Program-made: the position numbers and the translations under genes
Assembly (NCBI GenBank): GCA_016748015.1
Contig: JAAOMT010000028.1
Coordinates: forward strand, 78,001 to 142,000
From: Geosiphon pyriformis uo1
Lineage: Eukaryota; Fungi; Glomeromycota
Reading direction: 5' to 3'
DNA length: 64,000 bases
The notes under the pieces: model-generated
The model's input: the letters and a program-made list of their open reading frames with translations, nothing else
What the model was told of the DNA's origin: nothing
Databases searched by the model: none
Shown: piece after piece, positions 1 to 64,000 of the stretch
How positions within the stretch are numbered: position 1 is the first letter of the stretch
Layout of the letters: every line of letters starts with the position of its first letter

Positions 1-159
1 TTTGAATGTAAATATTCTAAACAGATTACTATAGTTAAAAACTCCAGTCATGTATAAAATTAGATTTACAAATAGCAATAGAAATTACAGCAACAACATT
101 GATACAAAAGAGAGATTTAGAAGATTTTGATAAAGCTTAATATTAAAAGAAGAAGATAA
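1..159 (+). mobile_element. 3' internal end (ORF3 C-terminus + polypurine tract) of a family-C Ty3/gypsy element that continues left of the window
   Basis: gattttgataaagcttaatattaaaagaagaagataa|tgttac matches the ORF3-end/PPT/LTR junction of element B (gattttgatgaaactcagtcttgaggaggagatta|tgttac, 17486-17526) and of element A (minus strand, about 4540-4580); it translates ...LEDFDKA*. Confidence 0.7.
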
Positions 160-1049
160 TGTTACTTATAAAGAAAAAACAGATATAGAAAATAATAAAC
201 CAATAAGGGAGTAGTAGTTAGCATGTGAGCATATTGCTTAGCAATATGAAGCAATATCAGAAATTACAGCACATTGCTTAACAATATGAAGCAATGTTAA
301 AAATTAGAGCACATTGCTTAAAAAATTAGAGCACATTGCTTGGAAATATGAGCAATCTTGTAGAACATAAATTTATGTATATATAGCAGTAGTATCAGAA
401 GCTAGAAAATTAGTCAATTAGACTTAAAGTCAAGAAGACTGAAAGTCAATAAGACTCTTAGAGTCAATTAGACTCATAGATCATAATTATTAAATATCCT
501 TCTTTTAAAAGATAGAATACTATAACTTGAAGTAAAATCACTTTTATATTAATAAAATTATTTATTATCTCAAAATCTATTCCCTACTATTAACACTTTA
601 TGTTGATAATAATTGATATTTAACCATACTGAAACAATAGCTCTTGATCACAGCTATTGATAAGATACTAACATTTATTGCCTTGGCTTATTTCTTATTT
701 TTTTTTCTTGTTTTATTTTTTTTGTTGTTTGTTAACTTAATTAAAGAATTTACATGCAGAGATACTGACATCAGAATATAGCACTAGTAAAAAACCCAGG
801 AATAAGAGTAGACACTCGGAATTGAGAATATTTTACCAGGAGGATTACCAGCCATTATGCTGAGAAAAAAATTGACGAAACTGCAGTTTTGGAAAGCTAC
901 AGATAAAACTATTAATTGAATCTCTGTTTATTATACAAAAGACTTAACAAAAACCTTCAGATCATGAAAATCTTCAGAAACCAACATCATCAGCTATCAA
1001 TTGAGCACCAAGTTATTTGCTTTAAGACCCCAAATAATCACTTGTAACA
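160..1049 (+). repeat. LTR, family C, copy C1 (3' LTR)
   Basis: Starts TGTTAC directly after the PPT and ends TGTAACA. Shares the TATA-like tatgtatatatagcag and the gaaacaatagctcttgatc and tctctgtttattatacaaaagact blocks with copies at 3058-3668/21576-21827 and 22702-23591. Confidence 0.8.
227..356 (+). repeat. Tandem ~40-bp repeat in LTR U3 (gagcayattgcttarcaatatgaagcaat...)
   Basis: Two full and two partial units; contains the near-perfect palindrome atattgct-t-agcaatat (231-247). Confidence 0.8.
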
Positions 1050-3057
1050 ATACTTAAATAATTTCTATTATAAAGTTTTTTTTTAACTGCAATCAACAGT
1101 TTCTTATATACTGCTTTTATTAAATATGTGTAAAAAACAGCTAAAGTTCTGCTAGTAAAACCAAAAAACATATAAGAATTTGGATGCCAAGCTATAATAA
1201 TACAAACTTAGTCTATATTCCAGATGAATGAATTATTTAAAATATTTACACCAAAATCTGCTTCTTATTAAGCATAATGAATAAACCAAAGAACAAAATA
1301 ATAAGTATTGTCTAAAACAACCAAACTATTTGTCACAATAAATTTTTTTTGAACTTTTATAGATAAAACCAAATAAAACTGTACTGTATCACATACAAAA
1401 ACATCTACTCAGTTATTTTCAGTATTTTTCTAATGTTTTTTAATCTTTATTTATCTAAATACAATGTTTTTTGACTTAATAAAATTAGCCACACAATGTC
1501 TTTTTACTCAACACTTATTTCTAAAATCTGGTATATAAAGCTAGAATTGTAAATACATGTATTTATAGCCACTTAGCAGTTCATATATAGAAATACTAAA
1601 CAAAAAAAACACATTTTAAAGCCAAAACAATTGCTTATAATTCTAATATTATTAAAAACAACAATTTATGTATTCTAATGTCTATATTTATTTTAACTTC
1701 TAAAAAATAAACTGCTGTCTTATTAGCTATCTCTACAATATTCAAACTTTTTAATAAGCTATTAATGTAAATATTTATTGTCTTTGTTTATAACTTATGT
1801 AAACATTTTTTAATATTTACAAAGTTTTTTAAATTAAAAAAATCTGAACAGTCAAAGCTAAAGACAATTTTATTAGTATTAACAAAAAAATTACTCATGT
1901 ATATTAATGCTTTATTAAACTATATTAATACCAAATCTTTAGAACTTAATTTTTTTTAATAACAAAAAGTTTTTTAATTCATAATCAAATCATGTTTGTT
2001 TAACAATCTGTTTCCAAAAATCATACCAGAACATTTTAATAAACCTACTACCTCAAAGTAACAAAAATCACCCAAAATTTTGAATATTAGATAGTAATTA
2101 GACTTTTAGAATACATTAAACAAATTGTTGACAAAAAAAATTTTGGTATTTAAAAATATTTTTATTACATCTGCTAAAAAATTATTTACAGAACTGACTC
2201 TTAACTTGACTAAAAACTACAATGAGTTTATAAGAGCCCAATTTAGAATTTGTAAATCCAAAAATTAGTGCTTAAACAACTAACCAAAAATCTCTATTGT
2301 ATTAGCAAAACCAATCACAAAAGCCACTTTCATCTCTATTTGTATTTGTTTAAAAGACTTCAATCCATATAAAAATAGATAATACAAAGTCTTATTAAAA
2401 AAATTTCTTAACAAATTGGCCTTAAATTTAAGTTTCTTCCTTATTATAACATTTTATTTTTAATACACATCCTTAAACATAAAGCTAAACTATATACAGT
2501 AATTAATTATGAACTGCAAAACTATTAACACCAAATATAAAAACTATTTGTTTGACAATGCTTTCTTAAAAACCACATTTGAGAAAAATCTAATATCTGA
2601 ATATATTTTGGCAAAACTTGGCTTTAACATATTTTTTATTGACAAAAAAATGCTCAAATACTTATGAAATTTGCCATGCTTAGCAATAAATATTGGCAGT
2701 TCACTAATATGTAAAAAAAACATTTAAAACTCTCTAATTAATAAAAATAGTTACTATTTTGTTATTGTTAATAAAAATATTATTGATCTCAAAAAATTCA
2801 CTAGCAATGTCTAAAATATATCAAGTTAAGACTTGGCTATTTTCAATCCAAATTGTGTTATCAACAAAAACACTAGCCATAAAAAATAAAAATTTTTCTT
2901 CATTAATTTCTATCCTGCCTGTTTTAACTACAAGATTTGTATTAATTTTATATTTATATAAGTATTTATGTCTTTTAATTTTACATAATAGAAGATTATA
3001 AAATTTTTTCCATAAAAGTAATAAAAAAACTTTATTCTAATTTAGTTTATTATGTAC
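1050..3057 (-). pseudogene. Degenerate LINE ORF2: RT C-terminal half and downstream region
   Basis: Minus strand reads like VHxxLxQ(G)...LLW..FY.LLLC...ASVFVDNTIWI (decayed F/YxDD at 2857-2868); many stops and frameshifts; continues the RT sequence left off at 21828. Confidence 0.75.
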
Positions 3058-3668
3058 TATTACTCATAGTAATTAGAAGTATTGTATAATTAGAAGATTA
3101 GCCAATCAGAAGTAGGTGTAGAAACAGAAGAATTCCAGAATTTCTTTAAAGAAATTGCAGAATTCCAGAATTCCAGAATTTTTTGTAAGAAATCACAGAA
3201 TTCCAAAATTTCAGAAATCTCATATAACACCAACTATGTATATATAGTAGTAACATTAAAAGCAAGAAAAGTATTCAGAATTCAGTTTAAATTCAATTAA
3301 ATATACTTTTTTTACCTATTTATTAATTTTTACTTTATAAATAGTAATATTAATTGAAGTGAATTTATCAAAAATATTCAATAAAACATACTTATTATTA
3401 TCTAATCTATATTATTATCATTTGATTGAGAATCTCTATCATTCATTTGTTATCAACACTTTATGTTAATAACACTCAATACTTAATTATACTGAAACAA
3501 TAGTTTTTGATTATGACTATTGACAAAATACTAATTTTTATTTTATTTTCTTATTTTTTTATTTTTTTTTATTTTTTTGTTGTTTGTTATTTACTAATTA
3601 ATTTAAGAAATTAAGTGCTGATTAATTAATATTAAGAATAGTCTAGTAAAAGATCCAAAAATAAGAGT

Positions 3669-4544
3669 TGTTATGAGATGGTTTTCTTGGTATATTTAAT
3701 TGCTGATATCCTGTCTTAATTGCAATCAGTTTCTTGTGAGTTTCTTAATTCTAATTGTATAATAATGTTGGTATTTAGGCTGCTGGTTTCTTTTTGATGT
3801 CCTGATGTAAGCTATTTTTCAATCTCTGATTGTTGTATGTGTTTATGTACTCTTTCTCAGAGACTAAGCTGAAATCTACCCGTTGTTTGGGGTCTTTTCT
3901 GAAGCTATTCTTGCAATTGTTTGGTGTGTTTCTCTAATCTAGAAACACGGAATATTAATGGCCTTTAATGCTTTTTCTAATTCTTCTTATTCAGTTTTTA
4001 TCAATTAGTAGTTATGTGAATAATTTTGATCAGGGATTATTCTTTTAAGAAATTCAACTGATAAATGATAGTTTTATTCAATAATTAACACAAGTGAGTT
4101 TCTTACTACTTTGGAGGTTGTGATAATTTAGTTTTAAATATTCTTTTTCATTTCTTTTTGATTTAAAGGTTTCTTGGGATATTTAATTTAAAGGTACGAT
4201 TTAAAGTAGAATTTGTTGGATAAATTAGATCTATTGCTTGATAAGTTATGATTTTTATTACTTGATTGACTTTTCTCAATATTAAAGCTACTGTATATAT
4301 ACATGTTTGTAGTTCTATGAGAAAACACATTGTAATACTTTCTTTTTGATATTTCAACCTGGTGTTTGCTACTATTATCAGTTGATGTTGACTGCTATTG
4401 TGAACTGGTGCTTGCCACTATTGCAAGATGGTGTTTTGTTACTATGTTAATCATTACCTTTCTAAGATTATTACTGTGCTATATTATGATTAAATAGTTT
4501 ATATTATCTTTATAATTTTTTTGTTAAATTCTTAAACCATAACA
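3669..4544 (-). repeat. 3' LTR of element A
   Basis: Colinear with 20700-21575; flanked internally by the PPT (ttatccccttctttcaag on +). Confidence 0.93.
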
Positions 4545-4560
4545 TTATCCCCTTCTTTCA
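4545..4560 (-). promoter_or_regulatory. Polypurine tract of element A
   Basis: Minus strand tgaaagaaggggataa immediately before the LTR TGTTA. Confidence 0.85.
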
Positions 4561-5014
4561 AGATTGAGCTTTGTTGAAATTGAAGTTAATTTCTTCATTA
4601 AATTCTAAGTTACTATAGTGGCCCAATACTGTGTTATTAATTTGTTGTTGTAATTCTTGAAATTGCAAGTTGGTAAGTCGTTCAATACTGTTGATTGTTA
4701 TTATGTTTATAGTTGGGTCCAACAATAGTTTGTGACAGTTTTTAAATGCTTTGAAAATTCTGTAAACTGTTTTTCCAAAGTGGCCTGAATGAATATTTGA
4801 GTGCATATTAAATAAGATAGTTTTTTTTTATCTGTGGTTATAACTCTTAATGGATTATCTGGATTTTGTCAATTCTGGTAATAAAGTATGTGATTTGAAT
4901 GAAATAGTGTTTTGCTAATTTTTGGAGCTTAATTAGCTCTTTTACTGGCATTTTTTTATCTATTTGTAATGTTTCCAAGTATTGGCTGAGGTTTTTGTAA
5001 AGGTAGTTGTTTAT
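4558..5014 (-). pseudogene. Integrase N-terminus (to the HH of HHCC) fused by deletion to the ORF3 C-terminus
   Basis: ...YLETLQ...MHSNIHSGHFG (matches B MHTDPFSAHLG) is joined directly to KTVYRIFKAFKNCHKLLLDP...LTNLQFQ (matches B ORF3 RAAFRLYDLFNTCENVLQNP...LTELKFQ). Confidence 0.8.
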
Positions 5015-5043
5015 TGTTGTTGTAGCAGGTGGGTTGGTAATTT

Positions 5044-6370
5044 TTATGTGTGTCTTATTCTTAACAAACAGTTAGCATTAACATTTTTGGTACCTTCTTT
5101 GTATTTGATAATATAATCATATGGTGCTAATGTTTGTAATCATCTGGCATATTTTTCTTTTAGCACTTTTTTGTTATTTAACCAGACCAGACCTTTATGA
5201 TCTGTAGTAATCTCAAAGGATTGGTACCATAAATATGTGTCAAAGTGAACACAACTCCAGACTACTGCTAAGCATTCAAGTTTGTGTGCTGCATAGTTTT
5301 GCTCTGCCATACTGAAACTTTTGCTGACATAAGCAATTACACGTTCTCTTCCATTATCATTTTTTTGTAACAGAATGGTTCCAAGTTTAGTTTCAGAGGC
5401 ATCTGTGACCAAAATGAATTTTTTTTTAAAATTTGGATAGATCATTATTGGTGATTCAATAAACTTTTGTCCAAGGTACTCAAAAGCTTTTTGTTATGCT
5501 TTAGTCCATTCAAATTTCACATTTTTGGATAGTAGATAATTAAGGGGTTTGGCGATGTTTGAAAAGTTTTTTACAAAGTGGCAGTAGTAAGATGCAAGTC
5601 CTAAAAAGCTTCTAACTTTTGAAACATTTTGAGGTACTGGAAAATTTTTCACTTTGTCTATTTTTAATGGATCTGGTTTTATTCCATTTTTTCCAACTAT
5701 GTGTCCTAAAAATGCTAGCTCATTTTTTCAAAAGAAACATTTTTCTAGATTTAGTTTAAGTTCAGTGTGTTTTAATCTCTCAAAAACTTGTTGCAAATGT
5801 TGGAGATAATCCATAAATTTTGACAAGAAAACATTTGTATTGTTCAAGTAAACAACAACAGATTGCCACAGAATTCTGGAGTAAATTACATCCATTAATC
5901 TTTGGAATGTTGTGAGAATGTTTGTCAATCCAAATAGCATTACATTGAACTCATAATTGCTATTTTGTGTTGTGAATGCTGTTTTATGCCTGTCTTTTGG
6001 GTTCATTTCCACTTGTCAGTATCCACTGGTCAAGTCCAGTGTAGAAAACCATTTTGCTCCTTCAAAAATGTCGATAATTTCGTCAATTAATGGTATTGGG
6101 TATGAGTCTTTGGTTGTTTTGCTGTTTAGTTTGCAATAGTTGATGCAAAATCTAATTTTTCTGTTCTTTTTCTTTATTAAAACAACTGGTAAGAACCATG
6201 GGCTCATTGATGGTTGGATTATTTCTTTTTCCAACATGCTTTGGACTTCTTCTCTGATAAAATTATGCTTCATTGGTGGGACACAGTAAGTGCATTGTTT
6301 TTCAAGTCTGGTGTTTCCAGTAGAGATTTGGTGTTGAACCAAGTTGGTTCTTCCAAATTCGCCATTTTAT
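5044..6370 (-). pseudogene. Element A reverse transcriptase + RNase H
   Basis: SPWFLPVVLIKKKN.KIRFCINYCKLN, FSTLDLTSGY, KTAFTT, VVVYLNN (decayed YxDD), FILVTDAS, LECLAVVW, TDHKGL; stop at 5044-5046. Confidence 0.92.
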
Positions 6371-6879
6371 AAAAATATATTAGAGTATTTTAAAATTAAT
6401 GCTTTTAATTGTTACTGTTGGTCAGAATCCATTGTTCCAATGTTTAATTTGGCCAATTTTTCTGGTGTAAATTGATAGAATTCCAATGGTTGTTGCCAAT
6501 TTATTGAAGTGAGTTTACAGTATAAGGCAATTTCTGGAAAATTTAGAATTTTTTGTAGTGTTAATGTGTTTTTTAGCTTCATTCTGAGGTATTCAATGAT
6601 GGTATCTTCCGGAATGTAGATGGATTCTTTTGTGGTATTTGCAATAGAAATTTTTATCCATTGAGCTTTATTAGCTGGAATAAAAAGATTAGTAAGTCCT
6701 ATAAAAAACTTTTGGCAAGTTTCTGGATAGGACTCAAATATTAGGTCTTTTTCTTTAATTGTCTTTTTTATTCTTATTTCTGATTTTCTATATGGTAGAA
6801 GTATAATAGACTGCTCAGTTTTAATTACTTCATCTTTTTTCTTTATTGTTTCAGTGAAATTCACTTCAATTCCTTTTCT

Positions 6880-7300
6880 TGTCGATCCAAAACCAAAAGT
6901 TTCTCTCGTTGTTTGTAACAATTTCTCACGATTTTCCACTGGCACAAATTTCTCAATTTTTACCAATAGTAGAAAAATTGCTTGTGCAATTTTTTTTTTA
7001 GATTCAATGGTATAAGACTTTTCTGAATTGTTCTGTAGCAAAGCCATTAAATTTCCAGTGTATTCAGAGTCAATTACTCTTTCTTGAATGCTTATTCTTT
7101 TTTTTGCGAGGCTTGATCACAACACTATTTGAATCATTGTTTCTGGTGAAATTTCAACCACTATTTTCAGGTCGATTTTGGTAATGCTCCTGGATGGTAA
7201 TATTGTGGATTTGTCTTTCAGATAACATAGATCAAATTTGGCATCAGTTGGATGGGCTCTTTTGGGTATTATTCTTAAGTGCCTATTGTCAAAGTATTAG
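6880..7300 (-). pseudogene. Element A dUTPase domain
   Basis: AHPTDAKFDL, *SSLAKK, VIDSEYTGNLMALLQN, KIAQAIF and RETFGFGST correspond to trimeric dUTPase motifs 1-5. Confidence 0.88.
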
Positions 7301-7449
7301 ATATCAATCATCTGTTCTAGGTTAGTATAAGCTATAAATTTTTCTAACCTGGGACCATCAGATGAGTTTTGTTGATTTATTGATTGATTTTGAGACTGCT
7401 GATTCTCAATTTCCATTTTTCTTTCTAAGTTTCTTTTATCTTAACACTC

Positions 7450-8060
7450 TTCACAGCACTAATTTTGGCATGGGATAAGACAGTTTTTGCAGAGATAAGT
7501 GTTGATTTGGATGAGGTATTGTTCTTACTCTTGTCAAGTGGGACATAGTTGTTAGTAGTAGTTCTGGAATTTGTCTACTGAATCAAATATGTTGTAGCTG
7601 GTGACTTTGTCAGCTATTTTGGCTGACTCTTTCCAATGTTATATTTTTTCAGTGGTTTCTCTTCTTACTTTGGTCTGTGCGGTGTTGTACAACTCGTCCT
7701 TGTTGTGTGGGTAGTGCTGTAGTCTTTTTAACATTCTGTTGAATGCTACTTCAAATGGCATTCCTCCTCTTATCTAGTTACAGATGAGGATTGTATATTG
7801 GCAAGTTGTGTCATATGTTCTTTTTCTGCCTGGTATGTTGTTCTAGTTGTACCCTCTTGGTAATGGTTTTCCACAAGCAAGACATGGTTCCTTATCCCAT
7901 TTTCCATGTCTTTTTGAGTAACCATATTTTTTTTTGTTACAATGGTTACAATAGTAGTGGGTGGGATTTCTTGGGTCTTTGTCTGGTGTGCTGCACACAG
8001 TCATAGATAAGAGTTTCTTCTTGCAAACCAAGCATTCTAGCTTTGGTCTGTGTTGCTGGT
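7450..8060 (-). pseudogene. Element A Cys-rich domain of unknown function (between PR and dUTPase)
   Basis: CLVCKKKL..M.VC, YYCNHC, GKWDKEPCLACG, CQY, HYPH, CKNCLIPC..CCEEC; aligns to B 12250-12850. Confidence 0.75.
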
Positions 8061-8229
8061 GGTTTTTTCATGAACTTACCTGGTTCCATTCGGATCTTTC
8101 TTCACTGGTTCATGTTAATATGGCTGGTAGTTCTGTTCTTTAGTCATCAGTCCAAGAGAGCTGATAGGTTTTAATGACTGATAATGCTGGATTTTACTTA
8201 AATTCAAAGGTAAGTCTTTGGTTGGTGCT

Positions 8230-8605
8230 GGGTTTTTAGAAGTGGCCATAGGTGGCTGGAATTCTGGCCTGGTGGTCATTATAATTGATCAAAAGCTCTT
8301 GGGTGATCCTAGTCTAGGGTGGCATTGGCTTTTGTTAGCCAGTTATTTCCTATTAATGCTTGATATTATGTAACGTCCATTATTAATACTTTTGTATGTA
8401 TTACTATGCTGTTAATTTCAAAAAGAAATGAGTCAATTTCACTATAAGGCAGCTTTGTACTTCTATCGGCTGTTATAATTTGAGATGTTGTAACACAATC
8501 AACTTTGAAACCCAGTTGGTTTACTAATTAAAGCATTACAATGTTTCCAGCAAATCTACTATCCAAAATAAGTTTGATTGAGGTATTGTTTACAGTGATT
8601 TCCAT
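8230..8605 (-). pseudogene. Element A aspartic protease (C-terminal part; its N-terminal part lies right of 18469)
   Basis: Removing element B restores ...CPVMYM|EITVNNTSIKLILDSRFAGNI (decayed D-S-G) ... QALIGNNWL. Confidence 0.85.
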
Positions 8606-9575
8606 TGTTATCAGTAGAATTTTAGCTATTAATTAGCATAAAATTACTCTTATAATTCCTATAATTAATTAGTATATTAATATCATTTCAAATTATCATT
8701 TATTATTTAATCAATTATTACATATTATGATTCAATTAAAATAATCTAATTAGTATAACAGAAAGTAGAATGATCAAATTACACAATACTCTGAACTTTG
8801 TAACATTCTAAAATTCGCCAAAATTTACCGAAATTTATAAGAAATTCGCCGAAATTATGAATAGTTCACTCAAATTAATCAATAGTTTAGCGAAATAACT
8901 TGTAGTTCATCAAAATGTATCTTTAGTTCACCAAAATTTAAGCAAAGAGAAAAAGTGCAAGTTCATAGACTAGTACTACAACAAGTTGTATAAAAGAAGA
9001 GCTTTTTTTTTCAAGAAAATATATCTTACTTTAGATTTATCACTTAGAACCATTCCTACACACACAAAAAAAAATAAATATCAAATAATTTGAAAAACCA
9101 AATTCTTTAATTATTGCACTTGGAAAATCCTCAAAACCCAACTAACGTTTTAAAATTGATTAGCTACCAATTTCAGTAAACTGTTAGTGACTCTAGGCCT
9201 GAATAGAAAACGTTTCCCTTGATAAAATTCTATTTCTTTTACATTTCTTTTATTTTTCTTTCTTTTCTTATTGCAATCATTAAGATAGCCTACAGACAAG
9301 ATTCCTGTAGAAGAGTTGACTTTCACAGCAAAGTAACTACACATTTTTAGTGAGCTTCCAGATGAGCAATTCCTGGGAAAAAGTTGATGTTTACTACAAC
9401 ATAACTACATAAAGTAACTGATAAGGAATTGGCCATTCCACTTATAAGCCCAGCAGTTCAAATTATAAGAAATAATTTGAAGATAAATTCAGTAATTGGA
9501 GGTTTAACTACTTCTAGAAAACATAAATTTGCAGTTACAACATTCAAAAAAAAAGACCAAAAACCTTCAGTAACA
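8606..9575 (+). repeat. 5' LTR of element B
   Basis: Colinear with 17521-18468; U3 has short aaattcgccg-type tandem units. Confidence 0.96.
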
Positions 9576-9577
9576 TT

Positions 9578-9597
9578 TGGTGCTCTTCCATGGAAAT
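9578..9597 (+). promoter_or_regulatory. Primer-binding site of element B
   Basis: TGGTGCTCTTCCATGGAAAT begins 2 nt after the LTR end; TGG is complementary to the tRNA CCA end; tRNA identity not determinable. Confidence 0.75.
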
Positions 9598-9621
9598 AAC
9601 ACAGCAACAACAAACTTCAAA

Positions 9622-12600
9622 GTGACAACCACATCAGACACAACAACTTTAGAGTATTATTAGTCAATTTACACCCATTGCAAACAGAGATTCAACATCC
9701 CAGATGGAATTGAAATTGTTGAAAGAACACTCTACCAATACATTGAAAACCATATCAACAATTATCTTCTTGGAAATTACAACATTTCAGAAGTGAAAAG
9801 CAACCTCTACAATAATCTAGTACACTATTCATGATTGGGAACTGAAGACCTTAACAGTGAAACACTTGCCACCTACTTTCAAGAACTCAATTACAACATT
9901 ATCAAGTATGGTGAAGAAAAATACCCAGTACAGTCTAAATACTCTTTTGACTTTGAATTAGAAACAGAAACAGACAACAAAGGCAAACAAAAAGTGAAAC
10001 AACACTCAAAAACTGCTCCAAACACTCCAATACTACCAAAGACAACTGCCAAACACTTGCAAACACCTGAACAAGGAACCAGTGTTAAATTACCACTTTC
10101 TATCACACCATTTCCAATTTTATTTGCTCGACAACAAACACCAAATTCACTACTTAACCATTTCTCCAGACCAGAAGATTTTCAGTCACCTAGAAATCCT
10201 ACTCAACAGCAGAAACCTATATCAACAAGCACCAATATTATTGAATACTTGCAGAAAAACGAAAGTGATCATTCAGAAAATTTGGAAAGTGAAGAAACTG
10301 AATCAGAACAAAAAGAAGCCACAGAAAACAAAGAGGAAATGACAACTGCTTACATTGCAAAGATTCCAGAATTCATGGGTGAAGATAATGATACCAGTCC
10401 TCAAGAATGGCTTGACAAAATTCAAAAAGCAGGAGATGCAAATAGTTGGATTGCAGTAAAAATGCTTAAAGCAATTCTTTACTTTCTCCAAGGAACAGCA
10501 GAAAAATGGTTTGAAAATTTAGAAGAACCATTTGAAAACTGGCAAGCATTCAAAGATGCTTTTCTACAACAATTCACCAACAACAATACCTCTATCACTC
10601 TCAGAAACCACTCTTGCAATATCAAACAAGAAACATCTGAAACTGTTATGACCTATCTTGGAAGATTTAACAAACTTCTCAGATGAATTTGACAATTGGA
10701 AACCAATAACTACTATTCTGATGCTCAAATTCTGGATCAGTTTATAGCAGGGTTAAAAGACAAACTGATTGAAAAAGTCTGTCTACATGCTTCAGCAGAC
10801 TTAGCAACTGCCATTAGACATGCAAAGAATTATAAAATGGCTATGAAAGAAGCAAACCACACCAAACTTGTTAACTTGGCTATTGGAGAAATCAGTTCAG
10901 CAGCTGAAGAAAAGATAGACCAACTCACAAAGAAGGTTGAAAGCTATTTTACAAACCAACAACAACAGCAGCAACAACCCCAAAAATATCAACCATCACA
11001 GTAACACAACCAAAACAACTTTGGACCACCATCCAACAACCAACCTCAAAATTGTCACTATTGTGGAATTCCAGGACACTGGAAACGAGATTGCAGGAAA
11101 CTACAAAGAGACCAACAAAACAGGAGTAATCAATATTACTCTTTACCACAACAATCTTATTACCAACTCCCACCACCAACTTATTATTCACTGAGACCAC
11201 AAATTCAAAACAGCTATTATCAACCAGCTCTACAACCAATTCAACAACAATATTAGCAATCTTTACCAATTCAGCAATTTCAAACACCACTCACTCAACA
11301 ATATCAAGTACCAGCAAGAAGATTGGTTTAACATAACCAATTCACACTCCAAAATCAATTGCAGAGTAACAACAACAGAATCAATTCAAATAACCAGTTG
11401 GTTCCCTGAAATTCTGGTCAGCAAAGACCCAATCACTATCACACTCAACCCAGTTATCTTACAATACCAGAGGAATTGGATTTTCAACAAACTGCACTTT
11501 CTGAAGGTGAAGTTACAGCACCAAGATCAAACTCTTCCAACCATACTATTTCACCAGCTCAAATTGCCCAAAATGCCAATCTGTCAGATATATTTCCATT
11601 TGAATTTGAAGCAAATGAATCACTATTTCTGCTTAGTAATGCAGCAGTCAATGAACAGAAAGCAATTACTGCTATGTACACAGAAACTATAGTGGAAGGA
11701 AAACTCATTCACTTAATCTTAGATAGTAGATTGGCTGGAAGTATCATTACTTACCAGCTGATGCAACAACTCAAATGAAACATAGACAGACCAGCTCAAA
11801 CAATTATTGTCACAGCTAATGGTATGAAGAAGACTCCAGTAGGAGAAATTGATGATTTCCCCTTTACACTTGATGGAATCATCATTTCAGTTAAAGTTCT
11901 TCTTATGGATGCATCCCAATACCAAGCTCTAGTCGAAAATGATTGGCTTTTTAAGGCCAATGCAAACCTGAACTGGGAAACTCAAGAACTTAAAATCTTA
12001 TACCAAGGACAATATACCATAGTACTTGCAACCTGTGGTACCTTTAACAAATGATCAAAAAAAGCTCCAGTATTTGAATTTGAAGAAGAGAAAGAAATGC
12101 CACTTACTGAAACCTACATGGCTCTTGGATCACCATCCAATTGGGCTGAGGAAACAGAACAAGAGATTTTCAAAGAATCAAGAAGATGGAAGAAAGTTAG
12201 ATATTCTACACTAGAACCACAAAAAGAACCATCATACATTCCACTAAAATGCAAAGATTGCAAAAAGAAGCTTTCATCAATGGAAGCATGTATTTCTCCA
12301 AAAGAGGAATATGAAACTCATATCTGTTACTTTTGCAAAGCATGCCATAGAGAATGATTTGGATCTTCAAAAAGAAATAGAAAATAGAACAACACATCTT
12401 GCCTTATATGTAGAGATATGTTACCAGAAGAATGCAACTGGATTAATGTTGCAATGAGAAGAGAAGTATGTGATCAAATCTGTCAATATGCTCTATTAAT
12501 TTCGAAAAAAGTCAGAAGAGAAACACTATTTGATGCAGCATACAACAGTGCTCTTAATAAACTTTACCACTACCCTCATAATGCTAAAATGATTTTTGAC

Positions 12601-15246
12601 CTAGCAATGGCATTGATCAATGGAGCCACTCAAAAAGATGTCCGTCAAATGAAAGAAGCTGAATACATTGAGTATACCATGGAATTAGCTAGATTTGATT
12701 ATGAAGATGAAGCAGAAACATATTACCAAATTGCAAGCCACACATATCCGACCAAAGAAGCTCAAATTCAATGATTAGAGCAAATGAACATTCAATTGTG
12801 TGAAGAATACATCATGCCTTGTAATGACCAATGGTGTTTAGAATGCTATGCTCTTAGCATTCCTCTGCCAAATGAAAATGATGAAAATGAAATCGAATTT
12901 GGAGTATCTGAACAAGTAAAAAAACTACCAATCACCCCCATCTATCTCCTTGAAAAACAACCACCTCTACAACTTAAATATTTTAACAACTATGGCCAAG
13001 GAATCAGACCAGAAAAAGCACACGAAATTGATGCCAGATATGATCTAAAATACCTAGGAAAAGATACTTTGGTTCTTCAACCAAAGTCTTTGACAAAAAT
13101 CAATCTCAAAATTGCTCTTAAAATTCCACCTGGAACAATGATTCAAATTGCCTCCAGATTATTATTGGCAAGCAAAAGAATCAATATTAGAGGAGGAGTT
13201 ATAGATGCAGGATACACTGGAGACATTACCATCATATTACAGAATGAGACAGACAAACCATTTAAAATTGAACATGCTGAAAAAATTGCTTAAGCAATTT
13301 ACTTACCCTTAATCAACATTTCAGGTTTACAATTAGTAAACAACAGAGAACAATTGGAAAAAAGTGAAAAAGGAACTCAAGGTTTTGGTTCAACTGGACG
13401 ATTTACAGTTCCAGTAAACATAGCTCTTAATACACAAAATGAATCTCACCAGATTCTTCAACTTCCTCAGCCAATTACCATTTCACCTTTTGGAGAACAT
13501 CACGAAATTTACACTTGCTCAAAACCCACCACTACACAACAAATCTTTGAATCCAATGAACAAATCTGTTTGAAGCATGAAATCTCAATTCCAAACATTT
13601 ATATTCCCAAAGGAATAAAAAAATTTTGAGTCACATTCTACAACCCCAATAATTACTCTATTGTCTTATTAAACAAACTGGAGATTGGAATCATACACAG
13701 CAATATTTTTCAAGATGAAAACCCTCAAATTGTTTCTAATTTCATCGAAATTGTAAGGCACACTCTATTCCCAAATCCAAATATCATTCCCACTACTGAA
13801 AACTACCACTTTTTGAAAGAAAAACTCTCTCGAATTAACATGGGTCCCTTAGAATCTCAACAACAAAGACAATTGAAACAATTGATAGCTGAATTTGCAG
13901 ATATATTTGCAAAAGACAACAATGACCTGGGAAAAACGGATATGGTTCAACATCAGATCCATACAGGAGATGCTTCACCAAAACATTAGCAAGCTTACAG
14001 AGTGCCACTTGCTAGCCACCAATTCATCAGAGAAGAAGTCCAGAGAATGCTCAATAACGGATTGATTCAACCATTAAGAAGTCTTTGGGCTTCACCAGTA
14101 GTCCTTGTCAAAAAGAAAAATGGAAAAATCAGATTTTGTGTTGACTATTGCCAAGTAAACAGTATGACAATTGGAGATGCCTACTCTTTTCCAAGAATTG
14201 ATAACATGCTAGATGCTCTAGAAAAAGCCAAGTTCTTCTCAATTTTAGACTTGGAAAGTAGATACTAACAAGTCGAAATGGACCCAAAAGACTGACCCAA
14301 AACAGCATTTACCATCCAGGGAGAAAACTATGAGTTCAATATTATGTCTTTTGGACTTTGCAATGCACCAGCAACATTTCAGCGACTCATGGATGTTGTA
14401 TATGAAGGGTTCTTATGGCAATCAGTAGTTGTCTATCTTGATAACACTGATGTATACTCATCAAGCTTTAAGACTCATTTTATCCACCTGTGAGAAGTTT
14501 TTCAACAATTATGGAAAGCAGAATTGAAGTTAAACATTGAAAAATATCACTTTGGAAAAACAAGCTTAATTTTTTTTGAACACATTGTTAGCAAAGATGA
14601 AGTCAAACCAAATCCAGGAACAATCAGTGCTGTCAAAAACTTTCAAACCCCCAAAAATACCACAGAACTAAGAAGATTTGTAGGATTAGCCTCTTACTAT
14701 TGAAAATTCATCAAAAGATTCTCAGAAATTGCCAAACCACTCAATTATCTTACCAATAAAAATGTGCCATACAAATAAACTGAAGAACAACAAAAAGCAT
14801 TTGAAACTCTCAAAACAAAACTGACAACAGCCCCAGTTCTTGCTTACCCAGACTTCAACAAACGATTTCAATTAGCCACTAATGCTTCACACATAGCATT
14901 TGGTGCCATCTTATCACAAGTAAATGAAAATGGGCAAAAACAAGTTATTGCTTATGCTAATAGAACACTCAAACCAACAGAACTAAAATATGGCTCAACT
15001 GAATTAGAAGCTGCCACAGTTATTTGAGCTCTTAAACATTTTCAACAATATCTAAAGAATGAAAAAGAATTTGACATAATAACAGACAACATTGGCTTCA
15101 AATGGCTCAATAAAAAGAAAACTGAACAAAGTGCCAAACAGTCTCAATGGAATGACTTCCTAGCAGACTACAGATATATTGTACACCACAAACCAGGAAA
15201 ACTATATATCAATGTTAATAGCCTCTCAAAAATGAGACAAGATTAA
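9622..15246 (+). pseudogene. Element B ORF1 polyprotein: Gag(CA, CCHC)-protease-Cys-rich domain-dUTPase-RT-RNase H
   Basis: All ORF-track fragments from 9835 to 14002 share one frame, broken only by single-base stops. Motifs: IPEFMGE..SPQEWL, CHYCGIPGHWKRDC (11053-11094), LILDSRLAG, dUTPase GGVIDAGYTG/GFGSTG, RFCVDY, VVVYLDN, QLATNAS, ELEAATV. Confidence 0.93.
12960..13400 (+). pseudogene. Element B dUTPase domain
   Basis: KAHEIDARYDL, IASRLLLAS (decayed RSS), GGVIDAGYTGDITIILQN, EKIA*AI and KGTQGFGSTG correspond to dUTPase motifs 1-5. Confidence 0.92.
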
Positions 15247-15304
15247 TACCAACAACAAATTCCACCACAACTTACCAACCTACCAACAAAATAACCAAAC
15301 AAGA

Positions 15305-16686
15305 ATGGATCCCAGAAATTACAATCTTAAAAATTATTTGGAGACCCTTACTATGTTAGAAAACTGGTCTCCAAGTAAAAAACATCGTTTACAACATCAA
15401 TTAAAACAATATTTTATACACCAAAACAAAATTTATTATAAAAATCACAGAAATCCAAACTAACTATTCAGATTAGTACAAAAGAATGAAAAAGAAACAA
15501 TTTTATACAACATGCACACAGATCCGTTTTCAGCACACTTGGGAAGAGATGGAACAATTCAAAGAACTCTTAAATATTATTTTTGGCCTCACATGCAAAA
15601 AAACATTCGAGAATATATAGAATCTTGTGATAGTTGTCAAAGAAGAGAAGAAACTCACTCCACAGAACCTTTAAATCCAATCAAAGTTGGACAATCTTTT
15701 GACAGAGTTGGAATTGATTTAGTCGGACCATTACCTATCACAACCCAAGAAAATTGCTATATTGTAGTAGTAGTAGATTATCTTACCAAATGGCCTGAAG
15801 CTAGAGCCATTCAAACAGCAAATGCAAAATCAGTAGCAAATTTCATTTATGAAGACATTATTTGTAGACATAGATACCCAATTAAACTTTTATCTGATCA
15901 AGGAACACATTTTGTAAACAACTTGATACAAAAAATTTGTGAATAGTTCAATGTCAAAAGACCTCTATTATCATCTTATCACCCTCAAACAAATGGACTT
16001 GTAGAACGTTTCAACAGAACATTGTGAGAATTTCTAGCCAAAGTCTTAACAGACTTTAAGCAGGAATGAGATATCTTTATTTCATTAGTGTTACTAGCAT
16101 ACAAAACGCTAAAACAAAATACTACAAAACACATAACATTTGATCTTACTTATGGAAGGACAGCAATATTACCAATTAATTTCACAGTGGAAACATACTC
16201 AGTGCAACCAATCAATGAAAAAAACTTTCAAAAAACACTCCAAAAAAGGGTCTACACTCTTCTTAGTACACTGGAAGGAAAAAGAAAAATAGCAACAACT
16301 CATATTAAACATTTCCAAGCTCAACAAAAAGAAAGACATGACAACAAATTACCACCTATTACTAACAAATTTAAAGTTGGAAATAAAGTTCTCTTACACA
16401 GAACTAAGACTGAAAAACAATGGAATAAGAAATTTGAAAACAAATGAGATGAACCATTTTATATTCACGAAATTCTAGGCAATAGATTATACAAGTTAAG
16501 ACTTGATGATAAAATACTAGCAAAAGTTGCACATGGAGACAGATTGAAACACTATCATTCCAAAAACAATCCTGAACCATTAATTCCACAAATTGGTACA
16601 CATTCCTCTTTAATTAATCCTGAAGATATTCCCTGAAATTTAGAACCAATAATTATAATAGAACAACAACCAAACTTGAACACTTA
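15305..16686 (+). pseudogene. Element B integrase encoded as a separate ORF (HHCC, DDE, GPF/Y; no chromodomain)
   Basis: Own ATG at 15305 (MDPRNYNLKNYLETL) in a different frame from RH. Motifs: MHTDPFSAH...CDSC, GIDLVGP, LSDQGTHF, PQTNGLVERFN, K*DEPFYI (decayed WDGPF). Confidence 0.9.
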
Positions 16687-16832
16687 AATTTTACAATAAT
16701 TCTTTAATAAAAACACAAAAACAAAAATAGTAAATAATTACAAAAAACATCCAAACCCAAAAACAAATAAAAACTCCATATCCAAAAAATAATTTTCTTT
16801 ATTCTTTCTTTTTATAATTAGTCAATTTTATC

Positions 16833-17509
16833 ATGATTATTCCCTGAAATATTCAACAAATATCCCAAAAGTTAATGTTAGCCTTGAAAACACTTCCTGA
16901 CTTATCTATAACAATTAATAGAAGTCAAATTAATTACATTCAGAAAAAAATCACAGCCCTAGTAGCAAATCATTCACAGAACTATCACCTCTATAGAAAA
17001 AAAACAAGAAGCCACTTTGAAAATAGGTTACTAAGACTTTTAAAGCAAGCACTAGAAGAAAATCTTTTAATTGCCCCTATGGACATTCCATCAAATGCTA
17101 CAATGCAACAAAAACTTCTACTACTTCTCAATAAACAGAACAATGAACACACTCCTATTTATAAATACTTTCATATTGGAAAGACACTTTATGAACGAAA
17201 ACTGGAACTTGAAGCAACAAATTTCACTTCTGAAGCTATACAAAAACAAATCCACAATGAATTCAAAACAGCAGCTGGACCAACAAACACTTGCTACAAA
17301 CTTAGAGCAGCTTTTAGACTCTATGATTTGTTTAATACTTGTGAAAATGTTCTACAAAATCCAATACTGCAACCAATGAAAGTCCAATACATTAGCAAAC
17401 TCACAGAACTGAAATTTCAACAATTTTCAGACCAGATTACTTCAATTATTTTGGATTACTATCTCAATATTACAGATAGTGCTTGGATTTTGATGAAACT
17501 CAGTCTTGA
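16833..17509 (+). pseudogene. Element B ORF3: ~225-aa helical accessory protein of unknown function
   Basis: In-frame ATG at 16833, one internal TGA, then open for more than 200 codons. The likely true end is LDFDETQS* at 17509 (1-nt frameshift near the end). Homologous ends in A, in C1 and at 57090-57710. Confidence 0.75.
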
Positions 17510-17520
17510 GGAGGAGATTA
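17508..17520 (+). promoter_or_regulatory. Polypurine tract of element B
   Basis: gaggaggagatta immediately before the 3' LTR. Confidence 0.85.
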
Positions 17521-18468
17521 TGTTACCAATAGAATTTTAGCTATTAATTAGCATGAAATTACCCTTATAATTCCTATAATTAATTAGTACATTAATATCA
17601 TTTCAAATTATCATTTATTATTTAATCAATTATTACATATCATGATTCAATTAAAATAATCTAATTAGTATAACAGAAAGTAGGATGATCAAATTACACA
17701 ATACTCTGAACTTTGTAACATTCTAAAATTCGCCGAAATTTACAGAAATTCGCCGAAATTATGAATAGTTCATCCAAATTAATTAATAGTTCAGCAAAAT
17801 AACTTGTAGTTCATCAAAATGTATCTTTAGTTCACCAAAATTTGAGCAAAGAGAAAAAGTGCAAGTTTATAGACTAGTACTACAACAAGTTGTATAAAAG
17901 AAGAGCTTTTTTTTTCAAGAAAATGTATCTTACTTTAGATTTATCACTTAAAACCATTCCTACATACACAAAAAAAAATAAATATCAAATAATTTGAAAA
18001 ACCAAATTCTTTAATTATTGCACTTAGAAAATCCTTAAAACCCAACTAACATTTTGAAATTAATTAGCTACCAATTTCAGTAAACTGTTAGTGATTCTAG
18101 GCCTGGATAGAAAACGTTTCCTTTAATAAAATCCTATTTCTTTTATATTTCTTTTATTTTTCTTTCTTTTCTTATTACAATCATTAGGGTAGTCTACAGA
18201 CAAGATTCCTGTAGAAGAGTTGACTTTCACAACAAAGTAACTACACATTTTTAGTGAGCTTCCAAACAAGCAATTCCTGAAAAAGAGTTGACATTTACTA
18301 CAACATAACTACATAAAATAACTGGCAAGGAATTGGCCATTCCACTTATAAATCCAGCAGTTCAAATTATAGGAGATAATTTGAAAATAAATTCAGTTAT
18401 TGGAGGTTCAACTACTTCTAGAAAACGTTATAACATTCAAGAAAAGAGACCAAAAACCTCCAGTAACA
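17521..18468 (+). repeat. 3' LTR of element B
   Basis: Colinear with the 5' LTR; ends cagtaaca followed by TSD ccat. Confidence 0.96.
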
Positions 18469-20617
18469 CCATATACATAACAGGACATTTTTTGTCCAAT
18501 ATTGCTCTATTGAACATAGCCTCATTTTTCTCTAATTCAAAAGGAAAAATAGCTGCGAGACTGCTATCTTCAGTGGCAACTGCTGGTGGTATTTTTTGGC
18601 TCAATTTGTTGGAGGAATTTTCAGTTCTGTTTATGTTTCTACTATTATTGTTTTTGATGATCAGATTTTCTGGTATATTAAGATAAGTTTGTTGATAATT
18701 TTGGTAGTTTAGATTGGTTTGCTAACTGGTTCTAATGCAGTTTGGATTCCTCTGAACCAATGTGTTCTGGTTCCACATGGGCTGATTTCAGAGCTCAGGA
18801 TGCCAATTTGGGTTGGCTATTATGGACTGTTGTTAGTAAGTTTCTTGATTTTAATACATGGTGGGATATTAGCATGGTATTGGTGTGTACTGGTTTCTGG
18901 GCATTTGGGGTGGCATGTAATAATTATTTTCACATGCTTTCTGCATTATTTGTGTTCAATATTGACTAATCAAATGTCTTATGCATTTGCAAAAATGGCA
19001 GGCACATATTTCTGTTCTGAATTTCTGGTGTGATGAGCAATTATTTTGACTGTTGCTGACTTCCTGGCTGCATCTTTGAAGTGGTTGGTAGGTATTTCTT
19101 TTTGAATCCGGAATGAGGTAACTTTCTATTTTCTTAGAAAGTTCCTCCCCTAATTGAGTTACTCTTTTCTCTAATGTTTTTGTCTTATTTTTTTCCATTA
19201 CTATGTTAATCATTTGACTATGATTAGCTTTTTTCTCAGCCGATTCAAAAGCTCTGACAAATGTAATGACTTCTGGTAAGAAATTAAAGTGGGCAGAGTG
19301 TACTCTTCCTAAAATACTGCTTTTTAATTCTCTAATAAACTGATTTAAAACCTGAGGATCAGTGTAGTATCCTTGTTTAATTGCTTCAATCTGATAGTGA
19401 ATTCGATTGAATCAAGTAAGATATTGGGTGACAGTTTTACCAGTATCTTGCTTGATAGTATTGAATTTGTTTTGTAGTTGGATTATGGTGTTTGGGTCGC
19501 TAAAATACTCCAGGAGTGCATTTTTAAATTTGGCAAAGCTTATGGGTTTTGTTTCCAGACTTTGATACCACAAGTTGGCTGTGCCTTTCAGGAAGAAAAG
19601 TAATGTTTGAATTGCTCTTTGGTCACTCCAGTTATTTGCCTGGATGGCTTTTTGTACTTCTCTGAGCCATGTGTATATGTCCATTTTTTTTTCCTCTTCT
19701 GAGAAATCTGTTAGTCTTGTGATGTATGATATGGCCATTTTGTTGCCGTTTTCTGCTGGTGGGCTTATTGGTCTAAGAAAAAGTGGGATGATATTTCCTT
19801 GAGCATTTCTAAAGGTGGCTTCCTTTATATTCAGTTTTTTTTCTTGATCATAAGTTTTTTGGTTTCTGGACTGGCTGCTTGTTCCAGTGACCAGTCTTGT
19901 GATTGTTTTTTTGCTGGTCTTTTTTTTGGATTCCAATTCAGACTCCTCTTCATGGTTTTCAAACTCTGTTCCGAATTTTGGCTGAAAAAGAGGGTTTTGA
20001 AATAGTGATGAATATTCTTCTGTAATTGGTATGTCTCCCTAGTTACGTTGTTTAATTTTATCAATATAACTAAGAGTTTTTGGTGTTTGTGGAGTTGATG
20101 TTGATGATGATACAGCTCCTAATGGAATTTGTATCTTATTTTTTGGTAAAAAATGGTATGATTTATTTTCTGGTGAATAAATACATTGTTTTTTTATTGA
20201 TTGAGTAACAGTGTTCTTTGGTGTTTGAGCAAGTGTTCCTAGTTTTTGCTGGTTACTTTCCTGATTAGTTTCTAATTTTTTTTTGGTTTTGTTGGCACAT
20301 TCCCTAGTGTTTCCTGTGAATATTAGAAAATTTTTGTTGGCGTATTGCTCAATTTCTCGATAGATTTTGACAATAGTTGCAGCTATTACTGCTACTTCCT
20401 TTGTAATGTATTGTGATAATTCTCTATACAATCCAAGTTTTGCATTATGTAGTTCTTCTTTCTTTCTTATATGATAATTTATTCTGGCATTGATATAATA
20501 AATGAGAGCAGATTCTGCTGGACAACACCCTTCTGGTAATCCAAGATTACTTTGATTTTGTGTGTAAATAGCATGGCAGAATTCAAGAACAGTAAGATTA
20601 GGAGTTTTTGTTGCCAC
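18469..20617 (-). pseudogene. Element A gag (N-terminal extension, CA, CCHC) and protease N-terminus
   Basis: ITRLTDFSEE..DIYTWLREVQKAIQANNW..FFLKGTANLWY; CHFCKCIRHLISQY (decayed CCHC); ORF begins at GTG 20617. Confidence 0.88.
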
Positions 20618-20699
20618 TTTTGTTTTTTCCTTTTTAGCAATGAATTATTGCTAATTATTATTTCTTTTTTGATTTTCTTTCCTTGTAGGGTTTACTAAA

Positions 20700-21575
20700 T
20701 GTTACAGAATGGTTTTCTTGGTATATTTAATTGCTAATATCTTGTCTTAATTGCAATCAGTCTCTTGTGAGTTCCTTAATTCTATTTGTGTGATAATATC
20801 ACTGTTATACTGAAGGCTTTTTCTTTAATATCGTGATGTAAGTTATTTCTCAATTCCTGATTGTTGTATGTGTTTATGTATTCTTTCTCAAAGGCTGAAC
20901 TGAAATCTACCTGCTGTTTGGGGTCTTCTTTAAGGCTATCCTTGCAATTGCCTAGTGTGTTTTTCTAATCTAAAAACACGGAATATTAATGGCCTTTAGC
21001 ACTTTTTCTAATTCTCCCTATTCAGTTTTTATCAATTAGTAGTTATGTAAATAATCTTGATCAGGGATTATTCTTCCAAGAAATTCAACTGATGAATAAT
21101 AGTTTCATTCAATAATTAACACAAGTGAGTTTCTTACTATTTTAAGAGTTGTGATAATTCAGTTTTAAATATTCTTTTTTATTTCTTTTTGATTTAAAGG
21201 TTTCTTGAGATATTTAATTTAAAGACACAATTTAAAGTGGAGTTTGTTAGATAAATTGGATCTATTGCTTGATAAGTTATGATTTTTATTATTTGATTGA
21301 CTTTTCTTAATATTAAAGCTACTGTATATATACATATTTGTAGTTCTACAAGAAAACACATTGTAATACTTTTTTTTTGATATTTCAATCTGGTGTTTGC
21401 TGCTATCACCAGTTGGTGTTAGCTGCTATTGTGAACTGGTGCTTGCCACTATCACAAAATGATGTTTTGCTATTATGTTAATCATTATCTTTCTAAGATT
21501 ATTACTGTGCTATATTATGATTGAATAGTTTATATTATTTTTATAATTCTTTTGCTAAATTCTTAAATCATAACA
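20700..21575 (-). repeat. 5' LTR of element A
   Basis: Colinear with 3669-4544; followed on the minus strand by a PBS-like tt-tagtaaaccctacaagg (TGG decayed to TAG). Confidence 0.93.
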
Positions 21576-21827
21576 AAGTATAGAATTTATAAATTAACAG
21601 ATAGCTTACCAAAAAAGCATAACTGCCAAAATAAACCAGCCACCATACTGAAAAAAATTTAATAGAATACTTATTCCAAGAAACTACTAAAACAACCATT
21701 AAATCTCTGTTTATTATACAAAAGACTTAACTAAAACTTTCAGATATTACCAATCTTATTCAAATTATTAAACACCAAGTTATAAGTTTATTATTTGTTT
21801 TCAAATCCCAAATAATCATCTGTAACA

Positions 21828-22701
21828 GCACTTTATAGCTATCTGAAAGACCAAAATCTGTTATTACCTTGTTGATTTTGTCTGTATATATGTTACCAAA
21901 AAATTAACAAATTTGTTACACATTTTAATATGTCTTAAACTAGTTTGTAAGTAATGCTATTTAACTGAATTATATGTTTTGTACATATTTTACAAAACTA
22001 ACTAAAACTCTCAATCTTTTTTTAGAGCATTTTTTATTATAAAACTAATAACAAACACAAAAGACTGGATTAATATATTCTTTAAAACTAAAAAATTGTT
22101 ATTATAAAAAATGTCAAACTTGCTATATACAGAAAAAATCTGATCAAAAAAGATCTTAAACAAAATTTTTTTAGCTGTTTTAATTAATACAATAGATTGA
22201 ATATTTGTTAAGACATTTTTTCAATCATAAAACTTAAAAATCATTAAAGCCTATGTCTTTTTCCAAAAAACTGAAACATTACTAAGAAACAAACACAAAT
22301 TAAACAAATTCAGAAAACACTTTATTATAGTCTTACTATAACACTTCTAAAGTTTATTTGATATATTAGACAGCTCAGCAGCTTTGTCATCAGACAGATT
22401 ATTAATAACCAGAATTAATTTCTCTAATTTAATCTTATTCATAACTTCAGAAAATACATTATTATCTATATAGATTAAGAGCAAATATTGACAATATTAA
22501 GGATTAAACAGCTTTTGAAGCATAACTTTTTTTCTTATATACTCTTTTATTATCATATTAATCTTATTTTTTACTTTATTTGGCTCTAAAACCAATTTTT
22601 TTTTAATTGTTAAGTAATCTAAAATAATCTTGCAAAAAGATTATTCTAAAATATTTCTAATTATTTGCACCTTATTTAAGCAAAAATTTTTTATATACTG
22701 C
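21828..22701 (-). pseudogene. Degenerate LINE ORF2: RT N-terminal half
   Basis: Minus strand resembles LVLxDMxKAYDSV...IKMC...NKVITDFGLSDSYKV and is continuous with 3057 once C2 is removed. Confidence 0.75.
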
Positions 22702-23591
22702 TGTTACTTGAAAAAAAAAAGCTAATCAAAGAAAGAAAGAAAAACATAAAAAAAAAAACATAATAAAACATGAAGAGATACAGAATAATGTGCAATAATA
22801 TTGAATAACATATTATAACATAGAATAATATATTATAATATAGAATAATACAGAATAATGTGTAATAATGTCAGATAATGTGTTATAATATAGAATAATT
22901 AGTTATAACATAAAAAAATAAAACAATAGCTAACAAAAACAGACAATCCAAAGCAATCCTGTAAAACTAAAAATATGTATATATAGCAATAGCATTAAAA
23001 GCAAAAAGAAAGAATTCTTAAACAAAAATTCATTAGTTATCATTCTTAATTAGAAACATATTATTCCAAAATATCAATAAATATACTTATTCAGCATCTT
23101 AAATCTAATTACTTACTATCAGCTCTAAATGTTGATAGTAATTGATACTTAAACCACATAGAAACAATAGCTTTTGATCATGGCTATTAACGAGATACTA
23201 ACTTGTATTGTCTTGGCTTAATTTTTTTTATTTCATTTTTTATTTTTTTGTATCTTATTAGTGGTTTACTAAATTTTTAAGGATTAAGTACTAAGTTATT
23301 AACATCAAGAATTGCCTGGTAAAAGACCCCTGCAAGTGAGTAAAATGCATAAGAATTACAGATTACTTATCAAAAGATTGCCAACCACCAAGCTAAGAAA
23401 AAAATTGATGAAATTGTGATTCTGGGAAGCTACAGATAAAATAACATGAGAATCTCTGTCTATTATACAAAAAACTCAATCAAAATCTTCAGAATGCAAA
23501 AACCTTCAGATTACTACCATCCCATATCAATTGAGCACCAAGTTATGAGTTTGTTATTTACTCCAACTATCTGAAATAATCATCTATAATA
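22702..23591 (+). mobile_element. Solo LTR family C, copy C3
   Basis: TGTTAC start; decayed end tataata; flanks ctgc/ttgt (a TSD with two C>T changes); same R/U5 blocks as C1. Confidence 0.75.
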
Positions 23592-25610
23592 TTGTTTTAA
23601 AGGCATCAGCCATTACAGCAGCAGATTCATGTTCCTAAAGAGATATTAAATTAGAAAACATATCATCATTAAAAGATAACAAACTTACATAAGGGCCAGA
23701 CATATTAATGTTCTCAAAACCACACTCAGCTTTTAGAGCAACTACTTCCTGCTTCAACTTACCAATAGTTCTGCTAAAGATACTTATGTGAACCAAAACT
23801 TTGTTGACCTTGAGACCAAGAGCAGAACTTGAAACCAGATTACTATTAACAAATTGTTCAAAAACTTTGACCATAGATCCAACAGACTTAATAATAGATT
23901 CAACCAAAACAAAAAGCTTGGCCAAATCAGATTTCAGAGATGCCAGCCAAGAAGACACCAAAAAATCTACAACAGCCACAAGAGAAGCAGAAGCTATTAA
24001 AAAAAAAACTCAGAAAGAACAAAGGAAACAAATGTCTTTGTATAAAACAAAAAACCAACAAAATATGGTTTAAATATCTTGGGAGCCTTAAAAGAAAGAG
24101 GTAGAGCAACTTTGCAGTCCACAGCCAAGTGGTCTATCTCTTGACACCAAAAACAATGCCAGCAACCAGGAGTTTCTTACCAGATATAGCACTTTCTCAG
24201 TGTATTAGTTTTGACAACAGCAAGATCCAAATCAGCTTGAAAGCCAAATGTAACCAGAGCAAAGCAGAGACAATAACCAAAATCAGAAGACCAAAGAATA
24301 AAACAAGTCTAACCACCAACTTAAGAAATCATATCACTAATTTCAAAGACAGTACAGTCAAGAGGAAAATTAACCAACTTGGCTTTAAACTTATCATAAA
24401 ACACAATTGTTTCCTGTTAATTTATGAGGAGAAGAATCTGAATACTATCTTTGCCCACTAAAACTGACCAGTGATTGAGAGCAGATGTGGCAGCATCTAA
24501 ATTCTTAAAATAAACAACAACATATTGCCAAATACCAGCAGATCTCAACTGAATACAAAAAATTTCACCAAAAACACCAAGAGCCATCTTAATATTAGCA
24601 GCAGATACACCCAAAGGCACATTGTGCAATGCAATAGCAGCAGAAGGGGAGCCAGACTCAGAAACTATCAAAAACTTGGCAATTTTAAGAGTTGCAAAAT
24701 GAACAGAGCTTGTAAGCTCAACCAAAAATACAGCATCCAAAAAGTTTTGGAAAGCAAACTTCATACAGAAAAGCTTTACATTGTCTTTTGAAACAGACTT
24801 TGCATCCAAAAAACCATGCACAGACTAGAAGACAGTTTTAACATGAGCCAGTTTGATCTTAAAAATAGCACCAAACACCAGAGTAGAGACCACTTATCCA
24901 GTAAATCTTTAATAACTAGTAATAGTTTCTCAAACACCACCAGAAGTAGCACCAGAAACCAGAAAAGAAAATAATTCAGTATCTATTTGGTCAGCCCAGT
25001 TCTTAAGCACAGGTGACATTACAGGAGATAATTGTTTTGTTTTTAAAACCAGTGATAATTTGCTAAAAGACACCACATTTGGCAATACAGCCAATAATTG
25101 ATTTTGGCCTATCTTGAATAATATGCCAGATGATACAACAGAGATCTTATTTGAGATCTCATTTGGAACCACAAAGGAGTTCGGTGTAACAATAGCAGAG
25201 GCAAGCAATTGCCTCCACTTTTCTGAACTTTTGGTCTTTTTGACTATTTTTTTTGAAGAAGTGCTAAAAGCACCAAATATTGAAGCTATGGAGAGAAATA
25301 TTAGCTTGTTAACTAGTTTATTATTAAACACTTTTGGGCTCTTAGTAAGAGTGAAAACAACACTGGAACTAACCCAAGTGTGTCTCTTTAAGAGAACTTT
25401 GACCAGTGAAAAACCAGCCAAAGATAGGGAAGTTGCTTCAGTAGCTATTAAAGACAGTTTTTTACAATTACTAGATAAAGAGAATGCTTCTAAAATGTTC
25501 TGTCTGATTGCTTTTACAACAAAAAAAGCTTCTTTGGTTGAAATTTTATTAGATATCTCAGGAAAGATATCAAGTACAGCTTTTTTACTCTTTGCTTTAG
25601 TCATGGCCAT
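23592..25610 (-). pseudogene. LINE ORF1 remnant (RRM-like segments + CCHC knuckle)
   Basis: MAMTKAKSKKAV...; LHNVPLGVSAANIKMALGVFGEI (RRM-like); CFWCQEIDHLAVDC at about 24113-24155; homologous to 46562-48180. Confidence 0.78.
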
Positions 25611-26639
25611 AAAATTAAGGAAACAAAAAGTTTTTTTATTTTTATTTAAAATATATAAAAACCAGTTTTAATATAAGTTTTATAAAATAATTAAATTTTA
25701 TAAAAACACATAAAACACAATTAGTTAAAAATTAAAACTAATTTAATTAAAACATAAAATTTTTTTAATTAATTATCAAAAATATGTGGTGTTTAAAAAC
25801 TTAATTTTAAAAAAAAAATAAAAAAAACATAATTAAAATATTTAATTAATTAAAACACTATTATTAAAATTATATTTTTAATAACATGATATTTTTTATT
25901 ACTTAATTAATATTATGATAAAGATAAGATTAAGTATTAAAACTAATAACTTATTTAATAAAATAAAACATAATATAAAATATTAATAATATGTATTTAA
26001 GAATTAAAAATTAATAAAAAATTTGAAGTGTTAATAATAAGTATATAATATATTTAAAATATTAATAAAAAGTATTTAAAGCTTTAAAATATATATATAT
26101 ATATATATATAATAACTGATTACTTATTATAAAACTATTAAAAAAAATTGGCTTAATATAAAATTAATATTTTTTTAATATACAAAAAAACTGTATATAT
26201 AGTTAAATTATATAAAATCTATATATTATATTAAAACTATTTTAAATATATCAATTATTTATATATATTTAATTTAGTTATAAGTTTACTTAATATATTA
26301 TTTTTTTAGAAGCTAATAATTTAAATAACTAAATTTAAAAATATAATTATATATTATTAACACTAATTATAATTATAATTAATATAATCTGACATAAATC
26401 AATTAATTATATTTTTGAATAATAATTGCAAATTTAAAATATTAAACTGCATAAATAAAGACATATAAAATTTTTAAAACATAATAAAATTTGTTGTTAT
26501 TAAATTATATATATTAATTCTTAATTTTTATTGGTATTTCTTAGTTTGCTAAGATTTTTTTATATTTAATTTAGTTAAATAATTAGATTATGCTATATTT
26601 TTTTGTTGTTATTAAGTTAATTGCTGATTTTTTATTTGA

Positions 26640-27420
26640 ATTTGAATTTATTAATTAAATACAATAATATAAGTCTTTTTTACATGATTTTAATAATAAT
26701 TTTTATAATATATATTATAATTTTTATATTAAAAATTATAAAAATTATGCTAATAATAATAAACAAAAATTCATTAATAATAATAAATAATAATTAATGT
26801 TTAATTTTTTAATATAATAACTGGTTTATTTTAGTGTTTTTTATTCTTTTGATAAGTAATTCAATAAATTAATTTTATGTTTATTTTTGTGTTTTTTATT
26901 AAATAATTTTTAATATTATAATTTTAATATTTTTTCTAAAATTAATTAATAAATAATAAAACAATAAAATAAAATAAAATAAATAAAAATTAGTATTTTG
27001 TTAATAACTATAATTAAAAGTTATTGTTTTAGTGTTGTTAATAATATTGTATTTATACTATTAATATTATTTAAAAATAAATAAATTTTAATATAATAAA
27101 TATTAATTTATATAAATAGAATAATAAATAATTTTAATAATAATATTTATTAAAAACATGTTTATTTTAAGTGTTAAATAATTAACTATTGAAGCTATTA
27201 GATAAGAACCAAAACTAAATTTAATTGTTTTTTTTGTTTTTACTGTTATTATTATATATATTTTAATTTTTATAATACAAAATTCTTAAAACTTTTAATA
27301 ATTCTTATATTTTTTTTAAGTTAGTATTAATATTTCTAATATTTTTAATATTATATAATTTAATAATTTCTTTATTATTAGTTAATTTATATAATTTTAT
27401 TTTTTAAATTATTTTTTAAG
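26640..27420 (-). repeat. Highly AT-decayed family-C LTR remnant
   Basis: Reverse complement of 26991-27034 (cactaaaacaataacttttaattatagttattaacaaaatacta) matches the conserved C block; ends approximate. Confidence 0.5.
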
Positions 27421-28559
27421 TAATATTGTTAATATAAATATTAAAATATCAAATTCATAAAAATTTCTTAGACTAATATTAAAATTTTAAATATCTAATT
27501 TATATTGAATTATAATATTATATACAAAAATAAAAATACTTATAATAGTTTTTAAATTATTTACAAAACATTAATAACTTTTAAAAACAATTTTTTTAAG
27601 ATAAAGTTTTTAGTAATAACTATATATAAATAGTTACTGGATCTTATTTTATATAATAATCAAATAATTATAAAGTTTGTAATCAATAAACCAAATAAAT
27701 TATATTATTTAACAATAGTATTAATAATAACTATTTTTTTAGTAACAAAATTTGATTTATACAAAAATATATGATTCAAATTTTTATTAAAATATAATAT
27801 ACTATATAATCTTTTTTTTATATAATTAGTAATTTTTTGTGTAATATTTTTATAAAATAAGAATAGAAATTAATCTAATTAACTTAATATATATATATAT
27901 ATATATTTAGATATTATACTATAATTGTATATAATAAGTTTAAATTTTAAGTTAAAAACTTATTTGTATATTTTACAGCACAATTGGCTTTTTAAACAGC
28001 AAATTTAACAGAATTAAACAATTTTACATAAAATATTAAGCATTTTTAAAAACAAAATAATCATAAATAACCAAATATTATTTATTAATATTATAAAATA
28101 AGAAGTTGTAAAAGTGTTAATAATTATATTTATGTAATTATTACTTATATTGCCAAAATAATTTTTAACTTTATATTATCAAATTATTAAATTTTGTTTT
28201 TGATAATATTATTAATATAATAATATTTTATTAGTATTTATTATAAAAATCAAAACCAGAAGTATTTAAATTTAATGTATATATATTTAATATAATCTAA
28301 TTATTTAAAAACTATATATTTTATTTAAATACAAATTAAAACAAAAATTATTGCTTATAAATTACCAAAATTAATAACAAAAAACCATAAATATTTAAAT
28401 TTACTTTAAAATTAACATTTAAGAAATAAAATAAAAACATTAACAACAATATTAAAAAAATCTATGTCTTAATTAAACTATTAGTATAAATATTAATAAT
28501 ATTTAAATTATTATTATTATTTATAAAATAAAATAAAAAATAAGTAACAGTTAAAAAAA

Positions 28560-29365
28560 TAACATAAATTAACTAATAACATAATATAAATTATCAAAAT
28601 ATACAATATTAGAAATTTTAAAAATACCAAAAAAATTTTTAAAAATATTAGCAGAAATATTAAAAATTCCAATAATAATTTAAAAAATATGTAAAATTAT
28701 TAAAAATTCCAAGAATTTATATTATAAAGATTTATATATATAGTATTAAAAACAGAAAAAATAATCAAGTTTAATTTAATTTTTATTAAGTAACTTTAAT
28801 AATTAAAAATTTAACAATTAAAATAAATATTTTAATAAAATTATTATTTAAATTATTACTATTTAAATTTATTTATTTTTAATTAATACCAATAGTATTA
28901 ATACAATTTTACTAATAATATTAAAATAATAGCTCTTAATTATAATTATTAATAAAATACTAATTTTTATTTTTTCTATTTTTTATTTCTTTTATTGTGT
29001 TTTATTTATTTTACTAAATAAATAAATAAAAGTAAAATTACAATATAAAAATTAGTTGGTAAAAAATATAATAATAAATGTAAAATTGATTTATTAAATT
29101 GCTTATTAAAAAAATAAAAAACATTAAAATAAACTAATTATGCTAAAAAATTAAATATTAAATATTATTAGCTATTATTATTAAATTTTTGTTTATTATA
29201 TAAAGAATTTTATTAACTAAAACTTTTAAATACTTAAACTTTTAATTAATTAAAATCTTCAAATATTAAAATTTTTAAATTTAATTAATAAATTTAATAA
29301 ATTTAAAGCACTAACTTATAAGTTAATATATTAAATTCATAATTTATAATAGCATCTATTAATTA
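28560..29365 (+). repeat. Highly AT-decayed family-C LTR remnant
   Basis: tatatatatagtattaaaa TATA block, aaataatagctcttaattataattattaataaaatactaat and tttgtttattatataaag match C1/C2; ends approximate. Confidence 0.55.
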
Positions 29366-30467
29366 TTTTTAAATTATTGTATTTAAATAAATAAAAAAGC
29401 AAATTTAAAGAAAAAACAAAATACACTAAGCAACAAGACTTTTATTATTAATAAACATAATAATAATATTAAACTAAACAAAAACTAACTTTTTTAAATC
29501 TAATTTTTTTAATAATAAAAGTTTTTTTAAATAAAACATGAATCATAATAATTTAAAAGTTGGTTGATAAAAGTATTTTAATAATCTAACCAAATTAAAG
29601 TAAAATAAATAGGCCAAAATATTTAACATTAAAATTTTTTTCTTTAACAAAAAGTGTAAAATAAGCCATTTATCAAAAACAAATTAGTTTATTTTATTAT
29701 ACAAACCTAAATTTATTTAAAGCTTTTAATTAATATATATAAATTACATTTACTTAAAGTTTTTAAGCAAAATTTTATGGTTTTTATTTTTAATAAAATA
29801 AAATCAATAATTATTTTACAACTTTACTTAAAAGTTAAAAATTTAAATTAATTTATTTAATATGGTCTAAATATTGTTATTTGTTTGTTACTATTAATTT
29901 TTCCAAAATATTTAAGCTTTAAAAATTTTAAAAATGGTTAATTTTTATATTTATTGTAATCAAAATTTTATTATTTGTTTCTAAAAGTAATATTTTTTAT
30001 TTTTAACAAATATTTAATTAACTTAAAATCTTAAACTTCAAAATATTTAATAAGTGATTTTTAAATGATTGGTTTTATTATAAATCATATTTGAAATATT
30101 CAATATTTAAGAGTTTCGAAAACATATTAATGAAAGGATGCAAATTCTATGGATTTTCATCAAAATTTGAATCAAAAGAATTTGAACATAAATTATTGGT
30201 TTGAAAAACCCGTAATAGAGATGCAAAACTGATAAAGGATGGCAAAAACAAAACGTGCGCCAGATGAACCTATGTGTTATTTCAATTTTCAAACTGTTTG
30301 TGGGTTTAGGAGCGTCAAGATACTTGGTTCGAAATGAATCAAAATGTAGGATACAAATTTCTTGATATAAATACTAAGTGTTTGCTTGAGGTAAAAATTG
30401 AAAGAAGTTCCGACTCAAAAATAAAATCACAAAGAGTCCATGATCTCTTAATCTATAACAAGATATC

Positions 30468-31266
30468 TCAATAAACCGATAATATCTCTGAAATAGCTTG
30501 TTTCAAAGATTCAGGACTGGCAGTCGTGAACAAAGTACCCGGGTAGGATTTACTACCCCATTGTGGATGAAGCAAGATGTGGCAACAACCAGCATTCTGG
30601 ACATCATATTTTAAAAATTCCTGGGCGCCTTGAACATCCGGGTATATTGATGGACCAGGTGGAGAAAACATCTTTGAACAGAAAATATTCTAATCATTAG
30701 TAGAGCTGAGATAACTTTCATAAAAATCCTTGGTGAACTAATCAATAAGTATATAGGGCCTTACCGGGAAGCCTGATGCCGGGTCAGTGATATCAGCCCA
30801 ATTCCCATTTTTTCGTAAAATTTCACATACCGCCGTTCCCCATTCAAAAAACTTTGAAATTGTTACACAAAACTCGAAAGCCTGTAACTTTTTAATCTGT
30901 CAAAAACTTAAATCATTTCAATATACTTACCATTTCAAGTTTTTCGTCTCGCTCTTTGTCAATTAAGGGACCCGTACCAACAAGATCATAGACGCATTTT
31001 TGGAAGGTGGGCACCACAAGACACTTCTCAAGATCATTCACTTTTGGAAAAACTCCTTTTAGATCTCTAGTGAATCTGCTTGAAATAGCGTGAATCGAGT
31101 ACTCAATAGTTAATTTTCTGCGAGTCTTGGGAGTTAATGCAGTCACGATTATTGGGCCAAATAATGAAATAGATCGTTTATTTCCAGCTCGAGATTTAAT
31201 TGCAACCGTCTTTGAAGAAAAGGAGGAGTTAGTGGGAGAACCACAAGACATTAAAATGTGCTCCAT
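30468..31266 (-). CDS. MMADHC: MMADHC/cblD-like cobalamin trafficking protein (3 exons: 31266-30931, 30851-30765, 30671-30468; 208 aa)
   Basis: GT-AG introns keep frame; motifs WADITDPASGFP, GCCHILLHPQWGSKSYPGTLFTTA and TFQKC..DL are characteristic of the cblD family. Confidence 0.88.
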
Positions 31267-31425
31267 AATTTTGACAAAGGGTTTCTCAAAAAAAAAAAAC
31301 TATGAACGATGGGACAGATAATCTACAGTTTATTACACATCACGGGTTTCATTCTTAGGACAAAAAATAACACGTAGCAACTATCTTGATTCAACTAACA
31401 GGATAATACTTTCCAAAAATTTTTC

Positions 31426-32490
31426 ATGATGGTTAAGACAAAAGGCTTGTTACTTGTAGACACTTTCATCTTTTATTTCATATTATTATCCTTACTTTGG
31501 CCAGATTTAGCTGAGGGAACAGCCCTAACATACAATGTTGCTGCACATGAAAAGGCTTGTTTCTACGCTTGGGCTGATAAAGCATATGAGAAAGTTGCTT
31601 TTTACTTTGCGGTAAGATTTGAAACGCTAGTCGAAAGATTTAGGAACAAGTTTTATCCAATGCTCGTTATCAATTTTTGGCACCCGGCTTTGCTGGAGGG
31701 TCACAACATCTTTAGTCAGTGAAACTGTGGCCGCCTAGAATGTGAGAGTGTCATGTTTAAGGAAAATTTTGCGAGCTCATACCAAATATCCATTTTATTT
31801 TATTAATGGAATTGAGACCGGTTTTCTTTGATACATTTCAAAAACATCGATTCTTCGTCCCGGAAAAGAAATCAGCTGCAAAAGATTCAAATTTCTTGAC
31901 ATGAGGAAGCTAAAAGATACATGGAGCTCTTTTTCCTTTTCCATTTTCATTGCTAAAACATTGATTTCTAAATTAATTAATCTTAATATATCGCTTTATT
32001 AAATTCTCAGGTACAATCGGGCGGTTCTTTTGATATAGACTATGTAGTAACTGACCCCAGAGGACACGTAGTAATTAGCGGTGATCGAGAACGTCAAGGA
32101 GACTTTGTATTCACAGCAAATTACGTAGGGGAATACTCATTCTGTTTCGCCAATGACATGTCAACCTTCGCCGAAAAATTAGTCGATTTCGAGATTACAA
32201 TTGAGAATGAACCTCGTGCTGAATTACCCAATTCGAAAGGCGCTACCCCCGAGAAAACAAGTAACATGGAAGAAAGTTTGTTCCGATTGAGTGGAAGTTT
32301 GAGCACAATTGCTAGAACTCAGAAATATTTTAGAACTAGGGAAAATAGGAATTTTTCTACAGTTAAGAGTACCGAGAATAGAATATTTTGGTTCGCGTTG
32401 TTGGAGAGTGGGCTTATTGTTGGAATGGCTGCGTTACAGGTTTTTGTTGTTAGGACCTTCTTTAGTACTACGAAGCGCGGACACGTTTAA
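31426..32490 (+). CDS. p24/emp24/gp25L (TMED, Erp-like) cargo receptor (exons 31426-31611, 32011-32490)
   Basis: Signal peptide, GOLD domain (CFY...FYFAVQSGGSFDIDY...GEYSFCF.N), coiled coil, RIFWF, TM helix, FF cytosolic tail. Confidence 0.93.
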
Positions 32491-33343
32491 GAGAAATTAG
32501 TGATGTAAACATAAATCATGGTGTATGTTAATGGATGGAGGATTTCATGAGAAGTCGAGTCGAAGCACTTGATCGCCTTGACCTCAGCAGTCGAAGCTTT
32601 TGAACTCAACTTTTAGTGGAAAGACTGTGTGGGGTTCAAGACTTTTGTTTCTTATTTAATCCATAGGTTTTTCAAGACTACTAAATTTAGAGAAATAAAA
32701 ATATTATTGTAATAAAGACATTTGTCGGATTGAAACCATTACTCTAAGGCTTTGAAGAGCGAAATGAGATAATTTTTTTAAAAATGAAGTGAATTTTGAA
32801 GTAATCCCTAAGATTTCATCATAGTACTGAATAACCATTCACTTAAACGGTTTCAATGAAATACCCATCACATTCTTTTCTCTAAAGTACTCATCCTAAT
32901 ATATGTTTCGTGAATTAACAACCTCAGAATATTTTCCGGTAAATGAACCAAGTTCGATCAGGCTAACAACTTTTCACATATCATGAAAGCTGGAAAAGGA
33001 ACCATTTAGCCGTCCAGATTTCAACCTCTAATTAACTATGATTAAAATCTTATCTGCTATTCGAATACTTGATTGAAAAATTATCCATCACCACCCAGCT
33101 TACAAATATGAAAAATATGGCAGATACTATGACTTTTAACGTCTAAGTTAACCCTTTTTTAGTGAACTCTTGAATATGCAACATTAAATAGTAAAAAAGG
33201 GACCCAATAAAAACTATGGCAGTATCGGCTCCCCACGCTCCTAAAAAAGGGACACAAAAACGGCGAAAATGAAAAATATGTCGGAATAACACAATGTTTT
33301 TTGTTATTTTTTTTTGGAACAAGTAGACTTGTTCCGATTGAGG

Positions 33344-34119
33344 TCACTTTGCAAACGGTTCCCCAACTGGAAATAAAAATAGAGTTGATTTTTAATTTCA
33401 ATTTCGGTTTGATGTAATATTAATGTCAATATTTTCTTAGTGATAAGCAGCTTACTATTTTTTCCTCGTAATTTTATACCAAGCACGCGTTCAAGTTTGG
33501 TTAGAACTTGTTGACTTGGAATTGTACGGCCCATTTCGTAATCATTGATCTTAGAGTATATGGTATTTTTAGTCGGTAATAAAATTATACAGATAAATGC
33601 CACGAACATATATAAACATTAATAAAACATACAGAATCTGAACTCAATTATTGCACAACAAATTCGATTTCACTTACAATATTAGCTTTTTCATTAATCT
33701 TCACACCAAGATCCTTTTGGTTTAATCCTTTAGCTTGTCGAGCCTGTTGTATCGCTTTACCGACGGATAAACTGATTTTGGGGGGTGGTGCTACATCGTT
33801 TTCTCGATCCAGTTTGGCTATGCGTTGATGGTCGGTATTGGTATGCATCTTGTTGGTGCCACCAGTAGCTTAAAATTAAATTGATCAATTTGATATGAGA
33901 AATCATGAACCAAAAGCAAAAAGCTTTTATGAAATCAACTGTTATTGTAATGCTTTTCCAACAATTTGTCAAAAAGATAGTAGCTTTACTTTTTCGTTCT
34001 GTTTCAACAACCGCATTAGCACGACGCGCTTGGTTAATTGCGGACGCCCCTTTGGCAACCTTTACCGTTTCTCCACGCTTTCGAATGACAACAGGTTTAT
34101 CCCAATCACCTTCGCTCAT
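33344..34119 (-). CDS. MBF1: Multiprotein bridging factor 1 (exons 34119-33990, 33868-33678, 33549-33456, 33366-33344)
   Basis: [63 protein letters not shown]; canonical splice sites. Confidence 0.95.
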
Positions 34120-34511
34120 TGTTGCTTTTTAGTATGTGGATATTATGAAAATTTAGGCAAAATAATAGACACTAACACACGATAATTTCAGTGGTTTTAT
34201 AAATTATTAGTGAATCAGGTGGGATGACGTAATTATCATTTGTGTCATGATTACCATTAGTAAATTTTACAAATCGTGGGACAGTTTCAACAAAAGAAAG
34301 TAAAGGAACAAACTATGCTGCAATTAAGTATTATAAAAAGTCGAAATATGCATCTATGGCGCATCTACATTTGCTTATATTTGCTTTGCTTTGGAATTCA
34401 ATGGATTTTTGAGAAAATTGTGTTTCTTTGCTTATTTTTTGTCTCTGCAATATTTGTGTTATAAATCCCTCTGTAAAACTTGCTAGAACAGAACCCAGAA
34501 AATTGATAATA

Positions 34512-35687
34512 ATGAATAAAGTCATTGAAAATAAAATGAAAGAAATTACCTCGTGTCATATAGAGCTTGCCGCAGCAAGCTTGACGATTCCTAGTTCTGC
34601 TTCACTCGTTATTAAAGGGAATATACACTTTAATCTTGCCTCTTCGTTAAAGCTTAGTCAAATAGTATTAAAATTGCATGGATACTCTCAATTTGATAAC
34701 TCACAAAAATCGGCCATTACGCGTAATGTGAATGTAAAAGATTTGATAAAACAGAAACTTACTGTTGTCAACATCACTACAAATTATCCCGTCGGTGGAA
34801 CAATTTTGCCGTTTGTCTTGATCATCAAAAACCCACAAGTGCTCCCGGCAAGTGTGGAAGGAAAACACGCGCAGATACGTTACGTTTTGATAGCAGAGCT
34901 GACCAAGGCGGGTCACCCACCCGGAGTCTTTAAAGCTACTAAAAATGTGATTTTACGAAAGAGGATATCGGAAGGCGTGATTGATCTAAATGAAAAATTG
35001 GTGTTGGAGGATGAAAAAGAGAATTTGCTAAAATATCGAGTTCTAGTTTCAAAATATTTAATTGTCAGTGACATCGCAGGGCAGGAAGGTGACGATGCAA
35101 TGCCACGCGGTACGATCAAAGTTGAAGCATCATTTGAATCGCTTGCCGAAAAAACTGCGGTAAAAGAGGTTAAAGTCGAGGCTTTTGAATATGAAATGTA
35201 TAATTTCGCTAAAGTTGGCACTACTAGTAGCGGTGGATCGACCTCGACTCCTACAAAACCGTGAGTTACAAAATCTTATCATCGAGGTTCTGCTTTCATT
35301 TTGGTAAAAATCACCAATTTTTATTTCCTCAATATCAGAACTGCAGGAGCTAAATCTGGGACAAAACCTAAATCCACAAATGTTGCTTCGCGTACAGCTG
35401 GCAAGATTCCAGCATTTTCTGCAATTTCCATTCCGAATCCACACCATACCAACCCTATTCTAACACCCGCACTCTCTATACCTATCGCTTCAACTGGCTC
35501 ACCCGTGGCAAATTTTGAAATTCCAATCACTACAAAAATGAAGCCGGACTCGAATGCATCATTTTTGGAGGTGAAACATGAAATTGTTTTGACAATTAGA
35601 TTCGAGAAGTTCATGCTAATGCCGCTCAAGTTGGAAGTACCCGTAATTGTGATTACCGATTCCGAAAACCAAGTTTCTGCCACATAG
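34512..35687 (+). CDS. Arrestin-fold (alpha-arrestin-like) protein (intron 35261-35338)
   Basis: IKGNIHFNL...IVLKLHG, LPFVLII..LPASVEG..AQIRYVLIAEL, LEVKHEIVLTIRF..LKLEVPVIV fit the arrestin N/C pattern; the intron keeps frame. Confidence 0.7.
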
Positions 35688-36012
35688 TGCAATAAGAGTT
35701 GTTAAAAAAACAAATCGATGATTTCTCTCGATTACCTTTTCGGGCCCGATATAAACGGTTTACTTATCCTTGGGACTCAATATTTTGTTTTTTTTATTGA
35801 ACTACAGACGGTGGATTATGTTATATTATTAACGAAAGAAAGCTATGCGTAAATGAATATATTCACAAAGGGGAGAAAGTATATTGTACAAAGTTTAAAG
35901 TCCATATCTACAGAGATCATAAAAGATTTTTCTAAAAAATCAAAACCTTAAAAAACTTGCCATATAGAGCATAGAAAGAAATCAGATCATATAATAAATA
36001 ATATAGATTTCA

Positions 36013-38489
36013 TCACAAATCGCCGAGTTCTTTTTTTATTTTACTAATTTCTAGTTGTAACTCATCCAACGAAGCCTTTAATGTTATCACGTCGTCAAAT
36101 TTCCTTTTTCTGGTCGCTTCTTGTATAAAACCTTGAACTTGTTTTTGTTGTTCTACTAACACGGCCAATTGCTGTCGTGGCTTTTCTTCGCCTTTTACTG
36201 ATCGACTAGATGAGACAGAAAGGGATCGAGGGCGTCCATTTGTCCATGCAGCAAGGATAGCATCGGGGGAATCAGAATCCTCGTCATCGTCCTCGTCCTC
36301 GTCTGGGCCCTGGGTTTTCCGCTGCTGGGGATCATTTTTCAAGATCTTTGGCAGCATCGATAAGGGCAACATATTTTGTTGCAAGTATTGATTTGCAGCA
36401 AGGTGAATGTTGGATTGTAACCGTTTTTCTGAATTATTATTGTGGGGTAATGAATTGATTTTTTTACTAATAAAGTCAAATTGGGCGAAATTATCCAGGA
36501 GCTCCTTGCGTGTTCGAGTAGCTAGCTGATAATCTGCGTGCGTTTGGTTAACGATTTCCTTGGTCCTATGAAGTTCAGAATGAAATACTGGGGTTGAACG
36601 TGATAATTTCTCAAATCATTAATAAAATTCAAATATAAATCTTAACTGTAACATGTCAAGCATGTCTTGGAATTTTGGTAAAGTTTTATCAATCGCATGT
36701 CGGATCTTTGTCAATTTCTAGGATCGAATAAAGCAGTTAGAAAGGATAGCCCGAGATTTTGAAACAATCTCCTCATACCTGATATAGCAAGACTACCTGG
36801 GCCGGTTTGGAGAGTTCCTCGTTGTACTCTCTCCGCCTAAAATTGAAGAACATCTTTGGGTCAAATATTGTATCCTCTATAGTGATCATGAAAATGAAAC
36901 ATCTTCAAATACCTGAACACAGCTGTTCGGCATTCTCGACAAACACGAACCTCCCCAACGGGATCTTGATCCACTGGATCTGACATAGGAAAAGACAGGT
37001 AATGAATAAGATATTCAAGCAGTTTAAAGATTTTTATCGTTGTCATTTAACAAACCTGGATTATTATGCAGATTTAAAGAAACTTTTGATGAGCATTTTT
37101 CACAAATAACACGTCCACATAGCCGACAATGATGTTTGCGATTTGTGATTTTTCCGAATGAAGTCCTATGTGGATAAAAATCATAAATCGGGGAGCAATA
37201 GATTATGAATCAAAAGAGATTGAAAGGGGTATTAAGTTCAAGATAGCACTTACTTGCAAATAGGGCAATTGGTTACGGAGGAATCATCCTCCCATTTTAC
37301 GATTGCCTGTTCAGACACTATTTTCAAGAAAGATGATAATAAAAATATCCTTGCTGTATGCCGTTAAGAAAAACTTGAAAATTTCAAACCTCTACGTCGA
37401 TGCTTAAGTGTTGTCAGAGGTGGTTTTAAACCAGTATTACTGAAATTCGTTGGCTTGGCTGGGGTGGCATATAGCTTTGCGAGCTGAAAGTATCATAGGA
37501 TGGATACCAAATCATATATATTATAGATTGTGGTGAAGCAGCTTTGCCATCCAATGTCATATGAAGAAGCACTACCTTTTCCAGCCTCTTCTCCAATCGA
37601 TTTCCTTCCAAGTGGGCTTTCTCCATGCCTTTATGGCGAGCTTTAGCAAAAGCTGTTGTATGACTTTTCGTGAAACCTATTCAGATGGGGAAAATGGGAC
37701 TAGATTGACACACTTTGAAAACCAGTTTCTTTGGAAAAGAAAACGGTAAATTAAAAATTAATAAATATCGTTACTAAACTAACCCTCGATATCTAAGTAT
37801 CCATCGCGCGATTCAAAACAATCATCGCACACTCGACACCAAGTTCCATCGACTGGATCATGTTTAGCCAACTTATTTAATTTTATTTGTAGATGGCAAT
37901 GGGAATCACAAAATAGCTTCCCGCATCTAAAATGAAAATCAGTGTCAAAATCGAAACCGAATTGAATCGCGTATCGATATTTAGATAAATAGGCATACTT
38001 TCTACAATTTTGCTTTCCATTTTTCAAGTTAAGCTGCTTATCACAATTGGATTTCGTGCAAAAATCGTTTTCGCTAGGAAGTTGCCAATGTCCTTTGGCC
38101 ACATAATCAGGTTGTTCATCACTGATCATACCAACGTCTAGTTCGTTCAACTTACTGATCACTGTTTGTGACAAGTTACTCGAGATGTTAGTGAGTTTAG
38201 TCCTAGTCAGCGGTGCTTTAGAAAGTTGCTTCCCAATGGTATTCTGTGCATTTCGAAACCAATTCAAAATTCCGTCCTTTTGGTCAATCGAAGTGTCGCT
38301 ATGAAGATCGTCGAGATGTTGGTTGAGCTGGAGGAGCGAAATCATGGTTTCGTTACATATTGGACACTCAAGTTGTTGTAGGTTTGAAGAATCATCGAAT
38401 ATTAATGATTCTCGTGGTGAGTTATTTCCCAGGAAAGGTGAAGGTGTTGAACTATTTGAAAGTGATCCACTATCTGATACAGAACTCAT
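36013..38489 (-). CDS. PEP7: Vac1/Pep7/rabenosyn-5 homolog (C2H2 finger, two FYVE fingers, C-terminal Rab-binding helices), multi-exon
   Basis: CPICNETMISLLQLNQHLDDLH; HW..C..C..KQNCRKCGKLFC..C; WEDDSSVTNCPIC..RKHHCRLCGRVIC; QQKQVQGFIQEATRKRKFDDVITLKASLDEL. Confidence 0.92.
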
Positions 38490-38837
38490 TTTTGAAGGAA
38501 TTATTCGTAGCAACGAAAAGGTTGAAAATTTTCGTGCAAGACTTGTGTAAAATGGGGTATGATTGATCTCCCAGCTACACTGATCCAGACCAATAGACAT
38601 TAACGATCAGAACATGCCAAGTGTTTCTTGAATTCAAAATTTCGCTTTTGATTAGTAAATTTATGACCTAACTTTAGTTCTAACAGATGATTATTATTTC
38701 CGTCAATTGAATTATGCAAGCAAATTTTAGTGTCCTTATTTTCGCGGAGCAGAGCTCAACACTAATATTTAATATAATATATATATTTACTATAATAGTA
38801 TGTACATTTTGTGCATAAAGCCAATATTTATGCGATT

Positions 38838-41478
38838 TCAATCCAACCTCAACCCCCTTAAAATCTCCCTCAACCTTGTCTCCGTATCTTCTCGTTCTTC
38901 ATTATGCCAGAACTGTCTACCTCTCTCCTCTCTTTCAAAAACTACCCTCTGAATACTAGAATCAGATGGAGCCACCGGTAAAGAGCCCTTCTCCAACCAC
39001 TTCTTTTTCAACTCATACTCCTCCTTTAAGATGAGTTCATCAGCCCAACTCGGAAAAGCCAACAGACATTGCTGCACTGTATATCGCAGCAAACCAAGAA
39101 TGTGTTCGGTAAACCAGATCAATCCAAAGGTCACGAATACAGAAGCACCGGTCGCATAGGCATTCGTACTGGGATGATAAAGATGGACGAGGGATGGGTT
39201 GGTAATGGATGAGAGCCAGGTGATCATGGTCTATATCGAATATGAAAAGGAAATTTCTTATTTCCTTTTGTTCACTCATTATGAATGAAAAACAGGCAAA
39301 AAAATTACCAAATTATCCAACCACGGCCCAATGCTGTCAGCCCGCGCCGGGATTGGTCTTCTGGTGTGAACGCAAAGTTTAATTGCATCGGAACGAAGTT
39401 CAACCCAATTGTTTAATAATGCAAACACAGGCGCCAAGGGCCAAGCTGGCGAGAACAGGCTCACATATCCATACTATTTAGATTTAAAGCAATTTTAAAA
39501 TGGATCAATGAATAAATAACTTCAAAAGAATGACATACTTGAGTAATCAGCTCAGCATAATCTTCGTAAATCTCATACACGGGCAACGAAACCTCTTTAC
39601 GAACTCTACTCAAAAAGGCCTCCTCATTTTCATCGTCACTAGATTGACTATTCTTCCGATTGAGTGTTCGGTCAATAGTTCGACTGACGCCTCCTGATAT
39701 TATTCGGGTCAAGTAGGGTACGACCAGTTCCATAAATAAACTCGTCCCTTGACCAGTAATGATGAAATATTTAAGCTCAGTTTTGAGTCGCATAGGCCCA
39801 ACTGGCTTCAAGGTGAGAGATAATCCCATAGCATCAAAAATCGTTTGGAAGAATTGACCGATTTGCGCGTTATAAGGAATATAAATCCACCCGATAAAGA
39901 ATATCGAAAGATACCCCACAAGGAAGTTAGCGATAAATATCTTTTGTGTCAGGCTAAATTCGTAATTCGATTCTGTCTCGTTATTTTCATACTCATTGAG
40001 GCGTCGAGCAATTCTTATGTAAACGATATTAAGAGTAGGAACCAATGCGCAGTAGAGAAATGTTGGGAGGTATACCTAATATCATGATTAATTATTTTAG
40101 TTATGCTTGAAACATAAAGGGAAATTTGAGGCTATTACTTGCCACTTGATTTCTGAATGGTCCGGTATAATATTCGGAGATAATTAATTCCAAGACAATA
40201 TAAATAATGAGTACAGCAGCTAGAATCAGGCTGAATAATAATATGACAGGCGCAGCAATGATCCGTCTTAACCATCTCTTCCAGAATGGAAAGTAAGGTT
40301 GCAATTCCCCGGTGATAGGGTTCTGAATTAATGCCTCTTGTTGGAAAGTCGGTCGCCGTTGTTCAACACGAGAAAAGTTATGAACACCCCACCAGATCGA
40401 TAATTCTCGTTCTTTTCGACGCCAAAACTCGGTAAAGATCACAGACCAGATGACAGTAAAGACCGCAAACGGAATTGAATAATCGTTCAGAAATAAATAA
40501 GTTAGCAGACCAGCGACTGATGGCGCAATCAACCATAGGCAATAAAATTGCAGGAAAGCGAAGTAAAAGGCGATCTGAAAGAGAAGTAAATAAATTCTTA
40601 GATTTAAAATAGAAATAGATTTTAGAAAGATAATGTTGATGAAGAATCGTATTTACCTTTTCACCAAAATGATTTCTTAAATTCATTAAATCATGTTTAT
40701 CGATTACCCATTTTGTCGACCAAGATTTTATCCAGTTCTACGAGTTATAAATATATGACGGGGATGATGTATCATTTCTTCTTTTTCAAAGAGGAAACTT
40801 GAAAGTCTATGAATTCGAGAAAGCTGACCTTACTTGATTATAATCCCTATCATGAATAGGTAATAGACTGGTGACAAGTTCGAAATCACCTAAGCGAGGA
40901 TAAATGCCAGCGCCATCGTCATTTGTCGACCGGGTAATGATATCGTGGACCAGCCTTAATCGCTCGGCCTCATTTAACGAGACATCGCTTCCTGAGACAT
41001 TGTCATCATCGATATCTCGGATTCGAACGCCCTTTAACCAGTCGTGAACTCTGAAGACGGATAAAATATTTATACACTCGTTAGTACAATTGGATTTCAA
41101 TTTATTTTCGAATACTCAAAATTCAAAGCCAAAATATTAGATTTTTAAATACCTGGCGCGATAAACTTCTTTTTTTAACCTTTCAGCCGAGCAGAGCACA
41201 AAAATGAATATCATGTCTTCTTGGCTCCGTGATAATTCGCACTCGAGGCCAACATTCTCTAGATTCTTTAAGACTAGTTTGCATGTGTCAAGCAGCTTGG
41301 ACTTAAAGTGCTCTCTATTTGTGAGAAACGGAACTTTCGAATCGATTACAAGAACGTAGTCAGCGAACCCTTCTTTGCCGCCTACTTGGCGCAGCTGATG
41401 AAATATGAGACGCTGTGCGTCTTGAATCATACGGGCTGCAGAGGCTGTAGTTGTTAAAGGGATGTATTCGTCAGCCAT
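38838..41478 (-). CDS. IST2: Anoctamin/TMEM16 family (Ist2-like) protein, multi-exon
   Basis: DYVLV, AERLRLVH, LRNHFGEKIAFYFAFL, EFWRRKE, YENNETES..YE.SL..KIF, EDYAELITQ, AWPLAP..ALLNNWVELRSDA.K, RADSIGPWL. Confidence 0.93.
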
Positions 41479-41995
41479 GGCTGAAATTTTTCAAACCAAA
41501 ATTTTTTTTTTGCGGGATTTTGACTTATTAACTTTTGTAAAAGCGCAGTAGTTATTGGCTAACTTGTTTGAGCAGAAACCGTGCTCAACACGTTGTTTAA
41601 ACGAGATCTCACGTTTGTGTAATTTCCTACTATGGAAATCCTTTACTTTTCGCAAATTCTCAAATAAATTTTTAATTTTTCCAGTTTGCTTTCCCATTAC
41701 TTTAGGTTTCACTATTAAAACTCACCTCTGATATATGTGTCAAAGTTGAAAACTTTCTTTGTTATGGGAGTGAGGCAGAATTTTGAAATCCGAAACAATA
41801 TTATGACCACACCAAATCTTTTGGGTGCTAATCTTATTTGGACCAGCGGAGGTAAACTGAGACTAAACATGTAATTGGTTTCCTTCGCAGAAAACAAGAG
41901 AAAGTGAAAAACGGAAGTGAACCTGATTTGAAATAACGAAGCGGAGACAAAACTAAGCACCAAACAAATGGATATTTTTATTTTTATTTATTAGG

Positions 41996-42577
41996 AAAAT
42001 GTAGATATGCCACTCCGGATGGATTGTAACCCGCCACAGTAGGTAGACATTGCTAAATAAGAGGACTATTTCCTGCATGAGGATCAAGCAATGCCTGGGG
42101 GACCCCGAGCGCCATTTCATCTCTGTCGATTACAGCCTTATTTGGATAAAAACACGGACTCTTAACGTTGACGGAAACGGTAATGTGCCTAGCAGACCAT
42201 TTTCCGGCGTAATTTTCCTCGCCTTACGATTCGTCATGTTTGATAAGTCAAACGCGGGATGACGATTGCGTCAAACTCGCGAATAAAGAACACAATTACC
42301 CCTCCGTGGATTTCACTCTTCAGATGCAACTCCTTCGTCGTATTTGCGAGACTACTTTTTCGAGTCGCCAGGCCCATCGTTTATTATGCTTTGAAGGAGA
42401 AACGAGGTCATCTGCCTGCTTGGGTTTCGCGTAATTGTCTTTGAGTCTCATAGACCCGGGAAAACGCTTATTTGTTGGTTTGTCGAGAACTCGTAAGTTT
42501 GCCCTCGGATGTAATCTTGTGCAGATAGGCACGTATTGTTTCTGCGCTTAGTTTCGGAGTGGAAAGGCCATAGCACG
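41996..42577. ncRNA. Candidate structured non-coding RNA, block 1 (~570 nt; identity and strand unresolved)
   Basis: GC- and CpG-rich, no credible ORF; terminal pairing ccactccg (42010-42017) / cggagtgg (42555-42562) plus several nested helices. Confidence 0.45.
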
Positions 42578-42784
42578 CGTTTATTCTTATTACAAAAAAA
42601 ATTGAAATTGAAAAATGTAGTTCTAGAATTTAAAGAAACTAAAATCTTTACTTGTGTCGATGTGAATATACATGAATTGACGAAGTGTGAAGATATGAGG
42701 CATAAAAACGATTCCACGATGTGATGACTTACATGACTGAAACGTAAAAAGTGCTGGCGCACCTTGTAACTAATAATTTTCCCT

Positions 42785-43470
42785 CACACTGTTAATGGCT
42801 TCATCAGTGATATTAGCAGGAGCTAAATCTCAGCAACCTCTTAAGACAGACGACGGTTGGCATTTTGCTTCTTTAACACGATAAAACGCCCTTTGTTCCA
42901 CCCCATTACGATATTAAAGGCAAATATCGCCAAGCCCACCCGCCGCTTCAAGAACTGCTTCTGAGGGTGGTTGGGATACACCTTGACCAGTTTAGAGTTT
43001 CTCCAGAGAGTCGTCCCTTGTTGCGTAGTGCACTTTTTTCTTATTTAGCTGCTCGCCGTTCTTGCATTCTCCAGATTAAGAAAGTGTCGCTGGAAAAGAT
43101 ATCCTGAGAAAGTTCGTGCTTTTCTGAGGTTTCGTTGTCCAAGAGAACCATGAGTTACAGAAGGGAATATATATTAGAGGAAAGACAAAGCGGGAGACGG
43201 CTGCAATAGGCAACCACAACTTCTGAGGCCACTCTGCGACTTGCCCATTCCAATGTGGCCTTAAGTCCTGGTCGTTTTAACTTGGCAGAGCCGATATCAC
43301 TGAGAAGTTCGTAGGTTGGAAATCGAGAAAGAAGAAGCCGCTTTTGTCGCTTAAAATCCTATTTTGCTTGGCGTTAAAGCGACTGGCATAGAAGTAACCT
43401 TTCTTAATAGCGGAAGTGGTGGGGCAGCGGTGGTAGGCCGCATTATGGAAAAGTGTGCAGAGAAATAGAT
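42785..43470 (+). ncRNA. Candidate structured non-coding RNA, block 2 (~680 nt; identity unresolved)
   Basis: No ORF of 60 aa or more in the track; long-range helices whose G-U pairs work only on the + strand (42798-42817/43290-43308; 42940-42949/43413-43422; 43270-43281/43373-43384). Confidence 0.5.
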
Positions 43471-43645
43471 GGAAAGAGAAAAATATTAGTTAAACATTTT
43501 CAAGTTATTATTATATAAATCCAGTAATTATTTATTTTTGTAATAATAAAAGATTAAATTCCGCATTCACAAATAATTAATAATTCAGTCTGCTTTATGG
43601 TCAGATGCTCTGAATTTCTCTTATTGTTGACTCAATTCTGAAATT

Positions 43646-45825
43646 ATGGCAACCACATTGAGTGCCTCTAGCAAAACTCCAAAGTCGAGTGGTTCTAAAG
43701 CTAAAAAAGCTAAATCAAAACGTACAGGACGGAAACTTGCCACTAGGACAAAAGTAATTGTTCGTCGTTTACCTCCTAACGTCCCAGAGGAAAAGTTTTT
43801 AGAGTCGGTCAAACCTTGGGCTAACGAGCTAACCACTGACTGGTACGTGTTTTACCCTGGTAGAGTTAGCAAAAGGTAAAGAAAAGACTTGTATATCTTT
43901 GATTATCCAAATTATCGTCGATTTCTTGGTGATCAAACTCTTGGGAACTTTTTTCGAGGTTCATAGCAAGAATAAGGAAAACATATTCTCGCGAGCTTAT
44001 TTTCACTTCAAAACCAGCGAAAATGTGTTAGAATTTCATCGTGGATATGATAATCATTTGTTTATTGACAGTAAAGGTTTGATTCAGAAAGTTTGTCCAA
44101 AATCGTTTACAATTGAAAAACCCAGCTATTAATTCATCAACAATTTTGACCAGGAGTCGAAACGAGGGCTATAGTCGAATTTGCAACTTTTCAGAAATTG
44201 CCCAAAGACCATAAGAAAGTCGACCCACGACAGGGAACTATTGATAGCGGTAAATTTTAAAAAAATTACCAGATCCTTACTACTCTTCTCTCTAGATTTT
44301 ACCCTTTTATATTCAACGAATAGATCTTGATTACCTCGCGTTTGTTGAATCATTGAAGGCGGAAGAAAATGCTCAAACTGCTTCAAAGGAGATTAATGCT
44401 GCCTCAGAATCAGGCGCTACCCAGCTTGAAAGATTGGAGACAAAATTAGCTGCTATTGCTGGTGCGAACTCTATATATTACAATATTTCAATTCAACCAT
44501 CCTAAAATTTCTATTATTTTAATAAACGTCTAAATACAATTATCAAAGCAAACGCAGCTGCTGTCGCAGCTGCTGTTCGAAAACCAAAAACAACACCACT
44601 ATTAGAGCATATCCGTGCATTAAAGTCTGGAACAAAAGCGAAATCTCCAACTTTAAAGTCACCTCCAATGGGTATCTTGGTTTCTCCTGTTTCACCCAAA
44701 GTGCCAAACAATGGATCACCCAACCCATCTAATAAACAATTATTACGTGCAAATAAAACGCCTGAGCTTGTCCCGCGATTGCCTCTGTCGGCTCCTGGAA
44801 GCCCCGGAAAACCAAGTAGAAAAGAAAGAGAGAGGAAGAAGCGAGAAAAAGAAAAAGAAAGAAGAGATAAAGGAAAAGAAAGAGAGAAAGATAAGCAGAA
44901 GGAAAAGGGAAAGGAAGAGAGAGAGAAGGAAAAAGATAAAGAGACGGAGGGTTCTTTTAAAGAACAGGATAAAGGAAATCAAACTCACGAAGCTAAAGAT
45001 GCAGGGAAAGAAAAGGACATTGGAAAAGACCGCGAGTTTATTAGAGAAAAGGAGAGAGAAAGAAGAAAGCAAAGGGATCGTGAGAGACGCGAAGCTAAAG
45101 CACAAGCTGCTGTTGCTCAATCACAGCAGTCACAATACCCGGCTTCGACAACCTCTGATACCAATAATACAAATCCGGATAGGAGTTCAGAAAAAAGTCC
45201 AGAGAGAAGATTTGATCGTAGAGACGCGAAAAGAAAAATCTCCATTCAACAGAGGCAAAAAGATCAAATCCGACAAATAATTCAACGTCCTTCTGCTACG
45301 AAGGAAGAGGAATCTGAAGCGGTTCAACCAACTGAATTGTCAGCTACCGCTACAGCGAAACCAACTTCCCAGCCAGAGAGTATAAATCCATCATCTCATC
45401 CTCCCTCTCCTTTAAGCGCACCAAAAACACCAACATCTCCTACAAGACCTAAAGAGCATCATCCTCGTCGTCGTGACCGTGACCGTGATCGAGACCGCAA
45501 CAAAAGGCAAAGTGCAGAAATGAAACCGATACCTCAAATAAAAATTTTGACCAAACCACCCACGCCTAAGTTAACTGATAAAATATCCGAAAGTCTTCCA
45601 TCTTATGCTACTAGTCCAAATGCTTCATCAATCACCTCTGGATTGACTACTGATATAACAAATAATGGTACCCCGACTATTGTAGCATCCACCAGTTCCT
45701 CCAGTCCTATTGTTGAACCAATTGCTACTGTGAAAACTGCAACACAACAACAACACAATGGTCCCCATAGTCCGTATCGAGGGCGTGGTGGACGAGGCTA
45801 TTTTGGTAAACGTGGACGTTGGTAA
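43646..45825 (+). CDS. UPF3: Nonsense-mediated decay factor UPF3 (Smg4/UPF3 RRM-like domain + long charged tail), multi-exon
   Basis: TKVIVRRLPPNVPEEKF, SRAYFHFK, FIDSKG, RAIVEFATFQKLP, DPRQGTID.DLDYLAFVESL, KTTPLLEHIR. Confidence 0.92.
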
Positions 45826-46561
45826 TGATTCAATCACGACTTAATGTTCTTTGTTTCAATTTCTTAACAGGAATGGAAATCGGCTTCGACAGTGTAGGAT
45901 AAAAAATTCGGTCATCATTTCAAAATGTGTCCAGTGATAATATATCATTTTAACAGCGAATTTTAATTTTTAGCGCTAAATGATTCAACTATTTATTGAA
46001 TTTCATATGCTTTTATTTGTCAACTCAACTGATCAATTTCATTATAATGTACCTCACTTGTTTAAATGCTTTCAAAAATACCAACAGACTGAAATAATAA
46101 ATTATGTAAAAAGGTAATCTATTTTTTTGATTAAGCAAGAATTCAAAAACAAGATAAAAATCCATTTATTTATTCAGAATTAATGTTTAAAAATATGGGG
46201 TAAAAAACTTGTGTCTTCAATTGTAAAAAGTTGGAGAAAAAACTACATAACAAAAATATAAACACAATTATTTAGTTGTACTGTTTTAAAACAAATAAAA
46301 TCAAAATTAAATATAATTTAAAATTTTATTTAAAATTTTTATTATTAAAATTTATTAATTATAAATTATTATTTTTACAATAATATTAAATACAAAATAA
46401 AAAAGCTTTTTTATCTTTTTTCTAAAAATCTTAAAAAAAGAAAAAGTTTTTTAAAAATGGTTTGTTTTTGTTTTATTTTTATATTATTAAATTAGAAAAC
46501 TTTTTTGTTTAAGATATAACCAAATACAAAACTGGAAAACTTTTTCTTTTTCTTATTTTTT

Positions 46562-48180
46562 ATGATTACGATTAAAGCAAAGAGTAAAAAAGTTTTAAAC
46601 ATTATTTTTTTTATAGTAACTAATAAAGTTTCAACAAAAAAAAGTTTTTTTATTGTTAAAGCAGCTAGACAAAATATTTTGACAATATTTTCTTTAAATA
46701 TTAGTAGTAAAAAGCTGCCAAAAGCAGTTTTTGAAGCATTTTTATCTTTAATTAATAATTATTTTCTAATTAAAGTTTTTCTAAGAAATATATTTAAATT
46801 AATTCTAGTATTGTTTTTATCTTTTTCAAAAGCCCCAAAGTTTTTAACAGCAATAGTTGCTTGTATTTGTTATTATTATACCAAATTTTTTTTTTAATAT
46901 AAGCAATAATAATTATAACATATTTTTAAGACAAACCAAGATTAATTACTAGCTATATTGTCAAATATAATGTTTTTTAACAGATTTTTGTTAATTTTAA
47001 AAGCAAAATAATTTATTAGGTTATTTAATTTTAAGAATTAAGCTAATTATATAAAAACTAAATCAATTTTTGCTTTTTTGTTTTTTGGTATTGTCTTTAA
47101 TAGTGCTTAGAAAACAATTTCTAATTGTTAAAAGTTTTTTAAATAAATAGTTTTTACTTTAATGCTTAATTCTATTTTTAAGATCAAATTAATCTTGGTT
47201 AATTTTTTGTTTTATCTGTTATTTGGCTTTATTAAACTTAAGTCAGATTTCAAAGATAACATTAAGTTGTTTTATGTAGAATTTGCTTCTAAATTTTTTT
47301 TGGTTGCTGTTGTTAAAGTTTTTATTAATGGTTTTTTTGATATATTTTCTAATAATATAAAAAATACTTTTGGTATTTTTGGTGTTGTTACTTCTATTAA
47401 ATTAAAATCTGCTGGTTTATAATAATATATTATTGTTAATTTTAAAAACTTTTTTTTTGCTGATATTATTCTTAATAACTAATTTGTACTAATTAAAAAA
47501 AATAGTGTTTGAATTCTTTTTTTCTTTAATTAAAAAGAAATTATTATTTTAAAAATTTTTTTTTCAATTATACTGTTTTTAAAATTAGTAATATGATTTT
47601 TTAAGTTAGTAATTATATTTGTTTTATTTTTTACTTTTTTAATTTTTATTATTATTAATACTTTAATATTATTACTTTAAAATTTCATAAAAAACTAAAT
47701 CTTTACTATAGCAAAAACTAATACTTTATATAAATATTATATTTAATAAAAAAACTTCTAAGTGCTATTACTATTACAAATATTAAAGTTTGAACTATTT
47801 ATTTACTAATTACAAAATGTTTTTATTTATTTTTCTTAGGTTGTTTTTTAAGTTAGTTGTTGGCTCTTAATTTTTTATATTATTTATTATTAATAACAAG
47901 TTTTATATTATGATTTTTGTCTCTTTAATTCTTCTTTTTATTGTTTTTTTGGCTGCTTTTGTTATTAATCTTGTCATTAGATTTAGATTGAATTTTTTGG
48001 AATCATAGATTTTAAGTTTGGTTGTTTTAGTAAATTTTATTGTTAATCTATTGGTTTTTTGGTTGTTTTGGTTATTTTTTTTGTGTTTAAAAATATGTGC
48101 AAAAATCACAAAATTGAGCAAAATTTGCTTGTTATACTTAATATTTTTAAGAATTTTGTTTTTTTTTTGCTAATATATTT
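46562..48180 (+). pseudogene. Strongly decayed LINE ORF1 (same family as 23592-25610)
   Basis: IKAKSKKVL...NKVSTKKSFFIVKAARQNIL; KDNIKLFYVEFAS; FGIFGVVTSIKLKSAG. Confidence 0.7.
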
Positions 48181-49014
48181 AAAAACTTTGTTTATCTTAA
48201 AGCTAAAATTGAATTTAATAACATAAATATTAATGATTTAAAAACTGTTAACATACATTTTTTAACTGAAAAAACATGTAACTGTATGATTATTTTGTAA
48301 CAAATATGTAATTCTAAAGTTAAAAATAGTATTAAAAAAACTAGATTGTTTTTTAATAACTTTATTTTTGATATTAAGAATTTGAATAATATTATTAAGA
48401 GAATTTGCAAACTGAATTTACTTTTAGTTTTTTTTAGTATTGTCTTAACTAATTTAAATAATTAATTATGTATAAAAAATACATAAATCATACTTAGTTT
48501 ATATTACTTAATTTAATATATTGTACTAAAATATATTTAGATTTTATTTGTTAAATATAATAAATAAATAAAAAAATTGTAAAAAGTTTTGTTTTTAATA
48601 TTTACAAAAATATAAAAAAAAGTAATTTTAAAAAAAATAATATAAAAAATTTTGATAATGTTAACAATTTTTTGAAAAGATAAATAAAGTTTAAAAATAG
48701 ATTTAATAAAATAAATAATAATAAAATAACAAAAATTAATAATAAAAAAATAAAAAAGTTTTATTTAAATAATTTATTAATTATAATATTTAAGACAAAT
48801 TTTATTAGATATATAATAATAAAATTTTTATTAATATTTAATTTTAATATACTTAATAATAATAAAAATATAATAATAAATTTGTTTTTATTTTTATTAA
48901 AATTAATATTAAATTTGACTTTTTTTTTATTATTTTATTATTTATAAAAAAAAGTTATTAATAAAAAATTGTAAATAGTAAAAAAGTTTTTTTTTTATTA
49001 AGTATTTTACAAGT

Positions 49015-50728
49015 ATAGCCCAATCACTACCTAAACTATAGCAATATACAAAATCTTATATTAAGCATGGCTCATGCGCTTCCTATATATAACTAGCCAC
49101 TTAGGCCAATCAAGGCAACACTAGACACCTAAAATACCAACAACCAGAAAGTTCTCTACAAAACTGAAATGTGCACTGAACAGGTGAGAATGTAAATCAT
49201 AATATATGTAAACACTTAGTCTGATACCAAAATCAAAAATTACTCTGAAAAACCACAAGGTGGCTAAACCAGATACTACCAATACTATAAACTCATTACA
49301 TAGCAAAAGACTATGCTTCTCATAAAACACTCTTAACTTAGTGGTTGGCAACCACATAGTGGATCTATGACTCTCAGCAAAGCCACAGATTAGGCCAATG
49401 ACCAGAGATCTACTGTTAGAGCTACTATCCAGCAGACATAATGTATCAGCCACCCAATTCTTCAAAACAAATCTTTTGGCTAGGGACATATATAAACTAC
49501 CTGACAATTCAGCCTTTCACAGAGAGTAAATTACCACACTGTCAGTAAAAAAAACACCAAGCTTAATAACCCAACTATCAATAGTTCTTAAAATTAATTC
49601 ACTTCTAGCACCAGCATCTTGAATGCAAAAAAATGTGTAATTGGAATCCTCAACCAACCCACATCAAATACATAGCATGCTCGGATAATCCAGATCATAA
49701 AACCTCTTTCTCTTTGCTACTAGAAGGCAATTGTGAATGGCTTTTATAAAGTAGGATCAAATAGACACAGAAGAACAGCTAATAAAGTTTGATTAAAAAT
49801 GACTATTAGGATACTACACACTAAATATATATTGCACATTAATTATGTTATGCATTGTATTTTCCACAGCATAATTTACATATTTGGCTTCCCAACTGAC
49901 AAAACTAACAGCATCAAAAAGATGCTTAATAAAATGATGGGCATTCCCAGAGACAGGTTTTTTTTCAATAGACAAAAAATGGCAAGACGTCCCAACAGGT
50001 AGCACGACAACAGAGCTGGTGGCAGCATTGGCCAATAAATTAGCATGCTCATTGCCATATACTCCAGAGTGGCTCTTAACTTTATTCCAGACTACTGACA
50101 AGTTTTTCAACACAATGGTCTAATGAATTCAATCTCTCTCAATCCAATATTTATTGCAAAACTAAAACACACTCCAAAGCAAGGGTGATGGTATGTAGTT
50201 CAGTCAATGTTAATGAAAGCAAGCCATTCACTCTAATCCTTACACCATCATTAATGTTTGGAAAATAAGCAGCAGCATTACCACATGCATCTATAGAACC
50301 CAAAACTTTAATTGAGCCATCAGTATAAACCACCATACTCCCAAAATTATCAAGAAAATGTTCACTAATAGGACTTAGATCGACTGGGCAACCACCAGAA
50401 GCTGGATTAAAAGCTGGGATATGACTACTGACCAGGCCACCATTACCAATGAAATCAGTCAACACACAAAACCAATCAGGTGTTAGACCTCTTGGATCCA
50501 ACTTTTTCTATCTGTGAAAACTGCTCCACGTGAAACACATGCCATAATGGTCTAAGAGCTGGTTTGCAAAAATAATGCCAAACTTCTTCAATGAACCAAC
50601 TATACTCATATACTGATCCAAACCCAAAACTTCAGCAACAGGTATGTCACTACCAGCATGGAACACATTCGGCAAACCATTGCCCAAGGAGATTTTGTAC
50701 AATGCCAAAATGTTGGTTATGCCAGCCA
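49015..50728 (-). mobile_element. LINE ORF2 3' fragment with RNase H and C-terminal Cys/His knuckle
   Basis: VVYTDGS, LTELHTITLAL and KVKSHSGVYGNEHAN are RNase H motifs; CI*CGLVEDSNYTFFC downstream. Confidence 0.82.
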
Positions 50729-51178
50729 AAAAAGAATGTAAAAAAGTTTTTATTAATAATTAGTATAAAAAATTTTTATTGTTTTAAAATTTTAAAAAAT
50801 AATTATTAAAATTTATTTTTAAATTAAATTAAATTTTTAATAATAAGTTTAAATATATAAATATATATTTAAATTAAAAACTAATTATTAAGAAAATTTT
50901 AATTAATATTTTAAAAAAAATTGTAATTATTGTACTTTTTAAGTTTAATAATATTAAAATTAATTAAGTTATAATTAATTGGTCTTTAATAAAAAATTAT
51001 AATAAAATTTGTTAAATTAAATATAAAAGCTTTTTTTCTCTTATATTTCAAATTTTTCAAAAAATATATTTTTGAAAAAAAAAGTTTTTTATTTTTATTT
51101 TTTCTTGTTATTTTTTGTAAATATTTCTCAAGCAAATAATTTTTTTATAATGAACTTGATAACTGTCTCAAATAGTAA

Positions 51179-54100
51179 TATGTCTAAAAAAAAGTGCTTA
51201 AAAAAACTTTTTACAGTTCTGTTAAAGGTTCTTTTTTTTGAAAAAAAAAGATTTTTGTTGGTAATATTAAGTATTTTAGTAATAAAAAAAATATCTCTTT
51301 GGTCAAATTTAGTACTAATAATAATATATATTCAAATATAAATAGTAAGTTTAATAATAGTAAAGATAATAATATTTTATTAAGTATTGGTAATGGTTTT
51401 TTTCTTAACTTAGCAACAAATATTCTTAAAACTAAAAAAATAAATATTAGTCTAGTATGTAATTTTTTTATTAATTCAATTAATTATGGCATAGATAAAA
51501 ATAAAGAATTTTTCTTTTTTTTTCTCAATATTTTTTTGAACAAAAGATAAATTAACTCAAAAATTGTCAAAACTTAAGTAGAAGTATCCATTAAAAAAAT
51601 TTTTGCTCTGAACATTAATCTTTTAACTATAAAAAACAAATTAGCTATAGTAAAAACTTAGACAATCAGAAAAAATTTCTTATTAATCAATGGTTTTGGG
51701 AAGGCTACTATTTCTTCAAAATTTGAAAAGATTATCAGATTAATATTTACTTCAGAAAAAAACATAAAAAAGACTGTATTATAGACTAAAAAAAAAAGAA
51801 ATTATTATAAACAACAATCTTAAAAGACAAAAAATATGTTTAAATTGAATTGTAATGATCAAAAAAATTCTTATAAATATGCCAAAAAAAATGATCATTA
51901 CTGTAATATCTAAGTTTGGTTAAATTATGTCTATTAAATTGCAACTTATTGAGTTGTGGCAGAAGACTGCAATAAAATTTGCTAAATTAAGTTAAGTTAA
52001 TCAATTGACATCTAAGTGGTCTTTTTTAATTAGTAAAAGCTATAAGAGATCAGGATATTTAGATTTTTAGAGATTATTTTAAAGCACTTTTGTTTATTTT
52101 GTCTGTGGATATGACTGTTTATAATTTTGGCACTTTTTTAAACAAGACTGGTGGAAAAATTTGTGTTATTAATTGATCATTAGAAACTGGCAATAGAATT
52201 TACTGTGCTGTAATTGGTTTTAAAATAAGTAAGAAACTAAAGACTGCTTTTTATATAGAACTAATTTTTGGTAATATAAAACTTTTATGAACCAAATTAA
52301 ATTTGGTTCATTATAAAAAGTACAAATATTTTAAATATTTAGTTTTAAAATGTAATACATCAAGTGCATTTATCTTGTTTTCCAAAAAAATTCATAAAAA
52401 AATTGATTCAAAAAAAAATTATCTTTAGCTGGCCAAATTATACACTAAAAAATATGGTTCTATTTTTTATTCTGTTATCTTTAGTGACAAATCTTGGGCA
52501 TAATTAGTCTTATTTATTGCTTTTTTTGATAATACTTGTTCTGGTTTTGGTTTTGAATCTTTTTTTTTTAAATATATTATATGTTAAAGAAGATCTTTTG
52601 GTTGTTTAAAATAATTCATTTATTAACACTTACTTGGTTTCTTTGGAATGCTTTTTAGAGTTTTTGGCTGATCAAATATTAAGTATTGTGCAAAGATTAA
52701 ACAATATAAATCTGGTGCTTTTGGAATTTGTTTCTCAATCTCTCTTTTTTGTCATATTCATGTTATTAAATTTGAATTTAAATATGGTTTTGGATGGCTT
52801 ACTAATATTGTCTCTTTTATTTTTATCAGTTACAAAAGATAGGTTTTTGAATTTGGGTTTGAGTAGTTCAAAAATTTTAACTACCAAAATTAATGGCTTG
52901 AAATTAAAGATAGTTGCTTTTAAAGTCTCTATTAATTCAGTTTTAAAAAGGTTGAATCAGTTGTATTCTGACTTGAGTTTTTTGTTGTTTTTTTTATCTT
53001 AATAACCAATTTGGTATAGAAATTTATTACATGCAATATCTAAAACATTAATGTTTTTGCTAAGCAAAAAAATATTAATTATTAACATATAAAATTAAAT
53101 AATATGGTTTTTATAGTTACAGAAACAAAATTAAAGTCTAGTATTAAGCCATAGATTATAAATAAGTTTAATGGAATGTGAGTTTTTACATCTGGTTTAG
53201 ATAAAAGTTTTCTTAATACTGGAGTGGTTATTATTATAAACAATTTTTTGGTTCAACATATCTTTAAGATAAAAAAAGTTCTTGATTATGTTATCTTAGT
53301 ATGACTTTTTTTAAAAGCAAACTCTTAGTTATGGTTTTGGGTTTGTATGCTGACACTTTTGCTAAAACTAAGTTCAATTAAACTTTGAAAATCAATTTTT
53401 TTATTGCTAAGACAGTTAATTTTAACAATTTTGTGATCATAGATAGTATTACCAAAGATTTTTGGTCTCTTTTTTTAAATGTTATTAATGTTAGTTTGCT
53501 GTAAATTTACGTTTTTTAGAAGTATTTAAACTTCTAATAACTGAATTTATTTTTAAATTATTTTATATAATTTAAACTGCTGGATTTATAAGTAGAATAG
53601 TCAATTCTGTACTAATTATTTTGTATAATTATATTGTAATAATATTAACTCTTTCTCAAAAATTGCTTATTTGAAAACTTACTAAAATGTATAGTTATTC
53701 TGCTGTAAAAATTAACTCTTTTACAGAAATTTTGTTTGTAAACTATTTTAATAATTATAGTAAGAAAAAATAAAATAAAATAAAATAAAATAAAATAAAT
53801 ATAAAAAAAATAAAATTTTGTTAAGAGAATCGTTTTTTGGTCCAAGTTTAAAATCACTAATGGCTTACTGAAATTGGTAGCTAATTAATTTTAAAATATT
53901 AGTTGGATTTCAGAAAATGTTAAGTGTAACTATTTTATGAATTAAATTTTAAGTATATTTTTATTTTGATTTGTATTTTATAAAAATAAATCTAGAGTAA
54001 AATATCTATGGTAAAATTGATACTAAAGTTTGAATAATACATTTTTTTGAAAAAAAAGCTCTTTTTTTATACAATTTATTATGGTACTAGTCTATAAACT

Positions 54101-55200
54101 TAAACTTTTCTCTTTGTTATAATTTCAACAAACTAAAAATACATTTTAATAAACTGCAAGTTATTTTGATAGACTATTCATTATTTTGGCAAATTCTTGA
54201 ATATTATATAGTTTAGAATATTGTATTATTTGATCATCTTAATTTCTATTGTACAAATTAGATTATTAATTAAATAGTAATATTTAATAATTTGATTAAG
54301 TAATAAGTGATAATTGAAACAATTTTAATATATGTTAATTAATAATAAAGATTATAAGAGTAATTTTATGCTAATTTAATATCTAAAATTCTACTGGTAA
54401 CAATAGAAACTTCAACAAAAATAAATTCAAGAAAAGTGCAAGTTTCAAGTTTTGTTTGAATTTGGGTTTAGTCAACTCATTTGGTAAACATCTATTAATT
54501 AAAATTCCTAATTGGAACAATTTAAGAAGTGTTAAAAAAATTATTAATTACATTTTTATAAATAAGAGTTTGTTTTCTGCAGTTGCTAGTTATGAAGTTG
54601 AATTAGTATCTAATTTTTTTAATACTAACCACAAGATGGTTTTAGTGGTAATTAGTTTGGATAACTTATTGGATGTTTATTTGAATAGTCTGTATAAACA
54701 AGCTAATAAAAATTGCTGGATGTTTAAAATTAAAAATGTAAATAATACCAAATAGATAAAATTTAGAAAATGCTCTTCTGTTAGATATGTAATAATAACA
54801 AATAAGTTTTTGAAAACAAGAATTTGTAAGGATTTGAATATTATGTAAAAGTTGTTAAGTAAAATGATGGCAGAGTTTATTGATAAAACATTCTATAGAC
54901 ATTGGTTTAATGAGTTTTAATATTCAAAAAACAAATATTCTTCTAAGTTTTTTGGATTAAAATTGTTAATTGCTAAAATTGCTAAAAAGTTGAACTTTAG
55001 TAACATGCTTGAATTTAACTATCTTGCTAAAAAATAGTTGACTTTGAATAATAATAAGACTTTCAAAATCATGAAAATAGTTTAAGATAATTTGAAGTTA
55101 ACAAATATTTTTAAACATTTGTTGATTGTTCACAAAAAGTACAGGAAATCCAAATTGTATGAATTAAAATTAGTTAAAAAAACATTTATTAAAAAGACAA
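51179..55200 (+). mobile_element. Decayed LINE: ORF1 (~51179-53002) and ORF2 APE-endonuclease region, interrupted by a solo LTR; 3'-truncated
   Basis: ORF2 start region resembles ITCN(VRG)IN..KQ, VTETKL, GVVII, VLGLYA, IIxGDFN (split by the LTR), PNW.N....INYIF and TNHKMV. Confidence 0.72.
53447..54402 (-). mobile_element. Solo LTR of family B
   Basis: Reverse complement colinear with B LTRs (tgttaccagtagaatttt...); perfect TSD ATAG (53443-53446, 54403-54406). Confidence 0.9.
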
Positions 55201-55229
55201 TATTATGAATAAATTTGTTGGATTAGTAT

Positions 55230-56081
55230 AATAATATTTGGTGCTCTAAATTTGGATGTAATTGGAAAGCTTAAAAAATTTCTATTTTAGATACTTGAAG
55301 TAAGTTAGTAATATCAGTTTCTGAAAATTTTTGTTGATTTTTACTTATAGAATTCTTAAATTATAAGGCACAAAAAAGTGTTTTGGCTGTTTATAGCTTA
55401 AGTATGTGAGCTATTTTTTTTTGAACTAGTTAAATACAGTTATTAAGATTTGGTAATATCTTTTCACTCTTTTGGTAAGTTAATAAAATAATATTAATAT
55501 TCAATCTTAAGAGGAGTTTCTCTTTTTTACCTGGCTATTACAAAGTTTATTCTCAAAAAATCAATTTTACAATATTGCTACTTTACAAAAGAAAAAAAAA
55601 AATTAAAAAAATTAAAGAAATTAGTATTATTAATTGTTATAATCAAAAACAATTGGTCTAAGTCATTATTGTTTGAGATAGTTTTATGCTAAAAACATCT
55701 AACTAGGAACAAAGATAAAAAAATCATTAATTTGGTTTAAATATAGAATTTGTGAATCATATATAAATGATTTTTGGTTTTGAATATTTTTTTATTTAAA
55801 ATAATATAGATATATAAATAAAATAAATATAAAAAATCTGGATAAAAAATATATTTTTTATCTGTCTGTCTTTTTGTCTGTTCTTTTTTTTTTGTTAAGA
55901 CTACTTATTTTTATACATATTTCTAATTTTATAAGATTGCTTTTAATTACTTGTTATTATTGATTATTGTTTACTATCTCTGTTGTTGTTTTGTTTTTTT
56001 ATATTATAATTAATTATTCTATATTATAATTAGTTATTTTATATTATTGTATATTATCTTACATTATTTTGTATTATTATT
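55230..56081 (-). repeat. Decayed family-C LTR (C3-like U3 repeats)
   Basis: ttggtgctc (reverse complement of gagcaccaa), tatacatat TATA block at about 55912, and attattct/attattgt units like C3; ends approximate. Confidence 0.5.
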
Positions 56082-56289
56082 GGTTTCAATTAAACCAAAC
56101 TAAATTAAACTTTGAGTGTTGTTCAAGTTCAATTTGAATTATAAATTAAACTTAAACTAAACCAATTTTTCAAAGTAGGTTTGGTTTAAGTTTAACATTA
56201 AATCTTTTTAACAAATTTAAGTTTGGTTCAAGTCTGGTTCGAAGTTTACAAACTTGTTTAAGTTTAATAGAATTAAAAAAAAATATAAT

Positions 56290-57710
56290 TTGTACTACTT
56301 ATTTATTAATTATTACTTTGTAATAAAAGTCAACTTTTTTTAAGTGTTTCTTATCTAGAAATTTATTAAAAATATATAATTACTTTGTAGTAAAAGTCAA
56401 CTTTTTTACAAAAATCTTGTCTGCAAGCTACTCTAATAATTATATTAGAAAAAAAGAATATAAAAGAAATATAAAAGAATTGGAATTTTGTTAAGAAAAT
56501 TGTTTTTTATTTAGGCTTGAAGTTATTAACAAATTATTAAAATTGATAGTTAGTCAATTTTAAAATATTAGTTAAGTTTTAAGAAATATTAAGTATAATT
56601 ATTTCAAGAATTGGTTTTCGAAGTATATTTTTATTTTTAAATTGTATTAATAAAAATAAATTTAAAATAAAATATCTATAGTAAAATATATTTTTTCAAA
56701 AAAAAAAGCTTTTTTTTTATACAATTTGCTATAGTACTAGTCTATGAACTTGAACTTTTTTTTTGCTATAATTTAGATGATTTAAAGATATATTTCAATG
56801 AACTACAAGTTATTTTGACAAACTATTTATTATTTCAGTGTATTATTTATTATTTTGGCAAATTTCTTATAAATTTCAGTAAATTTTTGAATATTACATA
56901 ATTTAAGATATTATATAATTTGATTATTTTAATTTCTATTGTATAAATCAAGTTATTAATTAAATAGTAATATTTGATAATTTGATTAAGTAATAAGTAA
57001 TAATTGAATAATATTAATATATATTAATAATAATAAAAATTATAAAAGTAATTTTATATTAATTAATAACTAAAATTCTACTGATAATATAATCTTTTTT
57101 TAAGACTAAACTTTATTAAAGTTCAAGTATTTTTTGTAATATTGAGATAGTGGTTCAAAATAATTAAAGTGATTTGGTCTAAAAATTGTTGAAATTTTAA
57201 TTCTGTAAATTTGTCAATATATTGAATTTTTATTGGTTAGAGTATTGGATTTTGTAAGATGTTTTTACAAATATTGAATAGATTATAGAGTCTAAGAGCT
57301 GCTTTAAGCTTGTAGTAAGTATTTATTAGTTCAATTACTGTTTTGAAATTATTGTAAATTTGTTTTTATATAGCTTTAGGAATGAAGTTAGTTGTCTCAA
57401 GTTTTAGTTTTCGTTTATAAAGTGTTTTTTTAATATAAAAATATCCAAAACTAAGAGTATATTCATGATTTTGTTCATTAAGATATAGGTAAAGTTTTTG
57501 TTAAATTGTGATATTTGGTAAAATGTTAATAAAAACAATTAAAAAGTTTTTCTTTAAAGCTTGTTTCAAAAGTTCTGGTAATTAAATTTCGGCATAATTT
57601 CTTGTTTTTTTTCTATAAAAATAATAGTTTTGAGAATTATTTACTACTAGTGTTGTAGTTTTTTTTTGAGTGTAATTAATTTGACTTCCATTAATTGTTA
57701 TAAATAGGTA
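56290..57710 (-). mobile_element. Family-B remnant: ORF3 (57710-57100), PPT and partial 3' LTR (57089-56290)
   Basis: Reverse complement matches B 16900-18300, e.g. ...tatagaaaaaaaacaagaa, tacaagcttaaagcagctcttagactctat, and the LTR start tattatcagtagaatttt. Confidence 0.8.
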
Positions 57711-60700
57711 TAAAATTAGTTATTTTATTATAAGTTTAATAGTATATATTATTTAAAGTATAAAAAAATATTTTGAAAGAAAAATTAACTTATTAAGATT
57801 TATCAACTTTTATTAACAACAGAATTAACAGCAAAATAATATTAATAATATTAAAAAAAGTAAAAAAATTTTTAGTAATAATACTTATTATTAATATTTT
57901 GAGTTTATGTTTTTTAAAAACACATATTATTTATATTTTATATTATGTTTTATTTATAAATAAATTAATAATTTTATTATCTAATCTTGTTTTTGTTATA
58001 GTATTAATTAAGTAATAAAATTGTTGTATTATTAAAGATATAATTTTAATAATAGTATTTAACCAATAAAATATTTTTATTTCTATTTTTTTATAAACTT
58101 TTTAAAAAATTTTTTATTTTTAGTTTTTATAAAATAAATTTTTAAATATTACATATTTTTAATAACTAATTAAAAAAATTTTAGTTACAACTTTATTAAA
58201 TTAGTTTAATTTTTGGTTAATTATATTTTTTGTGTTTTTATAAGATTAAATTATCTTTTTTTATGAAATTTATACTAAAACTGGTTTTTGTTTAATAATA
58301 AATAATAATAATAATACTTTTTTTTATTTTAAATAATTTGTTTATTATTGTTTTTGTTTTTTTAAAAACTGAAATAATTTATATACTTATATATATAATA
58401 ATATATATTATCTAATAAAAATATTATTATGGTTAAAAAGATTTTTAAATTTGTGTTTTTTACTAATATTATTTAAAATTAAAAATAAAAAAATAAAAAA
58501 ATAAGTATTAAACAAGAAAATAAATTTTATTAATAATTAATAATATATGTAATTTTATATTTTTAAACAAATATTTTATTATTTATACTATTTATATAAA
58601 CTACTTTTAAATAAATACATATTAATAATAATAATATTAAATTATTTTTTAATATTTCTTTTACATATTTTTTAAATTCTAAAAACTATGTAATTTTAGA
58701 ACTTTAAGTTTTAAATTTTTCTATTAAATACATTTTTTTAAATTTTAAATAAAATAAATAGAAAAATAATTTTAAGTTTTTAACTATTTAAAATAGTTAT
58801 TATAAGAATATAATTATGAAAACAATTATAAAAGAAAAATATTTTTGTTAATAATTTTATAATAATATTTTATAACTATAAATTTTATCAATTAAAGTAA
58901 TTTTTTTTTTAAAACTTTTAGTAAAATATATGAAATTATTTTATTATTATTTGTAAAGTAAAACAAAAAAAATAGAAAGCAAAAATATAATATAATTAGT
59001 TAATAATATAGTATAAATTCTTAAAATAAATAATATTAAGAATTCTAAAAGTATTAACAAAAATTTCAGAAATTTCAGAAATTTTAAAAATTTTAAAAAT
59101 TTTAAAAAAACTGATAAAAATACTAAATAATTTAGCAATAATTCAAAAAAATGTAAAAATTATTTAAAATTTCAGAAATCTTATATTATAAAAATTTATA
59201 TATATATAATAATAATAATTAAGATATTTATTATTAGTTTTAATCTATATAAATGTTGTTTCTTTTTTTAAATTTAAATAATAAAATATTAATATAAATA
59301 AATATAATAATGTTTTAATTAGCTTAAATAATTGGTTATATATAAAAAATATATAAATTATATATAGTTGAAATTATTTAATTTATTTTTATATATTAAA
59401 TAACAATTAAATTTTATTTGTTAAATAGTAAAAAAATAATTTGTATAATATTATATTATTATTAATATGTTATTTATATTAATAAAAAATATTTAAAAGT
59501 TGGTTAAATTTATTTATTATATTTAATTTATGTAAATTGATTTATTTTAAATTTATAAAATATATAAATAATTTTGTAAAAAATTTAGTTTTTTTAAAAT
59601 AATTACTGTATTTTTTGTTAATTTAATTTTAAATATAAAAATTTATATATATAATATTATATTATTTATATTAATTAAGCTTTAAATTATTATTTTAGTA
59701 TTTAATTATATATTAATATTTATATATATTATAATAAAATCCGATAATTAAGCTGTTTTAAATATATATTAATATTTATTTTAATTTAAAACATAAATAT
59801 TGAATTAAAAAATATTAAATTGTTAATATAATTTGCAAAAAAAGATTAAAAAATATTTTAATAATTTAAAAATAAGATTGCAAATATTTTGGTTAAATTA
59901 ACTATAAATTTAATTTTTTGTTGCTAATTAACATCAGAAAATTTTATTTTATGATTAAAAATACTATTTTATTTAAAAATATTTCTTATTTTTTTAGAAA
60001 ATCTTTTTATATAATAAATTCAAAAATACTATTAAATACATTAATACTTTATTAATTAAAAATATTATTTAAAATAAATTTATTTTGGTTTAATATTTTA
60101 ATAATATTATTAAGTTTGATCTAATAAGTTATAAATTTGCTAATTTTATATACTGTATATATAATAATAATAATAAAACTGTATAATTATAATTATTTAA
60201 ATATAATTTGTTTAAAATATAAAAGTTTAAATTTATTAAATCACTTATTTTTTATTTTAAAAATAAAACTGCCAGAATATTAATTGCTAAAAAATATACT
60301 AGTATATAATCTGTTAAATTTGATGTTGTAATTTTTTTTTCTGTGATTTTGTAAACTCTTTTTAATGTTTAAAACACTAAAAAATGTTTAAAAATGGTTA
60401 ATAAGTTGGATTAAGTTAATACTACTTTTATAATAATTGTGTATTGGTTCGTGGCTTACAAAAAACTAATTTAGCTACTCAACTTTAAGCTTTGGTCAAA
60501 TACAAAAAAAAGGTTGGTTAACATTTAAGATTTTGTGATTTTTAATGTTAAAGGATTACTTTTTCTGTTTAATAATGCTTTAATTAATAGAATCTGTTTG
60601 GCCAGAAGTGTTAGTTTGAATTTTGGTTTTGCCAAGAAATTGTTTTTGGTCTCGAATTTTGTTTTTTGATTTGTTGGAATCCGAAATATGACTGGCTCAA

Positions 60701-61098
60701 ATGGCTGATCATGTGTAAGTCTTTATTATTTAGTTTTTTTGCTAAATTGTATTAAGTCATGCTTGTTAATGCAAAAAATTTTTAAATTATAAAGAATTAA
60801 TAAAAATAATTTATGTTTTCATAATATTAACACTAAATTCTTTATTATTATTAAATCAATTAAAAAATAAAATGAAAAATTTGTGTCAAAAACTAAAATA
60901 CTTTTTAAGTTGGCTACTGATTATTTGACTTGTATTAAGCATTAAACTGAAATTCTAGATCATTTTAATAAACATCAATCTTTGAAATGGCTTTAAGAAT
61001 TTGCCCCATTTGGCAAATTACACTTTTGAAACCTCAATATTATACAAAAGAAAAATACATTTCACAAATCTCAGACTTTTCTGAATTATAAACCCCAA

Positions 61099-64000
61099 TC
61101 ACCCATATTTTGTAATCAACTTTTGTTTATCCTCTGGTCGTAATTTCAATACGGTTGAAAGGACCTGAATAAGTTGCGGCTATTATTTGCAAAAACAAAA
61201 ATTTAGTGTCATTTTCCCATAATTTTATTAATTTATTAAAAAATTTACCCTTTCTTTTTTCGATTCCAAAAATTTCAGCACAACTGATCGTATATATTTC
61301 AATTGTACATCGTCTTCCCTTAAGGAAGTCGAATGTGAAACTGATGAAGAGATGGTGTTGTTAGGTAGATTAAATCCTGTGGAAGATGAGGTTGTAGGTG
61401 TGCCTGGCGGTGTTGACCTTACAGAATATGAAGGGGAAGTGGGAGGGTGTAAGGGAGATGTTGGTGGCCTATCAGAAGCAGCCGAATTTAGCTTTTGAAG
61501 TTTACGAATTTCATCCTTTAAAGTCTAATTAATTTCATTGTTAATAGATTAGGTTACTTTGGGATAATATACAGACAAAGTGGCTAATTTTGATTCTTTT
61601 GTGGTTTTTATCATTAAAGCTTTTCCCAAAATATCACACGATCAAAAAAAACTTTTACCTTGTTTACCGTGCGTAAATGACTTTCACGCATCCGAGATTC
61701 TTCAAGCAGTTGTTCATGCTGCTGCTTGTCTCGTTGAGCTGTTGTTTCTATATCATGGTATTCATTCTAATAAATGATTTTTTCCAATCTTATTACAATA
61801 GTATAGCGAAGTTTCTTGAAAGAGGTATGTATAAAAATCTCCTTTACCAATTTGGTCTCTAAAATTCCAATTTCAGTGCGCAAACCATTAATTGTTTCCT
61901 CCAATTTAACAGCTTGTTCTTTCAAGGACCTATTTTCAAATTCTAACATTTGAATTCGACCATCTTCTTCTCTATATTTTCTCAATGCAACATTGGCTTC
62001 CTCTTCTCTGTTTTCGACCATATGTTGAACAATCGATAATTCTTGTTCAGCATTGTCCCTAGCCAATTTGAAATCTTCGACTTGTTTCTGTAATGAGGAG
62101 ATTTTCTTTTCTGATTCGCTTTTGATCTCCATAAATTTGATTTTTAGAGTTTCCAATTCTTTGGATTTTTCTTTATCCGATCGTTTCTTATCCGATAACT
62201 CTTCTTCCATAGCTTGTGCTCGTTCCTCGCATTCCTTTAACTGATGGGTCAATTCGGTAGTACGATGCTGTAAATTTTCCAGCAACGATTGTGATGATTC
62301 GAATTCCGCTTCTTTAATTTGGTATTGATCAAACAAAGAATCCTTTTCCTCGCGTAACTTTCCGCTAATTGACTCGAGTCGAGTGATTTGTGCCGACTTA
62401 GCTGTGATTTCCTTATTTAAGCGAGCTGTCTCTTGTTTCAATGTTTGACTCGAGGTTTGCTCGATGTTCGCTATTGAATCTTGAAATCGAACAATTTCTT
62501 CACTCAGTTCACGGTTTTCTTCTTCCAATACCGTAATTTTTTGCTTTAGATTTTTCACAACTGAAAGGGATTTGTTATGCTTTTCCTTTTCCTCAGTATG
62601 CTGCTTTTGTAAATTTGCAATTTCAGAGTTATGGTCGTTTATGGTGGCTTTAGCTATCGATATAGAGTCTTTGAGTTCTCTTTCACGAGACATGGAAATA
62701 TTTAATCGAGATTCAACATCAGATAATTTTTCTAACGCAGTAGTTTTTGCACTATGAAGTTGAGTAATATCTGATTCGAGCAGTCGATAGTTTTTCTCTT
62801 TTAAAGTTAATTTCTCCTTTGATCGATCCAATTCCACCGAAATATTAATAAATCTTGCCTGAGATTTCTCTAAATCTTGAATTAATTTATCTTTCCCATT
62901 AATTAGTTCATCACGTTCTTTCAAAAGTTCATTGATACGTTGATTTGAGGACTTTAATTCTTCATTCAAAATCATGAGATCGTCCTTTTTGACAAGTTCT
63001 TCGTTAGTTTGTGTTGATTGTGATGTTGTGTCTCGGCTTTCTTCAATTTCTGAAACTTGGGCTTTCATACAATCTATAGTCGACTCTGATATTTCTTTAA
63101 ATGAAGAGGAAATTTCTTCTTTTTCAGATTGCAGTTTGATTAGGTTTTTATCTTTCTCGTCGATAGGAGTCGTTAATATACCGGTAGAAATTTCTAGATC
63201 CTCAATATGCTTTTTCTGCTTTGCTGATTGTAATTCTTCAATTATTGATGATTTTTCCTTTTCTAGTTGTTCTACTTTTTCACGATAACTTTCGATGTTC
63301 TGATGCAACTGCTCAATTGTGAATGTCATTGTATTTAAATTTTCAATTTCTTTCTCCTGTTTAGCCTGGCTTAATTCCTGACTTCTAAGCATCGAATCAA
63401 TGCGTCGCTCAAGCTCCTCAATCTTTGATTCGTATTCAGTTTTGATGCTATCGATTTCTGTGCGATGTACTTCATATTTTTCTTGATCTTGCTCCTCAGT
63501 TCGATCTTCAAAATTTTGGGCTACTTGAAGAGATTCACTCATTTTTGCGCTAGATTCTAATTTATTCTTCAATTCGATCAGTTCCTATAAATAAATTTAG
63601 AAAACTTGAAATTAATAAATTTAACTAGACCCGTCGTAAACTTATTATTCTCTAATTTAACATACCTCTTGCTGTTTTTCTAGTTTATTCTGAAGTCCTT
63701 CGATAATTTCGGATTGGGAAGAAGCTTCTATTTTATGAATTTCATGCAATTTTTCCAATTGTTGGTTTTGCTCTAGAGTCGAGAATAAATGGGTGAATAA
63801 ATGAAAAGTAAATATAAACAAAATTTGACTCATTTAAACTTACCATCATAATCTTGGGTTAGCCTTTTTATCTCTTCCATTGACATCTATATTTGGGGAT
63901 TAAAGTAATAAATTTGATTGGCTATTAGAATATAGAGTTTTCTGATCTGATCAACGATACTTTCGAAAAGGAAATTTTGTAATAAGAACCTCACTCCTAA
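61099..64000 (-). CDS. GRIP-domain golgin (Imh1/golgin-97-like), 3' part; the gene starts beyond the window
   Basis: More than 600 aa of heptad coiled coil, then a S/P-rich linker and EDDVQLKYIRSVVLKFLE...PQLIQVLSTVLKLRPEDKQKL (GRIP); stop at 61099-61101. Confidence 0.82.

Follow-up and report, generated by a model that had tools for sequence, protein, structure and literature searches.

The window (the whole 64-kb stretch of Geosiphon pyriformis DNA that was analysed) holds a host gene cluster flanked by nested and decayed retroelements [Table 1]. The p24 exon located at 32014-32487 shows 100% identity to the protein G. pyriformis G9A89_002564, the next matches being from Ambispora (91%) and Rhizophagus (85%); judging from this exon and from the gag matches described below, the host belongs to the Glomeromycotina, outside Dikarya. 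A Ty3/gypsy element, B, lies inside a second element, A (3669-21575), and A in turn interrupts an older LTR. Pfam support for the protease of B comes from homologues only, and the integrase occupies a frame different from that of the RT-RNase H, its relatives being stand-alone proteins of ~420 amino acids. A dUTPase domain is present in both A and B (6415-7116 and 12775-13290, respectively), which is of note given the heavy loss of cytosines from this genome. The repeat family represented at 24852-25634 is presumably LINE-like. The low-GC tract at 25700-30000 includes a fragment from the older family of LTRs (3483-3664 versus 27041-26881), and two inverted arms located in this 10%-GC DNA (26756-27107 and 28846-29199; 75-81% complementary) match the same older family in opposite orientations. 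Two other candidate LTR pairs, 546-1055/23071-23589 and 48435-48915/59305-59787, showed many transversions and gaps and were rejected as pairs and treated as separate or saturated copies. An Rfam search of the whole window returned no match.

Table 1 Features of the 64-kb window
Feature	Position	Strand	Remarks
5' LTR of Ty3/gypsy element B	8606..9575	+	92% match to 17521-18468; the finding concerns the first 365 bp
3' LTR of element B	17521..18468	+	polypurine tract just before
Whole element B	8606-18468		TSD ccat/ccat
Left TSD of B, ccat	8602..8605	.	identical right copy at 18469-18472
B frame gag-(protease)-dUTPase-RT-RNase H	9625..15110	+	22 stops; Pfam gag, dUTPase; tblastn
Integrase of B, separate frame	15320..16585	+	5 stops within 15389-16501
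LTR of element A	3669..4544	-	left TSD gagt 3665-3668
Other LTR of element A	20700..21575	-	right TSD aagt 21576-21579
Probable solo LTR, older family, left part	3058..3668	.	right part 21580-21827; split by A
TSD of the solo LTR split by A	3054-3057 / 21828-21831		gtac / gcac
Second probable solo LTR, older family	22702..23591	.	TSD ctgc 22698-22701 / ttgt 23592-23595
Element C, older and more decayed relative of B	53449..57709	-	A/T at roughly half of the G/C sites of B
Younger copy of another repeat family	24852..25634	-	older copy 46536-47188; no Pfam hit
End-state repeat tract	25700..30000	.	GC 0.10, no CpG, TC/AC 0.41
End-state repeat tract	46200..49000	.	GC 0.14, 1 CpG, TC/AC 0.54
End-state repeat tract	57710..60300	.	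GC 0.085, 1 CpG, TC/AC 0.48
Host gene cluster, control	30300..46000	.	CpG O/E 0.99; introns GC 0.286, TC/AC 1.68

A sequence-only reading of this DNA had counted ~15 substitutions at the start of B's LTRs, all of them transitions and many outside CpG. Alignment of this first part (8606-8970 against 17521-17874) yielded 15 transitions and no transversion over 352 columns, with an inferred CpG at only 2 of the 15, and the four examples quoted in that reading (gcatg/gcata, taccct/tactct, agtaca/agtata and tagga/tagaa) were located at 8640, 8648, 8675 and 8769. Over their full length, the LTRs of B differ by 55 transitions and 1 transversion (946 columns) and those of A by 91 transitions and 7 transversions (873 columns). 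Relative to a 3:1 transition:transversion null, the excess of transitions is significant in the first 365 bp (p = 0.013), in B (p = 2e-6) and in A and B together (p = 7e-11); against a 5:1 null, the first 365 bp taken alone are not significant (p = 0.065). With C/G taken as ancestral, pooled LTR-pair rates were 18/33 for CG, 36/92 for CC, 46/215 for CA and 44/213 for CT. Most of the seven transversions of A's LTRs fall in a short (50-bp) patch at 3754-3802, which points to template switching or to an exchange, confined to this patch, with a further copy.

Lesions of the same type were found in the coding regions. All 22 stops in the 9625-15110 frame of B are compatible with a C:G>T:A origin (CGA, 13; CAR, 5; TGG, 4), in agreement with the CGA/CAA/CAG/TGG origins proposed earlier; for 15 of these stops the origin was judged from Geosiphon copies (2-3 copies in three cases), and for the other seven from a single RT alignment. 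The RT motif YLDD has become YLDN in B and YLNN in A, as expected from the suggested D>N decay of catalytic residues. The three target-site duplications (TSDs) said to differ by transitions (gagt/aagt, gtac/gcac and ctgc/ttgt) are all present, and B's own is unchanged. TSDs are nonetheless weak evidence because the flanks, where checked, consist of further repeats or of decayed AT-rich DNA, and because two of the pairs resemble decayed CpG-centred sites; the TSD differences were rejected as a sign of spreading into unique DNA. Three of the four pairs (ctgc/ttgt, gtac/gcac and ccat/ccat) fit decayed NCGN sites; the gagt/aagt pair of A does not.

The direction of change was read from other copies of the family. 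Contigs of one DNA run, which may be the assembly's own source, were aligned on the 5' LTR of B (14,639 pieces), giving 49 family variants at a depth of at least 25% (A>G, 16; T>C, 15; C>T, 8; G>A, 6; transversions, 4), 40 of which were inspected. The 5' LTR carries T/A opposite C/G of the 3' LTR at 27 sites, and at 16 of these C/G was common in the family (at least 25% depth), as against 2 (at most 6) of the 28 opposite sites (p = 4e-5 to 0.006 for the contrast). At least eight of the 27 sites are absent from the variant list, some lying at the LTR edge, beside a skipped repeat or in A-runs, and some true T>C changes are possible among them. Comparison of B with the family majority over 95 codon changes gave 62 forward, 10 reverse and 15 transversion-type changes.

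The family-wide spectrum was derived from gag. The best 120 matches to B gag (10270-10683) are all G. pyriformis gene models, and 119 of these 120 listed proteins, this locus's own model having been removed, were aligned to the B frame. HSPs of at least 60% identity and at least 30 residues, away from gaps, were retained, and 890 codons with a depth of at least 12 and a 60% majority were scored. In the unfiltered set (96 proteins), 2,461 of the 3,614 residue differences were single C:G>T:A changes, the rest being 202 reverse changes, 387 transversions, 224 multi-hit but compatible and 340 unexplained differences; the rates were 0.088 for C:G>T:A (2461/27951), 0.0047 for the reverse (202/43258) and 0.0028 for each transversion (387/138616). 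Ninety-five copies were scored over 100 or more codons, and 68 of them, carrying no more than 1.2% transversion-type changes, were defined as the core set; this filter drops a sister subfamily and therefore biases the transversion rate down. In the core set, C:G>T:A stood at 0.084 (1826/21760), the reverse transition at 0.0035 (117/33152) and each transversion at 0.0011 (114/106577). C:G>T:A was thus 24 times as frequent as its reverse, and none of the 68 copies was unmutated, with loads of 0.031 to 0.111 per codon. A set of 150 representative RT proteins, distant at 32-47% identity, was left out, as was a 1.2-kb locus that was the one yield of a metagenome scan for relatives with LTR pairs. 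The gag homologues among these best 120 matches are Geosiphon 'hypothetical proteins' built on decayed gag, and none of the best 120 integrase matches over 280 amino acids is named Geosiphon. The Geosiphon annotation therefore likely contains many TE relics and few open integrases, and caution is warranted because fragments of decayed gag account for many of its genes.

Outside CpG, the 3' neighbour of the lost cytosine had little influence in core gag (CA 0.083, CC 0.097, CT 0.072), and the 5' neighbour mattered (T 0.132, C 0.096, A 0.048, G 0.045), a 5'-pyrimidine bias that persists at non-wobble positions and on both strands. TCG was the top trinucleotide (0.21), and cytosines without a pyrimidine neighbour still decayed ~10 times faster than T>C (ACA 0.036, GCA 0.041). 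The same bias was seen in LTR pairs (YC 90/288 versus RC 54/265, p = 0.004). Element C has lost 92/200, 98/180 and 92/190 of the G/C sites of B in three alignments, at 171/265 YC versus 113/274 RC sites (p = 8e-8, two of the three alignments sharing one LTR), and the older copy of the repeat family at 24852-25634 has lost 54/85 and 46/89 G/C sites relative to that younger copy, at 57/76 YC versus 45/88 RC sites (p = 0.002). CpG was scored separately because the majority filter hides CpG sites. Over 305 cells at seven CGY arginine codons, Arg was retained in 77, with Cys in 118, His in 95 and Tyr in 15, which amounts to a loss hazard of 0.69 for each C, or ~8 times that outside CpG; the scarcity of double hits (the 15 Tyr) indicates that destruction of the CpG puts an end to the loss, the outcome expected from deamination of 5mCpG. 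As is also expected of passive mCpG deamination, CpG loss is confined to repeats (CpG O/E 0.0-0.39 versus 0.83-1.09 in introns and exons). Contrary to what that process alone would give, non-CpG cytosines are far from background, their change to T being ~20 times the reverse (19-24 times across repeat comparisons), and most C>T changes in repeats lie outside CpG although CpG decays fastest. Hidden decayed CpGs were ruled out as the source of these calls, as none of the 40 inspected family variants turns a B difference into a CpG and CC and CT contexts cannot come from CpG.

The contrast with non-repeat DNA was assessed by composition. Ten introns (1,077 bp, delimited by spliced contigs, from 15 inspected of 48 contig joints; a small, compositional control) have a GC content of 0.286, a CpG O/E of 0.83 and a TC/AC ratio of 1.68, and fourfold sites in seven host exons a GC content of 0.33. 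The interiors of B and A show a GC content of 0.33 with a CpG O/E of 0.12-0.16 and a TC/AC ratio of 1.0-1.1. The corresponding values are 0.19, 0.16 and 0.79 in element C, and 0.085-0.14, 0-0.21 (0-1 CpG each) and 0.41-0.54 in the oldest tracts, so that the progress of decay from young to old copies is visible. GpC, the least mutable context, is over-represented 2.4-2.8 fold in these oldest tracts. Old copies had been described as nearly G/C-free beside genes that keep CpG, and this holds, with 8.5-14% GC and 0-1 CpG per tract next to a gene cluster with an O/E of 0.99. The repeat spectrum predicts 5% GC at equilibrium under an 18-fold GC>AT pressure, where introns imply ~2.5-fold. CpG deamination combined with the bias seen in introns thus does not account for the 19-24-fold excess in repeats, which upholds the earlier proposal of a repeat-restricted C>T process of broad context; confinement to repeated DNA, one of the marks of RIP, is established here by composition only (introns and fourfold sites versus repeats). 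One stretch of the gene cluster, 42165-43350, is CpG-rich (GC 0.43 and O/E 1.07 over 41.9-43.5 kb), and pieces of it, 40-70 nt long, have 80-90% identical counterparts in many other contigs whose depth is that of single-copy DNA. Two RNA-type runs have contigs over 41993-42585, and Rfam gave no match there. This stretch may be a short dispersed element or a non-coding RNA family escaping decay.

The sequence-only reading had also called for a check of strand clustering per copy, and none was found: the strand-score variance over 67 copies was 1.01 (95% CI 0.74-1.47), and core gag showed neither strand runs (912 of 1,758 same-strand neighbours versus 927 ± 20 expected) nor clustering (300 near pairs versus 313 ± 15 expected). 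Simulated same-strand batches averaging at least 1.5 scored events were rejected (P = 0.0005), although true batches of ~2 could pass this simulation since only nonsynonymous events were scored. Strand skew was opposite in the two LTRs of A (28:16 versus 18:27, p = 0.034), one of three pairs examined (B, p = 0.79; C, p = 0.84), and once context had been corrected for, G>A on the sense strand slightly exceeded C>T (mean Z -0.41). Copy loads spread 0.5-1.8 fold around expectation and showed a weak positive correlation with the other changes (rho 0.29, p = 0.018), a pattern that fits a slow clock. Tandem CC>TT changes were not in excess (14 versus 12.1 expected and 7 versus 6.5 expected).

These features were compared with those of known systems. 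The Geosiphon repeats resemble those of Neurospora crassa in their transition-only decay, nonsense and D>N/E>K lesions, and AT-rich relics beside intact genes, and C:G>T:A dominates as in RIP (146/154 LTR differences; 24 times the reverse rate). Neurospora RIP (RID/DIM-2) is described in PMC7296669 and PMC12543289 as premeiotic and, unlike the Geosiphon process, as clustered, restricted to one strand per round and CpA-preferring. The claim of RIP-like mutagenesis in a non-Dikarya host stands for the host and for a broad, repeat-restricted C>T process, and is not supported for RIP proper, the changes being unclustered, strand-mixed, without CpA bias and fastest at CpG; 'RIP-like in outcome' is a fair description, whereas RIP itself is not demonstrated. 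As presented in PMC8016269 and PMC8497519, Dim2 of Zymoseptoria tritici raises mitotic mutation >10-fold in methylated repeats (>95% C>T; over 90% C:G>T:A for the system), acts outside CpG in repeats only and drives TEs to very low GC, and has been proposed to inactivate TEs without meiosis. Non-CpG C>T restricted to TEs is likewise what we find in Geosiphon. CA specificity with sparing of CG is not: in Z. tritici, >98% of changes are given as occurring at CA, with CG spared and CT hardly methylated (PMC8016269), whereas in Geosiphon, a member of the Glomeromycotina, CpG is fastest, every 3' context is affected and a 5' pyrimidine matters. No fungal methyltransferase with a YpC preference was found in the literature surveyed. 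TpCpG hypermutation of TEs in Pucciniomycotina (PMC3318451) shares the 5' T enhancement and the involvement of CpG, but partial TpCpG matches are reported there not to be elevated, and TCA, TCC, TCT and CC-contexts are strongly mutated in Geosiphon.

Closer relatives differ as well. Rhizophagus irregularis, of the same subphylum, shows CpG depletion confined to repeats as Geosiphon does, with only CG methylation called in the account given by PMC8647823; unlike in Geosiphon, its integrase families keep open ORFs and carry mainly CpG-type changes. Six R. irregularis integrase clusters (72 listed members, some from metagenomes) were scored for residue changes: 37 were diagnostic of non-CpG C>T and 23 of its reverse, 35 were of the CpG type and 63 of the transversion type. 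After normalisation for exposure, forward changes exceeded reverse ones 1.9-fold in these clusters and 1.95-fold in another four, compared to 11.3-fold (core) and 7.8-fold (all 95 copies) in 12-copy draws from Geosiphon. This comparison suggests that Rhizophagus TEs undergo mainly CpG decay, unlike those of Geosiphon; different genes were compared, and those of Rhizophagus are still open and subject to selection. RIP signatures are stated to be undetected in Gigaspora and Mucoromycotina (PMC8647823 and its preprint). RIP-like decay outside Dikarya has been suggested for Zoophthora radicans and other Entomophthorales (PMC11105155), a case in a different phylum that is presented there on dinucleotide indices and with author caveats, where that of Geosiphon rests on a per-site spectrum and strand tests. 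Phycomyces TEs are reported to carry CG and CHH methylation (PMC11258239), and R. irregularis to have 32.5-49.5% of its cytosines methylated (PMC8298701). Dim-2 is described in early-diverging fungi (PMC7862722, PMC13297926).

Our results probably reflect a gradual, methylation-linked loss of cytosines from Geosiphon repeats, likely vegetative, and similar to Dim2 with a new sequence context. Repeats would be methylated in CG and non-CG contexts, and marked cytosines would turn into T during vegetative growth, being lost singly and from both strands, CpG fastest and pyrimidine-C next, with introns spared. A CG-type methyltransferase could underlie the roughly 8-fold faster loss of CpG, and a DIM-2-like, chromatin-guided methyltransferase the broad non-CG component, the route being either passive 5mC deamination or an enzyme-assisted deamination as in Z. 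tritici. Copies would drift to ~5-10% GC and lose their open reading frames. It is doubtful, albeit conceivable, that the agent is instead a mutator enzyme directed at repeats, its specificity for pyrimidine-C being new, in which case a RID/DIM-2-family activity kept by a Glomeromycotina lineage would act over many weak rounds, possibly in a hidden sexual stage; if so, repeat-induced mutation would predate Dikarya and record cryptic sex in a reputedly asexual group. True RIP, i.e. a RID-dependent, homology-triggered premeiotic mutator acting weakly over so many sexual cycles that strand bursts are blurred, is rather unlikely. Transition purity, repeat restriction and an AT-rich end state do match RIP outcomes, all 95 copies over 100+ codons were analysed and 0 of 68 core copies had escaped mutation, the opposite skew of A's LTRs would fit, and the AMF clade is stated in PMC8298701 to have DNMT1, DNMT5, DIM-2 and RID types, in contrast to the table of a 2026 review that gives RID to Ascomycota only (PMC13297926). 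Against it stand the absence of CpA preference and the rejection of batches of at least 1.5 scored events, where ~92% of Neurospora clusters are reported as single-strand and 76% of mutations as clustered (PMC7296669). LTR elements moreover make up 41% of the Geosiphon genome (41.2% in the AMF-wide TE study PMC11952901, whose available text never uses the term RIP), and a screen of 1,239 genomes across the kingdom is reported to have limited RIP-like k-mer signatures to Ascomycota (PMC12543289), with no match to Geosiphon or Ambispora in 12 of its 19 supplementary files.

Deamination independent of methylation, by a DNA cytosine deaminase favouring a 5' pyrimidine or through unrepaired C>U in repeat heterochromatin, with ordinary mCpG decay in addition, would dispense with non-CG methylation. 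Deaminase motifs resemble the 2-3-fold 5'-pyrimidine preference measured here. This explanation is unlikely, since the strand bias and clustering expected of the editing of single-stranded retroelement cDNA are absent (such editing was rejected as the main cause) and the LTR pairs diverged after insertion, on both strands; neither the reverse transition nor transversions occur at an elevated rate in repeats (3:1 per change), which speaks against a general failure of repair. Very unlikely, too, is ordinary decay, that is, CpG deamination plus a strong genome-wide AT/transition bias masked in genes by selection or GC-biased conversion. CpG is indeed the fastest context, and the few direct non-repeat differences from a second sample (4 transitions to 1 transversion, on single low-depth contigs) do not suffice to exclude a strong transition bias across the whole genome, yet 29-33% GC, CpG and TC persist in introns and at fourfold sites, which probably predate the insertions, where repeats fall to 8-14% GC with TC depleted, and at residues diagnostic of non-CpG change the forward/reverse excess is only 1.9-fold in the Rhizophagus TEs but 7.8-11.3-fold in those of Geosiphon. 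Geosiphon exposes its bladders, with Nostoc, to light, and light damage would cause C>T at dipyrimidines where repair is weak, i.e. in silent repeats. TC and CC are the fastest non-CpG contexts, but tandem CC>TT changes are at chance and ACA and GCA, devoid of a pyrimidine neighbour, still mutate ~10 times as fast as T>C; with neither a CC>TT excess nor a sparing of non-dipyrimidine cytosines, UV was rejected as the main cause and is the least probable of these explanations.

Hypermutation of the Geosiphon repeats is real, strong and repeat-restricted, in a Glomeromycotina fungus; it resembles Dim2-type mutagenesis in its working and RIP in its end state, and fails the context and strand tests for RIP. 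Hypermutation of this kind is apparently unreported for Glomeromycotina: a literature search, mostly at title and abstract level and with the Geosiphon genome paper outside its coverage, returned no report of RIP or of a mutation spectrum for Geosiphon. Mutagenesis directed at repeats has been viewed as essentially confined to ascomycetes, and those mycorrhizal relatives that were studied are reported to lack it; the 5'-pyrimidine context of the Geosiphon changes is unlike both RIP and Zymoseptoria Dim2. Geosiphon would offer a direct test of transposon destruction by methylation alone, without meiosis, and the measured ranking of contexts provides a site-by-site prediction of the methylome. 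Standard RIP indices would miss the young elements, the interior of B having a substrate index of 1.46 and a product index of 0.72.

Follow-up and report, generated by a model that had tools for sequence, protein, structure and literature searches.

A group of Ty3/gypsy LTR retrotransposons in which the integrase (IN) is encoded separately from the remainder of Pol occurs in mycorrhizal fungi and in soil DNA. The split between RNase H (RH) and IN is a genuine layout and not a product of decay. The hallmark of this lineage is the stand-alone IN, usually accompanied by a third open reading frame (ORF3), and its distribution is much wider than the Geosiphon genome. With regard to expression, we favor, at a probability of about 0.5, a model in which IN and ORF3 would be made from full-length RNA by termination-reinitiation, each at a separate start codon.

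The window, i.e. the whole 64-kb stretch of Geosiphon pyriformis DNA that was analysed, contains at positions 8606-18468 of the forward strand a dead, decayed copy of such a Ty3/gypsy LTR retrotransposon, designated element A (Table 1). The insertion point of A is located just before the protease of a second element, B. The two LTRs of A are 92% identical, with transitions accounting for 55 of the 56 differences, and this copy carries a heavy mutational load (CpG observed/expected 0.12). Three genes follow each other in the order ORF1 (Gag-Pol without IN), ORF2 (IN), and ORF3. ORF1 is kept in a single frame throughout, interrupted by 21 internal stops but by no frameshift, while IN is in the +1 frame relative to ORF1 and starts 58 nt after its stop. 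The IN of A comprises an H2C2 zinc domain, an rve core, and a weak SH3-like C-terminus; the last codons of ORF3 cross the polypurine tract into the 3′ LTR. The sequence-only reading had proposed this arrangement of a one-frame Gag-protease (PR)-Cys-dUTPase-reverse transcriptase (RT)-RH, a separate IN, and ORF3, and it was confirmed together with the LTRs and the target duplication.

Table 1. Features of element A and of related copies in the 64-kb window.
Feature	Position	Strand	Remarks
Target-site duplication CCAT	left 8602..8605, right 18469-18472	+	4 bp
5′ LTR of A	8606..9575	+	TG...CA ends
Primer-binding-site-like TGGTG motif	9578..9587	+	two bases past 5′ LTR
ORF1, Gag-Pol without IN	9670..15246	+	9670 is the limit of the span, not an assigned start codon
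Gag (Retrotrans_gag)	~10477-10758	+	ORF1
CCHC knuckle (zf-CCHC)	~11050-11100	+	ORF1
Aspartyl protease	~11692-11910	+	weak domain match, E 0.004
Cys-rich/helical region	~12244-12880	+	ORF1
dUTPase	~13009-13398	+	Pfam PF00692 over full length, predicted trimeric type
RT	~14107-14559	+	ORF1
RNase H	~14851-15171	+	ORF1
ORF1 terminator, TAA	15244-15246	+	after RNase H
RH-IN spacer	15247..15304	+	58 nt, C/A-rich, without ATG
ORF2, stand-alone IN	15305..16687	+	own ATG at 15305, 6 internal stops
IN-ORF3 spacer	16688..16832	+	145 nt, AT-rich, without ATG
ORF3	16833..17540	+	235 codons, one internal stop at 16845
Polypurine tract	17508..17517	+	within ORF3
3′ LTR of A	17521..18468	+	
Element B	3678..21575	-	interrupted by A
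LTRs of B	20709-21575 and 3678-4544		89% identity
Gag of B	~20640-18469	-	
PR-Cys-dUTPase-RT-RH of B	8605-5044	-	same Cys region as A, ends in stop
ORF3 C-terminal remnant of B	~4803-4560	-	
Third, more decayed A-like fragment	53449..57709	-	
C1	1..159	+	purine-tract/LTR-start signature common with A

Element A displays the features of Metaviridae (Ty3/gypsy), namely TG..CA LTRs, a target duplication, a primer-binding site (PBS), a polypurine tract (PPT), and, by domain search, the order PR-RT-RH-IN; relatives repeat its LTR-end/TGGTG pattern. Among solved structures, the best match of RT-RH was Ty3 (4ol8/7q5b, E about 1e-76), which outranked 8r0s, foamy-type, and retroviral chains, a ranking that reflects structural similarity and is not a tree. 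The canonical position of IN at the C-terminus of Pol was found neither in A nor in its relatives and represents a variant feature. No chromodomain was detected in the IN of A by domain search or among the precomputed domains of 120 IN homologues, which terminate shortly past the SH3-like region.

Several lines of evidence support a coherent lineage with a separate IN gene, as had been claimed. In 481 contigs from one DNA run, neither the RH stop nor the IN ATG of A had a variant at ≥4%; a 1-nt deletion in the spacer at 15257, which alters the frame offset, occurred in 12 contigs at about a third of the depth. Of the top 120 IN homologues, 93, members from Rhizophagus included, start with Met at one alignment column, and the following residue is D, E, or N in 93/93. 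Intact members are present in Rhizophagus irregularis (P0176, P0189, P0252, P0284). The best 80 of 524 metagenome loci comprised 50 that span RH and 48 with an IN ATG. A continuous RH-IN frame, which would speak against the lineage, was looked for and was absent from all 50 RH-containing loci, a count in which fused relatives are under-sampled since the IN search was limited to proteins of 251-802 aa and the loci were ranked by a stand-alone-IN profile. Among the 48 loci with an IN ATG, the frame offsets 0/+1/+2 were distributed 12/20/16; this variation excludes a shared frameshift. Three scans of viral contigs yielded no relatives of the element.

In the proposed translation mode, the polyprotein ends after RNase H, and ribosomes would resume at the first AUG that follows or overlaps that stop to produce IN, and likewise ORF3; free IN would then have to reach the particle or the cDNA untethered from Gag-Pol. 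In 20/48 loci the IN ATG overlaps the RH stop or sits within 2 nt of it, with TAATG occurring twice and ATGA five times, and 7/28 IN-ORF3 junctions overlap or abut. Such UAAUG/AUGA overlaps are, according to excerpts of a review of the subject, the signature of reinitiation, in fungal viruses as well (PMC10275272). Some of them may be passive, since an out-of-frame tail soon meets a stop in AT-rich DNA. The IN ATG lies ≤30 nt from the RH stop in 24/48 loci and farther away in the other 24; gaps >30 nt, including the 58 nt of A, exceed the range given there for TURBS-type coupling (PMC10275272). The TURBS motif UGGGA, complementary to 18S, was not enriched upstream of IN (2/43 compared to 4–8 in controls). 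The RH tail showed no conserved synonymous sites. In 26 longer RH-IN spacers, ATG occurred 5 times compared to 15.2 in dinucleotide shuffles (0/300 as low), GTA being equally rare; this depletion is equally compatible with a capped subgenomic RNA.

Expression of IN and ORF3 from separate subgenomic mRNAs, transcribed from promoters inside the RH tail or the spacers, is a possibility, albeit one we hold to be less probable than reinitiation. Foamy viruses express accessory genes from internal promoters. The ATG-poor spacers would be suited as 5′ leaders, and the gaps cover a wide range, exceeding 1 kb between IN and ORF3 in four loci. The word TATAWAR occurred between -65 and -13 relative to ORF3 in 12/28 loci compared to 2.1 in shuffles; however, most of these words lie inside IN codons or the IN stop, and spacers that are solely non-coding gave 3/15 compared to 1.4. 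Upstream of IN, TATA words were found in 6/53 compared to 2.8 (shuffle maximum 8), and in A neither the IN nor the ORF3 start is preceded by one. Subgenomic mRNAs are a more credible source of ORF3 than of IN, and they leave the numerous stop-start overlaps unexplained.

In one subclade, an RNA motif adjoins the IN start. It spans 48 nt with 14 pairs, of which 8 vary on either side of the stem, and pairing holds in 96.7% of cells, counts that lean towards structure because the structure was derived from the same sequences. The motif is present in 22 of the 80 top-ranked metagenome loci and lies directly upstream of the IN ATG in the 21 with an assigned ATG, ending 1–11 nt before it in 19/21. 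The window and 58/80 loci lack it, and in a quick internal IN tree it is nearly restricted to one clade. An Rfam search gave no match. IN might be translated by internal ribosome entry at such structured RNA against its AUG, but this is unlikely given the absence of the motif from the window and most loci, its near restriction to one clade, and its small size and weak stability (about -5 to -12 kcal/mol); the motif could instead act as a tether for reinitiation or as a protein-binding control site. A separate hairpin over the RH stop of A (z -2.6; two stretches were tested) is a weak lead.

Quite improbable is the production of IN and ORF3 from spliced mRNAs in the manner of env-type ORF3s. 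ORF3s of LTR elements are, in an excerpted account, typically translated from spliced messages (PMC5408684), and a pyrimidine tract with AG is located shortly upstream of the ORF3 ATG of A. However, neither branch+YAG (10/43 compared to 7–16 in controls) nor polypyrimidine+AG (2/43 compared to 0–5) was enriched upstream of IN, and AG is missing from the vicinity of the ATG in several spacers. That IN is the Pol C-terminus reached by frameshift or readthrough, or was split off by decay, is very hard to maintain and largely refuted: the mutational load of the window copy and the 15257 deletion, which puts IN in frame behind a single TAA, are outweighed by the three offsets, the 0/50 fusions, the conserved IN Met, and the RH stop fixed in the family.

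A conserved non-Env ORF3 was borne out by homologues located downstream of IN in 32/44 loci. The ORF3 model obtained by structure prediction is all-helical and soluble (pLDDT 95.8). No transmembrane segment was found in 31 ORF3s, for which the maximum 19-residue hydropathy was 0.34-1.43. Pfam, PDB-sequence, and PHROG scans gave scattered single-member or weak matches, with no Pfam family matched in more than one member, and an Atlas search returned weak matches or none. With this model, Foldseek retrieved nothing at E 0.001 in PDB or BFVD; the best VIA match had Z 5.5 and rmsd 3.5 over 73 aligned residues. ORF3 is therefore, at the level of the model, confidently predicted and devoid of a clear structural match, by which a new fold is not proven. 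An envelope or membrane glycoprotein was rejected based on the low hydropathy, the soluble helical model, and the lack of a recurrent Pfam match; most likely, ORF3 would be a soluble accessory factor that binds nucleic acid or protein. The designation of the lineage as retrovirus-like should not imply infectivity, since ORF3 has no transmembrane segment. An earlier ORF3 model was poor (pLDDT 57), and fold searches from it were uninformative. P0144 and P0150 were discarded as chance matches, and P0135, a chimeric gene model, was retained in the ORF3 alignment A1. A crude synonymous/non-synonymous count on two window copies of ORF3 (32/76) was dominated by decay and set aside.

A more elaborate version of termination-reinitiation, which we consider rather doubtful, would comprise serial reinitiation on an operon-like three-gene mRNA in a Glomeromycota-centred clade, with an undescribed RNA structure positioning ribosomes on the IN AUG in one subclade and a new-fold ORF3 acting in trans in restart or in recruiting free IN, as a functional analogue of the caulimoviral TAV.

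The other copies in the window agree with the layout of A in part. Element B shares Gag-PR-Cys-dUTPase-RT-RH followed by a stop, as had been proposed, but not an intact IN and ORF3: an internal deletion removed most of IN and the N-terminus of ORF3, and the surviving IN N-terminus starts at position 5014, 29 nt past the stop in the -1 frame, with ATA replacing the ATG found in relatives. The third fragment carries an ORF3 (57090-57701) with 61% amino-acid identity to that of A, followed by two A-like LTRs. For C1, the suggested common 3′ end holds for the purine-tract/LTR-start signature; an ORF3 in family C is not supported, as an ORF3 profile search of C1 gave no protein match. The Cys-dUTPase cassette is present in A and B, both dUTPases being in decayed copies, and in 0/17 metagenome loci spanning PR-RT, which refutes its proposed role as a lineage hallmark; these loci indicate that it is local to the Geosiphon families. 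The Cys-rich region had no match in Pfam or PDB searches. These families would have captured a Cys-rich domain and a trimeric-type dUTPase carried inside the polyprotein. Exclusion of uracil from cDNA is the established role of dUTPase in lentiviruses, and by analogy the predicted enzyme would serve the same end.

In the textbook LTR retroelement, Pol carries IN into the particle, and this determines both how much IN is present and how it is packaged. As this link is cut in a widespread group, IN level and packaging must be set otherwise, and the group provides a direct test case for the entry of IN into particles as well as for how fungal ribosomes reinitiate once a very long ORF has been translated. 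It likely makes several proteins from one message, a mode we did not find described for Ty3/gypsy elements; nor did the literature searched, which did not extend to the genome paper of Geosiphon or to GyDB and Repbase, describe a stand-alone IN for them. The stand-alone IN and ORF3 carry host-gene annotations ('putative integrase core domain protein', 'hypothetical protein'), by which orphan-gene counts are inflated. In some mycorrhizal genomes, the share of such elements is probably large; 41.2% of G. pyriformis is covered by LTR sequence (PMC11952901).

Ty3 of Saccharomyces shares domain order, LTRs, PBS, and PPT with A. It produces IN within Pol via a +1 gag-pol frameshift, as stated in part of PMC5911963, whereas A has Gag to RH in one frame, a separate IN gene, and then ORF3. 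A dUTPase between PR and RT, as in A, has precedents in fungal and rotifer Ty3/gypsy elements: PosPlaTy3-5 (Postia), Phanerochaete elements, Tmt1 (Tuber), the bdelloid Juno/Vesta/TelKA, and Burro. In excerpts of their descriptions, the fungal elements are discussed alongside chromodomain-containing ones, the rotifer elements also bear non-Env ORF3s, and a stand-alone IN is not mentioned (PMC2864245, PMC5408684, PMC6431247). The rotifer ORF3s are assigned there to env-like, GDSL, DEDDy, TM, or coiled-coil types, none of which the present ORF3 matches in Pfam. Caulimoviruses are not known to have LTRs or an integrase. They belong to a related RT lineage, and their closely spaced genes are reinitiated via the virus-encoded TAV (excerpt of PMC10275272), to which no sequence or fold link of ORF3 was found. 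UAAUG/AUGA overlaps after a long ORF, as observed here, are described in excerpts for CHV1 hypovirus, HvV190S, caliciviruses, influenza B, and the non-LTR element SART1 (PMC10275272, PMC2699510). In contrast to those termination-reinitiation systems, half of the junctions here exceed 30 nt, the TURBS motif was not found, and the candidate coupled gene is the integrase of an LTR element.

In Geosiphon element A, reverse transcriptase and RNase H (RH) end at a stop codon and integrase (IN) follows as a separate ORF, succeeded by the small gene ORF3 (see table). The stand-alone IN proposed by the sequence-only reading is borne out as a real, lineage-wide departure within Ty3/gypsy that carries an unusual expression problem. 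In 481 contigs of one DNA run aligned on the junction, neither the RH stop nor the IN ATG showed a variant at ≥4%, and 12 contigs, with about one third of the depth, had a 1-nt spacer deletion; as this run may be the window's own source, these values describe the state of the family and are not independent support. A search for IN homologues returned 1110 proteins of 251–802 aa. The best 120 include proteins of Rhizophagus irregularis and R. clarus alongside numerous metagenome entries; 93 of them begin with a Met exactly 11 residues ahead of a conserved anchor, the next residue being D in 62, E in 20, and N in 11, and 23 are shorter calls with an internal start. From the 524 related stretches yielded by a metagenome scan, the analysis retained the best 80 loci; RH was present in 50 of these and fused to IN in none. 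As both searches favour stand-alone forms, their results establish a large split group but not a lack of fused relatives. A quick IN tree was built from 72 rows, other loci having been left out by prior length and stop filters; in it, element A paired with metagenome locus L002 and Rhizophagus proteins were intermixed with metagenome loci, many of which thus probably come from mycorrhizal fungi. No stand-alone IN in Ty3/gypsy was described in the literature passages searched.

Features of element A and of the third ORF3 (window positions)
Feature	Position	Strand	Remarks
Element A, LTR pair	8606-18468	+	92% mutual identity
Target duplication CCAT, TGGTG primer site, purine tract	element A		present
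ORF1 of A	9670 to TAA 15244-15246	+	Gag, CCHC knuckle, protease, Cys-rich region, dUTPase, RT, RNase H
IN of A	ATG at 15305	+	58 nt past RH stop; +1 frame
ORF3 of A	start 16833, end within LTR	+	
Third ORF3	57090-57701	-	within fragment 53449-57709

IN would be made by reinitiation after the RH stop, a reading to which we assign a probability of roughly 50%. In 48 loci with an assigned IN ATG, the RH-IN gap ranged from -20 to +365 nt (one further gap, of 943, stems from a long tail that has a premature stop), and in 20 of them the ATG overlaps the RH stop or sits ≤2 nt away, TAATG and ATGA forms among these. A review ties such overlaps to reinitiation, with examples from caliciviruses, influenza B, SART1, and two fungal viruses, CHV1 and HvV190S (PMC10275272). 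At 7/28 IN-ORF3 junctions the genes overlap or are at most 5 nt apart. ATG is depleted in the 26 longer RH-IN spacers (5 observed vs 15.2 in shuffles, 0/300 of which were as low), GTA being equally rare; ahead of ORF3 the numbers are 8 vs 15.1, the matching test being partly circular. Counting against reinitiation are gaps of >30 nt in 24/48 loci, the lack of UGGGA enrichment, and the lack of synonymous-site conservation in the RH tail. Expression from subgenomic promoters is less likely. TATA-like words precede 12/28 ORF3 starts, but most lie within IN codons, and non-coding spacers hold 3/15 vs 1.4. Translation of IN from an IRES is improbable, and production by splicing still more so, splice signals upstream of IN showing no enrichment. 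Frameshifting, or a split that merely reflects decay, is scarcely credible; RH-IN frame offsets of 0, +1, and +2 occur in 12, 20, and 16 of the 48 loci, a mixture that excludes a common frameshift or readthrough. The route of ORF3 may differ from that of IN.

A covarying 48-nt RNA motif occurs in 22 loci of the best 80 (including L021:292-339 and L038:4461-4508). Its 14 pairs, 8 with two-sided changes, are formed in 96.7% of cells across 13 sequences; since the structure was drawn from these sequences, themselves related, shuffle counts are not probabilities. In the 21 loci with an assigned IN ATG the motif lies directly 5' of it (1–11 nt away in 19), a position which suggests that it controls IN translation. 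It is nearly limited to one well-supported clade of the IN tree, to which two R. irregularis proteins belong, and was neither found in the window nor matched in Rfam. A hairpin across the RH stop of A (15212-15253, z -2.6), from a single sequence, is a weak lead.

The conservation of ORF3, likewise proposed earlier, was confirmed by profile matches 3' of IN in 32/44 loci having at least 500 nt of flank, including the 28 that built the profile; among the 16 other loci, 4 matched. With a profile of 27 non-Geosiphon loci, the best window matches were its three ORF3 sites (i-E 5e-4, 9e-4, 0.078), and profile-profile comparison gave 95.9%, E 5.5e-9. ORF3 of the window, used as query, had 205 protein matches; the 120 listed were 119 G. 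pyriformis hypothetical proteins and the window's own, making this Glomeromycota fungus the most likely source. Geosiphon-type ORF3 spans 221–245 aa, with distant metagenome relatives at 27–31%; the type of element B was found in homologues P0148 and P0149. A 147-aa member is predicted to fold into eight helices (pLDDT 95.8). Foldseek searches of PDB and BFVD with this model gave no match at E 0.001, and the top VIA Z was 5.5. ORF3 had no recurring Pfam or PHROG family and no transmembrane segment. Env was rejected as its identity; we infer a soluble regulator or an IN/RNA-binding cofactor. At the usual ORF3 place, L019:1945-2886 encodes a NUDIX hydrolase (Pfam E 1.4e-10), another nucleotide-pool enzyme captured by the split-IN group, and L072:6546-6941 a small helix-turn-helix protein.

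ORF1 of copy A is a single frame without frameshift, interrupted by 21 internal stops. The copy is dead: transitions account for 55 of its 56 LTR differences, and it has a CpG observed/expected ratio of 0.12 vs 0.99 in a host-gene region. Among solved structures, Ty3 is closest to its RT-RH. A is inserted within element B, and the single layout proposed for both holds for the polyprotein, Cys-rich region and dUTPase included; beyond it, B's IN start position (29 nt past the stop, -1 frame) reads ATA, and past it a deletion that removed most of IN and the N-terminal part of ORF3 has joined the N-terminus of IN to the C-terminus of ORF3. Of the 3' end said to be shared by the LTR piece C1, the purine-tract signature is the sole feature in common. 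The fragment at 53449-57709 (-) is strongly AT-decayed, has the order ORF3-LTR-1.9 kb-LTR, and contains a 10-bp tandem repeat present also at 22754-22926. A host-gene island with normal CpG (30000-46000) matches arrestin-domain, rabenosyn/FYVE, and anoctamin proteins; ORFs 44506-45825 and 61767-63584 had no Pfam match. Relic repeats at 26000-30000, 46000-49000, and 57000-60000 are extremely AT-rich (8–17% GC), pointing to long-acting C-to-T decay not limited to CpG. LTR sequence makes up 41.2% of the G. pyriformis genome, according to PMC11952901.

Gag and Pol vary among the metagenome relatives. They form one ORF in 8/12 loci (L023, L025, L038, L042, L051, L063, L066, L069) and are offset by -1 in 4/12 (L005, L030, L053, L072). 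A His/Cys motif is conserved at the Gag N-terminus of L001, L021, L063, and L072 (no Pfam match for L001), suggesting a zinc site, and RH of L023, L038, L048, L063, and L065 is extended at its C-terminus by 250–370 aa that contain a Cys/His-rich motif and match no Pfam family. In A and B, a beta-rich stretch after the dUTPase (13410-13750) was noticed by eye, which may resemble a degenerate dUTPase-like linker. The Cys-rich region between protease and dUTPase (ZnX) has Cys positions conserved between A and B and no Pfam or PDB match. As part of the lineage layout, the ZnX-dUTPase cassette stands for A and B only, both components being absent from 17/17 metagenome loci spanning protease to RT. 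It is a local, precedented add-on: dUTPase domains are reported for Phanerochaete and Tuber elements, and those of Postia, rotifer, and planarian elements occupy the same position as in A and B.
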